A stretch of 61,358 nt of DNA, the filler included, from Candidatus Omnitrophota bacterium (lineage in GTDB: Bacteria; Omnitrophota; Gorgyraeia; JAGLLT01): assembly GCA_023140385.1 (NCBI GenBank). It is 4 parts of 4 records of this genome, joined end to end, with 100 filler letters (N's around TTAATTAATTAA, not from the genome) between each part and the next. Parts side by side here need not be neighbours in the genome. Positions count along the whole stretch, not along the records: positions 14,483 to 38,543 come from JAGLLT010000042.1; 3 more parts are not named here. One strand, 5' to 3'. The notes under the pieces are model-generated. The model made no database searches. It saw nothing but the letters and a program-made list of their open reading frames with translations, and was not told the origin of the DNA. A program made the position numbers and the translations under genes. Position 1 is the first letter of the stretch. Each line of letters begins with the position of its first letter. Below are positions 1 to 61,358 of this stretch, piece by piece.

Positions 1-211
1 GTTTTCCCATGGTCAACGTGCGCTATAATCGCGAGGTTCCTTACATCTTTTCTTCTTTTTTGATTTGGCATATTCTTTTAACTTTCCCTGCCTGTCGGCA
101 GGCTTTTCCGCAACAATTCCTCTATTATTTTAAAACCGTGCAACTAAAGGACAGAGGAATCGGAGGACTAAAATCAGTACTATGCCCCCCCAATTTCCAG
201 GCGGGGTTCTT

Positions 212-739
212 TTAGTCGGTTAATACTATGTGGTCGGATTCTATTTGCATCAAGGCGTTAAAAAAATCCTTGATTTCTTTTTCAGAGGCCTGCTTTATTG
301 CCTCCCCATAGAATTTGACCGCGTTCCTCTCGCGCCTGTTGGCCTCTTTGATATTCTCCCGGTCAGAATCAACCGCTTTATCTGATCCGGCATTTGAGTT
401 TGGCTTTTGAATTTTCAAATGTTTGCAAATAGCAGAAGCGTGTTCCCTCTCAACCTTTGATAGGCCTTTAAACATACTTGAAATGTAGATATCCCCGCTC
501 TTTTCCGAAATAGCCTTATAAAAATTCGTATTGTTTATTTCAAGATCCAATGCTTTTTTCAAATTATCTTTGCTTATATCTGATAGTGAATCGCTATGCA
601 GCAACTTCCACTCCTTTGCTAAAACAAAATAGGCCTCATGCGCTCCGCAGAATGGGCAGGTTTTTGGTTTTTCTTCTCCGATATAGACCTCACCGCAAAC
701 ACGGCAACGATATACTTTCATCTTTCTTATTCCTTCCAT
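212..739 (-). CDS. reverse rubrerythrin-like protein (N-terminal rubredoxin + ferritin-like domain)
   Basis: CRVCG...CPFCG rubredoxin motifs followed by ferritin-like EREH and ESDH motifs. Confidence 0.85.
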   Translation of the reverse strand: MEGIRKMKVYRCRVCGEVYIGEEKPKTCPFCGAHEAYFVLAKEWKLLHSDSLSDISKDNLKKALDLEINNTNFYKAISEKSGDIYISSMFKGLSKVEREHASAICKHLKIQKPNSNAGSDKAVDSDRENIKEANRRERNAVKFYGEAIKQASEKEIKDFFNALMQIESDHIVLTD

Positions 740-763
740 TTTAACTTCTTTTTGATATTAATA

Positions 764-1438
764 TCAACTGATCTTATCAAATTTATCCTTACCAACTCCG
801 CAAACCGGACAAACCCAATCATCCGGTAAATCTTCAAAAGCAACATTACTATTTTCCGCCGGATCATAAATATAACCGCAAACAGTACATCTATACTTCG
901 CCGTTATATTTTCCGTTTCCGCTTTTATCTCTTTTTCGCTAATATAGGTTGGCGCGCTTTTGGGAGACCTTCCATTTTTTACCTCGTGATAATAGGCGTA
1001 CGTCATTGGTTCCCCGTCTCTCATTACTTGAGCTTCAACAACTTTGCCAATAAAAACAGTATGCGTTCCCGCCTCCACACTATTGATCACTTCACACTCT
1101 AAATAACCCAGGCAGCTTTGAATAACCACAGGCGCTCCTGTTATTCCCAACTTGTAATCTATAGCCTTAAATTTTTCTACTTCTTTACCGGATCTAAAAC
1201 CGAAGCGGCCGATAAATTCCATTGGCACATCGCGCTCTAAAATTGATACAGTAAAAACCCCGCTTTCCCGGATAAATTGATGAGTTAAATTCTCTTTGTT
1301 AATACATACGCTAAAGTGAGGAGGTTCTGCCGTTACCTGAAAAACAGTATTAGCGATCTGTCCGTTAAGCTTGCCTTCTTTTTTCGAACTTACTATATAC
1401 ATTCCGTAACTAATCATATAAAGGGTCTTTATGTCCAT
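764..1438 (-). CDS. high-molecular-weight rubredoxin (flavin reductase + C-terminal rubredoxin)
   Basis: Flavin reductase-like N-terminus ([16 protein letters not shown]); C-terminal [10 protein letters not shown]...[11 protein letters not shown]. Confidence 0.9.
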
Positions 1439-1439
1439 T

Positions 1440-2468
1440 TTAATTTAACTTTGCCCTGTTTATCATAAATTGCACATTCTCGTTAGCGTTTACTAAACTT
1501 ATAATTATTTTCGGATGCTTCGCCTTCCATACGCGAAATATCTCATCAGCGAATCCCTGCCCAACAGTCTTTACATCTTCAAAATCCAGCATAATCTTTT
1601 TGAATTTTTCAAGCCCGCTTATTATCCTTCGCGCCTGTGATCGCGAAATATAACCCGCGGCGCCTTTATAGAGTTTCACTGTAACCTCTGTTTTATTGAA
1701 TTTAAAAGAGGAATCGGTATAATTCTTAAAAATATTACGGAGCGTCTGTGTCGCGGAAAAATTAATTAAAAAAGATACCTTTGTTCCATTAACACTTTTG
1801 ATATCTCTTATAAAAATGTCATCTAAAACGTTATTAAAGATAAGCTTCTTGCGCGAACTTTGTATATTTAAAAAATCCGCCGCTTTTGAAGTAAAAAATA
1901 TACCTTCGCCGCTATGCTCATTCGGGGCGGTTGTCTGTTTTCCTTTTAGCAAATCCTGGATAGCATCCATTTCACTGCCCAATTTTTTCTTACGCCTGAT
2001 ATTATTAAAAATTCCTATTCCTTCATCAATAACCTCAAATGACACACTGTTTTTATTTCTTTGCATACTTACTCTTATTTTTTTTGACTGGGAATGCTCT
2101 ATGGCGTTATTCAGCATTTCAGAAAAGGCATAATCCAAAATATCGCGAATATTTTCATTTATGTTCATAAAAATACCGGTTTTTTTCTTAATATCCGCAA
2201 GAATTAAGTCTTCAGAAATTTCCTTATTTTTAAGAATGCGCGTAGCGCTTAAAATCTTTTTTTTAGCTTTCGCTACAGCTTCAGCGTTAGCAATAACATA
2301 TTTAGCCTGATTCGCTTTACCAATTAAAACAATCTCCCCGCTATTTTTCAGCTTTTGAAAGAATCTATTTATGTAAGCGCGGGAAAAACCTGTTCTTTTT
2401 ACAATATCAGAAGCTGAAATTTCACCGTCTTTTTTTATTACATCCAGAATAACCTTGCAAATATCCAT
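1440..2468 (-). CDS. HTH + HATPase-like + STAS-like (DUF4325) protein
   Basis: N-terminal w[27 protein letters not shown] motifs, C-terminal [19 protein letters not shown]. Confidence 0.8.
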
Positions 2469-2522
2469 TTTAACTCCTTAAAAAAATTACTTTACAACTT
2501 TTCTTCATATAAAAAACTAATA

Positions 2523-2615
2523 GTTGTCAACAAGTTGTAAGCAATAAATTATACAATATAACTTATTGACAACTTTATTATATAACGAAAATTTAAAGTT
2601 GTCAACAAGTTGTAA
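2523..2615 (-). promoter_or_regulatory. sigma70 promoter for the DUF4325 gene with repeated operator-like motif
   Basis: Minus strand TTGACA (2605-2600), 17 nt, TATAAT (2582-2577); GTTGTCAACAAGTTGTAA repeated at 2523 and 2598. Confidence 0.75.
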
Positions 2616-2684
2616 ACAAAGCGAGGGGTTTTTGGGAATTAAGTTTTTAGTCTTGATGTTTATCATCAGTGGAAAGTTAATAAA

Positions 2685-3737
2685 TTAAAAACAGCGTTTG
2701 TTCAGCTTTTTGCGGCACTGCTTCTCTTCACAGCGGTAACAAATCTCATTTACCAAATATCCGCCATTAAAGTACTCAGTAATGTTCTTTAGAGTTGTAT
2801 CAGCAATGCTGGATAAAGCCTCGCGGGTAAAAAAGCCCTGATGCGAAGTAATAAGCACATTAGGAAAGGTGAGGAGGCGAGCCAGGATATCATCACTTAT
2901 CATCGAATTAGAAAAGTCCTCGAAAAAATAATCACTCTCCTCTTCGTAGACGTCAAGTCCGGCCGCGCCAACCTTCCCGCTTTTTAGCCCATTGATTAAG
3001 GCCTCTGTTTTTATCAGCTTCCCTCTGCCGGTATTGATAAGCATAACTCCGTCTTTCATCTGAGAAATACTTGCTTCATTAATCATATAATGGGTTTCTG
3101 AAGATAGAGGGCAATGCAAAGAGATGATGTCCGCCTCTCTGTATAGCTCTGAAAGTTCCACGTAACTAATACCGCTTTCTTTCGCGTACTCCTCATCCGG
3201 ACGCGTATCATAAGCAAGGACATTCATACCCAGGCCATTCAGAACAGAAATCAGGCATCTGCCGATTTTCCCCGTTCCGATAACCCCGGCGGTCCTGCCG
3301 TGCATATCAAAGCCTATTAAGCCATTGATGGAAAAATTCCCGTCGCGCGTCCGGTAGTATGCCTTATGCGTCTTTCTGTTTAAACTCAGCATAAGCGCGG
3401 CGGCATGTTCGGCAACGGCATACGGCGAATATCCGGGCACGCGCACTACGTAAATATTTTTATACGCGGCCGCTAAATCAACGTTATTGTAGCCGGCACA
3501 ACGTAACGCAATCAACTGTACTTTGCTGCGCTTTAGAACGCTGATAACCTGCTTATCAATGACGTCGTTAACAAAGCCGCAGACCACCTCGAAGCCCGAA
3601 GAAAACTCAGCTGTATTATGATTGAGATGGCTTTTTACATACTTTATCTCAAACCCGTAATCTTTATTGGCTTTATCAAAAAAGTCCCGGTCATACGGCT
3701 TCGTGTCAAAAAATAATATTTTGCGCTTGCTTCCCAC
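2685..3737 (-). CDS. ldhA: D-lactate dehydrogenase (D-2-hydroxyacid dehydrogenase)
   Basis: LRCAGYNNVD, GTGKIG, LINTGRG, LDVYEEE, LTFPNVLITSHQ motifs. Confidence 0.9.
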   Translation of the reverse strand: MGSKRKILFFDTKPYDRDFFDKANKDYGFEIKYVKSHLNHNTAEFSSGFEVVCGFVNDVIDKQVISVLKRSKVQLIALRCAGYNNVDLAAAYKNIYVVRVPGYSPYAVAEHAAALMLSLNRKTHKAYYRTRDGNFSINGLIGFDMHGRTAGVIGTGKIGRCLISVLNGLGMNVLAYDTRPDEEYAKESGISYVELSELYREADIISLHCPLSSETHYMINEASISQMKDGVMLINTGRGKLIKTEALINGLKSGKVGAAGLDVYEEESDYFFEDFSNSMISDDILARLLTFPNVLITSHQGFFTREALSSIADTTLKNITEYFNGGYLVNEICYRCEEKQCRKKLNKRCF

Positions 3738-3789
3738 CTATTTTCTCCTATTTAAATAGGGCTGTACTATTTAATTAAATAACAACACC

Positions 3790-4260
3790 TTACCTGGCCG
3801 GCTTCTTTAAATGCCCGGGGGTCAGGTCTACGACTTCCTCAACCTTCATCTCAATAAGGTATTGGGGCTGGGGAAAAAGCACTTCCGGATGACGCTCAGT
3901 CTTTTTATCTTCTTTGATATTTTTAATTACCCGCTTAGACACTCTCTCGGCAACCCCCGCTTCCCATTTCTCCATAAAACGGCTTTTTATCTTTTCTCTT
4001 TCTACAATTTTTGCCTTACCCTTTAGCGAATAACCTTTAAACCTATGCTCGTCTACGGCCGTAATAGTTATAGCGGGATTTCGCTTAAGATTATTAAAAG
4101 TCTCTGCGCGATAAAGATCTATAATATAGACTTTTCCCTCTCCTTCTATTCCAACAGTTCCTTTCACTGAGCAGTGAATTTTTCCTTGAGAATCTAAAGT
4201 AGAAACAATGACAAACCTTTGCCGCCGGAAAAAATAAACTGTGTTTGATAATAACTTCAT
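3790..4260 (-). CDS. pyridoxamine 5'-phosphate oxidase-like FMN-binding protein
   Basis: IVSTLD..G..H, T..NLKRNP.I.I pattern. Confidence 0.7.
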   Translation of the reverse strand: MKLLSNTVYFFRRQRFVIVSTLDSQGKIHCSVKGTVGIEGEGKVYIIDLYRAETFNNLKRNPAITITAVDEHRFKGYSLKGKAKIVEREKIKSRFMEKWEAGVAERVSKRVIKNIKEDKKTERHPEVLFPQPQYLIEMKVEEVVDLTPGHLKKPAR

Positions 4261-4271
4261 CGATCTCCTTT

Positions 4272-4847
4272 TTAGTAATTTTCACATAATAGCTCGTAAT
4301 ACGCCTGAGGATGAGCGCAGGCCGGACATTCCTGGGGCGCTTCTTTGCCCTCATAAACATAACCGCAGTTGCGGCATTTCCACTTAACTACATTATCTTT
4401 ATTAAACACTTTGCTCTCTTTTATATTTTTGAGCAATTTTCTATAGCGCTTCTCATGCTCTTCTTCAACCTCCGCTATTTCTTTAAATAGGCCTGCTATC
4501 TCATCAAAGCCTTCCTCCCGCGCTGTCATCTGCGCCTCTTTGTAAAGCTTTGTCCATTCTTCGTTTTCTCCGTCTGCCGCGGCCAGAAGATTAGCCGCTG
4601 TATCGCCTATAACTCCGGCTGGATAACCCGCTGTAATTTCCACCTCACCGCCTTCTAAGAACTTAAAGAACCTCTTGGCGTGTTCCTTTTCATTATCAGC
4701 CGTCTCTAAAAATATTGCCGCTATTTGTTCATAACCGGCCTTTTTCGCGGCAGAGGCAAAGTATGTGTAGCGGTTTCTCGCCTGCGACTCTCCGGCAAAC
4801 GAAGCCAAAAGATTTTTTTCTGTTTTTGTACCCTTTAAATCCATCAT
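4272..4847 (-). CDS. rbr: rubrerythrin
   Basis: GTKTEKNLLASFAGESQARNRY, EKEH, C-terminal CRNCG..CPAC; start placed at MMDLKG. Confidence 0.95.
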   Translation of the reverse strand: MMDLKGTKTEKNLLASFAGESQARNRYTYFASAAKKAGYEQIAAIFLETADNEKEHAKRFFKFLEGGEVEITAGYPAGVIGDTAANLLAAADGENEEWTKLYKEAQMTAREEGFDEIAGLFKEIAEVEEEHEKRYRKLLKNIKESKVFNKDNVVKWKCRNCGYVYEGKEAPQECPACAHPQAYYELLCENY

Positions 4848-4861
4848 TTTTTCCTTTCTAT

Positions 4862-5242
4862 TTAATGACTTTTCCACAAACCATGTATTGTACAAAATTC
4901 TCTGACTTCAAGTACATCCGATTTAGCCATACAAAAATCAGCTTCAGGAGCTTGGCCGGGTTTTAACTCAACCCTGCCAACTCTATCTTTAGTCAAAACC
5001 TCAATAAACTTAATATAATGCTTCTCCTCCATAGGATGCTCAACGCTTCCAATCTTTACCCTAATGCCCCCATCACCCTCCTCCATCACAGGAACGTGTT
5101 TCTCGCCTCCCTCATCCTCTGTTTTCGCTTCAAGTTTCTCCATCGGCTGATTACAGCAGACAAGAGCCGGCGCTCCCTCAGAAACTATCTCTATCACATT
5201 CCCGCAGATATCACAGCGGTAAAGCTCTCTTAACTGAGTCAT
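4862..5242 (-). CDS. dfx: desulfoferrodoxin (superoxide reductase)
   Basis: CDICGN..LVCC..M, EKHVP, HPM..KHYI, CTIHGLW. Confidence 0.95.
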   Translation of the reverse strand: MTQLRELYRCDICGNVIEIVSEGAPALVCCNQPMEKLEAKTEDEGGEKHVPVMEEGDGGIRVKIGSVEHPMEEKHYIKFIEVLTKDRVGRVELKPGQAPEADFCMAKSDVLEVREFCTIHGLWKSH

Positions 5243-5266
5243 TCCAACCCCCCCCTGTTCATAATT

Positions 5267-5863
5267 TTACCTTTTAAACTTACTTAATTTAATCCACCAA
5301 TCATTGAGGTTTGAGCTTTTTGCCCTCTGCCAAAGTTGGCGGGCGGATTTTGTTTTGAGAAAAGCGGGGGCTTTTTTCATAAATTTAGCCGCCTCTAAAT
5401 GGCCGTATTCATAATACTCCTTTGCCTGAATAAGGCACTCTAAAATATCGGCATCCCTGGCAATAACGCTTTCCTTGGAGAGCTGATTTTTATAACTGTC
5501 CCGCATATCAAATAACTCCTTCTTGATATCCTTAGGCAGTGGTTTTATCTGTTCATAAAAGGACTTATCCTCATGCGGCTCAGCGTCGATATAGCGTTGG
5601 GCCATCTTATGCAAATCCGTAATACGGGCCTCGTGTATATCATTAAAGAGAGTCATAAGCAGTACCTTATAGGGCGGCACCTTTTCCATGCGGGCTATCA
5701 GGTAACCTATAACGGCACACCTGAAGCTGTGTTCGGCAACGCTTTCCGCGTGCTTAATCCCTAAAACAGACCAGCCTGAACGCTCCACCCGCTTAAGCAT
5801 TCCGGCTTCCGAGATAAAGTTTAATATCTCTTTTACATGCCCTATTTGTGTTTTAGTTTTCAT
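5267..5863 (-). CDS. HD-domain hydrolase (5'-deoxynucleotidase-like)
   Basis: LKRVERSGW..ESVAEHS, DIHEARITD, DADILE. Confidence 0.8.
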   Translation of the reverse strand: MKTKTQIGHVKEILNFISEAGMLKRVERSGWSVLGIKHAESVAEHSFRCAVIGYLIARMEKVPPYKVLLMTLFNDIHEARITDLHKMAQRYIDAEPHEDKSFYEQIKPLPKDIKKELFDMRDSYKNQLSKESVIARDADILECLIQAKEYYEYGHLEAAKFMKKAPAFLKTKSARQLWQRAKSSNLNDWWIKLSKFKR

Positions 5864-6600
5864 CCCGACTCCTGTCTTCTTTTAGATATTTCATAACAGA
5901 AGATAGCGCAGGCCATACTAACGTTAAAAGAAAGTTTGGCCCCTTCCATAGGAATACGAACTTTTATGTCAAGGTGCTTTAAGAGTCCCTGACGTATACC
6001 TTCACCTTCAGAGCCCATTACCAGGCCTACAGGAAAAGGCAAAGAGACTTTACTAATTTCCTCAGCTCCATCACTAACCACCGTTCCCGCAATCCAGTAC
6101 CCAGCTTCTTTAGCGGCAGTCAAAGCATTAGCCATATTGGCCACTATAGAAACCGAAATATAATTTTCTCCTCCTGAGGCAACGTGCAAAACCGTCTCGT
6201 TAACTCCACAGGCTTTATGCTCAGGAATAACGAGGGCCATTCTGCCAAAACAAGCGGCGATCCGCGTAATAACACCTAAATTTTGGGGGTCGCTAATCCT
6301 ATCCAGAAAGATAATAGTTGTATCTTCTTCTCTTTTTCTTCCGAGTAAATCCTCAAAAAGCGTGTATTGAAACCCATCTACTTTTGCAATTATTCCCTGA
6401 AGATCCTTAGCGTGTTTTATTTTTTCCAACCCCCTGATTGACAAGCGCTCTGAAGGAAGGTTATTTTGTCTAATTAACTTCTCAATACTCGGCACTTTAA
6501 GGTTATCCTGCAGAAATATCTTTCTTATGCTTTTGGGATTAACCTTAAGCCGCTCAAAAACGGAATTTCTACCATATAGGACTATTTGATTTTTCGCCAC
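5860..6600 (-). CDS. rlmB: TrmH/SpoU family RNA 2'-O-methyltransferase (RlmB-like)
   Basis: DPQNLG.I.R, MGSEGEG, IPM...SFNVS motifs. Confidence 0.8.
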   Translation of the reverse strand: MAKNQIVLYGRNSVFERLKVNPKSIRKIFLQDNLKVPSIEKLIRQNNLPSERLSIRGLEKIKHAKDLQGIIAKVDGFQYTLFEDLLGRKREEDTTIIFLDRISDPQNLGVITRIAACFGRMALVIPEHKACGVNETVLHVASGGENYISVSIVANMANALTAAKEAGYWIAGTVVSDGAEEISKVSLPFPVGLVMGSEGEGIRQGLLKHLDIKVRIPMEGAKLSFNVSMACAIFCYEISKRRQESG

Positions 6601-6642
6601 ACCGCCTACCTCCTTATATATTTCTTAAATCTTGTTTTTCCG

Positions 6643-8064
6643 TTAAAGCATCTTTAAGAACACGTCTACTACCTTTGAATCAAAGTATGTTCCCCTGCAC
6701 CTTTTTAGCTCCTGACAAGCTTCATCTTTGGTCATAGCCTTTCTGTAGGGCCTGTCCGACGTCATAGCATCATAGGCATCAGACACAGTCAGTATCTTAA
6801 GGGACAGAGAGAGATACTCTTTAGTAAGCTCATCAGGATAACCTCCGCCATCTACCCTTTCATGATGATGGCGAACCAAATAGGCTATCTTATTTAAAGA
6901 GTGTATGGGCCTTAATATGTTTTCACCGATAATCGGATGCAGCTGCATATGCCTTCTTTCTTCAGGGGTCAAGCTGCCCGGTTTAAGCAATATCTCATCC
7001 TTAACACCAATTTTGCCTATATCGTGCAGAAGGGCCGCGTCCCTTAATACATCTTTAACATCCTTATCCAGGCTAAATTCGTCTGCCAACCTGAGAACAA
7101 AATCAGTAACTCTCTTGGCATGGCCTCTGGTATAAGGGTCTTTAGCTTCAACGGCCAGGGCAAGGGTTGAAATTGTTTCAACGTAAGTCCTTTCAATGTC
7201 CTGATTGAGACGGCTGTTTTCAATGGCAATTGCCATTTGACCGGCCAAATTTTCTATTAAGACAACATCGTCCTCCGAAAAACTATCTCCATTCTTTTTA
7301 TCATGCATAGAAATAACGCCCAGTACCCCCCCCTTGTACATCAGGGGGGCGCAGAGAATTGACTTATAAGCGAAGCCTGTCTCTTTCTCAAAGACTAACT
7401 GCTCCGCTCCATCGGCCCTGGAAACATTTTGTGTCTTTTGATCCTTATAAGCCTTGACAATTATGCTTTCCTCTTCCTTAAGGCTGATATTTCCCCGTAT
7501 GTCCGAAATAACTCCATAAGAAACCATGATCTTTAACTTATCTTCTTTTAAAATCATAATCGTTCCGGAGGAAGCGTTTAGCGCCTGGTTTAAAGTTTCA
7601 AGAGTCAGTTCCATGATACTGTCAATTTTTTTATCAGAACCCATGGCGCTGCTAATACGCAAAAGAACGTCCTGAATAACCTTTTTAGACTCTTTAAGGT
7701 CTTCGATATTCTTCTCCAGTTCACCCGTAATCTGATTAAAGTACCCGGCCAACATATCCACTTCGTCATTTTCAGAAGTTTTTATCTTTTTACTCAGATT
7801 GCCCTGCGTAACATCCTGCATGTCTCTGGCAAGCTTCACAACGGAAATAATTATTTTTCTGCTTAAAATGTAACCGATACAAATGGAACAAATCATAAAA
7901 ATCATTGTCGCTTTAACGTTATTTTTCAGCAAAACCTCGCTGGCTTCTGTGTGAAGAAGATAAATAATCAAAACGAGTGGAATAATAGCCATCAGCAGGA
8001 TAGAAACGATAAGTTTTTGCAGTATCCCGCGCTGACTTAAAGATTTAATAGCAATCCTTGTCAT
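6643..8064 (-). CDS. membrane HAMP-GAF-HD-GYP cyclic dinucleotide phosphodiesterase
   Basis: Two N-terminal TM helices, HAMP, GAF, AKDPYTRGH, LHDIGKIG, HHERVDGGGYP. Confidence 0.9.
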   Translation of the reverse strand: MTRIAIKSLSQRGILQKLIVSILLMAIIPLVLIIYLLHTEASEVLLKNNVKATMIFMICSICIGYILSRKIIISVVKLARDMQDVTQGNLSKKIKTSENDEVDMLAGYFNQITGELEKNIEDLKESKKVIQDVLLRISSAMGSDKKIDSIMELTLETLNQALNASSGTIMILKEDKLKIMVSYGVISDIRGNISLKEEESIIVKAYKDQKTQNVSRADGAEQLVFEKETGFAYKSILCAPLMYKGGVLGVISMHDKKNGDSFSEDDVVLIENLAGQMAIAIENSRLNQDIERTYVETISTLALAVEAKDPYTRGHAKRVTDFVLRLADEFSLDKDVKDVLRDAALLHDIGKIGVKDEILLKPGSLTPEERRHMQLHPIIGENILRPIHSLNKIAYLVRHHHERVDGGGYPDELTKEYLSLSLKILTVSDAYDAMTSDRPYRKAMTKDEACQELKRCRGTYFDSKVVDVFLKML

Positions 8065-8187
8065 TTACACCTCCTTAATGACCCCGCCAAAGCGGGGGGG
8101 AATTAATACTTAAATTATTGTCTTTTATATATTTTATATCCTTACACGGAAAAAATCAACCTTTTTAAAATGAGGGCTTATACCGCA

Positions 8188-8216
8188 TTGACAAAGGCTA
8201 AAGTAAATGCTATATT
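8188..8216 (+). promoter_or_regulatory. sigma70 promoter of comF-lptF-lptG
   Basis: TTGACA (8188-8193), 17 nt, TATATT (8211-8216). Confidence 0.7.
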
Positions 8217-8223
8217 AAAAGCA

Positions 8224-8946
8224 ATGAAAATTAACCTGTACAAATACGCCCTAAATTTATTATACCCGCTAAAGTGCCAGATATGCAAGGCTAAGCTGGA
8301 AGTTGAAAACACCCGGCATATCTGTCTTCACTGCCGGCGAAAAATTAAGATAAACCTTCCTCCCTTTTGTCTAAAGTGCGGGAAATCGCGAACTCAAGGC
8401 CTTTCAGATACAACGTGCCGGGAGTGTAAAGAAAACAGATACTTATTTGACAGAGCCTGGGCCGTGTCTATCTACGAAGGTGTTATAAAAGAGTGTCTCC
8501 GCCTTTTTAAGTACCGCAAAAAAAGACGCCTTTTAAAGCTGTTTTCCGAGCTTGCCTGTAATTTTATGGAGCGATTTATTGACTATCAGCCTATAGACCT
8601 CATCTCCGCCGTCCCGCTCTCAAAAAACAAGATGCGCCAAAGAGAGTTCAATCAATCCGGACTCTTGGCCCGGGAGATAGGGGGTGAATTTAAGAAAACG
8701 GTTCTGAACGACAACCTGATAAAAATAAAAGATACGCCTTCTCAGGTTACCCTTAGCGGGGCAAAGAGAAGATTAAATTTAACAGGCGCTTTTAAGGCAA
8801 AAGAGCCGCGCCTGTTTAAGGATAAAAATATCCTGCTAATAGACGACGTTTTTACTACCGGTTCAACTTTAAATGAATGCTCCGAAGTTTTAAAGAAAGC
8901 GGGAGCGAAAAAAGTGTACGCCCTGGCCTTAGCCAGAGGTAGTTAA
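8224..8946 (+). CDS. comF: ComF family protein (double zinc ribbon + phosphoribosyltransferase-like)
   Basis: CxxC pairs, R.FNQS, LLIDDVFTTGST; start moved downstream of the promoter. Confidence 0.9.
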   Translation: MKINLYKYALNLLYPLKCQICKAKLEVENTRHICLHCRRKIKINLPPFCLKCGKSRTQGLSDTTCRECKENRYLFDRAWAVSIYEGVIKECLRLFKYRKKRRLLKLFSELACNFMERFIDYQPIDLISAVPLSKNKMRQREFNQSGLLAREIGGEFKKTVLNDNLIKIKDTPSQVTLSGAKRRLNLTGAFKAKEPRLFKDKNILLIDDVFTTGSTLNECSEVLKKAGAKKVYALALARGS

Positions 8947-8948
8947 CA

Positions 8949-10037
8949 ATGAGAATACTCAGAAACTACATACTAAGAGAAATAGCCGCCCCTTTTATCT
9001 TGTCGCTCTCGGCTCTTTTATTTATTATGCTGGTGGCAAATTTAATACATCAGGCGGACAAGATTATCGCGCCGGGTGTATCCCTGATTGACATTCTCAA
9101 GCTCTTTATCAGTTGGATTCCGTATCTTTTAAGATACGCCTTACCTATTTCACTATTAATGTCAATACTTCTAAGTTTCGGCAGAATATCTTCCGATAAT
9201 GAAATAGCGGCTATGACGGCCAGCGGGTTTAATCTTTATAGAATCATTTATCCGGTAATTGTCGTAGGGTTAATATTCAGCCTCTTCTCCGTTATCCTTA
9301 ATGACAGAATTGCTACTTATTCCCATTTTGCTTCAAGAAAAATTTTAACCAGGATTGCCGTATCAAACCCTATTAGCTGCATAGAAGACGGAACTTTTCT
9401 TCACTTCAATCGCCATATTGTATTTATCAACCGGATAAAAGATAATAAACTTATGGGCATAAAAATATTTGAAACCCAGGAAGGCAAGCCGCCCCGCACC
9501 ATCGTAGCCAGAGAAGGAGTTCTCATGCCCGATCTTAAAAATAATTCCATAAAATTAAAATTGATTGACGGCAGCTCCGATCAGGCTAACTCTGAAAATC
9601 CCGGTGATTTCTACCAGCTTAAATTCGAAACTTACGTTATGTCTTTAGACCTCTCTCAAACCCAGGCGGACAAGATACAAAAAAAACCGAAGGACATGAA
9701 TATGCGTGAATTGTGGAAAAAAATAGATAATTTGAAAACCTTTAACATTGACCCCATCGAGTTAATCCTGGAAATTCATAAAAAGATTTCCCTGGCCTTC
9801 GCCAATTTGGCCTTTGTTATCATAGCTTTGCCTTTAGCTATAAAAACCAAGAGAAGCTCTAAACTTGCCGGTTTCGCTATAGGACTGGTTATTATCATAC
9901 TTTATTACGCCTTGCTGGCTTCAGGCAGTGCCCTGGCTGCCAAAAAAATTCTTTCTCCCATGCTTGGTTCATGGATAGCAAACATTGTGCTTATTGCGGC
10001 CGGTTCATTTTTAATTTTCAGAACTGTAGAGAAATAA
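8949..10037 (+). CDS. lptF: LPS export ABC permease LptF
   Basis: YjgP/YjgQ family: RISSDNEIAAMTASG, 3+3 TM layout, paired with next gene. Confidence 0.85.
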   Translation: MRILRNYILREIAAPFILSLSALLFIMLVANLIHQADKIIAPGVSLIDILKLFISWIPYLLRYALPISLLMSILLSFGRISSDNEIAAMTASGFNLYRIIYPVIVVGLIFSLFSVILNDRIATYSHFASRKILTRIAVSNPISCIEDGTFLHFNRHIVFINRIKDNKLMGIKIFETQEGKPPRTIVAREGVLMPDLKNNSIKLKLIDGSSDQANSENPGDFYQLKFETYVMSLDLSQTQADKIQKKPKDMNMRELWKKIDNLKTFNIDPIELILEIHKKISLAFANLAFVIIALPLAIKTKRSSKLAGFAIGLVIIILYYALLASGSALAAKKILSPMLGSWIANIVLIAAGSFLIFRTVEK

Positions 10038-10038
10038 T

Positions 10039-11127
10039 ATGAAGCTTATAGATAAACATATCTACCGCGAGTTGATTCCCGCTTTTTTATTCTGCGTAAC
10101 TCTCTTTACATTTTTATTCGTCATTATTGATTTGTTCGCCAACCTTGATGACATTATCAAACAGCAGGTGGGCATTAGGACGCTCATCCAATACTATCTC
10201 TCCTTTCTTCCCTCCGTATTTACCATAATCACCCCAATTTCAATGCTTCTCGCGACCCTCTACAGCCTGGGAACACTAAGCCGCCAGAACGAAATAATGG
10301 CTATGCAGGCCGGCGGAATAAGCACTCTCGCAATAATAACTCCTTTTCTCTTTATGGGCATAATTATAAGCCTGTTGTCCTTTATCGTTGATAGCAAACT
10401 TGTACCCGAAGCTTATGAAACATATATCACTATAAAAAACGAACACATAGAGCGGGGAGATAAGAAAAAAGATAAAGAGATAATCAAAGATGTGGCTCTT
10501 TACGGAGCGGATTACAGAATATTTTACGCTGAAAGCTACAATACAAAAACTGAAACTCTCAATAAATTGATTATTCTACAGCATAACGAAAAAGGAGAAC
10601 TGGTTGGCCGGATTACAGCTGATAAAGCCAAATGGACAGGAATTAAGTGGATTTGCTATAACTGCATCATTCACCGCCTAAGCAGTTCAGGAGCCATTGC
10701 CAGCAGCCCAGCCCTCTTTAAGGAAAAAGCAATCAGGTTACAAGAAAATCCTCGTGACTTTTCTAAATCAAAACATCAAACCCAGTTTATGAGCATTTTT
10801 GAACTCTACAAATATGTACGAAAATTATCAAAAAACGGCTACCGGCCGTTAGGTGTGATTGTTGATTTTCATAATAAAATATCTTTTCCGTTTATCAGTT
10901 TTGTAGTGGTTTTAATAGGCTTACCCTTCGCGCTTATTAAAAACAAGGGAGGGACATTTCTTTACATCGGGGTTGGCCTGGCAATAAGTTTCCTTTATTA
11001 TTTTGTATTAATAGTAAGTGTGTCCCTGGGGAAGGCCGGCCTCTTGCCACCTTTTGTTGCAAGTTGGCTTGCCAATGTTATATTTTCTGTCTCCGGTATA
11101 GTGCTCCTCGCCAAACTGTCCAAATAA
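10039..11127 (+). CDS. lptG: LPS export ABC permease LptG
   Basis: YjgP/YjgQ family: LSRQNEIMAMQAGGIS, LPPFVASWLAN. Confidence 0.85.
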   Translation: MKLIDKHIYRELIPAFLFCVTLFTFLFVIIDLFANLDDIIKQQVGIRTLIQYYLSFLPSVFTIITPISMLLATLYSLGTLSRQNEIMAMQAGGISTLAIITPFLFMGIIISLLSFIVDSKLVPEAYETYITIKNEHIERGDKKKDKEIIKDVALYGADYRIFYAESYNTKTETLNKLIILQHNEKGELVGRITADKAKWTGIKWICYNCIIHRLSSSGAIASSPALFKEKAIRLQENPRDFSKSKHQTQFMSIFELYKYVRKLSKNGYRPLGVIVDFHNKISFPFISFVVVLIGLPFALIKNKGGTFLYIGVGLAISFLYYFVLIVSVSLGKAGLLPPFVASWLANVIFSVSGIVLLAKLSK

Positions 11128-11178
11128 TAAAATGGTTCTTCCTCCAAAATTTGATGCAGAAGGGGAAGAACCATTTTA

Positions 11179-12165
11179 TTATATTGCCAGAATTTTCATC
11201 AAATCATATAGACTGGTATCTATTCTGGAAACAGCTTTAACAGCTGTACTTAGACTGACGGCTTTTAATCTATTCGCTTCAACGGCTACCGTTTTATCGG
11301 TTTTGCCGGCTAAAAGCAGGTCAATTGCATAGGCGCCGAACCTTGAAGCCAGCACCCGGTCAAAGGCGCTAGGAATGCCGCCTCTCTGAACGTGCCCTAA
11401 AACTACCACTCTGGTTTCAAAACCTGTCTTTATAGAAATGGCACCGGCTACATCCTCTGCCTTCCCGGCACCTTCAGCAACCACTATAATCCAGCTTATT
11501 TTGCCTATCTTTCTACCCTCTTTAATATCCTCACACATCCGGTCAATATCAAAACTCATCTCCGGCAGCAAAACATCCTCCGCCCCGCCGGCTAAAGCAA
11601 CGTGCAGAGCAATAAAACCCTCAGAGCGCCCCATTACTTCAATAACAAATATGCGCTCCATACTGGTAGCGGTATCCCTAATCTTATCTATCGCTTCCAG
11701 GGCAACGTTAACGGCCGTAAAAGAGCCGATGGTAAAGTCACTTCCGTTAATATCATTATCTATGGTAGCCGGCACTCCAATCGTCGGAATACCCCAGACA
11801 GAACTTAGCTTATGAGCCGCCCTAAAAGAACCATCTCCTCCGATAACAATCATACCGTCAATTTTGTTTTTATGTATGACACTTACGGCCTTTTTCTGCC
11901 AGCTCTTTTCCTTAAATTCCGGAAATCTATCCGTCTTTAAGATAGTGCCGCCCCGTCCTACAATATTGCTGACAGAACGCCTGCCTAACCTGACAGACTC
12001 ATTTCTTACCAGCCCTTTGTAGGCGCGATAAAATCCAATTGTCTCCACATTATGATAAAGGGCGCATCTGACGACGCTTCTCAGGGCGGCATTCATTCCT
12101 GAACAGTCACCGCCGCTGGTAATAACTCCGATTCTCTTTATCTTTCTCATTGTTTTATCATCCAC
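11179..12165 (-). CDS. pfkA: ATP-dependent 6-phosphofructokinase
   Basis: TSGGDCSGMN, IGGDGS, PATIDND, EVMGR, LGHVQRGG; true start may be 12150. Confidence 0.95.
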   Translation of the reverse strand: MDDKTMRKIKRIGVITSGGDCSGMNAALRSVVRCALYHNVETIGFYRAYKGLVRNESVRLGRRSVSNIVGRGGTILKTDRFPEFKEKSWQKKAVSVIHKNKIDGMIVIGGDGSFRAAHKLSSVWGIPTIGVPATIDNDINGSDFTIGSFTAVNVALEAIDKIRDTATSMERIFVIEVMGRSEGFIALHVALAGGAEDVLLPEMSFDIDRMCEDIKEGRKIGKISWIIVVAEGAGKAEDVAGAISIKTGFETRVVVLGHVQRGGIPSAFDRVLASRFGAYAIDLLLAGKTDKTVAVEANRLKAVSLSTAVKAVSRIDTSLYDLMKILAI

Positions 12166-12175
12166 AATCCTATCT

Positions 12176-12293
12176 AAATCCTAAATTCTAAATAAATTCT
12201 AATTTCTAAATTTTAATTTCTAAACATTGTTTTGAATTTTGCATTTTGGACATTTGGCATTGTTTAGTATTTAGTATTTTGCGTTTAGGATTT
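12176..12293. repeat. imperfect long inverted repeat built from ~7-nt units
   Basis: AAATCCTAAA/TTCTAAA units on the left, TTTAGTA/TTTAGGATTT units on the right. Confidence 0.7.
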
Positions 12294-12302
12294 ATTGTTT
12301 AT

Positions 12303-13559
12303 TTACGTTCCTAACTGCCAGGAGGCTAAATACTCTTTTTGCTCTTGTGTTAATGTATCTATTTGGACACCCATAGCCTTTAATTTTAGGCGGGCAACCT
12401 TCTCGTCGATATTAAGTGGCACTTTATAGACCTGTTTTTTCAAACGGCCCGCGTTTTTCTTAATAAACTCCGAAGTCAGGGCTTGGTTTGCAAAACTCAT
12501 ATCCATAACACTGGCCGGATGGCCTTCAGCCGCGGCCAGGTTAATAAGCCGGCCGTCTCCCAGAACATTTACGCGCCGGCCGTTTTTAAGCGTGTATTCA
12601 TTAACAAATTGCTTCATTTTTCTTGTTTTCTTACTCATTTTTTTAAGGCCTTTGACATTTATCTCAACGTCAAAATGGCCTGAATTAGCTACTATAGCGC
12701 CATCTTTCATTTTAATGAAATGCTTTGTATCAATAACATTTATATCTCCGGTAGTTGAAAGGAAAACATCGCCCTCTTTGGCCGCGCAATCTATGGGCAT
12801 TACCCGATAGCCATCCATTACGGCTTCTAACGCTTTTAGAGGGTCTACCTCGCAAACTATTACATTTGCCCCCATGCCGCTGGCTCTCATCGCGACACCC
12901 CTGCCGCACCAGCCATAGCCGCAAACCACAAACTTACATCCGGAAAGCAGCACGTTTGTCGCTCTTAGGATACCGTCAATAGTTGACTGCCCCGTTCCAT
13001 ACCTGTTGTCAAAAAAATGTTTTGTCTGAGCGTCATTAATAGCAAAAACGGGAAAAAGCAAAAGGCCCTTTTTCTCCAGGCTTCTTAGCCGGATAACTCC
13101 CGTTGTTGTCTCTTCCGTGCCGGCCAGAATGTATTCCGCCAGATTCTGTCTTTTTTTGTGAATCATCGAAACCAAATCAGCCCCGTCATCCATTGTGATG
13201 TTGGGCTTCGCGTCAAGAACCGCGTTTATATGAGAGTAATAGCGCTTGTTATCCTCACCGTTAACCGCGAAGGTCGGAATTTTATAGTCTTTTACCAAAG
13301 AAGCTGTTACTGAATCCTGAGTGCTTAAGGGGTTTGAAGCGCACAGCCGCACATCCGCGCCGCCGGCCTTCAGTGTAATAGCCAGGTTGGCAGTCTCGGT
13401 TGTTACATGCAAACAGCAAGCTATCACGGTTCCCTTAAGAGGCTTTTCCTTTTTAAATCTTTCTCTGATTAATCTTAGTACAGGCATACGCTCTTCGGCC
13501 CATTCAATTCTTAATTTGCCTTCTTTCGCCAGTTTTAAATCTTTAATATCATACTTCAT
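12303..13559 (-). CDS. ahcY: adenosylhomocysteinase
   Basis: [51 protein letters not shown]. Confidence 0.97.
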
Positions 13560-13578
13560 ATCTATTCCCTTTCGTTAA

Positions 13579-14382
13579 TTACGCTTGTTTTTTTAAAGCT
13601 GCGGCTTTGTCAGTTTCTTCCCAGCTAAACCCTTCTTCTTCTCTGCCAAAATGGCCATAGGCCGCCGTTTTCTTGTATATTGGGCGCCTCAGGTGAAGCT
13701 CTTCAATTATTCCGCCAGGTGACATATCAAAATTATTCCAGACAAGCTTTTTTATCTGGCTGTCAGAAATTTTACCGGTGCCAAAGGTGTTAATCATCAG
13801 TGATACGGGCTGGACGACCCCTATGGCGTAAGCCAGCTGAATCTCACACTTTTCACACAGTCCGGCCGCTACCACGTTTTTTGCTATATATCTGGCGTAG
13901 TACGACGCGGACCTGTCTACCTTGCTGGGATCTTTGCCGGAGAAAGCGCCGCCGCCATGACTTCCCACACCACCGTAGGTATCAACGATAATCTTTCTTC
14001 CGGTAACACCTGTATCGGCCAATGGCCCGCCAACGGCAAATCTGCCGGTAGGATTAATAAATATCTTTGTCTTGTCGTCCCTTAAATCCGCCGGGATTAT
14101 TTTATCTATTACCAGAGCCTTCAGGTCTTTTCTAATATCTTCTATCTTTGTTCTGGGGCAGTGATGAGCGCTTAACACTACCGCCTCAATCCTTTTGGGC
14201 TTTCCGTTTAAATATTCAACTGTTACCTGGGATTTACCGTCAGGTCTTAAATAACCGACCTTCTTTTCTTTGCGTATCTTACTTAACTGCCGCGTTAACT
14301 TATGAGCCAGCATAATAGGCAGCGGCATCAGCTCTTTAGTCTCATTCGCGGCATAACCAAACATCATTCCCTGGTCACCTGC
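13579..14382 (-). CDS. metK: S-adenosylmethionine synthetase (5' part lost at contig edge)
   Basis: [33 protein letters not shown]. Confidence 0.97.
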
Positions 14383-14482
14383 NNNNNNNNNNNNNNNNNN
14401 NNNNNNNNNNNNNNNNNNNNNNNNNNTTAATTAATTAANNNNNNNNNNNNNNNNNNNNNNNNNNNNNNNNNNNNNNNNNNNN
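14383..14482. other. artificial contig spacer
   Basis: N-run with central TTAATTAATTAA (stops in all frames). Confidence 0.98.
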
Positions 14483-14713
14483 GGATATCTGACTGATGGT
14501 TTTAGCCGGTATTGTGAGAAAAAAGGACTGATAATAGAGCACGTACATACAAGCGGACACGCGACAATAGAAGATTTGCAGGCGTTCGCTAAGGCGTTAA
14601 ATCCCCGGAAGTTAATTCCGATACATACGTTTGAATCGGAAAGATATTCAGATTTATTTGAGAATGTAGAGATTATTAAAGATGAAGAGGCTATAGAGCT
14701 TAAAACGCCATAA
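14483..14713 (+). CDS. C-terminal part of a beta-CASP metallo-beta-lactamase (RNase J-like) nuclease
   Basis: Manual translation GYLTDGF...HVHTSGHAT...NPRKLIPIHT...*; not in ORF track. Confidence 0.85.
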   Translation, partial: GYLTDGFSRYCEKKGLIIEHVHTSGHATIEDLQAFAKALNPRKLIPIHTFESERYSDLFENVEIIKDEEAIELKTP

Positions 14714-14892
14714 ATCCTTTTAGGTTTGACGGTTGATTTTTTGTTTTGGAGCTTATCTTATTTTCAGCAGTAATCACGCGACCCGTAGTTAAAAAGCTCT
14801 TGTGTTTATTGCATAATAGGTATATATTACTCTTCAGAGGTATATTGAGGTAAGTGCTTTTTTCTCCATTTTAAAGGAAAAGGAGAAGGTTT

Positions 14893-16386
14893 GTGGACAA
14901 AAAAACGGAAGGCGTTAGTGTAAGAAGAGAGTCTGATGTTCCGTCTATTTTATCAAAGATACTACATGATAAAAAGATGATAAAAAGGATATTATTTACG
15001 TTAGGTATAGTGATTGTCTATAAATTATTGACATTTATGCCAATCCCGGGCATTGATATTGAAGCTCTGCGCGCGTCGTTTAATAATTCTGACAATATTG
15101 CGAGAATAAACATTTTTAATGCCGGGGAACTGCGAAGAGTATCAATTTGCGCTTTGGGCCTTATGCCGTATTTCTCTTCTTGTATACTAATTATGATATT
15201 AGGCGCTGTTATTCCGTTCTTTAAAAGATGTTATGCCATGGGAGGGCAAAAAGGTAGAGAGAAGATTGTCAAGAGTACCTATTATTTGACTATCGCGTTG
15301 AGTCTCGTGCAAGGCTATTTTATTAGTCAATGGTTAGAGTCAGCTAACTTTGGCGGCCTTAGTATGGTTATTTCGCCGGGATGGGGTTTTAGAATTATAA
15401 CGGTTTTTTCCTTAACGGCAGGGGTCTTCTTGCTATTATGGTTAGCTAGATTGATAAATGATCATGGTATTGGAAATGGTGTAGCCATTTTAGTACTGTT
15501 TGGAATAGTTCCAAAATTTCTTATTATAATTGGCCAATTTGTTCAACGTGATTTAGCCGGTGGTCAGTTATTCTTTTTGTTAGTAACATTTATCGCTTCC
15601 ATAGCGGTTACGTGGCTGATGTCAACATCAACCCAAAAAGTACCTATTATTTACAATAATTCAAATATAAAAAATTCGATCACATTGCGTTTTAGCTGGA
15701 CAGGTAAAGCTCCTATAGGATTCGCGCAGGTAGTAATTTTTTTTCCGGTAACGATAGCGGCTTTCTGCCCTTGGTTAAATAAATTTGCCACACTAATCTC
15801 ACATGGTGGATGGTTGTATACGATATTGTATTCTATCTCGATTTTATTTTTCGCATATTTCTTAATAGCGGTACTTTTTAGGCCGCGAGAAATAAGCGAT
15901 AAAATGAAAAAGCATGGCTGTCAGATTGAAAATGTGGCATTGGGCAGGGAGACAGCAGAATATTTAAATTCTAAGATGAATAGAAATACAATAGTAACAG
16001 CATTATTTTTGATAGCTGTAGGCATATTGCCGAGTATATATAGTAAGACTGTGTGCAGCGTTTCATATCTAACTATTACTTTTATTAGCTATGCAACTCT
16101 TGTAGTAATAGTAGGAATATTTTATGATTTAAAATGCCAGATAGAGTCTTATTTCGCGATGAAGGAGTCTGATAAAGGCGAGTGGGGCGTTGCTTACGTC
16201 GCGCTTGATGAAATCGAAGCAGAAATTAAAAAGGGATTTCTTGAAACCAAGGACATCCCATGTGTCATAGAACCGTTAAGATTTACCTGGGGTATGCCCA
16301 TAAGAACCGCGGTTGATCAGTATAGATTATATGTTCCGAGTAAAAAACAAGAAGAAGCGGTAAAAATATTAGTACAAAATAGCTAA
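14893..16386 (+). CDS. divergent SecY paralog with C-terminal DUF2007-like domain
   Basis: RILFTLG..P.PGID, SICALGLMPY, GIGNG, G..TAEYL SecY motifs; extra ~80-aa tail EIEAEIKKGFLE..DIPC...RLYVP...EEA. Confidence 0.8.
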   Translation: MDKKTEGVSVRRESDVPSILSKILHDKKMIKRILFTLGIVIVYKLLTFMPIPGIDIEALRASFNNSDNIARINIFNAGELRRVSICALGLMPYFSSCILIMILGAVIPFFKRCYAMGGQKGREKIVKSTYYLTIALSLVQGYFISQWLESANFGGLSMVISPGWGFRIITVFSLTAGVFLLLWLARLINDHGIGNGVAILVLFGIVPKFLIIIGQFVQRDLAGGQLFFLLVTFIASIAVTWLMSTSTQKVPIIYNNSNIKNSITLRFSWTGKAPIGFAQVVIFFPVTIAAFCPWLNKFATLISHGGWLYTILYSISILFFAYFLIAVLFRPREISDKMKKHGCQIENVALGRETAEYLNSKMNRNTIVTALFLIAVGILPSIYSKTVCSVSYLTITFISYATLVVIVGIFYDLKCQIESYFAMKESDKGEWGVAYVALDEIEAEIKKGFLETKDIPCVIEPLRFTWGMPIRTAVDQYRLYVPSKKQEEAVKILVQNS

Positions 16387-16405
16387 ATTCAAAAAAAGGT
16401 AACTC

Positions 16406-16609
16406 GTGGACAGAAAAAAATTAGGTAAAAAGATCAAGTTAGCCCGCGTAGAGCTCGACTTAACCCAAACCCAACTTGCTCAAAAAATCAAAGCAAAGCA
16501 GAAAAGTATCTCCCGCTATGAAACAGGAGCAACTTCACCATCCATAAAAACTTTAGTAAAAATCGCAAAGGTGCTCAAAAAATCAGCAGGGCATTTTTTG
16601 GATGAGTGA
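16406..16609 (+). CDS. Xre-family HTH regulator
   Basis: LGKKIKLAR..LTQ.QLA......ISRYETG...PS. Confidence 0.9.
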   Translation: MDRKKLGKKIKLARVELDLTQTQLAQKIKAKQKSISRYETGATSPSIKTLVKIAKVLKKSAGHFLDE

Positions 16610-16672
16610 AGATAGAATATGGCCCTAATTTTCATTACTTGACAACTCTAAAAGTATGGTATGCACTTTAAG

Positions 16673-16694
16673 TGTGGCGACATTTGTTGCCACA
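16673..16694. promoter_or_regulatory. palindromic operator upstream of the TA pair
   Basis: TGTGGCGACA-TT-TGTTGCCACA, just upstream of the AGGAGG RBS. Confidence 0.55.
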
Positions 16695-16713
16695 TAATAA
16701 AAAGGAGGTCATC

Positions 16714-17022
16714 ATGAGCGCGGTAATTGATTTAATAAAAGCGGAGCATGTAGGGGTAAGAGAATTAAGAGATCACTTGTGTGGATTTATGAAAGACAAA
16801 AAACCGGCCATAGTGGTAACCGAAAGAGGGAAGCCGGTAAGGGTAATTGTGCCTTACGCGAAGATGGTTGAATTGCTGGAATTCTTCGATGAAGTTTCAG
16901 ATCCGAATACTATGAGAAATATCCATGAAGGTATAGAGGCAATTAAACGAGGTTCCAAAGGCGCTTCTTTTTCAGGAACTTATAAAAAATATCATTCAGT
17001 GGGTCAAGCGGTAAAAAAATGA
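16714..17022 (+). CDS. Phd/YefM family antitoxin
   Basis: VGVRELRD.L......IVVTERGKPV; overlaps the toxin start. Confidence 0.8.
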   Translation: MSAVIDLIKAEHVGVRELRDHLCGFMKDKKPAIVVTERGKPVRVIVPYAKMVELLEFFDEVSDPNTMRNIHEGIEAIKRGSKGASFSGTYKKYHSVGQAVKK

Positions 17023-17372
17023 ACTACGATATTAGATACCCAACACCAAGGCTGAAAAGATATTTTGACGAATTTCTGCAAAAAAGGATCCATCATAAAA
17101 ATCAGAGGAAAAAAATAGTAGATGAAGTAGGCGCTCTCAGGGGCAATCCTAGGCCATTTCATAAGCCAGAAGGCGATGGTTTGGCTTCCGATAGCCAAAG
17201 CCACAAGAAAGGGTTTACGGAAATCAAACCACCAATACCTGTTTCTTATCATTTAGCGGAATACAGATTAAAAATTGGGGATTATCGGGTTTTGTATAAC
17301 GTAGATGATAAGCAGAAGATCGTCTGGATATTAGATATAAGATTACGCGCGGAGAAAACTTATAGAGGATAG
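17019..17372 (+). CDS. RelE/ParE family toxin
   Basis: L..NPRP, YRLKIGDYRVLYNVDD...V.IL.I..R...Y. Confidence 0.85.
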   Translation: MNYDIRYPTPRLKRYFDEFLQKRIHHKNQRKKIVDEVGALRGNPRPFHKPEGDGLASDSQSHKKGFTEIKPPIPVSYHLAEYRLKIGDYRVLYNVDDKQKIVWILDIRLRAEKTYRG

Positions 17373-17481
17373 AAAAGAAGAGGTAAAGGTGTCTGTCCCC
17401 GGAATACCAAAGAAAAATACAGGCGTTTTGAAAATTGTTAGGGAAACTGTCCCCTCAGTTGAACCTTCCATATAAGTTTCC

Positions 17482-17766
17482 TTGAAAAGGCATACAATGA
17501 TTGATAATAAACATAAAGACCCGCTTCATGGCGTTACTTTGAAGATGATTCTCACGCACCTGGTTGAAAAATGTGGGTGGGAAGAGATGTCTAAAAGAAT
17601 CAAGATAGGCTGCTTTACAAAGGATCCTAGCATCAAGTCCAGCCTGATTTTTCTGAGGAGAACCCCATGGGCCAGAAAAAAAGTAGAGAACTTGTACTGT
17701 AGAGAAATTGGGGCCGGGCCCCTGAACGATACGCCCTGTCCCCATATTTCGCGAGAAGGAAAATGA
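17482..17766 (+). CDS. VF530/DUF2132 family DNA-binding protein
   Basis: DPLHGVTL..IL..LV...GWE....I.I.CF..DPSIKSSL.FLRRTPWAR.KVE; start may be 17497. Confidence 0.85.
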   Translation: MKRHTMIDNKHKDPLHGVTLKMILTHLVEKCGWEEMSKRIKIGCFTKDPSIKSSLIFLRRTPWARKKVENLYCREIGAGPLNDTPCPHISREGK

Positions 17767-18386
17767 AAAAAATAGATTTTCACAGAAATGCAATATCAAA
17801 AGATGAAATAAATGTTCTGCCGCTTAAATCTTATACTGGTTCTATTCATGTGATAGATTCGGACGCGAAGATGAGCGCGGCCGTGCAAGTTCTCGGTGGT
17901 GAGAAAATCCTGGGTTTTGATACAGAGACGAGACCCGTTTTTAAGAAAGGCGAATCTTATCCGCCTTCACTTATCCAGCTTGCCGCGAGTGACGGGGTAT
18001 ATATATTCCAGCTAAGACATATCAATTCTTACGAACCGCTTATCAATATTTTGGCTGATAAGAAGGTGCTAAGAGTGGGTGTTGCAGTAAGCGATGATAT
18101 AGAGAAACTGAATAATTTATTTCCTCTTGAGCCCTCAGGGTTTATCGACCTAGCAGGCTTGACGGCCAAAGCGGGAATAAAAAACGCGGGGCTGCGCGGC
18201 CTGGCTGCCCTATTATTAGGTTTCAGGATATCTAAACAGATGCAGTGCTCCCGTTGGGATGCGCCGAAGCTTGCACCTGCACAAATAGTGTATGCGGCTA
18301 CTGATGCGTGGATATGCAGAAATATATATTTTGCGCTGCTGGGCATATTACGCAAAAAAAGGACCCAAGCCAAAGGCACACTATGA
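17763..18386 (+). CDS. DEDDy 3'-5' exonuclease (WRN/RNase D-like)
   Basis: GFDTETRP, LIQLA, S.W....L...Q..YAATDA. Confidence 0.9.
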   Translation: MKKIDFHRNAISKDEINVLPLKSYTGSIHVIDSDAKMSAAVQVLGGEKILGFDTETRPVFKKGESYPPSLIQLAASDGVYIFQLRHINSYEPLINILADKKVLRVGVAVSDDIEKLNNLFPLEPSGFIDLAGLTAKAGIKNAGLRGLAALLLGFRISKQMQCSRWDAPKLAPAQIVYAATDAWICRNIYFALLGILRKKRTQAKGTL

Positions 18387-19705
18387 AACTCTATGCTGAT
18401 AAAACAATAACGAAAGATTATCTCCCAGCGTATCTTGATATAAACGATGAATTCAAATCAACATTTGATCTTATGGAGTATACCAAGGAATGCCTTTTTA
18501 TCACAGGTAAAGCGGGTACCGGTAAATCGACCCTTCTAAAATATTTTAAGGCCAATACCGGTAAAAAGATAATAGTGTTAGCCCCTACTGGTGTCGCGGC
18601 CATTAATGTAGGTGGCCAGACTGTTCATTCCTTTTTTAGACTTCCTCCAAAGATTATTCAAAAGGATGCTATAAAGCGCCTTAGAGATAAGAGCCTGCTA
18701 AAGAATCTCGATATGGTAATAATAGATGAGGTGTCGATGGTTCGATCAGATCTTATGGATGGGATCGACTATGCATTACGATTAAACCGCGGTAAAATGA
18801 AGGTGCCGTTTGGTGGAATCCAAATGGTATTTTTTGGAGATCTTTTCCAGCTATCTCCTGTGGTAGAGAATGAAGCAAGGCAGCTTCTGGAAGAACGATA
18901 TTCGAGTCCTTATTTTTTCAGCGCTAAAGTGTTTGACGATTGTCATATCCGAGCTGTCGAACTGTCGACTATATATAGACAAAAAGATACTTCATTTATG
19001 GAGCTCTTAAACAGGGTCAGGAATAAAGAGCATGTTGAAGAGGATCTGGATACATTAAATAAGAGGGTCTGTAAAGATGCCACAGCTTCTAAAAAAGATA
19101 CGACGGTGATCCTGACAACGACTAACATCTTGGCAAATACAATAAACCAAGATCGTTTATCAAAACTTTCCGGCAAAGAGATGACGTATGAGGCTAAGGT
19201 ATTTGGGAAGTTTGACGAGTCAACATATCCTACAAACGCATCCTTAAAACTCAAAAAGGGCGCGCAGGTAATATTGTTAAAAAATGATCCTGACAAAAGA
19301 TGGGTAAACGGTACGCTTGCCAAAGTTATCGCTTTATCGAAAGATTCGATAGTCGTGGATATCAACGGGCTTTCATATGATGTCTCTGCTGTGAAGTGGC
19401 AAAAGATCAAATATAGTTATAATGAGGATGAGGATAAGATAGAAACTGAGGTTGTGGGGGATTTTGCGCAATATCCCATAAAGTTGGCTTGGGCCATAAC
19501 TATTCACAAGAGCCAAGGCCAGACATTCGACAAGGTTATTATCGACATGGGGCATGGCGCATTTACTCACGGCCAATTGTATGTCGCGCTTAGCAGGTGC
19601 ACCTGCATGGACGGCATAAAACTTAAACGGCCGGTGACTCACAGCGATATTATATTTGACCAACGCATTTATCGGTACAATAGCCGATTTGCCAACCTAT
19701 TTTAA
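18383..19705 (+). CDS. Pif1-family SF1B helicase
   Basis: TGKAGTGKS, APTGVAA, IIDEVSMV, PFGG.Q..FGD.FQL, QYPIKLAWAITIHKSQG, GQLYVALSR. Confidence 0.92.
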   Translation: MKLYADKTITKDYLPAYLDINDEFKSTFDLMEYTKECLFITGKAGTGKSTLLKYFKANTGKKIIVLAPTGVAAINVGGQTVHSFFRLPPKIIQKDAIKRLRDKSLLKNLDMVIIDEVSMVRSDLMDGIDYALRLNRGKMKVPFGGIQMVFFGDLFQLSPVVENEARQLLEERYSSPYFFSAKVFDDCHIRAVELSTIYRQKDTSFMELLNRVRNKEHVEEDLDTLNKRVCKDATASKKDTTVILTTTNILANTINQDRLSKLSGKEMTYEAKVFGKFDESTYPTNASLKLKKGAQVILLKNDPDKRWVNGTLAKVIALSKDSIVVDINGLSYDVSAVKWQKIKYSYNEDEDKIETEVVGDFAQYPIKLAWAITIHKSQGQTFDKVIIDMGHGAFTHGQLYVALSRCTCMDGIKLKRPVTHSDIIFDQRIYRYNSRFANLF

Positions 19706-19713
19706 AAAAATCT

Positions 19714-20319
19714 ATGAATACAACTCAGAAGATATTATGTGATACCAAATACTTAAAGACCGAATTTGATGCTCTGACTCTCGGAGAGAGTGAGGCGGAA
19801 ATATCTTTTATCGGACGGTCTAATGTAGGAAAAAGTTCTCTCATTAACGCTCTATGTCAAAAAAAGAAAATGGCATATGTCTCGCAGGTTCCGGGAAAGA
19901 CAAGGACTATTAATGTTTACGAAGTCAAACGCGGCCGTTGGATAGTTGACCTCCCCGGTTATGGATACATTGTTGGGTCAAGACACGAAAGGGAACGTTT
20001 AGGTCCGACAATAGAAGGATATCTGAGTAGTAGAGAGAAGCTGCACATGATATTTTTTATAGTCGATGCTGTTGCAGGTCCGACAAAGCTGGATATTATA
20101 ATGATTGGTTGGCTTAGACATCACTCACTCCCCTTTAGTATTGTTGTAAACAAGATTGACAAGGTTAAGTCTTCAAGGTTTGAGCAGAGAAAAAAGGATG
20201 TTGTTGCGGAACTTGTCGTTGATGTTTGTGATATCTCCTGGGTCAGCTCAAAAAAGAATACCGGGATAGTAGATTTGCAGAAGATAGTTGCTAAATCACT
20301 GGACATAAAAGTGTTGTAA
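19714..20319 (+). CDS. engB: EngB/YihA family GTPase
   Basis: GRSNVGKSSLIN, PGKTR, VDLPGYG, NKID. Confidence 0.85.
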   Translation: MNTTQKILCDTKYLKTEFDALTLGESEAEISFIGRSNVGKSSLINALCQKKKMAYVSQVPGKTRTINVYEVKRGRWIVDLPGYGYIVGSRHERERLGPTIEGYLSSREKLHMIFFIVDAVAGPTKLDIIMIGWLRHHSLPFSIVVNKIDKVKSSRFEQRKKDVVAELVVDVCDISWVSSKKNTGIVDLQKIVAKSLDIKVL

Positions 20320-20426
20320 AATAATGAAATGGGGTCAATTCCCTTTTTATTTTCCTTTTGAAGGGTCCCCGGATTCCTCCGATTTCTTATTACTTTCCTA
20401 TGATTTCCGTAACAAATTTATTTTAA

Positions 20427-20455
20427 TTGACAAGGGATGAGTGAAGTGGTATATT
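20427..20455 (+). promoter_or_regulatory. sigma70 promoter of the abiE pair
   Basis: TTGACA, 17 nt, TATATT preceded by an extended-10 TG. Confidence 0.65.
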
Positions 20456-20507
20456 GTATCCATTCATAGTAATTCCATTTGAACTGGAAATAAAAGGAAA
20501 TAAAACA

Positions 20508-21299
20508 ATGAACGCGAAGGGCTATTCTGAGCTTTCAAAAGATGCGGTGTATTTGCTGTCCCGATCAGAATTTGAGAAGCAGAAGGTGATTACGACTAAA
20601 TACGCGGTTAAAGTGTTGGGGAGCTACCGAAAAGCGGCCAGCATGCTTGGCGCGCTTGCTAAAAGAAACCGGCTTATCCAGCTAAGAAGAGGCCGGTATC
20701 TATTAGTGCCTTTAAAGGCCCCTAATCAGCTTTGGATGCCGAATGAGTACGTTGTCGCAGCCTTATGGATGGATGAAGTCCCTTATTATATTGGGTATGT
20801 TTCGATGTATAACTACTGGGGATTTACGGAGCAAATTCCACAATCGGTTACTGTCTTAAACACAATGAAAGAATGGAAACGAAACATCAAAAATATTAAG
20901 TATATAGCTGTTAAAATATCTCCTCGAAAAATGTACGGAATAAAAAAAATAAGAATTGATGAAGAAGACATCTGTATTAGTGACAAAGAACGCACACTTG
21001 TAGATTTTATATTTAAACCAATGGGGTCATGGGAGAATGTTCAGGCGGTTATTAACGGGCAAATCGGCAAGATAGATATTCAAAAATTTATCCGCTATTT
21101 AATAAAATTTCCTGTAGCGGCAGTTCGTAAGCGGGCGGGGCTTATGCTTGAGAGGGCCGGTGTGCCCCAAAAAGACTTAGCTGAACTGAAAAAATCTATC
21201 GGCGCAAAAAACACATATATTAATTTTAATCCGTTTGTTAAGTCCCGAAAAGGGAAAGTGAATCAATGCTGGAAAGTTATCATCAATGGACAAGAATAA
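20508..21299 (+). CDS. type IV TA antitoxin AbiEi
   Basis: wHTH with L.QLRRGRY, YYIGY.S...YWGFTEQIP, DKERTLVD. Confidence 0.85.
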   Translation: MNAKGYSELSKDAVYLLSRSEFEKQKVITTKYAVKVLGSYRKAASMLGALAKRNRLIQLRRGRYLLVPLKAPNQLWMPNEYVVAALWMDEVPYYIGYVSMYNYWGFTEQIPQSVTVLNTMKEWKRNIKNIKYIAVKISPRKMYGIKKIRIDEEDICISDKERTLVDFIFKPMGSWENVQAVINGQIGKIDIQKFIRYLIKFPVAAVRKRAGLMLERAGVPQKDLAELKKSIGAKNTYINFNPFVKSRKGKVNQCWKVIINGQE

Positions 21300-22149
21300 A
21301 CTAAAGGATATTATCAATTTTATAGCTGATAAGCAGGGATTTCGCCCCGCGATTATAGAGAAGGATTATCATTTGACCAGAATCCTTAACGCGGTTAATG
21401 AACATTTAAGCCGTGATATAATTTTTAAGGGCGGGACATTATTAAATAAAGCTTATTTGGATTATCATCGATTAAGTGAAGATCTGGATTTTTCATATAG
21501 AAGCGATGCTGATGTTTCCGCGCGCGCCAAGAGATCATATGCCATAACATCAATCAGAAAGAAGATGCCTTCTTTTTTATCTTTTTTGGGGCTTACGAGT
21601 GAAAATCCCCAAGGGGAGGGATTTAATAATTCAACGCAGTATCTTTTTACTCTTCAATTTCAGTCAATTATTATGAATCGCGAGGAGGGTATAAAATTTG
21701 AAATATCATTGCGCCAGCCTTCTTTTTTGCCTCCTGTAACCGTACGGGTTAAACATTTCTATCAAGACCCGTTCAGCGGAGAGGATTTGTTCGCGCAGGG
21801 GAGTATATTAGCACTGTCGTTGGAAGAAGCCGTGGCGGAAAAACTGAAAGCCTCCATATCCCGTTTGACACCCGCGATTAGAGATTATTACGATTTGGGG
21901 CACTTTATTAAAATAGGATTTGATTTCGCGCGGCCGGATTTACTAAAATTGGTTAATAAAAAATTGAAACTTGATGGATACAAAGGAGATTATTCTCATA
22001 ATTTAGGCTTGTCCGACCAGGCAATCGAGGAACTAAAAAGAATCAGCGAAAGCGATCTTACGCCAATGATCAGAGCTGATGAGAAGTTTGATCTAGATAC
22101 GGTTTTTGCGCATTTTAATAAACTATTTGACCGGAATAAGGTGGAATAA
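21286..22149 (+). CDS. type IV TA toxin AbiEii (nucleotidyltransferase)
   Basis: IEKDY, FKGGT.L...Y....RLSEDLDF, EKL, RDYYD. Confidence 0.9.
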   Translation: MDKNKLKDIINFIADKQGFRPAIIEKDYHLTRILNAVNEHLSRDIIFKGGTLLNKAYLDYHRLSEDLDFSYRSDADVSARAKRSYAITSIRKKMPSFLSFLGLTSENPQGEGFNNSTQYLFTLQFQSIIMNREEGIKFEISLRQPSFLPPVTVRVKHFYQDPFSGEDLFAQGSILALSLEEAVAEKLKASISRLTPAIRDYYDLGHFIKIGFDFARPDLLKLVNKKLKLDGYKGDYSHNLGLSDQAIEELKRISESDLTPMIRADEKFDLDTVFAHFNKLFDRNKVE

Positions 22150-22301
22150 AATTTGTATTAATTGTGGGAAGATTTTTTGGATGTGTAGCAATAGAGGGTT
22201 GAAGCAGTGACATTGCGCAAGTTCAAAAAGTAAAATTATGGGGGAAGTGGGAAGAAAGAGAAATAGGTATTGTGTGGGCAAGTCCAGTGCGCCCCGATTT
22301 T

Positions 22302-22409
22302 TACAGATTAAGAATTGGGGATTATCGGGTTTTGTATAATGTAGATGATAAGCAGAAAATTGTCTGGATATTAGATATAAGAATATGCGCGGAGAAAACT
22401 TATAGAGGA
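22302..22409 (+). pseudogene. duplicated 3' fragment of the relE-like toxin gene
   Basis: 108-bp near-identical copy (6 mismatches by eye) of 17262-17369. Confidence 0.9.
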
Positions 22410-22429
22410 GAAAAGTATAAATAAAAGGT

Positions 22430-22457
22430 GTCTGAGCTAACCCGGGTTAGCTCAGAC
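22430..22457. repeat. perfect 28-bp palindrome (REP-like)
   Basis: GTCTGAGCTAACCC|GGGTTAGCTCAGAC. Confidence 0.9.
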
Positions 22458-22617
22458 TATCCCCTTTTACTATATACTATGTTCGAGGCGAAACCTCGAA
22501 CAAAAAGAAAGTAGGATAAATGAGAAAAACGGTCGCTGATCCTATTTTTCTATGTTTAGAAGTGATATTATAATTGTGGTATGTAAATTTAACACATGTA
22601 GTTAAGGATAGAGTAAT

Positions 22618-23475
22618 ATGAAAACGAAAGTAGAGAAAAAGAGAGCAAAAAGCAAGAACGCGAAAACAAAAAAAGCATCTAAGCGACTTACGGCTGTAGA
22701 TATACAAAATATGAGAATTTTAGCTAAAATGCTGGGAGAATTGGTTCCTTATTCCGGTAGGGGTAATTTCAATCTACAGAATATCGCAAAAAGATTTAAT
22801 TTAACGAAATGCTTTCCAGCAAAACATCATAACAAAAAAGAAACATTCTCATTTTTTATTCGAGATGTACACAAAAGACATCCCAGAATGATGAAAAAAA
22901 TAGTTCGAGAAATTTTCCCTAAGGCTATTGAACGAAGATATGAGCAAGGTAATCCCATACTTCTTGAAGAAGCAACTGTTTTAAGCGAGCAATTATTTAA
23001 AATAGGAGTTGATCTTAAAAAAGAAATAAGAGGATTAAGATTTCCCAAAGAAAGACCTAAGGTTGTTCCGCCACCTTATGATATTCAAGAGATATTAAAA
23101 AAAATTAAATTGCATCCCATTTTAATGCCGGAATGTCAAAAATTATTTCTAGATGGTCATATAAATGAATCAGTTCGTAAGGCGCTAGAAAAATATGAAG
23201 TATATGTGCAGAGAAAATCATCTTTGAAAATTATAGGAAAAAACTTGATGGGAAAGGCTTTTTCATTAAGAGGACAAACTATCAAGTTGAATGCGTTGTC
23301 TACTGAATCAGAGAAAAATGAACAAGAAGGATTTATGTATATTTCTATGGGTGTTATGCAATGGTGGCGCAATACGTTAAGTCATGGTGATGAGAAACAA
23401 ATCTCACATCACGAGGCGCTAGGGAGATTATTTCTAATAAGTAACCTATTGCATCGTTTGGAAAATTGTATATAA
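22618..23475 (+). CDS. TIGR02391 (Ymh)-domain protein
   Basis: LHP...C..LF.DGH..ESV..A, G..LM..AFS, SE.NEQEGF, G.....RN..SH. Confidence 0.75.
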   Translation: MKTKVEKKRAKSKNAKTKKASKRLTAVDIQNMRILAKMLGELVPYSGRGNFNLQNIAKRFNLTKCFPAKHHNKKETFSFFIRDVHKRHPRMMKKIVREIFPKAIERRYEQGNPILLEEATVLSEQLFKIGVDLKKEIRGLRFPKERPKVVPPPYDIQEILKKIKLHPILMPECQKLFLDGHINESVRKALEKYEVYVQRKSSLKIIGKNLMGKAFSLRGQTIKLNALSTESEKNEQEGFMYISMGVMQWWRNTLSHGDEKQISHHEALGRLFLISNLLHRLENCI

Positions 23476-23512
23476 GTGAAGGAATCATTTAAGGAGAGGG
23501 TAGGGTAAACCT

Positions 23513-25672
23513 ATGACAATAGAAAAAAAATTAAATCAAGAGCTTAGAAACATGCAAATAAAAGATACTCAGACATGGTTTAAAAAATTAATCCAAAAGG
23601 ACCAAATTGTGGGGGATCTTTACTCTATAAATTATCAGAGTGCTAAAGTGCAAATACATGATAATGAACGAAAAAAAGTAGGAGGAATTCCAAGCTTAAG
23701 TTTTCTTATCGCTACACGAGTTGATCCAGATAATTCTGATATTGACTTCAAGGTAGAGGATTCTTCATTCATTTTACTCAGAGTAATTGATGCAGCACAA
23801 TTGCCAAATAGTTCCGAAGCGGAAAGAATAAGGGTTGAAACGGCTCAGCGAGTTAGCGGGGAAACCGATAGGCACTGGGATGGCGAAGGAATAATGGATG
23901 CGAAAACACGTGTTTATTTAGGTTATGCAGGAGTACAATGTAGAATTATTGGTACATTTTATCTAGATGCAATGACTGAAGAAAAAAATGCGCAGTTATA
24001 TTTAAAGTTTGGGAGTGATATCTCTAATTTCTATCCGAATAGAGGATTGAAAGTTTATAAGCCAAATGCCAAAGCGCTGGAGTTAATTGTAAATTATACA
24101 GACCCTAGTAATAGACAAGAACATCTCGAAAAATATAGGACCTCTGAGAGTGTGAAACTTGGTTTTATCCGGTATGCATCAACTAATAGGAAATTTCAAA
24201 ATATAGATGATGTTCCAGTCTATATATATCCTGCAGATTTGCTTTCACAAAAGTCCGCATTGTTTGGAATGACTAGAACAGGAAAATCAAATACGACTAA
24301 AATTATTGCAAAATCTGTTTATGAATTGCGGTATCCTCCTAAATCAAAAGATAAGGCATTAAGAATCGGCCAAATCATTTTCGACCCAAACGGGGAGTAT
24401 GCTAATGAGAATGTTCAGGATGCCGATGGAACGAATAATCCTAATGCCTTAAAGAATATTTGGAACATTAGTGGAGAGAAAAATAAATCAGATGAAGTTG
24501 TTACTTATGGTATAACATCTCATCCTAACGATCCTGAACGAAACCTAATGCTTATTAATTTCTACTTAGAGGAAAATTTGCAAATAGGTAAAGAAATTAT
24601 TGATAATTCTTTTAAAAAGGGTGAATCTAAATTTATCGAGAATTTTCAACAAGTTGAGTTTATAGCTCCCGATGTAACGGACAGGAGCGCAATGACTCGT
24701 TACAATAGAAGGGTTCTTGCGTATCGGGCATTATTGGCTAAAGCAGAGTTTTCTGTGCCAACGAATTTAGCCATCAGTACAACAGGACTTTTTAGTAATG
24801 AATTAATTAATGGGCGTCCAAATGCGAAAAATGCAAGCACACAGTTTAATGGAATGATAAATGTCCAAAGTGATCTCAACAATGCCGATAGATTTGCTGC
24901 AGCTGCAAGAATTTTTCAAACAGCAAACCCTTCCTTGCATAGTTTGGCTACTGCTTTTACAACGTTATTTGATTATATAAAGACAGCAGAATACAAAGCA
25001 TTTGAAAGGTGGTACGTTGATGACAGGCCAAGCTCTTCTGGTGATAATTGGGCGGATGAAAATTTCGTGAAAATTCTTGAAATGATTTGGAGAGGTAATG
25101 GTCCTAAGCAAATTGCTAAGGTAATAGAGAATCATTCTCCTGCTAGAAGCTCTGATTATGCGGAGGATATTTATAATGATCTGAAAAATGGGAAATTAGT
25201 AATTATTGATCAATCTAGCGGTGAGCCTGAAATAAACCAAGCCACCGCAGAACGGGTTATGTGGCACATATTTAGAGAAAATCAAAAGCTGTTTAGAGAA
25301 GGGCAAACGCCAACAGAAATTATAATTTATATTGAGGAAGCGCACAATCTTTTACCAAGTGGTAGCGATCTTGATTTGAAAAATGTTTGGGTCAGAACTG
25401 CAAAAGAGGGGGCGAAGTATTGTCTTGGGATGGTTTATGCTACTCAGGAAGTTAGTAGCATTCAGAAGAACATTTTGAAAAATACAGCCAATTGGTTCAT
25501 TTCGCATCTTAATAATACGGATGAGACAAAGGAACTTTGTAAATATTACGATTTTGCTGATTTTGAACTTTCAATAAGGCGTGCGCAAGACAAAGGATTT
25601 TTGAGAATAAAAACATTGAGCAATCCATTTGTTATTCCTGTACAAGTGGATAAATTTGATGTGATCGCATAA
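23513..25672 (+). CDS. HerA-like (DUF87) ATPase
   Basis: N-terminal HAS-barrel-like region, Walker A GMTRTGKS, IFDPNGEY, Walker B IYIEEAHN, AKEGAKY, ATQ. Confidence 0.88.
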   Translation: MTIEKKLNQELRNMQIKDTQTWFKKLIQKDQIVGDLYSINYQSAKVQIHDNERKKVGGIPSLSFLIATRVDPDNSDIDFKVEDSSFILLRVIDAAQLPNSSEAERIRVETAQRVSGETDRHWDGEGIMDAKTRVYLGYAGVQCRIIGTFYLDAMTEEKNAQLYLKFGSDISNFYPNRGLKVYKPNAKALELIVNYTDPSNRQEHLEKYRTSESVKLGFIRYASTNRKFQNIDDVPVYIYPADLLSQKSALFGMTRTGKSNTTKIIAKSVYELRYPPKSKDKALRIGQIIFDPNGEYANENVQDADGTNNPNALKNIWNISGEKNKSDEVVTYGITSHPNDPERNLMLINFYLEENLQIGKEIIDNSFKKGESKFIENFQQVEFIAPDVTDRSAMTRYNRRVLAYRALLAKAEFSVPTNLAISTTGLFSNELINGRPNAKNASTQFNGMINVQSDLNNADRFAAAARIFQTANPSLHSLATAFTTLFDYIKTAEYKAFERWYVDDRPSSSGDNWADENFVKILEMIWRGNGPKQIAKVIENHSPARSSDYAEDIYNDLKNGKLVIIDQSSGEPEINQATAERVMWHIFRENQKLFREGQTPTEIIIYIEEAHNLLPSGSDLDLKNVWVRTAKEGAKYCLGMVYATQEVSSIQKNILKNTANWFISHLNNTDETKELCKYYDFADFELSIRRAQDKGFLRIKTLSNPFVIPVQVDKFDVIA

Positions 25673-25684
25673 AGAGAGGGATAT

Positions 25685-27070
25685 ATGGGATTTGAAAACG
25701 AATTTGCCAGTTATGAGCCACTCCGTAGAATTTTGGACAGCACAAAGGTTAAGTCACTTCAAAATAGGCTGAAAATAAGAAAAAAAGACGAACAGGAAAG
25801 TGGTCAAGAAGAATTTAAAAACAACATCATTAGCAAGGCAGACATGAAGAGTGATTTTATTCCTGATTACGTTATTGCTATTGATGGAAGTTATCAGCCG
25901 GCGAAAGCTGAAAATGGATTTCCTGGGGCAGAATTTGGTTACATTACTATTTCTGCTGTTTTGATAGTTGAAAAATCTGTCCGAGAATTTGCCAGACAAG
26001 AATTTATTGATCCTAAAAAGTTTAGGGAAACCGAAAAGGCATCAACAATTGATACTGTGATTCCTGGTTGCAATGTCATCATTGATAGTGAGAAATCGGC
26101 TAAAACATCAATGCGCAGAATGCTATTTGAGGAACTTCGAAATACAAGAGCGTTTGAAGAAGGTGAAACTTTACTGGAAACCTATGAACACCTTTTTAGA
26201 ATTAAACTCGAAAAGAATAAAGGCATCGGAGGCAGAGAAAAACCAAGAAGTCCTATTGATGGAGTTGATCAAGAAATGACTTATGATTTAGGGCAATACG
26301 TTTGTCCGCATAGTGGTGAACCATTGTACTCAACAGACGCAATGCGTTTGCACGAGTTAATGAACTCGGGTGGAACAAATGGCGAAATGTATGGTCAAGT
26401 AATGCAAATGTTTGAGAAGCTCTGGCTTGTTCATATTTTAAGGTCTTTTGAGAAAAAGGATTGGTTAAACTTGTTAGATCGAGTTGTTTTTGTACTTGAC
26501 GGTCCATTGGCTTGCTTCAGTACTTGGTCTTGGATTAATAAATCAATAATATTGGAACTAGCTCGAATAAATGAACTTCAAAAAAAACAAACAGGAAAAG
26601 ACCTTTTAATCTTTGGTATAGAAAAATCAGGAATTTTTTATAATCATTTTGAGGAACTTGATACAAAAATCGATGGCACAACAGATCGTTTCCCAAACCA
26701 ATCAGCTTTTTTGCTTTCTGACGGGTACATTAAGGAGAATATTATTTTCTCTGAAAGTAATAAGCTATACGGTCAAGATACCTATTTTGGAAGAAAGCTA
26801 TTTTATAAAACAAAGATAGGATATAGAATTGTTCCTGTTCTTGCCTTTTTCAATGAGCATCAACAAAATTTAAAAGAGGTAAGGCTAAACCAATTTCCTC
26901 GATTAGCGGATTTAATGAATGTGTTGGATGAATTAGCTTCTAGCCGATATTCTAATTCAGTTTCACCACTTGTTTCCGCCCATGCAGAGGCGGCAATACC
27001 TTTGAATCTTGGCAAGCGGATATTTGATGATATCGCCCGAGAAATTAGAGCTAAATCTTATAAAGAATAA
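25685..27070 (+). CDS. NurA-like nuclease
   Basis: IAIDGS, LDGPL, GIEKSG, C-terminal PL..AH..A; directly follows HerA. Confidence 0.78.
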   Translation: MGFENEFASYEPLRRILDSTKVKSLQNRLKIRKKDEQESGQEEFKNNIISKADMKSDFIPDYVIAIDGSYQPAKAENGFPGAEFGYITISAVLIVEKSVREFARQEFIDPKKFRETEKASTIDTVIPGCNVIIDSEKSAKTSMRRMLFEELRNTRAFEEGETLLETYEHLFRIKLEKNKGIGGREKPRSPIDGVDQEMTYDLGQYVCPHSGEPLYSTDAMRLHELMNSGGTNGEMYGQVMQMFEKLWLVHILRSFEKKDWLNLLDRVVFVLDGPLACFSTWSWINKSIILELARINELQKKQTGKDLLIFGIEKSGIFYNHFEELDTKIDGTTDRFPNQSAFLLSDGYIKENIIFSESNKLYGQDTYFGRKLFYKTKIGYRIVPVLAFFNEHQQNLKEVRLNQFPRLADLMNVLDELASSRYSNSVSPLVSAHAEAAIPLNLGKRIFDDIAREIRAKSYKE

Positions 27071-28188
27071 TGATAAAAACAGAAGACATAGTAAAAGGTT
27101 ATAAAATAGCTGAGTCCCGTTGGGCAAGATTTGGACCTTATTATGCTATGTTTCCTCTTGATTTTGCCTTTGAAGTAGTTGAGAGATATTCCAAAGAAGG
27201 CGACTTCATTATCGATCCCTTTGCTGGTAGATGCTCTAGTATTTATGCGGGTGGTGTTTTAGGCAGACATAGTTTGGGCATCGAAATTAACCCTGTTGGC
27301 TGGCTTTATGGGACAGTCAAGCTTGATCCTGCAAATAAAGAAGAAGTAACTGATCGCTTGTTAGAAATCTACTCTAAGCAAAATTACTACAAGCGCGCAA
27401 TTGAAAGAATGCCATTGTTTTATCGAATGTGCTACAGTGATGAAGTTTTAAAATTTCTCTTATCAGCCCGCAGTCATCTAAATTGGCAAAAGAATGATGT
27501 TGACGCTACATTAATGTCTATTCTCTTGGTTTATTTACATGGCAAGTTAGGAGAAGGGTTATCTAATCAAATGAAAATGAGTAAGGCTATGGGGATGAAA
27601 TATTCAGTTGAATGGTGGAAAAAACACAAATTGACCAAACCGCCTGAAATTAATCCTATTGAATTTGTAATGAAGAAATTGAATTGGCGTTATAAAAAAG
27701 GTAAACCGGAGGTATTTGATAGTAGAGTAATTTTCGGTGATAGCACTATTGAATTGGAAAAAATTGTACATAAAGCACAAAAAAGCGGAATTAAATTTTC
27801 TCTTCTTTTTACTTCGCCCCCATATTGCTCTGTAACGGATTACTATGCTGATCAATGGTTGCGTCTTTGGTTGCTTGGTGGATCTGAGGTGCCGAAGTCA
27901 AAACAAGAGAAGCATAAAGGGCGCTTTGTTTCAAAGGATGATTACTGTAAACTTTTGGATACTGTCTTTGGTAATTGTGCTGTTTTAATGGCCGAAAAGA
28001 GCACAATCTATGTGCGGACTGATAAACGAAAATTTACATTTAACTTGACACTAGAAATTTTAAAAAAGTATTTCTCAAGACATAAAATAAAAATAATTGA
28101 GAGACTTTTTTTAAAGAAAACACAAACTGAGATGCATGGGAACAAGTCAACAGAAACAGGTGAGATAGACATAATTATGACAAAATAA
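27070..28188 (+). CDS. site-specific DNA methyltransferase (N4-C/N6-A type)
   Basis: YYAMFP, DPFAGR SAM motif, GIEINP, catalytic TSPPY. Confidence 0.85.
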   Translation: MIKTEDIVKGYKIAESRWARFGPYYAMFPLDFAFEVVERYSKEGDFIIDPFAGRCSSIYAGGVLGRHSLGIEINPVGWLYGTVKLDPANKEEVTDRLLEIYSKQNYYKRAIERMPLFYRMCYSDEVLKFLLSARSHLNWQKNDVDATLMSILLVYLHGKLGEGLSNQMKMSKAMGMKYSVEWWKKHKLTKPPEINPIEFVMKKLNWRYKKGKPEVFDSRVIFGDSTIELEKIVHKAQKSGIKFSLLFTSPPYCSVTDYYADQWLRLWLLGGSEVPKSKQEKHKGRFVSKDDYCKLLDTVFGNCAVLMAEKSTIYVRTDKRKFTFNLTLEILKKYFSRHKIKIIERLFLKKTQTEMHGNKSTETGEIDIIMTK

Positions 28189-28354
28189 AGTAACTGGTAG
28201 TTAATTTACCCGTTAAACCCGAGATATCTCGTTGTGTTCCTTGATTACGTAGGTATATATTACTACTTAAAAGAATATGAGTGAATGACCTTTCATATGT
28301 CTAAATTATATCTCAAAAAGTATATTGTGTTAAGTATTTTTTTGGAGAACTGAA

Positions 28355-28558
28355 ATGGACAGAAAGAAGTTAAGTAAGAAGATTAAAGTAGCTCGCGTAG
28401 AGCTTGATTTAATCCAAACCCAACTTGCTCAAAAAATTAAGGCAAAGCAGAAAAGTATCTCGCGCTATAAAACAGGAGCAACTTCACCATCCATAAAAAC
28501 TTGAGTTAAAATCACCAATGTTCTCAAAAAACCAGCAGGGTATTTTTTGGAAGAGTGA
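28355..28558 (+). pseudogene. degenerate copy of the Xre HTH gene
   Basis: Colinear with 16406-16609; premature TGA at 28502-28504. Confidence 0.9.
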
Positions 28559-28716
28559 AAATAGGATGTGTCCCTAATTTTCACAATGGCAGGATTATTT
28601 TCATTTACAGCAAACTCTTTACGTACACGGCGCAATGCACGTAAAAATTAAGTGGTTGGAAATAAAAGAGTTATGAAAAATTTACATGCGTTTTGCTGTA
28701 TATAGGAGATATTTAT

Positions 28717-28884
28717 ATGTTAACACCTAAAATGAAATTATTAATAAACCGGCTTTGGGATAACTTCTGGAGCGGTGGCATTGCCAATCCATTAACCGCA
28801 ATGGAGCAGATATCGTATCTTTTATTTATGCGCCGGTTAGATGAGATAGATAGCAAACTAAAGAAAGATGCTGAGGGAATATAA
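28717..28884 (+). pseudogene. truncated type I RM HsdM N-terminus
   Basis: I..LWD.FWSGGIANPL..MEQISYLLFMRRLDE then stop after ~55 aa. Confidence 0.85.
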
Positions 28885-28886
28885 TA

Positions 28887-29600
28887 TTGAAGAAAGAAAC
28901 AAAACAAAAGAAGGTTTATGAAAAGGCAATAAACAATTGGCCAAAGGAAGATAGGCCGAGAGAAAAATTACTAAGAAATGGCGAACATACTCTTAGTAAT
29001 ACTGAGTTACTGGCTATTTTACTGCGAACGGGAACAAAAGGTCAAAGTGCTATAGATTTAGCAAGAAAAGTATTACAAAAATTCAAAACCTTTCGTAATT
29101 TATCGCATACAGATTTGGCCCAGTGGAAAGAATTTAAAGGATTGGGCCCCGCCAAAATAGCCCAGATAAAAGCAGCTATTGAAATTGGAAGAAGATTTAG
29201 GGAAGATGAATTAAAAGAAAAGAAGATCAAGGTCAAATCTTCAAAAGATATTGTAGATTTTTTAATGCCGAGAATGAGAGACTTAAAATTTGAGGTATTT
29301 AAAGCTGTTTTATTAGATTCTCAAAATAAAATAATTGATATTGTTGATATTGATCAAGGTACAGTAAATCAAGCAAATCCTATCATCAGAGAACTATTCC
29401 AAAAAGCCTTGCAGTATTTTGCGACCGCTTTAATCTGCGTTCATAATCATCCATCAGGAAACATAACGCCAAGTAGAGAAGATAAAGATTTTACCAAGAA
29501 TCTTTGTGAGGCAGGCAAAATTATGCAAGTTAAAGTGTTGGATCATGTTATAATTGGGGATAATAAGTATTATAGTTTTGCGGATGAAGAGGCGTTATAG
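28887..29600 (+). CDS. radC: RadC (JAB domain) protein
   Basis: DRPREKL, ELLAILLRTG, HhH, HNHPSG..PSRED, LDHVIIG. Confidence 0.95.
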   Translation: MKKETKQKKVYEKAINNWPKEDRPREKLLRNGEHTLSNTELLAILLRTGTKGQSAIDLARKVLQKFKTFRNLSHTDLAQWKEFKGLGPAKIAQIKAAIEIGRRFREDELKEKKIKVKSSKDIVDFLMPRMRDLKFEVFKAVLLDSQNKIIDIVDIDQGTVNQANPIIRELFQKALQYFATALICVHNHPSGNITPSREDKDFTKNLCEAGKIMQVKVLDHVIIGDNKYYSFADEEAL

Positions 29601-29629
29601 TATATAATATTTTTTAAGGAGAAGCAGTT

Positions 29630-31714
29630 ATGTCAAAAAAAGAAAGCAGAATTACATTAATCTCTATATTAAAGGATTCGCAATATAATCTTTCTATATT
29701 TACACCTGAAGAAATAACAATTCTTGAAGAAAAAATTATCGATAAAAAAGGTAAACCTTATGTGGAGTGTATCGTTAGAGGAAAGGAAATTCAGCTTAAG
29801 CCCGAGGAGGTTGTTCGCCAGCTTTATACCGCAAAACTAATAAACCAATATGGTTACTCTAAAAAGAGAATTAGGTTTGAACATCCAGTTCAATTTGGTA
29901 GGCAGACAAAATCTTCCGATATTGTGCTTTTCGATAAAGAGCGTCCGACCGTAGAATATATAATAGTTGAAGTTAAGAAACCAAAACTAAAAGATGGCAA
30001 AGAACAACTTAAGAGCTACTGTAATGCTACCGGCGCGCCTATAGCTATATGGACAAATGGGGGGCAGATTTCCCATTACAATCGAAAGGACCCGAATTAT
30101 TTTGAAGATATAACCGATATCCCCAGTGCCAATCAAACGCTTGCCGATATCCTTAAAGAACGTTTTACGCTCAAAGACCTTATTATTAAAGATAAAATTC
30201 CTTCAGAAGGAAAATCCCTTAAGACAATTATCCAGGATATGGAAGATGAAGTCCTTGCTAATGCTGGCGTTGATGTGTTTGAAGAAGTTTTTAAGCTTAT
30301 ATTTACAAAATTGTACGATGAACATAAAAGTCAGCAAGATAGAGTGATCATCAATTATTTTCTAAAAGACAAAAATTATCCTATGATTGCTGAGCCCAAA
30401 GCTAAATATGGGAAGGTGAGAGAAAATTCGTTTGATGAGGTTAAGAAAGCGGTTCAAGGGGTAGATGATTCATCGTTTAGGGTGATGGAATTCAGGAACA
30501 CGGGACAGTCAGAAGGAGAATTGAAAAAGAAAATCCAAAAGCTATTTGATGAAGCAAAAAAGAAATGGACTGGTGTGTTTCTCGATGAGAGTAAAATTGA
30601 TCTTTCGCCATCCCATCTTTCTATATGTATATCAGGACTTCAGGATGTAAAACTTTTTAATTCTAATTTGCAAGTTATTGACGAAGCGTTTGAATACCTT
30701 GTTAGTAAGTCTTCAAAGGGAGAGAAGGGTCAATATTTTACGCCTCGGCATGTAATTGATATGTGCGTTAAAATGCTTAATCCACAAAAAGGCGAGTATA
30801 TGATTGATAGTGCCTCTGGTTCGTGCGGGTTTACTGTTCATACAATCTTTTACTTAACAGGGCATCTTTTTGAAAATAAGGAGATATCTGCTGAAGAAAA
30901 AGAAGATGTACTGAAAGTATTCGGAATTGACTTTGATGAAAAAGTTGTGCGTGTGGCAAGGACGCTTAACCTAATCGCGGGAGACGGTGAAACAAATGTG
31001 TTACATCTGAATACTCTTGATTATGACCGCTGGAACGAAACAGTAAAAAATCCAAATTGGATTGAAACTTATGGCAGGGGATATAAACGGTTAAACAAAT
31101 TAAAAAAGGATAAGGATGGCAATAAAGATTTTTTGTTTGACGTATTAATGGCTAATCCGCCTTTTGCTGGGGATATCAAAGAATCCCGTATAATTCATAA
31201 ATACGAGTTAGGTTATAACAACAAAAATAAACCAAAGTCAAAAGTTGGTAGAGATATTCTTTTTATTGAGCGCAATCTTGACTTTATCAAGCCTGGTGGG
31301 CGTATGGCGATTGTGTTGCCACAAGGTAGGTTTAATAACACTTCTGATAAAGATATTAGGGAATACATTGCCGATAAAGCAAGAATACTTGCAGTTGTGG
31401 GATTGCACGGCAACACTTTTAAACCGCATACGGGCACAAAAACAAGTGTTTTGTTTGTTCAAAAATGGGATGATAAATTATGCCCTAAAAAAGAAGATTA
31501 CCCAATATTTTTTGGAGTATCAGATAAGGCTGGTAAGGATAATTCTGGTGATTATATTTATGTTAAAAATGGTGATGGGAAGCCAAAGCTAGATAAATAT
31601 GGACATTTGGTTGTTGATCATGATTTGCATAATCATAATGGCGAACTTACTGGCGGTATTGCTGAGGCGTTTATTGACTGGGCGAAAAAAGAGAAATTAA
31701 ATTTTTGGAAATAA
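29630..31714 (+). CDS. fused restriction endonuclease (HsdR_N-like) + N6-adenine methyltransferase
   Basis: PEEVVRQ, DIV....IIVEVK nuclease; GQYFTPR, DSASGSCG, ANPPF. Confidence 0.88.
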   Translation: MSKKESRITLISILKDSQYNLSIFTPEEITILEEKIIDKKGKPYVECIVRGKEIQLKPEEVVRQLYTAKLINQYGYSKKRIRFEHPVQFGRQTKSSDIVLFDKERPTVEYIIVEVKKPKLKDGKEQLKSYCNATGAPIAIWTNGGQISHYNRKDPNYFEDITDIPSANQTLADILKERFTLKDLIIKDKIPSEGKSLKTIIQDMEDEVLANAGVDVFEEVFKLIFTKLYDEHKSQQDRVIINYFLKDKNYPMIAEPKAKYGKVRENSFDEVKKAVQGVDDSSFRVMEFRNTGQSEGELKKKIQKLFDEAKKKWTGVFLDESKIDLSPSHLSICISGLQDVKLFNSNLQVIDEAFEYLVSKSSKGEKGQYFTPRHVIDMCVKMLNPQKGEYMIDSASGSCGFTVHTIFYLTGHLFENKEISAEEKEDVLKVFGIDFDEKVVRVARTLNLIAGDGETNVLHLNTLDYDRWNETVKNPNWIETYGRGYKRLNKLKKDKDGNKDFLFDVLMANPPFAGDIKESRIIHKYELGYNNKNKPKSKVGRDILFIERNLDFIKPGGRMAIVLPQGRFNNTSDKDIREYIADKARILAVVGLHGNTFKPHTGTKTSVLFVQKWDDKLCPKKEDYPIFFGVSDKAGKDNSGDYIYVKNGDGKPKLDKYGHLVVDHDLHNHNGELTGGIAEAFIDWAKKEKLNFWK

Positions 31715-31717
31715 ATC

Positions 31718-33286
31718 ATGGAAAAGGAAAAATCCAATAAAATTTCGGTGTATCTCATAAAGACAGGATTCTTTCCTGCCGACGTCTTGAAAAAGGGTAA
31801 TTATAGCCAGTTGCCTTTAAGTAATGAGAGCATTTTTTATTTTGACAAGTCACATAGTTATAAACCATCTTGGATTAAAGGATTTTTTGGAAACAAGCTA
31901 GATGATATAGAACTATTTAACCAAAGCTCTAGGGGAGTTTGTTTTATAAAAGTAGTCATTGGATCAGAAGAAAGATTTTTTGCCATACCCTTTGGATATG
32001 GTCATTCAATGATTAAAAAATATTATTGCGTAGATGATTTTGGCCTAAAAACCGTTCTGAATCTTGTTGACAGAAATAGCATCCGAAAAATAGGAAAAAG
32101 GACTTTGTCCTCAGAGCCAAAAAATACGATTGAGCAACTCAGCAAAATTGGAAATATATCTGACTTCGGTATAGATATTGAACAAGATCTAATAGAGGAA
32201 ATAACCGGAAAGCCAAATGATCTTTATTTTGGAAATAATCTTGTTACAGGAAAAGTTGCTTTTACAGCATCAGTGAAAGCCAATATTTCTAATGCAGAAG
32301 AATTTTTAAAGAAGTGTTCTGAATATTACAAAAAAGAATACTACAAAAAAAACTTTGCTTTTATTGATCAAGTTAAAGCGATTAAAGATACAAAAGAATG
32401 GGATGAAAAATTAATTGAAAAGTTGAAAAACGATAAGGATGAAAATATAGATGTATGGATGGCTATACCGGAAATCATTGAATGGGAGGATGTTGCCGGT
32501 TTTTCATATTTAGGTAAGAAAGAAAATCTTGTTGACGATATAACCATTGAAGATTTTAAAAAATCATTATCAAAAAAACAAAGTGATAGTTTAGATCTTG
32601 ATTTTCTTAAAAAGAATAAAGTTTATTGTTTTAGAAGTTCTGCCGATGAAGAATACGACAGCTGGTCATATTTTAAATGTTTTTATTGTGAAATAACAAA
32701 GGATGATAGAAAAATAATACTGACAAACGGCAAGTGGTATGAAATTGCAAAAGATTTTGTTGAAGAAGTTGAAAATAATTACAAAAACACTCTCAAGCAT
32801 TCTTCCAAAATTGCACTTGTTGAATGTGAAGAAAAGCAACATGAAGACAAGTACAACGAAAATTTAGCAAAATCGGTAAAAGGTATTCTGATGGACAGAA
32901 AAAATATTACTTATGGTGGCGGTTCAAGTTCTGTGGAGTTCTGTGATGTGTACGATACTGAAAATAAGGCATTTATACACGTAAAAAATTATTATGGCTC
33001 AAGCGCTCTAAGTCATTTATTCGCACAAGGGCGAGTTTCTGGACAGTTGTTTCTTTCTGACCAAAAATTTAGGGAAAAGGTTAAAGAGAAAGAATCATCA
33101 TTACCATTTGACCCAGTAGTAGATCCAAGTCCTGGTGATTATAAAATAATATTCGGTATTATTAGTGAATCAGAAAATAATTTAAACCTTCCTTTTTTTA
33201 GCAAGGTGAATTTTAAAAATGAACGGAATTTATTAAACACTTTCGGTTTTAAAGACGTTTATTTGACTAAAATCAAACGGAAATAA
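31718..33286 (+). CDS. TIGR04141/DUF6119 family protein, putative nuclease
   Basis: FA..FGYG, DFGLK..LN, NGKWYEI, ED.YN, VEFCD....IHVK....SS.LSHLFAQG. Confidence 0.75.
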   Translation: MEKEKSNKISVYLIKTGFFPADVLKKGNYSQLPLSNESIFYFDKSHSYKPSWIKGFFGNKLDDIELFNQSSRGVCFIKVVIGSEERFFAIPFGYGHSMIKKYYCVDDFGLKTVLNLVDRNSIRKIGKRTLSSEPKNTIEQLSKIGNISDFGIDIEQDLIEEITGKPNDLYFGNNLVTGKVAFTASVKANISNAEEFLKKCSEYYKKEYYKKNFAFIDQVKAIKDTKEWDEKLIEKLKNDKDENIDVWMAIPEIIEWEDVAGFSYLGKKENLVDDITIEDFKKSLSKKQSDSLDLDFLKKNKVYCFRSSADEEYDSWSYFKCFYCEITKDDRKIILTNGKWYEIAKDFVEEVENNYKNTLKHSSKIALVECEEKQHEDKYNENLAKSVKGILMDRKNITYGGGSSSVEFCDVYDTENKAFIHVKNYYGSSALSHLFAQGRVSGQLFLSDQKFREKVKEKESSLPFDPVVDPSPGDYKIIFGIISESENNLNLPFFSKVNFKNERNLLNTFGFKDVYLTKIKRK

Positions 33287-33288
33287 CT

Positions 33289-34695
33289 ATGCACTATTCA
33301 GTTGTAAATTATAAGAAATTAAATGACCATGATGATTGGCGATGGGATGGCGAATTTTTATGTTTTGAGCCTCGACATAATAAGAGCTATGTATATAAAA
33401 TAATAGGCGATATTTTGAAATTCTCTCAATACGGCATTTCGATTGATATGAATGAAGAAGGAAATGGAAATAGGATTTATAGAATGAATGAAATATCGAA
33501 TATGTTCTGTGATAGATTAGTCAATAAATATGCGGACATCTCAAAGGAACAAGCGAAAAAGTTTAAGCTGACAGATAAGGATGTTTTGTTCAATAGGACT
33601 AATTCGCAGGTATTTGTTGGAAGAACAGGGATATTTAAAAAATTTTCTGACGATGAAATAGTGTTTGCGTCTTATTTGATTAGGGTTAGGCCGAATGAAG
33701 ATGAAATTCTCCCCGAATATTTAACAGCATTTTTGAATACTAAATATGGCGTTCAAGACGCAAAAAGACGAGCCAGAATTTCAATAAATCAGTCTAATAT
33801 AAATGCCGAAGAACTAAAGCGAGTAAAAATTCCTATTCTTCCTATGATTTTGCAAAAGAAAGTACGAGATATATTTAATCATTCGTTTAGCCTTGTTAAT
33901 AAATCAGAGTCGCTTTACTCCCAAGCCGAACAGCTTCTTTCATCCGAGCTTAATCTTTTAAACTGGAAGCCCAAACACAGACCCTCGTTTGTGAAAAATT
34001 ACTCTGACACCGAATCAGCTGGCCGTTACGACGCTGAATACTTCCAGCCGATGTATGAGGAAATAGAATCAGCAATAAAGGGCTATTGTGGTGGATATTC
34101 ATTAATTAAAGATGAGTTTAAGCAAAATAAAAGCACATTCAAAATATACGGTCAAAAGGAATATAAGTATGTTGAGATTGGCAGTGTTAATGTTTCTAAT
34201 GGTGAAATAATTCCGAATAAGGTAAGGGGGTTAGAATTACCGGCAAATGCGAAAAGGGTGTTTAAAAAAGGCGATGTGATTATCTCAAAAGTGCGAACGT
34301 ATCGAGGGGCTATCACAATAGTTGAAAAAGATGGTTATGTCGGAAGTGGAGCATTTACAGTTTTAAGAGAAAATGGACAAATAAACAAAGAAACACTTTT
34401 TGCGTTTCTTCATTCAAAACCGCTTTTAGTATGGTCGTTGAAACCTAATACAGGCACTTCATACCCTGTAATTATAGACGAAGATATTTTAAATATGCCA
34501 ATTCCTATTTTGCCAGTTGCAAAACAAAAGAAAATAGCCGAAACAGTTAACGAGTCATTTTGCAATCGTGAGTTTTCTAAGAGGTTGCTTGACATTGCCA
34601 AGCGTGGCGTTGAAATGGCGATTGAGAAAGACGAAAAGACCGCTGAAAAATGGATTGATGAGGAAGTAAAGAAAACGGGTGTAAAACTGGATTAA
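33289..34695 (+). CDS. RM specificity subunit (HsdS-like, two TRDs)
   Basis: Two TRDs (GD.LF.RTN..FASYL..QSNIN; GDVIISKVR..GTSYP) with R.DAEY repeats. Confidence 0.85.
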   Translation: MHYSVVNYKKLNDHDDWRWDGEFLCFEPRHNKSYVYKIIGDILKFSQYGISIDMNEEGNGNRIYRMNEISNMFCDRLVNKYADISKEQAKKFKLTDKDVLFNRTNSQVFVGRTGIFKKFSDDEIVFASYLIRVRPNEDEILPEYLTAFLNTKYGVQDAKRRARISINQSNINAEELKRVKIPILPMILQKKVRDIFNHSFSLVNKSESLYSQAEQLLSSELNLLNWKPKHRPSFVKNYSDTESAGRYDAEYFQPMYEEIESAIKGYCGGYSLIKDEFKQNKSTFKIYGQKEYKYVEIGSVNVSNGEIIPNKVRGLELPANAKRVFKKGDVIISKVRTYRGAITIVEKDGYVGSGAFTVLRENGQINKETLFAFLHSKPLLVWSLKPNTGTSYPVIIDEDILNMPIPILPVAKQKKIAETVNESFCNREFSKRLLDIAKRGVEMAIEKDEKTAEKWIDEEVKKTGVKLD

Positions 34696-34701
34696 TACGA
34701 T

Positions 34702-34893
34702 ATGACTGATTTTAAGAAAGAATGGATTGAAAAGGCAAATATAGATTATTTCTCAGAGTTTATGACTTTGTGGTTGGGTTTTAATTCTTAGTATTGGTCG
34801 CATTATTCAGAATTAAGAAAAAGAGATAGAGTTTTTATTGATAAATTGAAAACAGACTTTACAGGTAGGAATCAAATTTATGTTTTAGAGTAA
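34702..34893 (+). pseudogene. remnant of a probable HEPN-type gene
   Basis: MTDFKKEWIEKANIDYFSEFMTLWLGFNS*Y...; in-frame TAG at 34789; breaks off at TAGGGGAC. Confidence 0.55.
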
Positions 34894-35109
34894 TAGGGGA
34901 CGTTGATGCAATCATGCATTTTTCTTCTTTCAGCCTTTTTTAAAAAAATCGGCAGAAAAGGCGAAATCTAATGAACATAAAATCCGGGGATATATTATTG
35001 TTTAAGGGTGAGAGGTTTATTAAGAAGATTTAAGGAATTACCGGAAAGATAGTTAAGTGTTCTGTTCCTGTGATTTACACCCGTCAACTGGATAGAGGGG
35101 AAAATATTT

Positions 35110-36162
35110 ATGAGTAAAAAAGAACAAAATAGTTCACAACTTATTATTTATCGGACTGAAACCGGTGAAACAAAGATTGATGTCTGTTTTCAGGATGAAA
35201 CTGTTTGGCTGTCTCAGCAATTGATGGCTCAATTGTTCCAAACATCAGTCTCGAACATAAATATACACATTAGAAACATTTATGAAGAGGGTGAGATTGA
35301 TAAAAAAGGAACTATTAAGGATTTCTTAATAGTTCGAAAAGAAGGTTCCCGAGAAGTTCAGCGAAAGGTCGAATATTACAATCTCGATATGATTATATCT
35401 GTTGGATATCGCGTCAAATCCAAAATTGCGACTCATTTTAGGCAGTGGGCAACCCGTCATTTAAGGGAGTTTATTGTTAAGGGTTTTATTTTGGATGATG
35501 AACGCCTTAAAAATCCAGATTTGCCGTTTGACTATTTTGATGAGTTGATGCTTCGCATTCAGGATATTCGCACCTCTGAGCGGCGATTTTATCAGAAAAT
35601 TACAGATATTTATACAACAAGCGTTGACTATGAGCCTACAGATGAAGTTAGTATTGAGTTTTTTAAAACAGTTCAGAATAAAATGCACTGGGCTATTACC
35701 GGACAAACAGCCGCGGAGATTATTCATTCGCGGGCTGATAGCAGAAAGAAAAATATGGGGCTAACGAATTGGCGAGGCGCCAAGATTCGTAAAAACGATA
35801 TAGAGATCGCGAAGAATTATCTAAAAGAAGATGAGCTTGCGGCTTTAAATAATTTAGTTGAGCAGTATTTGATATTTGCTCAAGGACAGGCTATGAGGCG
35901 TATTCCGATGTACATGAAAGACTGGATTAGAAAATTGGATAGTTTTATGCATGTTAACGAAAGAGAGATTTTAGTTCATGCTGGAAAAATATCGCATGAG
36001 CTTGCGTTGAATAAGGTAGGCAAAGAGTATAAAAAACATTCTCAAAAAAGACAGCTTGCCTATAATAAAAAAGGAAATGATTTTGATGTTTTGATTGATG
36101 AGACGAAAAAGCTGACATATAAAGAAATTAGAAAGAAAAAGCGTAGAGGAAAAATGGAATAA
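35110..36162 (+). CDS. RhuM family protein
   Basis: ETVWLSQ..MA.LF, YNLDMIISVGYRVKS..AT.FRQWAT, IRTSERRFY.KITD. Confidence 0.9.
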   Translation: MSKKEQNSSQLIIYRTETGETKIDVCFQDETVWLSQQLMAQLFQTSVSNINIHIRNIYEEGEIDKKGTIKDFLIVRKEGSREVQRKVEYYNLDMIISVGYRVKSKIATHFRQWATRHLREFIVKGFILDDERLKNPDLPFDYFDELMLRIQDIRTSERRFYQKITDIYTTSVDYEPTDEVSIEFFKTVQNKMHWAITGQTAAEIIHSRADSRKKNMGLTNWRGAKIRKNDIEIAKNYLKEDELAALNNLVEQYLIFAQGQAMRRIPMYMKDWIRKLDSFMHVNEREILVHAGKISHELALNKVGKEYKKHSQKRQLAYNKKGNDFDVLIDETKKLTYKEIRKKKRRGKME

Positions 36163-36182
36163 TTACTAATGTAGCTTCGGCA

Positions 36183-36343
36183 GGCTTATCATTTGCACCA
36201 ACTTCGTCGTTGTAAAAGATGTAGTTAATAGAAGGTTCCGTCTCGAAAGATGTCACAAAATTCTCTTTGACAATTTTGCGACTCTCGGCGGAATTAATTC
36301 GGGCTTATCATTTACACCAACTTCGTTGTTGTAAATGATGCCC
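36183..36343. repeat. two REP-like palindromic copies flanking a third hairpin (BIME-like)
   Basis: GGCTTATCATTT.CACCAACTTCGT.GTTGTAAA.GATG at 36183 and 36302; hairpin at 36252-36282. Confidence 0.75.
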
Positions 36344-36362
36344 TCATTAAGGAGATTATAGA

Positions 36363-37496
36363 TTGAAATTTAGAATTGCGATAGTTGTTTTTATGTTGAC
36401 CCTTGCTGTAATTGGTGGGGGTTTTTGTTTTGCCGGGGAATTTTATTCGGCAGAGGTGCGCGATATATCCGATCGGGAATATGAAGAGGTAGTTATTGAG
36501 TTGATTGATAACGCCGAGGAGTCGGTGGTTGTTGGGATGTATTATGTTAGTACGCGGTTAGAGACGAATAATCCGGTTAAACTACTATTAAATGATTTGA
36601 TTGAGGCCGAAGAGAGGGGTGTAGAGGTACGGATTTATTTAAATACAAAGTTTCCTGATGTGAGTTATGAAAAGTTTGTAGGTGAAGATGAATTTAAGCG
36701 GCTGGAGGATGCGGGGTGTGAGCTGTATTTTATGCCGCCCGGACGTAAACTGCACGATAAGGTTGTTGTTGTGGATAGGCGTTATGTGGTTGAGGGGAGT
36801 ATGAATTGGAGTATTGTTGCTCTGAGGAATAATTTTGAGTCGGTGACGCTGATTGATTCACACGAGCTCGCCAAGGAGAAAATAGCAAGGCTGGAGAAGA
36901 TTTACGAGATACAGAAGAAGAAAGAGGAGGACAAAGAAAGGGAAAGAGAGCCTCTTTATGTTGGTAGTATTATTGAAAGGGTAGAGATGAAAAAGGCTTT
37001 ATTGGAGGATGAAAAGTATTTTCCGAGGATGCTTAAAAAGAGTGACCGCAGGGCAATGGACCTTTATCTGATACTGCTTGCGTATAGTCAGAAGTTAGAT
37101 AAGATTGAGTTTTTCCTGAGATTAGAGGATGTTGGATTGGGACTGGGGCTGCCGGCGTCATGGGATGACGAAGCATTGAGGCGTCAGGTAATAAGGGCAT
37201 TACGGACGCTGGAGGAAAGGTATAATCTTATAGAAGTAGAGTTTAATTACGCAAGTGACGCGTATATAACCATCTTACCTGTGTCAGGAGAAAGTTTTAC
37301 GATAGAGACACGCACTATTGATTCGTATAATAAAGAAATCCTCCAGCGAGTTAAATTTTTACTTCTGATAAAGGCGCTTTTAGAGAAAGAGGGGAAGGAT
37401 TTGGATTTGGTGCCGCAGAAAGAGATTATGCGGCGTTTTCATATTACAGACCGGACGCTGGATAAAGCGATGAATTCACCAGAGGTGAATGGCTGA
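36363..37496 (+). CDS. phospholipase D-family (single HKD) protein with signal-peptide-like N-terminus and helical/HTH-like C-terminus
   Basis: LHDKVVVVD....GSMNWS...NNFE; hydrophobic N-terminus; AAGGAG RBS before TTG. Confidence 0.75.
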   Translation: MKFRIAIVVFMLTLAVIGGGFCFAGEFYSAEVRDISDREYEEVVIELIDNAEESVVVGMYYVSTRLETNNPVKLLLNDLIEAEERGVEVRIYLNTKFPDVSYEKFVGEDEFKRLEDAGCELYFMPPGRKLHDKVVVVDRRYVVEGSMNWSIVALRNNFESVTLIDSHELAKEKIARLEKIYEIQKKKEEDKEREREPLYVGSIIERVEMKKALLEDEKYFPRMLKKSDRRAMDLYLILLAYSQKLDKIEFFLRLEDVGLGLGLPASWDDEALRRQVIRALRTLEERYNLIEVEFNYASDAYITILPVSGESFTIETRTIDSYNKEILQRVKFLLLIKALLEKEGKDLDLVPQKEIMRRFHITDRTLDKAMNSPEVNG

Positions 37497-37528
37497 TAGC
37501 TGATGGCTGATGGCTGATAGCTAATGGC
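37491..37528 (+). repeat. heptamer tandem repeat (G/A)GCTGAT
   Basis: ggctgat agctgat ggctgat ggctgat agctaat ggc. Confidence 0.8.
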
Positions 37529-37548
37529 ATGGGGTTTGGGGCGGAAAT

Positions 37549-38543
37549 ATGGATAGGAACGAATTTATAATTACGAATATTGTTAAGGATCTTCGCTTGA
37601 AAGATTCCGGGGTTAGTAGTGTTGTGGAATTAATCGGGGAGGGGGCAACGATACCTTTTATCTCCCGGTACCGTAAAGAAAAGACCGGCGGGCTGGATGA
37701 GGTGGCGATTAGGAATATCTCGGAAAAGTTGGAGTATTTTAGCGAACTTGAAAAAAGAAAAGGGACAATTCTTAAAACCATCGAATCGTTGGGAAAATTA
37801 ACCGCGGAGCTTAAAGATGCAATTCTTGGATGTGTGGAAAAAAACAGGCTGGAGGACTTTTATCTTCCGTATAAACCGAAAAGAACAACCAGAGCGACGG
37901 TTGCCAGAGAAAAAGGGCTTGAGCCTTTAGCGGATATTATATTTGCCCAGAAAGATATAGCCGGCTCAAAAGAAGATCTCGTCTTGAAATATGTTAATCC
38001 TGAAAAAGGGGTGAACAGTTATGAAGAGGTTTTGCGGGGAGCTTTGGACATAATCGCGGAACGCATCGCTGACACTGAAAATATCAGGGGTTGGATAAGA
38101 AAGTTTTTCCTGGAAAAAGGCGAAATAATTGTAAAGCCGAGGAAAGAATGGAAGGATAAGAAATCCAAGTTTGAGAATTATTACGCGTTTGCCCAGAATT
38201 TGATGAAGACGCCGCCGCATAGGATGCTGGCGATTAGAAGAGGGGCGAATGAAGAAGTGTTAAGCTGGCGTATCGCGGTTGACGAAGAACAAATTCTGGA
38301 TTTTATGAATTCCGCGGTTATTAAGAATGATTCTTTTTTATTTAAAGAGGAATTGGAAAAAACTCTTAAAGACAGTTATAAAAGGTTATTGGCGGTTTCA
38401 ATAGAAGCAGAGGTTTTTGTGCTTAAGATGGTGGACGCCGATCAGGAGGCTATAAAGGTATTTGAAACGAACCTAAAGAATCTTTTGCTTTCACCGCCGG
38501 CCGGAGGCAGGCCGATAATCGGAATTGACCCGGGATTTAGGAC
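37549..38543 (+). CDS. tex: Tex transcription accessory protein (truncated by contig end)
   Basis: GATIPFISRYRKEKTGGLDEV, LEDFYLPYKPKR.TRA, GIDPGFRT. Confidence 0.95.
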
Positions 38544-38643
38544 NNNNNNNNNNNNNNNNNNNNNNNNNNNNNNNNNNNNNNNNNNNNTTAATTAATTAAN
38601 NNNNNNNNNNNNNNNNNNNNNNNNNNNNNNNNNNNNNNNNNNN
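38544..38643. other. artificial contig spacer
   Basis: N-run with TTAATTAATTAA. Confidence 0.98.
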
Positions 38644-39830
38644 ATTATGACTCTTATGTTGGGCGAATTGCTATAGGGCGGGTTTTTCATGGATCTATCC
38701 GTGTCGGGGATCCCGTGGCGCTTGTGAAACGTGACGGAACTATTGCCAGAGGCAAGGCAACTAAGATTATGAAGTATCGCGGATTAAGCCGCGTTGAGGC
38801 TAACGAAGCTATAGCTGGAGATATTATATCGATCTCCGGCATAGAGGATGTAGAAGTTGGAGAGACGCTTGCGTGTGTCGATGAGCCCAAAGGACTACCT
38901 GCTATTAAGATAGATGAGCCCACCATCTCTATGAACTTTTCTCATAATACAAGTCCTCTCGCGGGTAAGGATGGAGGCAGATTTTTAACATCACGTCATA
39001 TTCGGGAGCGCCTTGAGCATGAGGCCATGATCAATGTTGGCATTAAGGTTGAGGAAGTCGCGGGAACTGAGCGGTTAAAGGTTTCCGGCCGCGGTGAACT
39101 GCATCTTGATATTCTTATTGAAACAATGCGCCGTGAAGGATATGAAATGGAGGTCTCCAGGCCGCGGGTTATTTTGAAGAAAATGGGTGGTCAAACGCTT
39201 GAACCTGTTGAAGAGGTGGTAATCGAGGTGGAAGACGCGTATCAGGGTGCTGTTATGCAGGCGCTTGGAGCCCGCAAAGCTCAAATGCGCGACCTGAAGA
39301 CAACATCTTCCGGCGCTATTCGCATGGAATTTATTATTGCCTCAAGGGCATTAATTGGGTTTAGAAGCGATTTTCTTATGATGACCAGAGGTACCGGCAT
39401 CATGTATCAAAATTTTCTTGAATATCAGACCTTTAAAGGAGCTCTGCCCGCCCGTAAAACCGGTGTTCTTATTTCTCATGGATCCGGCGACGCGGTGGCG
39501 TACGCGCTTTATAATTTACAGGCGCGTGGTGAGATTTTTATTAAACCGGGAGAAAAGCTATATGAGGGGATGATCATTGGTGTAAACAACAAAGGAGTCG
39601 ATATTGTTGTAAATGCCTTACGTGGAAAGAAATTAACTAATATGCGCGCTTCAGGAAGCGATGACGCCATCGCGCTCATACCTCCGCGGCAAATGACCAT
39701 TGAGTTCGCTCTTGAATTTATTGAAGATGATGAATTGGTTGAGATAACTTCCAAGCATGTAAGGCTCAGGAAGGCGCATTTAACAGAAGTAGACCGCAAG
39801 CGGGTGAGCCGAAGAGCAAAATCAAAATGA
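38644..39830 (+). CDS. typA: translational GTPase TypA/BipA (5' part missing)
   Basis: YDSYVGRIAIGR, GRGELHL.ILIETMRREGYE, KKLTNMRASGSD, EFIEDDELVE. Confidence 0.96.
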
Positions 39831-39869
39831 TAAATCAGGAGCCACAATGCTGATTATCAAGGAGATAAT

Positions 39870-40574
39870 ATGAGCTTAATAGTAGCGGAAAATTTATCAA
39901 AACAATACATAAGCGGCGAAATAACGATTGACGCGCTCAAAGGTTTAAGTTTCGCGATAGACACGGCATCTTTTATATCTTTTGTAGGCCCTTCAGGAAG
40001 TGGAAAAACGACACTGCTGAATCTTATCGGATGCCTTGACACACCTACATCAGGAGTATTGAAAGTCTCAGGAACGGATGTTTCTCAGCTTAGGGGAAAG
40101 TCCGCTGCTGATTTTAGAGGTAAAAACATTGGGTTTATATTTCAGGATTTTAATCTTATTCCCGTACTTACTGTATATGAGAATGTAGAGTATCCGCTTC
40201 TCATGGTTCAAAATACGCCTCAAAGTGAAAGGCGGAGCCGGGTTTTGTCACTACTTGATTCTGTTGGAATGATCGAGCAGAAAAATAAATTTCCGGACCA
40301 GATTTCAGGTGGACAGAAGCAGAGGGTGGCTGTAGCAAGAGCGCTGGTTACGAATCCGAAAATTGTGTTAGCGGATGAACCAACGGCGAACCTTGATCAC
40401 AAGACCGCCTATATGGTGATTGATATCATGAAGAAAATGAAGGATGAATCAGGGACAAGTTTTATTTTTTCAACTCATGATCAAAAGGTTGTTGGGGAGG
40501 CCGAAATCATCTATACACTGGAAGACGGCGAACTTGCCGGAAAAAGAGGTAAAGGAGGCGGCCGTCATGTTTAG
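39870..40574 (+). CDS. ABC transporter ATPase (LolD/MacB-like)
   Basis: GPSGSGKTT, SGGQKQRVAVAR, LADEPT.NLD. Confidence 0.93.
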   Translation: MSLIVAENLSKQYISGEITIDALKGLSFAIDTASFISFVGPSGSGKTTLLNLIGCLDTPTSGVLKVSGTDVSQLRGKSAADFRGKNIGFIFQDFNLIPVLTVYENVEYPLLMVQNTPQSERRSRVLSLLDSVGMIEQKNKFPDQISGGQKQRVAVARALVTNPKIVLADEPTANLDHKTAYMVIDIMKKMKDESGTSFIFSTHDQKVVGEAEIIYTLEDGELAGKRGKGGGRHV

Positions 40575-41805
40575 CCTAATGAAAATCGCCGTAAGAAATC
40601 TCGTGAGATACAAAAGAAGGACATTTCTCACGGCTTCACTAATTACCATAGGGGTTGTCTTTGTGCTTGTATTTATAGCTCTGTCAGGTTCGTTCAAAAA
40701 CATGATGGTCAGTCAGATCACAGACTCTTTTCTCGGCCATATGCAGATACATAAAAAGGGTTATGTGGCATCAATAGATACTCTGCCTCTAACAATGAAC
40801 ATGGGAACGCAAGCTATAAAAAAAGTGAAAAAAGCGATAAGTGATGTTCCTGAGATAGAAGCATATTCAATGAGGATAAAATTCGGAGGAATGTTCAGTA
40901 ATTTTATTGAGACCACTAATATTAGGCTTAACGGAGTTTATCCCGAAGAAGAGATGAAAGCCGCCCCACTCTTTCCGGAGAGAATAATAGAGGGGGAAAA
41001 GCATATAGTAAAGGGAGAGATACTCGTTCCCGAACTACTCGCGAAAGGGATGAAGGTCAAGTTGGGCGATGTGATTGTTATTGTAGCCACCAACAAGGAC
41101 GGCTCGGTCAATGGGAAACAATTCAAGGTCGGCGGAATCCTGGAGAGCGCGACCGGTCCCGGAGGCAGGGACGGATATATTCACATTGATGACGCGCTTG
41201 AGGTTCTCAGGATGGATGAGCTTCAGATAAGTGAAATAGCTTTGAGGATCAATAATTTTGCTAACCTTGGCGCCGTTCACGCTAAACTCAGCGGTATTCT
41301 TTCACGGGAATTAAACAAAGAGGGGAAGCCTATCTTTGAGGTTCATACATGGGAGAAATTATCACCCTTCTATAACATTGCCAGGATGATAGATCTTATG
41401 ACATTTTCAATTAAGCTGATGCTCATAGCCATCGTACTGGTCAGCATCATGAATGTTATGATAATGGCGGTATATGAAAGGATAAGGGAGATCGGTACGA
41501 TTGCCGCGATGGGAACATTGCCGAAGAAAATTCTTTCCATGTTTCTTGTTGAGGGATTTTCTCTTGGGATCCTGGGGGCGGTGATTGGTAATGTTATTGG
41601 CGTATCAATTGTTTATATTCTTAATATTTCCAAGATTACCTTTAATTTTGGGAGACAGACAGGACTTGTTCTTGAGCCAACTGTTAATTTTATTGATATT
41701 TTTACCATTTCAACAATAGTGATAATAGTTTCCGTGCTCGCGAGCCTTCAGCCCGCGTTCAAGGCTTCACGCATGGAACCAATTAAAGCCTTAAGGCATG
41801 TATAG
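40567..41805 (+). CDS. FtsX-like ABC permease (LolC/E type)
   Basis: A.RNL.R..RR, ERIREIGT..AMG, PA.KASRMEPI.ALR. Confidence 0.9.
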   Translation: MFSLMKIAVRNLVRYKRRTFLTASLITIGVVFVLVFIALSGSFKNMMVSQITDSFLGHMQIHKKGYVASIDTLPLTMNMGTQAIKKVKKAISDVPEIEAYSMRIKFGGMFSNFIETTNIRLNGVYPEEEMKAAPLFPERIIEGEKHIVKGEILVPELLAKGMKVKLGDVIVIVATNKDGSVNGKQFKVGGILESATGPGGRDGYIHIDDALEVLRMDELQISEIALRINNFANLGAVHAKLSGILSRELNKEGKPIFEVHTWEKLSPFYNIARMIDLMTFSIKLMLIAIVLVSIMNVMIMAVYERIREIGTIAAMGTLPKKILSMFLVEGFSLGILGAVIGNVIGVSIVYILNISKITFNFGRQTGLVLEPTVNFIDIFTISTIVIIVSVLASLQPAFKASRMEPIKALRHV

Positions 41806-41815
41806 GAAGGATCAT

Positions 41816-42544
41816 ATGATTAAAATTTTGTTTGTGTTTATGTCTCTGATATTAGCGGTTCCAGCTTACGCGGTAGACGGCAATGAACTTCTGGAGCAGG
41901 TTGACAGGAACCTTAACCCCGAATCCTATGAAGCTTATAAAAAATTGATCAATATTGAGCCCGACGGAAGCAAGAAAGAGTTTGTACTCTTTACCGTAAA
42001 AAAAGGGAAAAATAAAGTGGCTGCCATGTTTATTTCACCGGCAAGTGAAAAGGGGAGGAGCACACTGAGGCTTGATGACAACATGTGGCTTTATATTCCT
42101 AATGTAGGAAGGCCGATTCGCATAACAAGCCTTCAGTCGGTCGTTGGAGGAGTGTTCAATAACGCGGATATATTACGGCTTGATTATACCTCGGAATACA
42201 ATGTGGAGCAAGTTGAGGAAAATAGCGAGGAATATCTTCTGCATCTCAAGGCAAAAACAAATACTGTTGCTTACGACAAACTGAAAATGTGGGTGAATAG
42301 GGATAATATGCTGCCGTCAAAGATTGAGAGCCTTACAGAGGATTCTATGTTAATTAAAACTCTTTATTTCAAAGAGATTAAAGATTTTGGGGATGGCATA
42401 GTTAGGCCGTCTGTTGTCGAGACGGACAGCCCTCTTTATAAAGGTTATAAGTCGATTATAATCTTCGCGAAAATTAAAGAAAAGGAATTTAATGATGAGG
42501 TGTTTACTCTAACGTTTATGCCTAATATGGATTCATTAAGATAA
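41816..42544 (+). CDS. outer-membrane lipoprotein-sorting (LolA-like) protein
   Basis: Signal peptide, F.SPASEKG, NMWLYIP; typical operon position. Confidence 0.8.
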   Translation: MIKILFVFMSLILAVPAYAVDGNELLEQVDRNLNPESYEAYKKLINIEPDGSKKEFVLFTVKKGKNKVAAMFISPASEKGRSTLRLDDNMWLYIPNVGRPIRITSLQSVVGGVFNNADILRLDYTSEYNVEQVEENSEEYLLHLKAKTNTVAYDKLKMWVNRDNMLPSKIESLTEDSMLIKTLYFKEIKDFGDGIVRPSVVETDSPLYKGYKSIIIFAKIKEKEFNDEVFTLTFMPNMDSLR

Positions 42545-43839
42545 TGAGATTGTTGGCCCTGTTTATTTTTATGATTGTACTTTCCCCGCGGTTAATTTTT
42601 GCCGAATCTGAATATTCTTTTGATTTAGATGAAATAGAGAAAAAAGCGTACAGCTTGGGAGGTTATATTGAAACCCGTCCCGTTTTTCTCGTGTTCGACA
42701 AGGATTCAGCTCTCTATAAGCTGAAATTGTACAATCAGGATGAGGGAAAAACATCGGAAGAATATAATGTAACGCTGCAGCTTGAAGGGAGTTATGAAAA
42801 AGGTATCGCGAAGCTTTACACAAAAATAAACGCGGACTTGCGGCAATCCTACCTTGGATGGTCCGATACTACGAGTGTTTTGGAAGGATACCTTTCTCTT
42901 AAACCTTCTTCGTCTTTTACCATTAATGCCGGGAAGAAAGCGCTGAAATGGGGTAAGGGATACGCGTGGACACCGGCCGCCTTTGCGGACAGGACGAAGA
43001 ATCCCGATGACCCCGATCTATCTCTTGAGGGCTTTATCGGTTTGTCGGCTGATTACATTAAAAGTTATTCCGGCCCATTAAAGACCATTTCTTTTACTCC
43101 TGTTTTAATTCCGGTTTATGACGATGTAAATAATGACTTTGGAGAGACGGATCATGTAAATTTTGCCGGAAAACTATATCTTTTGCTATATGATACTGAT
43201 ATTGATTTTATAATACTTACCGGCGGCAGTAAAACTACAAGATTTGGTTTTGATTTTTCAAGAAATATCACTTCAAACCTTGAGATACATGGTGAGTTCG
43301 CGTTTATTAATAATTTCGGGAAAAAAATCGTTAATAACACGGGGAATACTTTTGTTAATAAACATGACGCGAAGAGCGGCCTCTTTGGTGTCAGATATCT
43401 TACTGAATCGGATACAACATTTATTGTCGAATATTATCATAATGGTACGGGATTTACCGATGGGGAGATGGAAGATTATTTTTCTTTTATCAATACAGCA
43501 TATGAAGTGTATACTTCTTCAGGAAATGATAATGATCTACAAAAGGCGTTAAATCTTACAGAAGGTAATTATGGGAAGATGAATCCTATGAGGAATTACC
43601 TTTACGCGCGCGTCAGCCAAAAAGAACCTTTTGACATTCTTTATTTTACCCCCGCCATAACAGGAATATTAAATATCAACGACGGAAGTTTTTCAATTTC
43701 ACCTGAGATTATGTATACCGGTATCACAAATTTGGAACTGAGATTTAAAACCGGTTTTCTAATAGGGCAAAGTAACAGTGAGTATGGAGAAAAGCTGAAT
43801 AATTGCAGGGCTGAATTTAGGATGAGATATTATTTTTAA
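42544..43839 (+). CDS. putative outer-membrane beta-barrel protein
   Basis: Signal peptide, GKK.L.WG.G..W.P, C-terminal RYYF. Confidence 0.65.
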   Translation: MRLLALFIFMIVLSPRLIFAESEYSFDLDEIEKKAYSLGGYIETRPVFLVFDKDSALYKLKLYNQDEGKTSEEYNVTLQLEGSYEKGIAKLYTKINADLRQSYLGWSDTTSVLEGYLSLKPSSSFTINAGKKALKWGKGYAWTPAAFADRTKNPDDPDLSLEGFIGLSADYIKSYSGPLKTISFTPVLIPVYDDVNNDFGETDHVNFAGKLYLLLYDTDIDFIILTGGSKTTRFGFDFSRNITSNLEIHGEFAFINNFGKKIVNNTGNTFVNKHDAKSGLFGVRYLTESDTTFIVEYYHNGTGFTDGEMEDYFSFINTAYEVYTSSGNDNDLQKALNLTEGNYGKMNPMRNYLYARVSQKEPFDILYFTPAITGILNINDGSFSISPEIMYTGITNLELRFKTGFLIGQSNSEYGEKLNNCRAEFRMRYYF

Positions 43840-43899
43840 TCATTAACAGTTAATAGATATGCAAGAGTTTATACTAAAAGATTTTTCTTCTTTTTTTTC

Positions 43900-43929
43900 T
43901 TGACATAGTAAACGTTCGTACACTATAAT
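43900..43929 (+). promoter_or_regulatory. promoter with palindromic operator in the spacer
   Basis: TTGACA, 18 nt, TATAAT; TAGT-AA-ACG-TT-CGT-AC-ACTA at 43906-43925. Confidence 0.75.
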
Positions 43930-43938
43930 ATGGTTACT

Positions 43939-44520
43939 ATGCCAAGGGATTATTTTAAAGATAGAATAGAAAAGATAAAGGAGTTTTATCTTAGGAATAA
44001 AAGGATGCCGAGTTATTCTGAGGCGGCTTTCTTGTTTGGTTTTAGATCTAAGAATGCCGCTTATAAGCTTATTCGGAAATTAAAAGAATTAGGTTTTATA
44101 TATTCTGATGAAAAAGGCAGGCTCCTACCCGGTACTTTAAATAATCCTGTTAAGTTGTTAGGTAGTATTTCTGCCGGCTTTCCTTCGCCCGCGGAAGAAG
44201 AGCTGCAGGACACTATGTCTTTAGATGAATATCTTATAAATAACCCAACTTCAACTTATTTGCTTAAGGTTGAGGGGGATTCTATGATAGATGCCGGTAT
44301 TCATCCGGGCGATCTGGTATTGGTAGATAAAAGTGTTATTCCTAAGACAGGAGATATTGTAGTTGCCCAGGTTGATAGTGAGTGGACTCTAAAGTATTTT
44401 GAGAAAAGAGGCGGGGCCGTTTATCTGCGTCCGGCTAATAAGAAGTATCCTCTAATAAAACCCCGGGAAGAGCTTATTATCGGAGGAGTAGTTATTGCTA
44501 ATGTCAGAAAATATAAATAA
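43939..44520 (+). CDS. LexA/UmuD-type S24 autopeptidase repressor
   Basis: wHTH (RMPSYSE...FGFRSKNA), AGFPSPA cleavage site, V.GDSM, TLK. Confidence 0.88.
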   Translation: MPRDYFKDRIEKIKEFYLRNKRMPSYSEAAFLFGFRSKNAAYKLIRKLKELGFIYSDEKGRLLPGTLNNPVKLLGSISAGFPSPAEEELQDTMSLDEYLINNPTSTYLLKVEGDSMIDAGIHPGDLVLVDKSVIPKTGDIVVAQVDSEWTLKYFEKRGGAVYLRPANKKYPLIKPREELIIGGVVIANVRKYK

Positions 44521-45826
44521 CTACCCTCTGACTTTATCAAGTTATCCTAAAGCCATTATTCATGTAGACTGCGATGCCTTTTTTACCTCTTGCGAGGCGG
44601 CGGTTAAGCCTTCTTTAAAAGGTAAGCCCCTTATAACGGGAAGGGAAAGAGGTATTGTCTCCTGTGCCAGTTATGAGGCCAAGAAAATGGGCATTAAAAG
44701 GGGGATGCGGTTATTTGAAGTAGAGAGGGTGTGTCCTGGGTGTGTAATCCTGCCTTCTGATTATGAGACCTATAGTATATATTCCCAAAGGATGTTTTCT
44801 ATTTTAAGGCGCTTTACGCCTGAAGTAGAAGAGTATTCCATAGACGAAGCCTTCTGTGATCTTACCGGCTTGAGAAGAGTTTATCGCTGTTCTTATGAGA
44901 AGATCGCTCTTGAGATAAAAGAGGCCATTGAAAAAGAACTTGATTTTACAGTTTCTGTTGGATTAAGTATAAGCAAAAATTTAGCTAAGATATGCTCTAA
45001 AAAGGATAAGCCCTCCGGGTTTACCTGTATCCCCGGATATAAACTGCATCAATTTTTAAAAGAAGTTTCATTAGTTGAAGTCTGTGGGCTTGGGCCTAAT
45101 AGTATAGCTTTGCTAAATAAGCGCGGCGTAAGGTCAGTATATGATTTTGTAAATAAACCTCAGGAATTTGCCTCTAAGGTGTTGGGTAAAATAGGAAGAG
45201 AACTTTATCTGGAATTAAAGGGTATGGCTGTTTATAAGGTAGTAAGAGGCGAATTAGAGCATAAGTATTTATCTATAAGCAAGACCAAGACCTTTATGCC
45301 GCCATCAGATGAACGGGATTTTGTAAAGGCGCATTTGTTTAGGAATATGGAGTCAGCCTTTATTAAATTGAGGCGTCATAAGCAGAGTGTTAAAAAGATA
45401 ACAGTCTTTTTAAAGAAACAGGATTTTTCCTCTTATGGCTTAGAGGCCGAATTAAACAGACATTCTTCTGCTACTATGGATTTTACCAATATCGTAGAGG
45501 AATTATTTAATAAGATATATGAGGAAAAAGTGTTGTACAGAGCTACGGGGGTTATTTTAAGCAAACTGGCTAATGAGGGCCATGACGAGAGAACGTTGTT
45601 TGATGATGTTCTAAGAATAGAGAAGCTGAAGAGCTTATCCAAGGCTGCCGATAAGCTTAACAGTAAGTTTGGAAAGCATACCCTGCATCTGGGCGCGACC
45701 GAGTTTTTGAAAACACGTGATAGCGGTACTCATCCCAGGGCTAATGTAAGTGATAGGAAATTAGACCTTCTAAGGGGTGAGAATTTCAGAAAAAGATTGA
45801 ATATCCCTTTATTAAGGTTAAAATAA
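44495..45826 (+). CDS. Y-family DNA polymerase (DinB/UmuC-like)
   Basis: HVDCDAFFTSCE, ASYEAK, YSIDEAF, LAK......KPSG. Confidence 0.92.
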   Translation: MLMSENINNYPLTLSSYPKAIIHVDCDAFFTSCEAAVKPSLKGKPLITGRERGIVSCASYEAKKMGIKRGMRLFEVERVCPGCVILPSDYETYSIYSQRMFSILRRFTPEVEEYSIDEAFCDLTGLRRVYRCSYEKIALEIKEAIEKELDFTVSVGLSISKNLAKICSKKDKPSGFTCIPGYKLHQFLKEVSLVEVCGLGPNSIALLNKRGVRSVYDFVNKPQEFASKVLGKIGRELYLELKGMAVYKVVRGELEHKYLSISKTKTFMPPSDERDFVKAHLFRNMESAFIKLRRHKQSVKKITVFLKKQDFSSYGLEAELNRHSSATMDFTNIVEELFNKIYEEKVLYRATGVILSKLANEGHDERTLFDDVLRIEKLKSLSKAADKLNSKFGKHTLHLGATEFLKTRDSGTHPRANVSDRKLDLLRGENFRKRLNIPLLRLK

Positions 45827-45868
45827 TTTTTCTTTGTGCTGTAATAAAAAACAAAAGGAGGATAGAAA

Positions 45869-46084
45869 ATGGCTAAAAAAGGGCCTACAAAGTATGATAT
45901 AGCCAATAAAGAGATCGAAGAGCAGCAAGGACAGTGGGGTTATAATATGGGCAAAGCAAGGCGAAAAAAGATTGAGAAGAATCCCGCCGAAGGAGGCAGT
46001 CCCAAGGATGACAAGTACGACCAGATGAACCCGCTTGAAAAAGAAGGTTATAAAAGAGGATATAGCAAAAAGCCGGAAGATTAA
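45869..46084 (+). CDS. small hydrophilic hypothetical protein
   Basis: Strong AAGGAGG RBS; followed by a terminator. Confidence 0.55.
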   Translation: MAKKGPTKYDIANKEIEEQQGQWGYNMGKARRKKIEKNPAEGGSPKDDKYDQMNPLEKEGYKRGYSKKPED

Positions 46085-46134
46085 AGGTGTTAATACTCAA
46101 TAATTTATCGAATAAGGGAAGCAATGCCGGTTCG

Positions 46135-46167
46135 CCGCCTCAAGAGTTACCTTGAGGCGGTTTTTTT
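46135..46167 (+). terminator. Rho-independent terminator
   Basis: CCGCCTCAAG-agttac-CTTGAGGCGG followed by T7. Confidence 0.9.
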
Positions 46168-46204
46168 GGAGGTGCAGTTATTTAATCCGTAAGAAAAAAA
46201 GTTC

Positions 46205-46243
46205 TTGACAAATTTATAACTGATACTATAATAGTAGCAGTTA
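46205..46243 (+). promoter_or_regulatory. promoter and Rrf2-type operator
   Basis: TTGACA, 16 nt, TATAAT overlapped by TAACTGATACTAT-A-ATAGTAGCAGTTA. Confidence 0.75.
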
Positions 46244-46258
46244 ACTAATGAGGTTTTT

Positions 46259-46684
46259 ATGAAGTTATTTACAAAACATACAGATTACGCGATTAGGGCA
46301 TTGTTAGAGCTTGCCGGAAGCAAGGACGAATTTCTTTCAGCGCGGCAGATTGCCAAACAGCAACGCATACCCTATCAGTTTTTAAGGCAGATATTGCAAG
46401 GGTTAATCAAAAACAAATTAGTAATATCGAAAGAAGGGAGTGGAGGCGGCTTTAGGATTGACAAAGATCCCGATTTAATGTCAATAGTTGATATCATAGT
46501 GATTTTTCAGGGAAATATTCAGCTTTCAGACTGTATGTTCAGAAAGAAACTATGCGCTAACCGTTCGAATTGTGTCTTAAGAAAGCAGATTAATAGAATT
46601 GAAAAATTGGTAAACGAGGAGTTTAAGAGTGTTACCATAGGTAGTCTTTTAAAGGATTTAAAAAAACAAAGAAGGAGGTTTTAA
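46259..46684 (+). CDS. Rrf2 family regulator
   Basis: TDYAIRAL.ELA, FL..IL..L....LV.S..G.GGGF, three Cys. Confidence 0.92.
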   Translation: MKLFTKHTDYAIRALLELAGSKDEFLSARQIAKQQRIPYQFLRQILQGLIKNKLVISKEGSGGGFRIDKDPDLMSIVDIIVIFQGNIQLSDCMFRKKLCANRSNCVLRKQINRIEKLVNEEFKSVTIGSLLKDLKKQRRRF

Positions 46685-47430
46685 ATGTTTTGTTATCAGT
46701 GTCAGGAAACAATCAAGAACACCGGCTGTACAAAAGCAGGCGCCTGCGGGAAGAAAGAGCAGACCGCGAACTTGCAGGATTTGCTAATCTACGTTTTAAG
46801 GGGAATTGCTGTTTATGCTCAGAAAGCGAAAGAAAAGGGTATAAAGGATAATAGCTCGGGCTTATTTACAGCCCGGGCGCTTTTCGCGACGATTACAAAT
46901 GCTAATTTTGATGATGAGCGAATTATCGCGTTAATACGAGAAGGATTAACTATCCGCAGTGAACTTAAAGAGAAAGGCGGTATTTCCGCGAATGAACCCC
47001 TTCATGATGCCGCTTTGTGGTATGCTGATGATCTATCAGCATTTTATGATAAGGCAAAAGAAGTAGGCGTGCTTTCTACTGAAAATGAAGATGTACGTTC
47101 TCTTCGTGAATTACTTATCTATGGTTTAAAAGGACTGGCAGCCTATACAGACCACGCGGCCGTATTAGGATTTCAGAATGAAGAAATATATGAATTTATA
47201 ATGGAGGCCTTAGTATCGACAACGAGAGATCTTTCCGTTGATGAAATGGTTGCTCTTGTATTGAAAGCCGGAGAAACAGCTGTTGCCGCGATGGCTCTTT
47301 TGGATGAAGCAAATACGAAGACTTTCGGGAATCCTGAGATTACGAAAGTTAATCTTGGCGTTAGAAATAATCCCGGGATTCTTATCTCGGGGCATGACCT
47401 TAAGGATATGGAAGAGCTTTTAAAACAAAC
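46685..47430 (+). CDS. hcp: hybrid cluster protein (truncated by contig end)
   Basis: MFCYQCQET....GCT..G.CGK, TITNANFD, YGLKG.AAY, ILISGHDL. Confidence 0.96.
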
Positions 47431-47530
47431 NNNNNNNNNNNNNNNNNNNNNNNNNNNNNNNNNNNNNNNNNNNNTTAATTAATTAANNNNNNNNNNNNNN
47501 NNNNNNNNNNNNNNNNNNNNNNNNNNNNNN
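47431..47530. other. artificial contig spacer
   Basis: N-run with TTAATTAATTAA. Confidence 0.98.
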
Positions 47531-48024
47531 TGGAAGCTGCACCGGAAGAACTTCGACAAATCAAGGGACTGGGATCTCATAATATTTTTGGTCTGAAATT
47601 TTTTCAAGCACTTTCTACGCACTACGCAAAAGAAAAACTGTCCAAAAAGATCGCTCTTGATTCCCCGCAAGTTGTGGCAACTTTTCTTCAAGAAAAAATT
47701 GGTAGAGAGAAAAAGGAACATTTTTTTATTCTTAGCCTTGATTCAAGAAATAATTTGGTAAAGATGAACAATGTTTCAACTGGTACATTAGACGCAAGCT
47801 TGGTGCATCCCAGAGAAGTATTTAAAGAAGCAATTCAAGCATCCGCCGCCAAAGTAATCATTGCTCATAATCATCCGTCGGGCGATCCCGAACCATCAGA
47901 AGGCGATTTGGTAATAACAAATAGATTAGTTGAAGCTGGTAAAATTTTGGAAATAGCAGTGGTTGACCATATTATTATCACCAACGCTAACTTTTTAAGC
48001 TTTAAGGAACGCAAATTGTTATGA
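47531..48024 (+). CDS. radC: RadC protein (5' part missing)
   Basis: Frame open from contig edge (EELRQIKGLG HhH); VHPREVF, AHNHPSGDPEPS..D. Confidence 0.92.
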
Positions 48025-49979
48025 AACCAAAAATAAACAAACAAGATATTGAGTTTTTAATTGATTGCCTTAAAAGCGGAAAAGAAATTCCGGAAGTTTA
48101 TAAATACGCGATTTTCCCGACCAAGCAAAAAGAATACGAACTCGTCTATGCCGGAAAAATGCGAAAAGAGGATGTGCTGGCTGATACCGAGGAAGCAAAG
48201 CCGGTGCCGCTTCAAATTGAAAAGATTTTCAATGGCAAACAATATCCTCTTTACTCCAAGGATTGGCACAATCTTTTAGTTTTCGGCGACAATCTACAAA
48301 TCTTAAAAACTTTTAATGATAATAGGGACCTGTTCGTCAGAGGCAAGATTAAAGGCAAAGTAAAATTGGTTTATATTGACCCGCCCTTTGCTACTGAAAG
48401 TGATTTTGGCGCAAAGAGAGGACAAAAGGCGTATGCAGATAAAACAAAAGGGGCTGAGTTCATTGAATTTTTAAGAAAAAGACTCATCATTGCGCGTGAA
48501 TTGCTATCTGATGACGGATGTATTTACGTTCATCTTGATGGTAAAAAGGGGCACTATGCAAAAATAGTCTTAGATGAAATTTTTGGTGAAAGTAACTTTA
48601 TGAACGAGCTTATTTGGTTGTATTCAGGTCGTGAAATGACATATACATACTGGAATAGTAAACATCAAAATATTTTTCTATACGCAAAAAGTAGGGATGC
48701 GATGTATTTTGACTGGGAATCCGTAGGATTAGAACCTGCCCCAGAAGTTTTGAAACAATATAAACACATTGGTGAAGATGGAAAACGATATGTAATTAGA
48801 AATAATAAGGGGTCTAAAGGTCTTTCTGTTGAAGGGGCTGATACCTACCGACAGTATTATAAGCCAGTGCCCCCAAGAGATTGGTTTGAAATTCCTATTG
48901 TATCTTCTGGAGATGAAAATATTGACTATCCTACCCAGAAGCCTGAGAAGCTTTTAGAGAGGATAATTCGCGCTTCATCAAAAAAAGGAGATCTTGTTAT
49001 GGATTTCTTTTGCGGCAGCGGAACAGCACTTACAGTTGCCGAAAAACTTGGTCGCCGTTGGGTTGGCTGTGATATTGGGAAATTAGCAATTTACACAACA
49101 CAAAAACGACTTTTGGAAATTGATCAAAGCAAAGATTTGGAAAACCCAAAAAAGGAATACGGGAAACCGGCAAAATCTTTTACCGTTGTTACTTCTGGGC
49201 TTTATGATCTCGGAAAGATTTTTGCTTTGAAAAAGGATGAATATGTTCGTTTCGTGAAAGATTTGTTTGAAATTGAGGGAACAAAAACAACAAAAATTAG
49301 CGGAGTTGAAATTGATGGGAAAAAACGGGAATTTTACGTAAAAATCTTTCCGTATTGGGATTTTAAGAATACAAGTGTTGATGAAAAATATTTACAGGAA
49401 TTACACAAAAGTATCGGGAAGAAAATCGATGGGAGATTTTATATAATTGCACCGGCAAACAATGTTGATTTTATCAGCGACTACCACCAAATAAGTAATG
49501 TACGTTATTACTTTTTGAAAGTCCCATATCAAATTATTAAAGAATTGCACAAAGTGCAATTTAAGAAATTCCGTCAGCCGCAAAGCAAAAGCCAAATCAA
49601 TGACCTGGACGAAGCAATTGGTTTTCACTTTATCCGTCAACCAGAAGTAAAATCTGAAATTAAGAAATTGAAGGACAAAATTGTTTTAAAAATCAAAAAG
49701 TTTGAGTCTGCTTACTCGCAAGACGAAACCGGCGAAAAGCTTAAAAATTTTGAAAGTTTGGCAATGTTGCTTGTGGATTTAAATTATGACGGCGAAAAAT
49801 TTATGATGACAAATTACTTTTTTGCGCAGGACTTGCTCAATCATAAGAAAAGCGAAAAAGAAGAAAGCGAAGAAGAAATTATAAAAGAATTTCCGAAAAA
49901 GGATTGCGGCAAGCAAATTATGGCGATTTATGTTGATATTTACGGTAACGAATTTCGGGAAAAATTTAAGGTCAAATAA
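48021..49979 (+). CDS. type III RM methyltransferase (Mod)
   Basis: GDNL, YIDPPF, YPTQKPE.LLERII, DFFCGSGT. Confidence 0.9.
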   Translation: MKPKINKQDIEFLIDCLKSGKEIPEVYKYAIFPTKQKEYELVYAGKMRKEDVLADTEEAKPVPLQIEKIFNGKQYPLYSKDWHNLLVFGDNLQILKTFNDNRDLFVRGKIKGKVKLVYIDPPFATESDFGAKRGQKAYADKTKGAEFIEFLRKRLIIARELLSDDGCIYVHLDGKKGHYAKIVLDEIFGESNFMNELIWLYSGREMTYTYWNSKHQNIFLYAKSRDAMYFDWESVGLEPAPEVLKQYKHIGEDGKRYVIRNNKGSKGLSVEGADTYRQYYKPVPPRDWFEIPIVSSGDENIDYPTQKPEKLLERIIRASSKKGDLVMDFFCGSGTALTVAEKLGRRWVGCDIGKLAIYTTQKRLLEIDQSKDLENPKKEYGKPAKSFTVVTSGLYDLGKIFALKKDEYVRFVKDLFEIEGTKTTKISGVEIDGKKREFYVKIFPYWDFKNTSVDEKYLQELHKSIGKKIDGRFYIIAPANNVDFISDYHQISNVRYYFLKVPYQIIKELHKVQFKKFRQPQSKSQINDLDEAIGFHFIRQPEVKSEIKKLKDKIVLKIKKFESAYSQDETGEKLKNFESLAMLLVDLNYDGEKFMMTNYFFAQDLLNHKKSEKEESEEEIIKEFPKKDCGKQIMAIYVDIYGNEFREKFKVK

Positions 49980-49981
49980 TT

Positions 49982-50737
49982 ATGGCAGATTTAAAAACTA
50001 TTGATAAGCAAATATTGGAAAATCTCTTTGGAATGGGTGGAGGTTATGTTTTGGATTTTTCAGATAGAACAATAAGAGAATTTTTTGATGATGAATTAAG
50101 TGTTAATTTTTCTGATGAGAAATATAACTATGCAAGCGGGTCGAAAGCGAACAGAATGAGAGGGTTTTGGAAGAAGGCAGACAATATTCTTGCGGGCGAA
50201 AGCATTTTAAAATTAATTGAATACATTGAACACAAAATTATTTTGGATGAATTTAGGAGGAAGGACTACCCAGATAAAATAATCACTGCATCAAAAAAAA
50301 TAGCAAATAAGCTTTTTAATAAAACTGCCGTTGCACAAAAGGATGTAACTGTTAGAGCAGACATTATAAATGAACAAATAAGTATAGTTTTAAATAAAAA
50401 TGTTTTTTCACATGTACAGGGATTATTAAATAATGACCACTATTTTAATGCTGTTGAGGAAGCATATAAAATAGTAAGAGAAAAGCTTAAAGAAATCACT
50501 GGCAAAGAAAAGGCACATGAAGCTTTTAAAAAAGAAAATTACTCTATAATTTTTGGGCACCAGCCTAAAAACGATGCTGAATCAGATTTTTTTGACGGAG
50601 TAAAATTTTTGCATATGGCGATCCAATTTTTGAGAAATGAAAAAGCCCATACTCCAGCCAAGGAAATAGATAAAAATTTAGCCATTCATTATATCGTTTT
50701 GGCTAGTTTGGCTTATGACTTAATTGATAGGAATTAA
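49982..50737 (+). CDS. AbiJ-NTD-like + TIGR02391 domain protein
   Basis: LFGMGGGYVLDFSDRT..EFF...GSKANR.R.FW N-terminus; Y.NAV.EA.K, RNEKAH C-terminus. Confidence 0.75.
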   Translation: MADLKTIDKQILENLFGMGGGYVLDFSDRTIREFFDDELSVNFSDEKYNYASGSKANRMRGFWKKADNILAGESILKLIEYIEHKIILDEFRRKDYPDKIITASKKIANKLFNKTAVAQKDVTVRADIINEQISIVLNKNVFSHVQGLLNNDHYFNAVEEAYKIVREKLKEITGKEKAHEAFKKENYSIIFGHQPKNDAESDFFDGVKFLHMAIQFLRNEKAHTPAKEIDKNLAIHYIVLASLAYDLIDRN

Positions 50738-50739
50738 TT

Positions 50740-53310
50740 ATGACAGAAGGAATAAAAATTTATAAAACGCAAGATTTAGTTTTGCAAGTGAAGCAAAACT
50801 ATGATCCGACAAAGCTCAATCTAAAAAAGTGGGTCAGTTTTCTTGATGTGCTTTGTGGCGATAGAGAATTTCAGAAAGAAGCGATCAGGGATGCGGTTAT
50901 TTTTCTTGCATCAGGTGAATACAGATCAATTGAAGATTTGATTGAGGAAAATTTCAGAAAAAACGACGAATTGCAAAAGAGGTATAAAGGCATTCGCGAT
51001 TATCAGAAAAACTTGCCTTTGCCGCATAAATTGTCTGCGGTGATTGATTTGGCAACAGGAACGGGTAAAAGTTATGTGATTTACGGTATTGCACAAATCG
51101 CCTTAGGGCTTGGCTTGGTGGATAAAGTTTTAGTGCTTTGTCCATCGCTTACGATTGAATCGGGCTTGAAAGAAAAGTTTGAGAAACTTTCCGGCGATAA
51201 TCAAATTAAAGAAGCCTTGCCGGATAATGTTATTTTCAAAAATCCGAGAATTATTGACGCAAATAGCACAATCAAGAACGGCGACATTTGCGTTGAAAAT
51301 ATCCACGCCGTTTATGAAAAGACGGGATCATCAATAAACGACAGTTTAAAAGGAAGCGGCGGGCGCGTTCTGGTGTTAAACGATGAAGTTCATCATGTCT
51401 ATAATTCATCGAGCGAAAAGGACATAAGGAAATGGAAAGCGTTTTTGCTTAGTCCTGATTTCAATTTCAAATACATTTTAGGACTTACCGGAACGGCTTA
51501 TGTTAATGATGAGTATTTCAACGATGTTATTTATCGTTACTCAATCCGCCAAGCGGTTGATGACAAGGTGGTTAAATCAGTTAATTATGTTGCGGAAGAC
51601 GAAGTATCTTCAAATCCTACAGAAAGGAAAAGAGAGAAATTTCAAAAGATTTATGATAATCATGATGAATTTGTAAAAAAATATCGGCTTATTAAGCCGC
51701 TTACGATTTTAGTTACAAAAGATATTTCCAAAGCAAAAATGCTTTGGGAGGACCTGATTGATTTTCTGGAAAAGCGGGAAAAAATCTCGCGAAAAGCAGT
51801 TGAGAAAAAAGTTCTAATTGTTACCTCGCATAAAGATCATAAGAAAAATATTTTGGAATTGAAAAATGTTGATGATAAAGAAAATTCGGTTGAGTGGATT
51901 GTTTCCGTTTCTATGCTTACCGAAGGCTGGGATGTAAAAAATGTTTTTCAAATTGTACCTTGGGAAGATCGAGCTTTTAATTCAAAACTTTTAATTGCTC
52001 AGGTTTTGGGCCGCGGGCTTCGTATACCGGAAGAATACAAATCACCACAGCCGAAGGTTAGAGTTTTTAACCACGATGCTTGGAGTCGAAGCATTCGTGG
52101 TTTAGTTGATGAGATTTTAGAAATTGAAGTCCGTTTAACAAGCGAGATTTTAACTTCCGGAGAGAGAAAAAAATATAATTTTAACCTTTACACGATTGAT
52201 TACGAAAAACAGGAAAAAGCTGTTAAAGCAAGAAAAGACACGGAAATTTTTGATTACTCAAAAGGGTTTATCAACCTAGTTGCCCAAGTTGAGCAGATAG
52301 ACAGAAAAACCGAATACGAAGATTTAAATGGAATTATTAAGCCAAAAACAACAATAATTCAAAAAGAAGTTTTCGGCATTGATGAAGTGGTGGCAAAAAT
52401 AGTTGAAACTTTCAAGACAAGAGATTTTGAGGCAAAAATTAGATTTCCAAAAGGCGAATACGAAAAAGAGCATTTGCCTCCAGAGAAAGAAATTAAAGAG
52501 ATTATTGTAACTTCAATGCGGAAAGTTGGCATAAAAAGTGGAGTTTTAGCTGAGGATAACGCCAATAGGATTTTCAAAGCGTTTCAGACACTTTTTAGAG
52601 CAAGAGGATCAACGATTATTTTGGAAAGGAAAGTGAATAAACCAAAATTAATCAGTACAAAAGAACTTGAAAAAGAAAGTATCGCCGTCGGCGCAATAAA
52701 ACACGGCTCGACAATTTTTTATACCGAGAACTTCAAAGATGAGTGCAGTAATGGAATGGTGGATATTTTGCAGGATATAATTGACGATGAAAGTTTGCCG
52801 CGAAGCGCAAGCAAAGAGGTTAATTCGTATTGTTTTAAAACACCAGTTAATGTTGTTTTAACAAGGCAAGATCCGGAACGAAAGTTCGTTGAAGAGATTG
52901 TTAGCTCAAGAGTATGCAAAAAAATTGATGCTTGGATAAAATCGCGGGACATGGGATTTTATAGCGTTGAGTATTCATGGAGAAAGGGTGAGCATCCGAC
53001 GCAAGGCAATTTTAATCCTGATTTTTTCTTGAAGCTTGGAGAAAATATTGTCGTTATTGAAATTAAGGCGGACGATGATGATTCTAATGAAAATAAGGCG
53101 AAGTTTCGCTGGGCAAAACAGCATTTTGAGACGCTGAACGAAGAATTAAAAAAGAGCAAGATTAAACAGCGATACTTCTTCCACTTTTTGAGTCCAAATA
53201 GCTATGCTGAATTTGTAGAATATTTTTGTGACAATAGGGTTTTTGATAAGAAGTTTCGTAGTAAGCTTGAAGATTTATTGGATAGTGAGCAGGGTGTAAA
53301 GTATGCTTAA
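50740..53310 (+). CDS. type III RM restriction subunit (Res)
   Basis: LATGTGKS, LNDEVHH, MLTEGWDV, QVLGRGLR, FNPDFF...VIEIK. Confidence 0.9.
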   Translation: MTEGIKIYKTQDLVLQVKQNYDPTKLNLKKWVSFLDVLCGDREFQKEAIRDAVIFLASGEYRSIEDLIEENFRKNDELQKRYKGIRDYQKNLPLPHKLSAVIDLATGTGKSYVIYGIAQIALGLGLVDKVLVLCPSLTIESGLKEKFEKLSGDNQIKEALPDNVIFKNPRIIDANSTIKNGDICVENIHAVYEKTGSSINDSLKGSGGRVLVLNDEVHHVYNSSSEKDIRKWKAFLLSPDFNFKYILGLTGTAYVNDEYFNDVIYRYSIRQAVDDKVVKSVNYVAEDEVSSNPTERKREKFQKIYDNHDEFVKKYRLIKPLTILVTKDISKAKMLWEDLIDFLEKREKISRKAVEKKVLIVTSHKDHKKNILELKNVDDKENSVEWIVSVSMLTEGWDVKNVFQIVPWEDRAFNSKLLIAQVLGRGLRIPEEYKSPQPKVRVFNHDAWSRSIRGLVDEILEIEVRLTSEILTSGERKKYNFNLYTIDYEKQEKAVKARKDTEIFDYSKGFINLVAQVEQIDRKTEYEDLNGIIKPKTTIIQKEVFGIDEVVAKIVETFKTRDFEAKIRFPKGEYEKEHLPPEKEIKEIIVTSMRKVGIKSGVLAEDNANRIFKAFQTLFRARGSTIILERKVNKPKLISTKELEKESIAVGAIKHGSTIFYTENFKDECSNGMVDILQDIIDDESLPRSASKEVNSYCFKTPVNVVLTRQDPERKFVEEIVSSRVCKKIDAWIKSRDMGFYSVEYSWRKGEHPTQGNFNPDFFLKLGENIVVIEIKADDDDSNENKAKFRWAKQHFETLNEELKKSKIKQRYFFHFLSPNSYAEFVEYFCDNRVFDKKFRSKLEDLLDSEQGVKYA

Positions 53311-53384
53311 AAAAGGAATGGGGGCAACAAAAAAAGGACGGTTGTATTTTAAAATAATTAAGTATTGGGTCCCTGGAATTATAA

Positions 53385-54629
53385 ATGCGTATAGACGATT
53401 TACCAACCTTTAAGAATTTTGAAGAAAATAGACTTGGATTCAAAGTTCTTCTTAAAATATGTTCCTTTTTTAGGATATTTGGAATAAAAAATAAGAAATT
53501 AGATGAAATGAAACAGCAGTGTGAAGAGCTGGGAGAAAAGATAAAAGAGCAGAAAAAGTATGCAACAAAATTTAATAATTATTTCTCTAACGATGGTTGG
53601 ATTGTGCATGGTTTATTTAGTTATGAGTTTATGAAAAAAGCTGTTGATTCATTCGAAAGTAAAGGTATGGAAGAAGCAAAAAAGTTGTTATTAGAACATT
53701 TTAACCCAAAAAATATTGAAGAAAGATTATTTCTTGTTAGATCTTGTAAAGAGATGCAAGTTCGGTATCGGTTTCTTCAATACGCTCTGGAGGACTATAA
53801 AGAGGGAAGATATCATTCAGCAATACCAGTATTGCTTATGACCATTGATGGTGTCGTTGCAGATGTTGCCCCAAAAGGTTTCCATGCAAAAGCAGTAGAT
53901 CTGGATGTATGGGATGCTATTACGACGGTAGACGGCGGCATAAACAAATTGAAAGAGATATTTCAACGACCAAGAAATAAGACAAGAAGTGAGCCAATTT
54001 TCCTGCCATACAGACATGGCATTTTGCATGGTAGAGATCTGTCTTATGATAATTATGAAGTAGCTGCGAAAAGCTGGTGTTTTTTGTTCGCTATTACTGA
54101 TTGGGTTCAATCAAAGACGACAGAAGAAGATAGGAAGACTAAGTTTATTGAAGAAAGAAAGCCGTTTTCTTTTAGAGAATTTTTAAAGGGGAGGATAGAA
54201 AGAGAAGAGATAAATAAAAAAATGACCGAGTGGAAACCAAGGAAGCTTGATAGCGGATATATTCACAGCATTAATAAAGATGCGGTAATAGATAAAGACT
54301 CTCCTGAATATATAGCTGTAGAGTATTTTAAGCTATGGGTAGTTAAAAATTATGGACATATGTCCAAGTTATACGGAAGATCATGGAAACTGGCACCTGG
54401 TGAATTAAGGGATATGTACGATGGTTGGGAGGATATAAGCGGTTTTGAAGTTGTTAGTATTAAAAATGATGCTCCAGCTGCTGCGGACGTAATAATAAGT
54501 GCTAATTTTGAGAAGATGGGGATAAAACTGTGTCACGTACGTCTCATTCATGAAAGGGAAGATGGGACTCCTTTGCCCAGCAATATGTCAGGGGCTCAAT
54601 GGCGAATTGTGTTAATAAAAATAGATTAA
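53385..54629 (+). CDS. hypothetical protein with HEPN-like motif
   Basis: A...Y..G.Y.SAIPVLL..IDG and RHGILHG (RxxxxH). Confidence 0.6.
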   Translation: MRIDDLPTFKNFEENRLGFKVLLKICSFFRIFGIKNKKLDEMKQQCEELGEKIKEQKKYATKFNNYFSNDGWIVHGLFSYEFMKKAVDSFESKGMEEAKKLLLEHFNPKNIEERLFLVRSCKEMQVRYRFLQYALEDYKEGRYHSAIPVLLMTIDGVVADVAPKGFHAKAVDLDVWDAITTVDGGINKLKEIFQRPRNKTRSEPIFLPYRHGILHGRDLSYDNYEVAAKSWCFLFAITDWVQSKTTEEDRKTKFIEERKPFSFREFLKGRIEREEINKKMTEWKPRKLDSGYIHSINKDAVIDKDSPEYIAVEYFKLWVVKNYGHMSKLYGRSWKLAPGELRDMYDGWEDISGFEVVSIKNDAPAAADVIISANFEKMGIKLCHVRLIHEREDGTPLPSNMSGAQWRIVLIKID

Positions 54630-54841
54630 ATCGTGGTGAAAATCGTGGTGAAGAGGGTGCTTTATATACAAAAAGTGGCGAATTCCAACATCTCCACCAT
54701 CGCGACTGGAAAATGAAACGGTTCTATTTTGAAGTAATTAAGTATGGTCCCAGAATTTTCAAAAAAATAGAAATAACGACTATTTTTGATACTGATGGCA
54801 CAAAAATAGCACAGTTTTAAAATAAAGATTGGGAACAAAAA

Positions 54842-55207
54842 ATGGAATTTATCGAAGCACAAAATGAAGTATATCAAATTCTACAAGAAGCCAATGGAAG
54901 ATTTAGGACTGCTTACCAGATATGTACAAGAATAGAGGAGTTTAACCCACGCCTACGGAGGCGACTTCTTGAAAAATATCCTTCTGCCCCAGGTAAACCT
55001 TCAATGGGTGAGGGGGCGGGTATATATTATTCGCCAGCAAGCTTCATAGCGCATGCTTTGGATTATTTCTTCGAAAGAGACGCTAATAACGTAATGAAAG
55101 CATGGTTTGATTCTAAAAATGTAAACTTCGAAGGAATAAAGCCTGGCTTTAAAGGTGGATGGATTTCAATCTGGGCTTGGAGGCCTTTATTTGATCAAAA
55201 CATTTAA
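54842..55207 (+). CDS. hypothetical protein
   Basis: Intact 121-aa ORF co-oriented with the island. Confidence 0.55.
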   Translation: MEFIEAQNEVYQILQEANGRFRTAYQICTRIEEFNPRLRRRLLEKYPSAPGKPSMGEGAGIYYSPASFIAHALDYFFERDANNVMKAWFDSKNVNFEGIKPGFKGGWISIWAWRPLFDQNI

Positions 55208-55342
55208 TAATATAGAGTAACCAAAGAAGAACAAATTGACCAATGGTCTAAACTTTACGGCAGGCAAATAACTGAAGAGAAATACAGGAAATTTGCAATA
55301 CATTTTTAAAGCGTAGTAAAAAATAAGGCGGAGAAAAGTAAT

Positions 55343-55537
55343 ATGACCACACCTCCCTTAAATAATAATACACAGGAAGTTCCTATAAAGGTTTTTGAGA
55401 AATTTCTTCAAGTCCTTGAAGAGGCTGGCGTATCTACTGAGTTGGTTGCTCGTTTTCGCAAGACCCTTTTAGAGGACAAAGCGTTTACTGAAACGGCGTT
55501 AAAAGAAGCTGTTTTCGGTGAGGAGTCAGCATCATGA
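55343..55537 (+). CDS. small helical hypothetical protein coupled to the downstream ATPase
   Basis: RBS present; ATGA overlap with 55534. Confidence 0.6.
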   Translation: MTTPPLNNNTQEVPIKVFEKFLQVLEEAGVSTELVARFRKTLLEDKAFTETALKEAVFGEESAS

Positions 55538-57987
55538 TTTCCATAGAGTCTGTTGTAATTAAAGAGTTTCGTGGTATTCGGGATCTTACTCTTAATTTTA
55601 AAGGTAAAAATTTTGCCATTTGTGGACCAAACGGAACAGGAAAAAGTGGCGTGGTTGATGCACTTGAGTTTGTTCTGACTGGAAATATATCTCGTCTCTC
55701 CGGAGAGGGAAAAGGCGGTATTTCACTTAAGAAACATGGTCCTCATGTTGATAAGCGCAATGATCCTGATAAGGCTCGCGTGATAGTTAAAGCGAAGATT
55801 CACAGCTTGGATAAAGTGGTTACAATAGAACGGACACTAAAAAATCCAACCAATGCCCTTGTGATACCTAGTGAACCTGCGGTAATAGCCATTCTTCAAA
55901 AAGTGGAAAAACACCCTGAGATTATGCTTTCTCGAAGGGAGTTGATCCGATATGTTCTTGCTACTCCCGGTAAGCGTGCGGAAGAGGTTCAAGCCCTCCT
56001 TCACCTTGAACAGATTGAAAAAGTTCGCACCGGTTTACAAAAAATCGCTAATAGTTGTGAAAAACAATTAATTCCGATTAATACAGCAGTCTCCAGTAAT
56101 CAGGCAAATTTGTTGCGTGCCCTAGGGATTTCTGGTTTGACAAAGGAAAATGTACTCGTTGTGGTAAATAAACAACGTTTAATTCTCGGTCTTCCGGAGC
56201 TTTCTGAATTGAATAAAACTACATCTCTTAAAGACGGAATGGCAGCGCCAATTCCTGCTCAACCACAGCGAATTCCTAAAGTTCAAGCCATCGCTGACAT
56301 AAAAGCAGCTCATGATGCGATCATGGAACTTACTGGGGCGCTGACCACAGCATGTGTTAGTGAAGTGAAGGATGAACTCATTGCTCTCAATAACGATCCA
56401 GCAATTATGGCAAGTGTAAAACGAGAGACACTTTATGCAACTGGGCTGGAACTCATAGAGAATGAAGCATGCCCATTTTGTGATACATCTTGGAATTTAG
56501 ATGAATTGAAAAAACATGTGCAGTCTAAGATTGATCATTTGAAAGAAATTTCCCGTAAACGAAAAGTAGCGGAAATTAAGCTTGTACCATTAATAGTAGC
56601 CATTCGTAAGGTGCAATCTGCGATAAACACGTTGGCCGGTTACGCTGTGCTTACTACACCACCTATAGCAATTGATGATACACGTGATTATGTTGCCCAA
56701 TGTAAAATTTATATTGATAGCATCAGTGCATTCTTGCCACTCAGTGAAACTATTTCAAACCTATCTAAATTGGTAATTGTGCCGGAAGCAGTTATAGATA
56801 CAATCAGCCAACTTGAGAAGGCGATTATTGTCTTACCAGAACCTTCGAAGCAAGATGCAGCGCGAGAATGGCTAACGGTTGCACAAGAACGGTTTGAAGT
56901 TTTTCTGGAAGCAAAGCAAAAACAAAAGATTGCAAAGGACCAAGCTGAGAAAGCGCGTCAGGTCTCCGACATATATGCTAAGACAAGTGACGAAGTACTG
57001 ACAAGTGTCTATGCAGCTGTTGAAAAAGATTTTATAGCATTATATACTCTTCTTCATCAAGGCGATGAAGAAGAGTTTAAAGCTAAGCTTGCGCCTTCTC
57101 TCGGGAAGCTTGGTTTTGACGTAGATTTCTATGGACGTGGTTTTTTTCCTCCAGGCGCCTATCATAGCGAGGGGCATCAAGATAGTATGGGATTATGCTT
57201 ATATCTTGCGCTGATGAGATACCTCCAGGGGAATGCGTTTACTTTTGCAGTATTAGATGACGTTCTCATGTCTGTGGATGTAGGACATCGTCGGCAGGTT
57301 TGTGCGCTTCTAAAGAAGAAGTTTTCCAAGACCCAGTTTATTATGACGACCCATGATCCTGTATGGTTACGTCATATGAGAACAGAAAAGATTATCAGTG
57401 GAAAGAGCGCTATGCAGTTCAGAAGCTGGAATATAGAACATGGGCCAACTCAATGGGATGAGCGAGATATATGGGCTGAAATAGACGACCATCTTAAGAT
57501 TAACAGCGTACGTATAGCCGCCGGTCTTCTTCGACACTATCTTGAGTATATTGCTACTGAGTTATGTCACAGATTACGTGCGCTTGTTAAATTTCGTGGA
57601 GATTTTCAATATCAGCTTGGAGAATTGTTGCCTTCAGCGATCATTCAGCTGCGGAAACTATATAAAAGTGCAAAAGTGGCTGCAAATTCTTGGGATCAAA
57701 AAGATATACTTGATCAAGTAGCTGAACGAGAATCGCAATTTGCGAATCTCGCGGACGCCTGTAAGGCTGAAGAATGGCAAGTGAATACGGCCATACATTA
57801 TAATTCTTGGGAGAACTTGGGGAAGTCGGAGTTCGAACCTGTGGCAAAGGCTTTTCGGGAACTTCTAAATGGATTTATGTGTCAACACTGTGGCGAATAT
57901 CTTTATGTTTCTCCCGACAGGGAAACACCCGAAAGCCTACGTTGTGATTGTGGGAAAACGAGTATTAACCTTTGTGAAAAGAAATAA
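55534..57987 (+). CDS. SMC/Rad50-like ABC ATPase with zinc hook and C-terminal extension (RloC-like)
   Basis: GPNGTGKS, coiled coil with CPFC, HSEGH, LDDV..SVD, TTHD; tail with LLRHYLE, NTAIH and CxxC..CxC. Confidence 0.8.
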   Translation: MISIESVVIKEFRGIRDLTLNFKGKNFAICGPNGTGKSGVVDALEFVLTGNISRLSGEGKGGISLKKHGPHVDKRNDPDKARVIVKAKIHSLDKVVTIERTLKNPTNALVIPSEPAVIAILQKVEKHPEIMLSRRELIRYVLATPGKRAEEVQALLHLEQIEKVRTGLQKIANSCEKQLIPINTAVSSNQANLLRALGISGLTKENVLVVVNKQRLILGLPELSELNKTTSLKDGMAAPIPAQPQRIPKVQAIADIKAAHDAIMELTGALTTACVSEVKDELIALNNDPAIMASVKRETLYATGLELIENEACPFCDTSWNLDELKKHVQSKIDHLKEISRKRKVAEIKLVPLIVAIRKVQSAINTLAGYAVLTTPPIAIDDTRDYVAQCKIYIDSISAFLPLSETISNLSKLVIVPEAVIDTISQLEKAIIVLPEPSKQDAAREWLTVAQERFEVFLEAKQKQKIAKDQAEKARQVSDIYAKTSDEVLTSVYAAVEKDFIALYTLLHQGDEEEFKAKLAPSLGKLGFDVDFYGRGFFPPGAYHSEGHQDSMGLCLYLALMRYLQGNAFTFAVLDDVLMSVDVGHRRQVCALLKKKFSKTQFIMTTHDPVWLRHMRTEKIISGKSAMQFRSWNIEHGPTQWDERDIWAEIDDHLKINSVRIAAGLLRHYLEYIATELCHRLRALVKFRGDFQYQLGELLPSAIIQLRKLYKSAKVAANSWDQKDILDQVAERESQFANLADACKAEEWQVNTAIHYNSWENLGKSEFEPVAKAFRELLNGFMCQHCGEYLYVSPDRETPESLRCDCGKTSINLCEKK

Positions 57988-58172
57988 TGGCACAAATCTG
58001 ACAAGTGGTATTTGATAAACATTGTAAGTCTTTGAGAAATGAAATATGGGATGGTTGTACTAGCTCAATAATTCGATATGCTTTACTTTTAACGCTTTGG
58101 CAAGTTTTGCAATGGTGGTCAATTGCACGTCTGGAGAAGAGAAAAAAGGTTACGCCTATTTACTTCCCTTAA

Positions 58173-58376
58173 TTACCCCATCATACCTTCCCTAACATAG
58201 ATCTCAAAAACACCTTTCCTTAACCTTATTTTGTATATCCGTGACTTTGGAATCCAGATTTTCATGCCGTTGTCAACTAATATGGCTTTTTCAGTCTCAT
58301 ATAAGATGCGGACTTGAGCCCAGATGTATCTTTCTTTTGGGTATATAAGCCTATAAATACTAAATGGCCTGAACAT
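58173..58376 (-). CDS. small hypothetical protein
   Basis: ETEKAILV....WIPKS pattern; AAGGAG RBS. Confidence 0.55.
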   Translation of the reverse strand: MFRPFSIYRLIYPKERYIWAQVRILYETEKAILVDNGMKIWIPKSRIYKIRLRKGVFEIYVREGMMG

Positions 58377-58379
58377 AAA

Positions 58380-58640
58380 TTAGCTCCTTTCCTTGAGTTT
58401 GTGTTTGCAAGCTCTTTTGACAGTTTTTGCATCAATTCTCAAGACTTTCCCTATTTTGGTATAGGACATGCCCAATAAGTGCAATTCAGTTGCTTTTTGG
58501 GCTAATTTCTGGTATAAATGAGGATGTTGAACAGGAAGTATCTTGATGTGGGCAGAGATTTCGGCAGCACGTTTGATTGACTTAATTGGCTCAGTATTCC
58601 CGTTGGTCATGGTTCGAATTGGTTGCGAACGGGTCCACCA
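58380..58640 (-). pseudogene. HTH-containing C-terminal fragment beginning at an att-like site (probable recombinase tail)
   Basis: WWTRSQPIRT...LHLLGMSYTKIGKVLRIDAKTVKRA; no convincing own start. Confidence 0.5.
58630..58640 (+). mobile_element. att-like tRNA-Ala/tmRNA 3'-end remnant
   Basis: CGGGTCCACCA acceptor-type end without a full tRNA body. Confidence 0.5.
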
Positions 58641-58793
58641 GACTTCGCCAGCCAACTCCGCCGAAGTAGCCTCGGCTACGAAGGCCGGGAGGCTTCGTCT
58701 GGCAGGCCAGAAATCTTCGAGGCTACGTCTGGCAGGCCAGAATTAGGAGCGAAGTCTGCCCGCCGTAGTAGAGCGGGGCGTACGTAGGAGGGC
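58639..58793. repeat. GC-rich structured repeat element upstream of the GIY-YIG gene
   Basis: IR CAGACTTCGC/GCGAAGTCTG; direct repeat GAGGCT.CGTCTGGCAGGCCAGAA at 58689 and 58719. Confidence 0.8.
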
Positions 58794-58796
58794 AGT

Positions 58797-59036
58797 ATGT
58801 ATTACGTGTATCGTTTGCAATCTTTGGTAGATTCTGGCGAGGTCTATGTGGGGTTTACTGTGGATATTCAGAAGCGTCTTAAAACTCATAATAATGGGCA
58901 AAATAGGCATACTTCAAAATATAAACCTTGGAAAATTATAAATTATATTGCATTTGAGAATGAAGAAAAGGCGCGAGATTTTGAAAAATATTTAAAAAGT
59001 GGTTCTGGTCGTGCGTTTTCTAAAAAGCATTTTTAA
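58797..59036 (+). CDS. small GIY-YIG nuclease
   Basis: YYVY.L.S.....YVG.T.D..KRL..HN.G....T....PW, A..FEKYLKSGSGR. Confidence 0.92.
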   Translation: MYYVYRLQSLVDSGEVYVGFTVDIQKRLKTHNNGQNRHTSKYKPWKIINYIAFENEEKARDFEKYLKSGSGRAFSKKHF

Positions 59037-59156
59037 TTAAGACAGGACTGTGGGTTCGATTCCCAAACCAGGGGATACTGGACTTGCCCAAGTAGAAAAA
59101 GCCGCGTTGAAAGGTTTAAGTTAATTAGGATATGTCCCTAATTTTCAAAAAATATC

Positions 59157-59185
59157 TTGCGTTCTGATGTTTTTAGTATTATAAT
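59157..59185 (+). promoter_or_regulatory. sigma70 promoter
   Basis: TTGCGT, 17 nt, TATAAT. Confidence 0.6.
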
Positions 59186-59347
59186 AATATTCACAGTTTA
59201 AAACAGTCCCGTGTTCGAAGGGGGAACCTGGACTTAAAAACCAGCTCTGCTGGTCCCGAACCGTTTAATCGGGGAGGGAAAGTAAAACCTTCGTTGGTAA
59301 ACTATAGCCAATGGAGGTTTTTTTATGAGTAAGTACATGAGAAAAAA

Positions 59348-59878
59348 ATGGAGATTTGCCAAATGAATGTACAAACAGAAAATAAAGGCCAAGTTGTAGT
59401 ATATAAAAATAGAGTAGAAGTTAGATTAGATAAAGAAACAGTTTGGTTAACCCAGCCGCGGATAGCGCAATTGTTCGGAACGAAAAGGCCGGCAATTACT
59501 AAGCATTTGTCTAATATATTTAAAAGCAAAGAGTTACAGGAAAAATCAGTATGTTCCATTTCGGAACATACTGCGGCAGATGGGAAAGCATATAAAACTA
59601 AATTTTATAATTTAGATGTTATTATTTCCGTAGGTTATCGGGTTAATTCTCAGCAAGCAACTCAATTTCGCATTTGGGCAACTAATGTGTTAAGAAAGCA
59701 CTTGGTAGATGGCTTTACCATTAATGAAAAAAGATTAAAATCTGATTGTAATAAATATCAAGAACTGCAGAAAACAATAAAGCTTATGGGTAATATGCTT
59801 CAGCTTGAAGCTGTTTCTGATGACACGAAAGGCCTTATTCAGGTAATAACTGAATATTCTCACGCTCTTGATGTTTAA
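59348..59878 (+). CDS. RhuM-like N-terminal domain protein, probably a truncated RhuM-Fic fusion
   Basis: ETVWLTQ..IA.LF, YNLDVIISVGYRVNS..ATQFRIWAT; ends at EYSHALDV. Confidence 0.75.
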   Translation: MEICQMNVQTENKGQVVVYKNRVEVRLDKETVWLTQPRIAQLFGTKRPAITKHLSNIFKSKELQEKSVCSISEHTAADGKAYKTKFYNLDVIISVGYRVNSQQATQFRIWATNVLRKHLVDGFTINEKRLKSDCNKYQELQKTIKLMGNMLQLEAVSDDTKGLIQVITEYSHALDV

Positions 59879-59923
59879 GTTCCCTTTAACCCCTTTAACC
59901 ATGATGAGGAGGAGGCGAAGAAT

Positions 59924-60892
59924 ATAAATCTATTTCATGAAGTTGAAAAAATCTGGATAGCTAATAATGGGGAGTTTGAAAATAAATTATCGGATTGGCT
60001 GGATGCTCTTAATTATGGCAATGAATCCCTGCGATTAGCAAAAAAAGAATTTCATCGTTGGAGCTCTCTTAAAGCCTACGTTTCGGTGACGAAGGCTAAA
60101 TCTCGTAGTAGAGCTTTTTTTTCGCTTCGGTTTTTTGGTCAAGAAATTGCCCACCTTATTGTTAAAAACAAAGAAGTTTTTTTACAGCTTAAAGGACATT
60201 GTGTCAAAAATAAGCAATGGTTTGAATTATCTCTTGCGGATGGTGTTTATTCATGGAGAGGTCAAGAGGCTCAATTTTTGAGAAAACATTTTAAGAATCT
60301 GGCTTTTTCTATGAAAGGTATGCCTAAGGTCAAAAGTCCCGAACACCGTATTGAGTCAAAATTTTTAGTTGAGATGTGTAGGGGGGCGGGAAAATTTGGC
60401 CTTGATTCGTTAAGGATCCAGCCAGTTTTGATTGCTAATAAATTCCCCTTACAGATGCCTCTTCCAATATCTGCTAATACCGGTTTTCCAAAGGCCGGAA
60501 ATGGTTATATAGATATTCTTGCCAGGCATAGGTTGAAAAATAACAAGACGAGGCTTTCTGTGTGGGAGTTAAAAAAGCCGGATGCCTATCAACATGCGGC
60601 ATCTCAAGCATATATTTATAGTGTTGTACTTTTGAAGATGCTTCGTCATTCAAGACGAGCTTCTGAGTGGTTCAAATTGTTTGGTTTTAAAAGCCGAATT
60701 CCCGCTTCATTAGAAATAGAGGCGGTTGTTGCCATTTCTCGTAGTAGAGAAGAGAGATTTAAAAGAGAAATAAGTTTTCTTAAAGAGAGTTCTCCTTTAA
60801 AAATAGGCAAAGATTTTATTAAATTGGCGGGTGCTTACTATAGAGAAAAAGCACAATCTATTATTCTTGAAAAGGATCCATTCTTAGAATGA
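59924..60892 (+). CDS. putative PD-(D/E)XK nuclease
   Basis: EHRIES..L, GYIDILAR...VWELK, A..QA..Y; frame open from 59879, GAGGAGG RBS precedes ATA at 59924. Confidence 0.6.
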   Translation: MNLFHEVEKIWIANNGEFENKLSDWLDALNYGNESLRLAKKEFHRWSSLKAYVSVTKAKSRSRAFFSLRFFGQEIAHLIVKNKEVFLQLKGHCVKNKQWFELSLADGVYSWRGQEAQFLRKHFKNLAFSMKGMPKVKSPEHRIESKFLVEMCRGAGKFGLDSLRIQPVLIANKFPLQMPLPISANTGFPKAGNGYIDILARHRLKNNKTRLSVWELKKPDAYQHAASQAYIYSVVLLKMLRHSRRASEWFKLFGFKSRIPASLEIEAVVAISRSREERFKREISFLKESSPLKIGKDFIKLAGAYYREKAQSIILEKDPFLE

Positions 60893-61358
60893 AATTAATA
60901 ATTCATCGTGGAGCTAAAGAGATAGGCGGGAGCTGTGTTGAGCTAAGTACAGTGAATAATAGAATCCTGATTGATTTTGGTATGCCATTGGTCAATGCTG
61001 CTAAACAGCCTTTTGATTCAAATGTTTTAAAGGGGAAGTCTGTTGCCGAGCTTAAGAAAGAAAAAATCCTTCCCAATATTAGAGGTTTGTATAAAAATGA
61101 AGAAAAATGCGTTGACGCGATTTTAATATCCCATTCGCATTTAGATCACTATGGGCTTTTAGGTTATGTCAACCCCGCGATACCGGCCTACATGAGCGAG
61201 GGAGCAAAGGCGCTTATTGAGATCTCTAATATATTTACTCCGAATAAACTTCCCAATATACATATAAAAACTATAAATTCAAAGAGAAGATTTGTTATAG
61301 GTGATTTTGAAATTACCCCTTTTTTGGTAGACCATTCAGCGTTTGACGCGCTTGCCTT
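60889..61358 (+). CDS. N-terminal part of a metallo-beta-lactamase/beta-CASP (RNase J-like) nuclease
   Basis: Manual translation MKLIIHRGAKEIGGSCVEL..ILIDFG..ISHSHLDHYG..VDHSAFDA; runs off window end. Confidence 0.9.
   Translation, partial: MKLIIHRGAKEIGGSCVELSTVNNRILIDFGMPLVNAAKQPFDSNVLKGKSVAELKKEKILPNIRGLYKNEEKCVDAILISHSHLDHYGLLGYVNPAIPAYMSEGAKALIEISNIFTPNKLPNIHIKTINSKRRFVIGDFEITPFLVDHSAFDALA

Follow-up and report, generated by a model that had tools for sequence, protein, structure and literature searches.

A divergent second SecY with a C-terminal DUF2007-like domain in Omnitrophota

SecY is a universal protein, and few of its regions are as well conserved as the cytosolic loops C4 and C5. 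The portion of PMC4602035 considered here describes these two loops as the main sites for the ribosome and FtsY, and residue 357 of C5 as a contact for FtsY, SecA and uL23. Additional SecY copies are known in some bacteria; the part of PMC12445088 drawn on here describes SecA2 and SecY2, both paralogs, as serving the translocation of particular proteins. Here we analyse an Omnitrophota gene, SecY-DUF2007, whose product looks like an undescribed alternative translocon and not like an anti-phage device. No prior description of SecY-DUF2007, or of a second SecY in Omnitrophota, was found in the literature searched, a body outside which most subscription journals lie.

The gene was found in a stretch of 61,358 nucleotides (the window), in which several contigs are joined by N spacers and only positions 14483-38543 form a single contig (C37 of the genome, here G000). 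MetK and all other genes at positions below 14383 lie on other contigs and hence are no true neighbours of the paralog. The source is an uncultured cold-seep bacterium of the Omnitrophota, and the five sequencing runs listed with this DNA are all of cold-seep DNA, with no RNA run among them; four of the five may be where this DNA came from. A GTG-started open reading frame on the plus strand (14893..16386) encodes the 497-residue SecY paralog with its C-terminal DUF2007-like domain, and the features of the locus are as follows.

14483..14713, plus strand: 3' end of an RMMBL/beta-CASP-type metallo-hydrolase gene, 76 codons and stop (PF07521, 33.2 bits against a cut-off of 21.6)
14881..14885, plus strand: Shine-Dalgarno-like AGGAG, 7 nt 5' of the GTG start, read from the sequence
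14893..16386, plus strand: SecY paralog with C-terminal DUF2007-like domain, 497 aa (profile matches; AF2 model with pLDDT 77.1 and pTM 0.78)
14977..16164, plus strand: SecY core, residues 29-424, 10 TM helices (phmmer against E. coli SecY 5abb_A; AF2 helices)
15646..15705, plus strand: shortened C4 loop, residues ~252-271, E. coli R255/R256 without counterpart (alignment)
15916..15945, plus strand: remodelled C5 loop tip GCQIENVALG, residues 342-351 (alignment to E. coli SecY)
16183..16383, plus strand: cytoplasmic C-terminal DUF2007-like domain, residues 431-497 (AF2 secondary structure; hhalign; fold matches)
16270..16326, plus strand: near-invariant loop EPLRFTWGMPIRTAVDQYR, residues 460-478, between tail strands 2 and 3 (family alignment)
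16406..16609, plus strand: Xre-type HTH gene (PF01381, E 3.3e-15), beginning 20 nt 3' of the paralog

The original prediction had placed the gene outside any ribosomal-protein operon, with no secE or secA nearby, between a beta-CASP-type gene and an Xre/TA pair, and this description of the setting holds. The PF07521 gene, truncated by the contig start at 14483, is an upstream neighbour outside the paralog unit, while the PF01381 gene and a Phd/ParE pair lie downstream; the SecE and SecA genes are found on contigs C28 and C10, and the place in the ribosomal-protein operon is held by a canonical copy on C13. No terminator-like site was found on the plus strand between the paralog and the Xre gene, and in no other locus examined does an Xre gene adjoin the paralog, so that theirs is an adjacency without demonstrated linkage. 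A promoter-like site at 14789-14817 is at chance level (12 sites against 9.3 +/- 3.5 in shuffles), and neither the promoter nor the terminator scans gave an excess over shuffles.

The SecY assignment of the 497-residue frame was borne out by profile searches. PF00344 matches residues 84-412 with 199.8 bits (E 8.9e-59; cut-off 32.2 bits), covering profile positions 1-304 of 306, and solved SecY chains are matched at E values of 2.8e-55 to 8.8e-41. The protein shares about 30-34% identity with canonical SecYs and scores 207.1 bits with the housekeeping equivalog TIGR00967, under its cut-off of 253.6. The canonical SecY of the same genome, with 443 residues and 370.1 bits, is located on C13 with L15 and Adk on either side, in the row L18-S5-L15-SecY-Adk-Map. 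The paralog is thus a second, divergent SecY and not the sole one, as had been anticipated, and the same coexistence of a canonical copy (364-389 bits) with a paralog (95-201 bits) was observed in all 10 paralog-bearing genomes checked. A single SecA and a single SecE were present in each of the five paralog genomes checked for them.

Of the 401 Omnitrophota genomes searched, 12 carry the paralog, and approximately 72 clusters among 1.84 billion representatives belong to its family. Quick LG+G4 trees with SH-aLRT as the only support measure were computed, a first one that included tail columns and a second on 448 core columns without the tail, from which the long-branch sequences par_P0177, par_P0192 and par_x_L072 were left out. 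On the SecY core columns the paralogs form one clade (SH-aLRT 100), which groups with the Omnitrophota canonical SecYs against 8 outgroups (SH-aLRT 99); the paralog arose either within the Omnitrophota SecY clade or next to it. Its branches are around five times longer, with a median root-to-tip distance of 2.2 substitutions per site against 0.4 for canonical SecYs. The paralog is under purifying selection, with dN/dS of 0.09-0.24 overall (7 pairs) and 0.04-0.29 for the tail. In the first tree, with the tail columns, the paralogs are discordant with canonical SecY, for which G000 and G083 are sisters, as they are not for the paralog. This discordance and the rarity of the gene suggest a dispensable, possibly niche role.

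A C5 loop reading CQIENVALG where canonical SecY has PGIRPG, and a short C4 loop without its Arg cluster, had both been predicted, and the alignments agree. The C4 loop of the window protein is 8 residues shorter than the canonical one and has lost the basic residues, with E. coli R255/R256 falling in the deletion. C4 is 27 residues long in all 27 canonical rows, with a net charge of +4 to +5, against a median length of 19 and a median charge of +1 in 44 paralog rows, our selection from about 90 available. At the C5 tip, GCQIENVALG in the paralog compares with GGFIPGVRPG in the canonical copy of G000, which puts E, N, A and L at the positions of E. coli P354, G355, R357 and P358. The canonical consensus GGFvPGiRPG is conserved, whereas the paralog loop-tip positions all show less than 50% identity, and the remodelling of C4 and C5 is family-wide. 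From these substitutions we infer that binding of the ribosome, SecA or FtsY has probably been lost in the paralog.

In place of the canonical basic C-tail the paralog carries a beta-alpha-beta-beta-alpha domain. The proposal of an extra DUF2007-like domain of about 80 residues stands as to its kind, while the size is revised to about 67-70. At the level of single-profile searches the assignment falls short, since the tail alone matches PF09413 weakly (E 0.018, 15.6-15.9 bits, below the 25.7 cut-off), the best family tail (P0151) reaches 24.6 bits, and three of ten family tails match at E <= 1. Homology is seen at the profile and fold levels. The tail aligns with an alignment of DUF2007 proteins by hhalign at 99.3% (E 1.8e-20), the rows of which were picked from weak matches of the tail profile, a choice that favours a match, with 5 of them passing the Pfam cut-off alone. 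The weak matches of the tail profile include 10 small Pfam-positive DUF2007 proteins, and its best 77 matches among the representatives comprise 72 SecY proteins and 5 short proteins without a Pfam match. The tail model matches the solved DUF2007 structure 2HFV with Z 7.2, and Atlas DUF2007 clusters at TM 0.78-0.85, where the top structural row clears the bar for naming; a Foldseek search of the tail against the PDB gave no match at E <= 0.001. PII-like and CutA chains reach only Z 5.0-5.4, and the tail lacks their fourth strand. These sequence and model comparisons support the assignment of the tail as a divergent DUF2007 domain.

Conservation within the protein is highest in the tail, where it peaks in the loop EPLRFTWGMPIRTAVDQYR that links strands 2 and 3. 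E460, P461, R463, T465, W466, G467, I470, T472, D475, Y477 and R478 are invariant in 19 members of 32-69% overall identity. The pLDDT of the model falls at this loop (residues 460-478).

The AF2 model of the whole protein is a SecY-like helix bundle, and its complex with the SecE of G000, predicted in three runs that agree on at least 90% of contacts, passes its controls, with an ipSAE of 0.66 against 0.00 for the best control and a partner pLDDT of 75. The modelled SecE interface involves TM1, TM5, TM6 and TM10 of the paralog. Among solved complexes 116 of 157 reach this ipSAE mark, as do 2 of 215 mismatched pairs; given that SecYE complexes have already been solved, the pass may stem from resemblance to those structures. 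Two relatives, P0190 and P0186, are natural SecY-DUF2007-SecE fusions with a SecE-like C-terminal TM segment after the tail domain, PF00584 (36.3 bits) being reached in P0190 only.

On balance, we lean towards SecY-DUF2007 being an additional, lineage-specific SecY of the Omnitrophota that acts as a specialised channel of the SecYE type and presents an altered docking face to the cytosol. Most likely it would sit in the inner membrane and conduct proteins, with the single SecE of the cell as its partner. Its docking face has been rebuilt: C4 is shorter and most of its positive charge is gone, C5 has lost its conserved tip together with the arginine through which E. coli SecY touches SecA, FtsY and uL23, and a DUF2007-type domain has taken the place of the basic C-tail, with its near-invariant loop at the position that the T-loop occupies in PII-like proteins. 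Because the docking elements C4, C5 and C-tail are rebuilt, the ribosome, FtsY and SecA probably do not engage the channel as they do canonical SecY. More likely, the channel is engaged or gated through the tail domain by a partner or ligand, and a subset of substrates would be exported or inserted by this route. The original idea of a repurposed translocon uncoupled from SecA and the ribosome agrees with the family-wide loop remodelling and the conserved added domain, with the uncoupling itself put forward from sequence; a dedicated export channel, which it also suggested, is one possible role. No substrate, motor or adaptor was identified. A bolder version, which we regard as unlikely, is that of a translocon without the universal docking surface for ribosome, FtsY and SecA, opened or fed through a fused PII-like/DUF2007 sensor by a metabolite or dedicated adaptor; bacterial SecY paralogs would then be of three kinds, with this one added to the Gram-positive SecY2 and the plastid SCY2. 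If true, these ultra-small and possibly predatory Omnitrophota would have an export route for special cargo that is controlled on its own.

The pore region bears on whether proteins are conducted at all. Residues I82, I86, I187, I191, I278 and I408, which we take to form the pore ring of E. coli SecY, correspond to L90, F94, V197, V201, G276 and V405 in the phmmer alignment of the paralog to 5abb_A, hence five of six positions are hydrophobic and the remaining one is Gly. Across the family the I278 position is occupied by G, A, V, E, D, T or W, and the window protein has a shortened plug region, with residues 66-78 modelled at pLDDT <50. Considering this ring glycine, the variability at its position and the short, poorly modelled plug, pore behaviour may differ from that of a normal translocon. 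The shortened plug, the variable and in some members acidic ring position, and the loss of all three canonical docking elements would also suit a non-protein channel or regulator, that is, a conduit that opens to a ligand and passes ions, peptides or small molecules, or a titrator of SecE or of the canonical translocon, with DUF2007 as its sensor. Small sensor domains of the PII-like and ACT types are similar in fold to the tail (Z 5-7), and the Pfam name of DUF2007 is 'putative signal transducing protein'; however, a literature search found no known ligand for DUF2007. The TM core, the lateral-gate helices and the five hydrophobic ring positions have been kept under purifying selection, and signal peptidase I and SecDF are neighbours of the paralog in some lineages, which makes this alternative unlikely.

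A dedicated channel for the giant surface proteins of Omnitrophota, whose own divergent SecA motor domains would match the rebuilt face, was also considered. The part of a preprint (10.1101/2023.11.21.568195) drawn on here reports that giant genes are common in Omnitrophota, and that giant proteins contain divergent SecA DEAD and preprotein-binding domains without scaffold and wing, for which self-export was proposed. In agreement with this, G088 has a SecA_DEAD match of 98.7 bits inside a 5521-aa open frame. Nevertheless, a second above-cut-off SecA_DEAD is present in only that one of the five paralog genomes, as G000 and G027 contain normal SecA only and G047 and G083 give sub-threshold matches only, and the paralog is confined to a small fraction of the genomes of a phylum in which giant genes are, according to the same part of the preprint, common. 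The link was rejected for want of co-occurrence in four of five genomes, absence being weak evidence here since giant genes are often badly assembled, and we consider it to have a low probability.

As for a role in defence, the original prediction had suggested an abortive-infection pore, in which a SecY-derived channel would be opened by its cytoplasmic sensor upon phage infection and depolarise the cell. The G000 gene is indeed at the edge of a defence-rich stretch, as the remaining contig carries, beyond the Phd/ParE pair, AbiEi/AbiEii, HerA-NurA, methylases, a type I specificity subunit, RhuM and a PLD nuclease, and the ring glycine and altered plug could give a leaky pore. Of the 23 distinct loci, five (those of the window, L054, L055, L063 and L067) have TA/defence-type genes near the paralog. 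The other 18, however, are without TA or defence neighbours. Eight loci share a vertically inherited KdsB/PRTase/D-Ala-D-Ala-carboxypeptidase (DacA-like) housekeeping synteny, three have SecDF-RecJ upstream and a secretin downstream, and others lie between Asd and LeuB or adjoin biotin and fatty-acid genes; in L070, signal peptidase I ends 15 nt upstream of the paralog. When 178 neighbour ORFs from 21 loci (L053 and L066, where ORF selection had missed the paralog, were left out) were compared all against all by BLAST, recurrence was seen only inside one vertically related subclade, and a conserved operon partner was rejected because no neighbour family, defensive or other, recurs across different paralog subclades. 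None of the PADLOC-DB 2.0 families matches the paralog, its motif was not found in the viral contigs scanned, and plasmid matches are canonical secY with <32% identity to it. The SecE fusions of relatives suggest, in addition, a translocon-type assembly. Gene neighbourhoods are therefore unconserved across subclades and mostly housekeeping, and the defence island is a peculiarity of this genome, a pattern that the original prediction had itself named as contrary to its proposal; the defence reading was rejected, and we hold it to be very improbable.

That the gene is a decaying duplicate without function, as its long branches and patchy distribution could suggest, is barely credible, given that every locus used has an intact reading frame, the dN/dS values already contradict decay and the tail loop is invariant among members down to 32% overall identity.

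A family under purifying selection that has given up both canonical loops, C4 and C5, has gained a small conserved domain at that same face and, in some members, has SecE fused in cis amounts to a natural experiment on the ways in which a translocon can be engaged when its canonical partners are not used. DUF2007, which is widespread and without a known role, would gain its first defined structural context, at the cytosolic mouth of a protein channel.

Compared with the canonical SecY of SecYEG, the paralog is alike in fold, in its 10-TM core, in five of six ring positions and in the predicted SecE interface. They differ in that canonical SecY belongs to the spc ribosomal-protein operon and has a long basic C4, a GGFxPGxRPG motif in C5 and a basic C-tail, whereas the paralog lies outside that operon and is a second copy in all genomes checked, with a short, de-charged C4, the C5 motif lost and a DUF2007-like tail. 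SecY2 of the Gram-positive SecA2-SecY2/aSec system is, like the paralog, a divergent second SecY beside a housekeeping one, with presumed special substrates. The paralog nonetheless scores below the cut-offs of both SecY2 models (TIGR02920, 100 against 249.6 bits; NF009082, 107.2 against 353). The SecY2 system has a dedicated SecA2 and accessory genes for Asp proteins and glycosyltransferases, in contrast to the one full SecA in five of five paralog genomes, with no SecA next to the paralog and no conserved adjoining accessory genes. SecY2 hosts are Gram-positive and the paralog host is diderm, as seen from LptF/G in the window and secretins in relatives. To our knowledge, SecY2 also has no fused cytosolic domain.

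With regard to the tail, the beta-alpha-beta-beta-alpha fold is common to DUF2007 (PF09413; 2HFV). DUF2007 is often paired with zinc ribbons, and one relative of the paralog (P0128) has N-terminal zinc ribbons. The loop between strands 2 and 3 is invariant in paralog tails (FTWGMPIRT) and variable in ordinary DUF2007, and the paralog tail is fused to a membrane channel. The best structural matches of the tail are to domain 1 of the ring-building proteins PrgK/EscJ/MxiJ, namely 4W4M (Z 9.1, rmsd 1.3 Å over 58 residues), 1YJ7 (Z 8.8) and 6RWX (Z 8.3), with PrgK/EscJ domain 1 spanning Z 9.1-8.1; identities are 14-24%, Foldseek E values are 0.03 or higher, and a Z of 8-9 is at the level given by the tool as background for small folds. 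Domain 1 of these proteins is periplasmic and ring-building while the paralog tail is cytoplasmic, and the likeness is one of fold only. PII/GlnB-like proteins, finally, have a trimeric beta-alpha-beta-beta-alpha-beta core with a T-loop that binds nucleotide or 2-oxoglutarate, from which the paralog tail differs by its missing fourth strand.

The window joins at least four contigs, with N spacers at 14383-14482, 38544-38643 and 47431-47530, and positions 14483-38543 represent a single contig (C37) of the genome under study (1.50 Mb in 57 contigs, 92.7% complete). A MetK ORF on the minus strand (13579-14367) is cut off by a contig end, which costs it the N-terminal domain. Beyond the SecY paralog and its immediate neighbours, the rest of C37 is rich in defence genes.

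Features of contig C37
14893-16386, plus strand: SecY paralog ORF, 497 aa, GTG start with AGGAG ahead
20454-22149: AbiEi/AbiEii
22618-23475: Hypoth_Ymh/PD-Lambda-3_B-like protein
23513-27070: HerA-NurA
27070-28188: N6/N4 methylase
28887-29600: RadC
29630-34695: type I-like methylase with HSDR_N, DUF6119 and specificity subunit
35110-36162: RhuM/PDC-S05
36363-37496: PLD/DrmC-like nuclease

The Pfam SecY match of the paralog (PF00344) covers the entire profile (E 8.9e-59, 199.8 bits), and 16 distinct solved SecY sequences are matched with E-values from 2.8e-55 to 8.8e-41. The protein falls below the cut-off of the NCBIfam housekeeping SecY equivalog (207.1 vs 253.6 bits) and far under those of both SecY2 models. 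The canonical SecY of this genome (443 aa, 370 bits) is encoded on contig C13 in the row L18-S5-L15-SecY-Adk-Map. Considering the SecY match together with this canonical copy, the original observation of an orphan, divergent SecY is therefore correct, and the neighbours it named are present too: the end of an RMMBL/beta-CASP gene upstream, and an Xre gene and a Phd/ParE pair downstream. The C-terminal part (…IGDYRVLYNVDDKQKIVWILDIR…) of the ParE-like toxin (17019-17372) recurs near-exactly in a 50-aa ORF 5 kb downstream (22272-22424); this ORF appears to be left over from a duplication of the toxin gene.

Residues were mapped onto E. coli SecY (chain 5abb_A), counting from the printed alignment. 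The PGIRPG tip of cytosolic loop C5 reads ENVALG in the paralog, with Ala at R357, and an eight-residue deletion in loop C4 takes out R255 and R256. At the E. coli pore-ring positions I82, I86, I187, I191, I278 and I408, I278 is replaced by Gly and the others by L, F, V, V and V, respectively; position 278 is prl-associated. The loop changes are family-wide when 44 paralog rows are set against canonical rows: C4 is 27 residues long in all 27 Omnitrophota and all 8 outgroup canonical rows vs a median of 19 (range 16-27) in paralogs, its net charge is +3 to +5 vs a median of +1, and the canonical C5 tip GGFvPGiRPG, conserved at 80% or more, gives way to less than 50% identity at every loop-tip position. 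In PMC4602035, C4 and C5 are described as the chief FtsY and ribosome sites, with C4 entering the exit tunnel, and residue 357 as cross-linking to FtsY, SecA and uL23.

The C-terminal tail had been described as a DUF2007-like domain of about 80 residues; the identity is supported by profile and fold, and the size is closer to 67 residues, following TM10, with a predicted beta-alpha-beta-beta-alpha order (pLDDT 76.6 alone; 77.1 for the whole paralog, pTM 0.78). It is the most strongly conserved part of the protein, and its loop EPLRFTWGMPIRTAVDQYR is near-invariant in 19 relatives of just 32-69% overall identity. Pfam DUF2007 matches it weakly (15.6 bits vs a 25.7 cut-off) and reaches E <= 1 in 3 of 10 family tails. 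When 1.84 billion representatives were queried with a profile built from these 10 tails, 92 proteins came up at E <= 0.001, and the weak end of this list comprises 12 small proteins, ten of them Pfam DUF2007; hhalign of the profile with those DUF2007 proteins gave 99.3% (E 1.8e-20), a match favoured by rows picked from the profile's own hits. The DUF2007 example 2HFV compares with the tail at Z 7.2, and the ESM Atlas model of the paralog with DUF2007 clusters at TM 0.78-0.85. Domain 1 of PrgK and EscJ, which are ring proteins of the T3SS, gave the top structural rows (Z 9.1-8.1, rmsd 1.3-1.6 Å), a level that the tool gives as background for small folds, and Foldseek returned nothing for the tail at E <= 0.001. 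We therefore assign the tail to DUF2007, as a divergent member whose invariant loop is specific to this subfamily; the loop probably takes the place that the T-loop has in PII-like proteins.

At E <= 1e-10 the profile matched 77 proteins, 72 of them SecY proteins (64 by a Pfam scan of 84 of the 92 matches, and 8 already known to carry PF00344), all with the tail at or close to the C-terminus; the other five are 82-171-aa proteins lacking a Pfam match. Within the phylum the tail occurs in 15 of 401 genomes (12 of 282 genera), inside 477-543-aa SecY frames in 12 and solely as small stand-alone ORFs in 3. Scanning 185,579 species representatives for the motif yielded 20 solid loci, all in MAGs that either bear the name Omnitrophota/Omnitrophica or carry one of the loose labels 'PVC group', 'Planctomycetia', 'Deltaproteobacteria' and 'bacterium'. 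All ten paralog-bearing genomes checked also encode a canonical SecY (364-389 bits vs 95-201 for the paralog), and one genome carries two copies (L070, L078) from different subclades. No published description of this paralog was found in the literature searched. The metagenome proteins P0190 (583 aa) and P0186 (556 aa), whose C5 loops are also non-canonical, continue past the tail into a SecE-like C-terminal TM segment (PF00584 36.3 bits at residues 530-583 of P0190, no PF00584 match in P0186) and are natural single-chain SecY-DUF2007-SecE fusions. Another relative, P0128 (614 aa), bears about three zinc-ribbon repeats N-terminal to the SecY core; in Atlas clusters, too, stand-alone DUF2007 is most often accompanied by zinc ribbons. 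A stand-alone 76-aa DUF2007-like ORF (L046:1501-1731, genome G324) lies between archease-like and RtcB-like genes, as named from their translations.

In a tree of 76 rows and 448 SecY core columns, excluding the tail and three long-branch rows, a branch with SH-aLRT 100 sets the 41 paralogs apart, and 8 outgroups split from the paralogs and the phylum's canonical SecYs with support of 99; including the tail gave the same picture. Paralogs lie at a median distance of 2.2 from the common node, canonical copies at 0.4. The paralog and canonical trees differ: our genome pairs with G083 in the canonical SecY tree and not in that of the paralog, which suggests either that the subfamilies are old and have been lost in places or that the gene was transferred inside the phylum. 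Seven pairs gave dN/dS of 0.09-0.24 overall and 0.04-0.29 in the tail; selection maintains the gene, and a decaying duplicate ranks last among the rival readings.

The defence-island setting originally proposed stands for this contig, and other loci look different, with toxin-antitoxin-type neighbours at 5 of 23 distinct loci (the one in the window, L054, L055, L063 and L067). Eight loci share a convergent KdsB-PRTase-(UPF0047)-D-Ala-D-Ala carboxypeptidase synteny, and three (L052 of G083, L053 of G081 and L066 of a Kappaea frigidicola MAG) the row SecDF, RecJ, SecY paralog, a 433-aa protein with no Pfam match and a GspD-like secretin, full length (479 aa) in L066. Signal peptidase I (Peptidase_S26; L070:4842-5696) ends 15 nt upstream of one copy; at other loci the paralog adjoins Asd/LeuB, biotin and fatty-acid genes, or response regulators. 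Different paralog subclades have no neighbour family in common. No PADLOC model matches the paralog, a scan of viral contigs gave no match to the motif, and plasmid matches are ordinary secY. A defence pore is placed third among the rivals.

In each of five paralog genomes, SecA and SecE are encoded once. Modelled in complex with its own genome's SecE, the paralog scored 0.66 and the best control 0.00; among solved complexes 116 of 157 attained the former mark, among mismatches 2 of 215. The runs share at least 90% of contacts (partner pLDDT 75), predicted at TM1, TM5, TM6 and TM10. Since SecYE complexes are already solved, the model shows likeness rather than proof. The most economical reading is an alternative SecYE-type channel whose cytosolic docking surface has been swapped for a DUF2007 module, so that it would be engaged or gated otherwise than the housekeeping translocon. 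We infer all three elements of this reading: activity as a channel, the loss of canonical docking and a role for the tail. The foremost rival, a sensor-gated conduit, would dispense with protein transport. Second comes a channel serving the giant proteins with SecA domains that preprint 10.1101/2023.11.21.568195 describes in Omnitrophota; no such gene was seen alongside the paralog in 4 of 5 paralog genomes. In G088 a SecA_DEAD domain (C6:5048-5710, 98.7 bits) lies within a 5521-aa open frame that looks like one of the giants described in that preprint.
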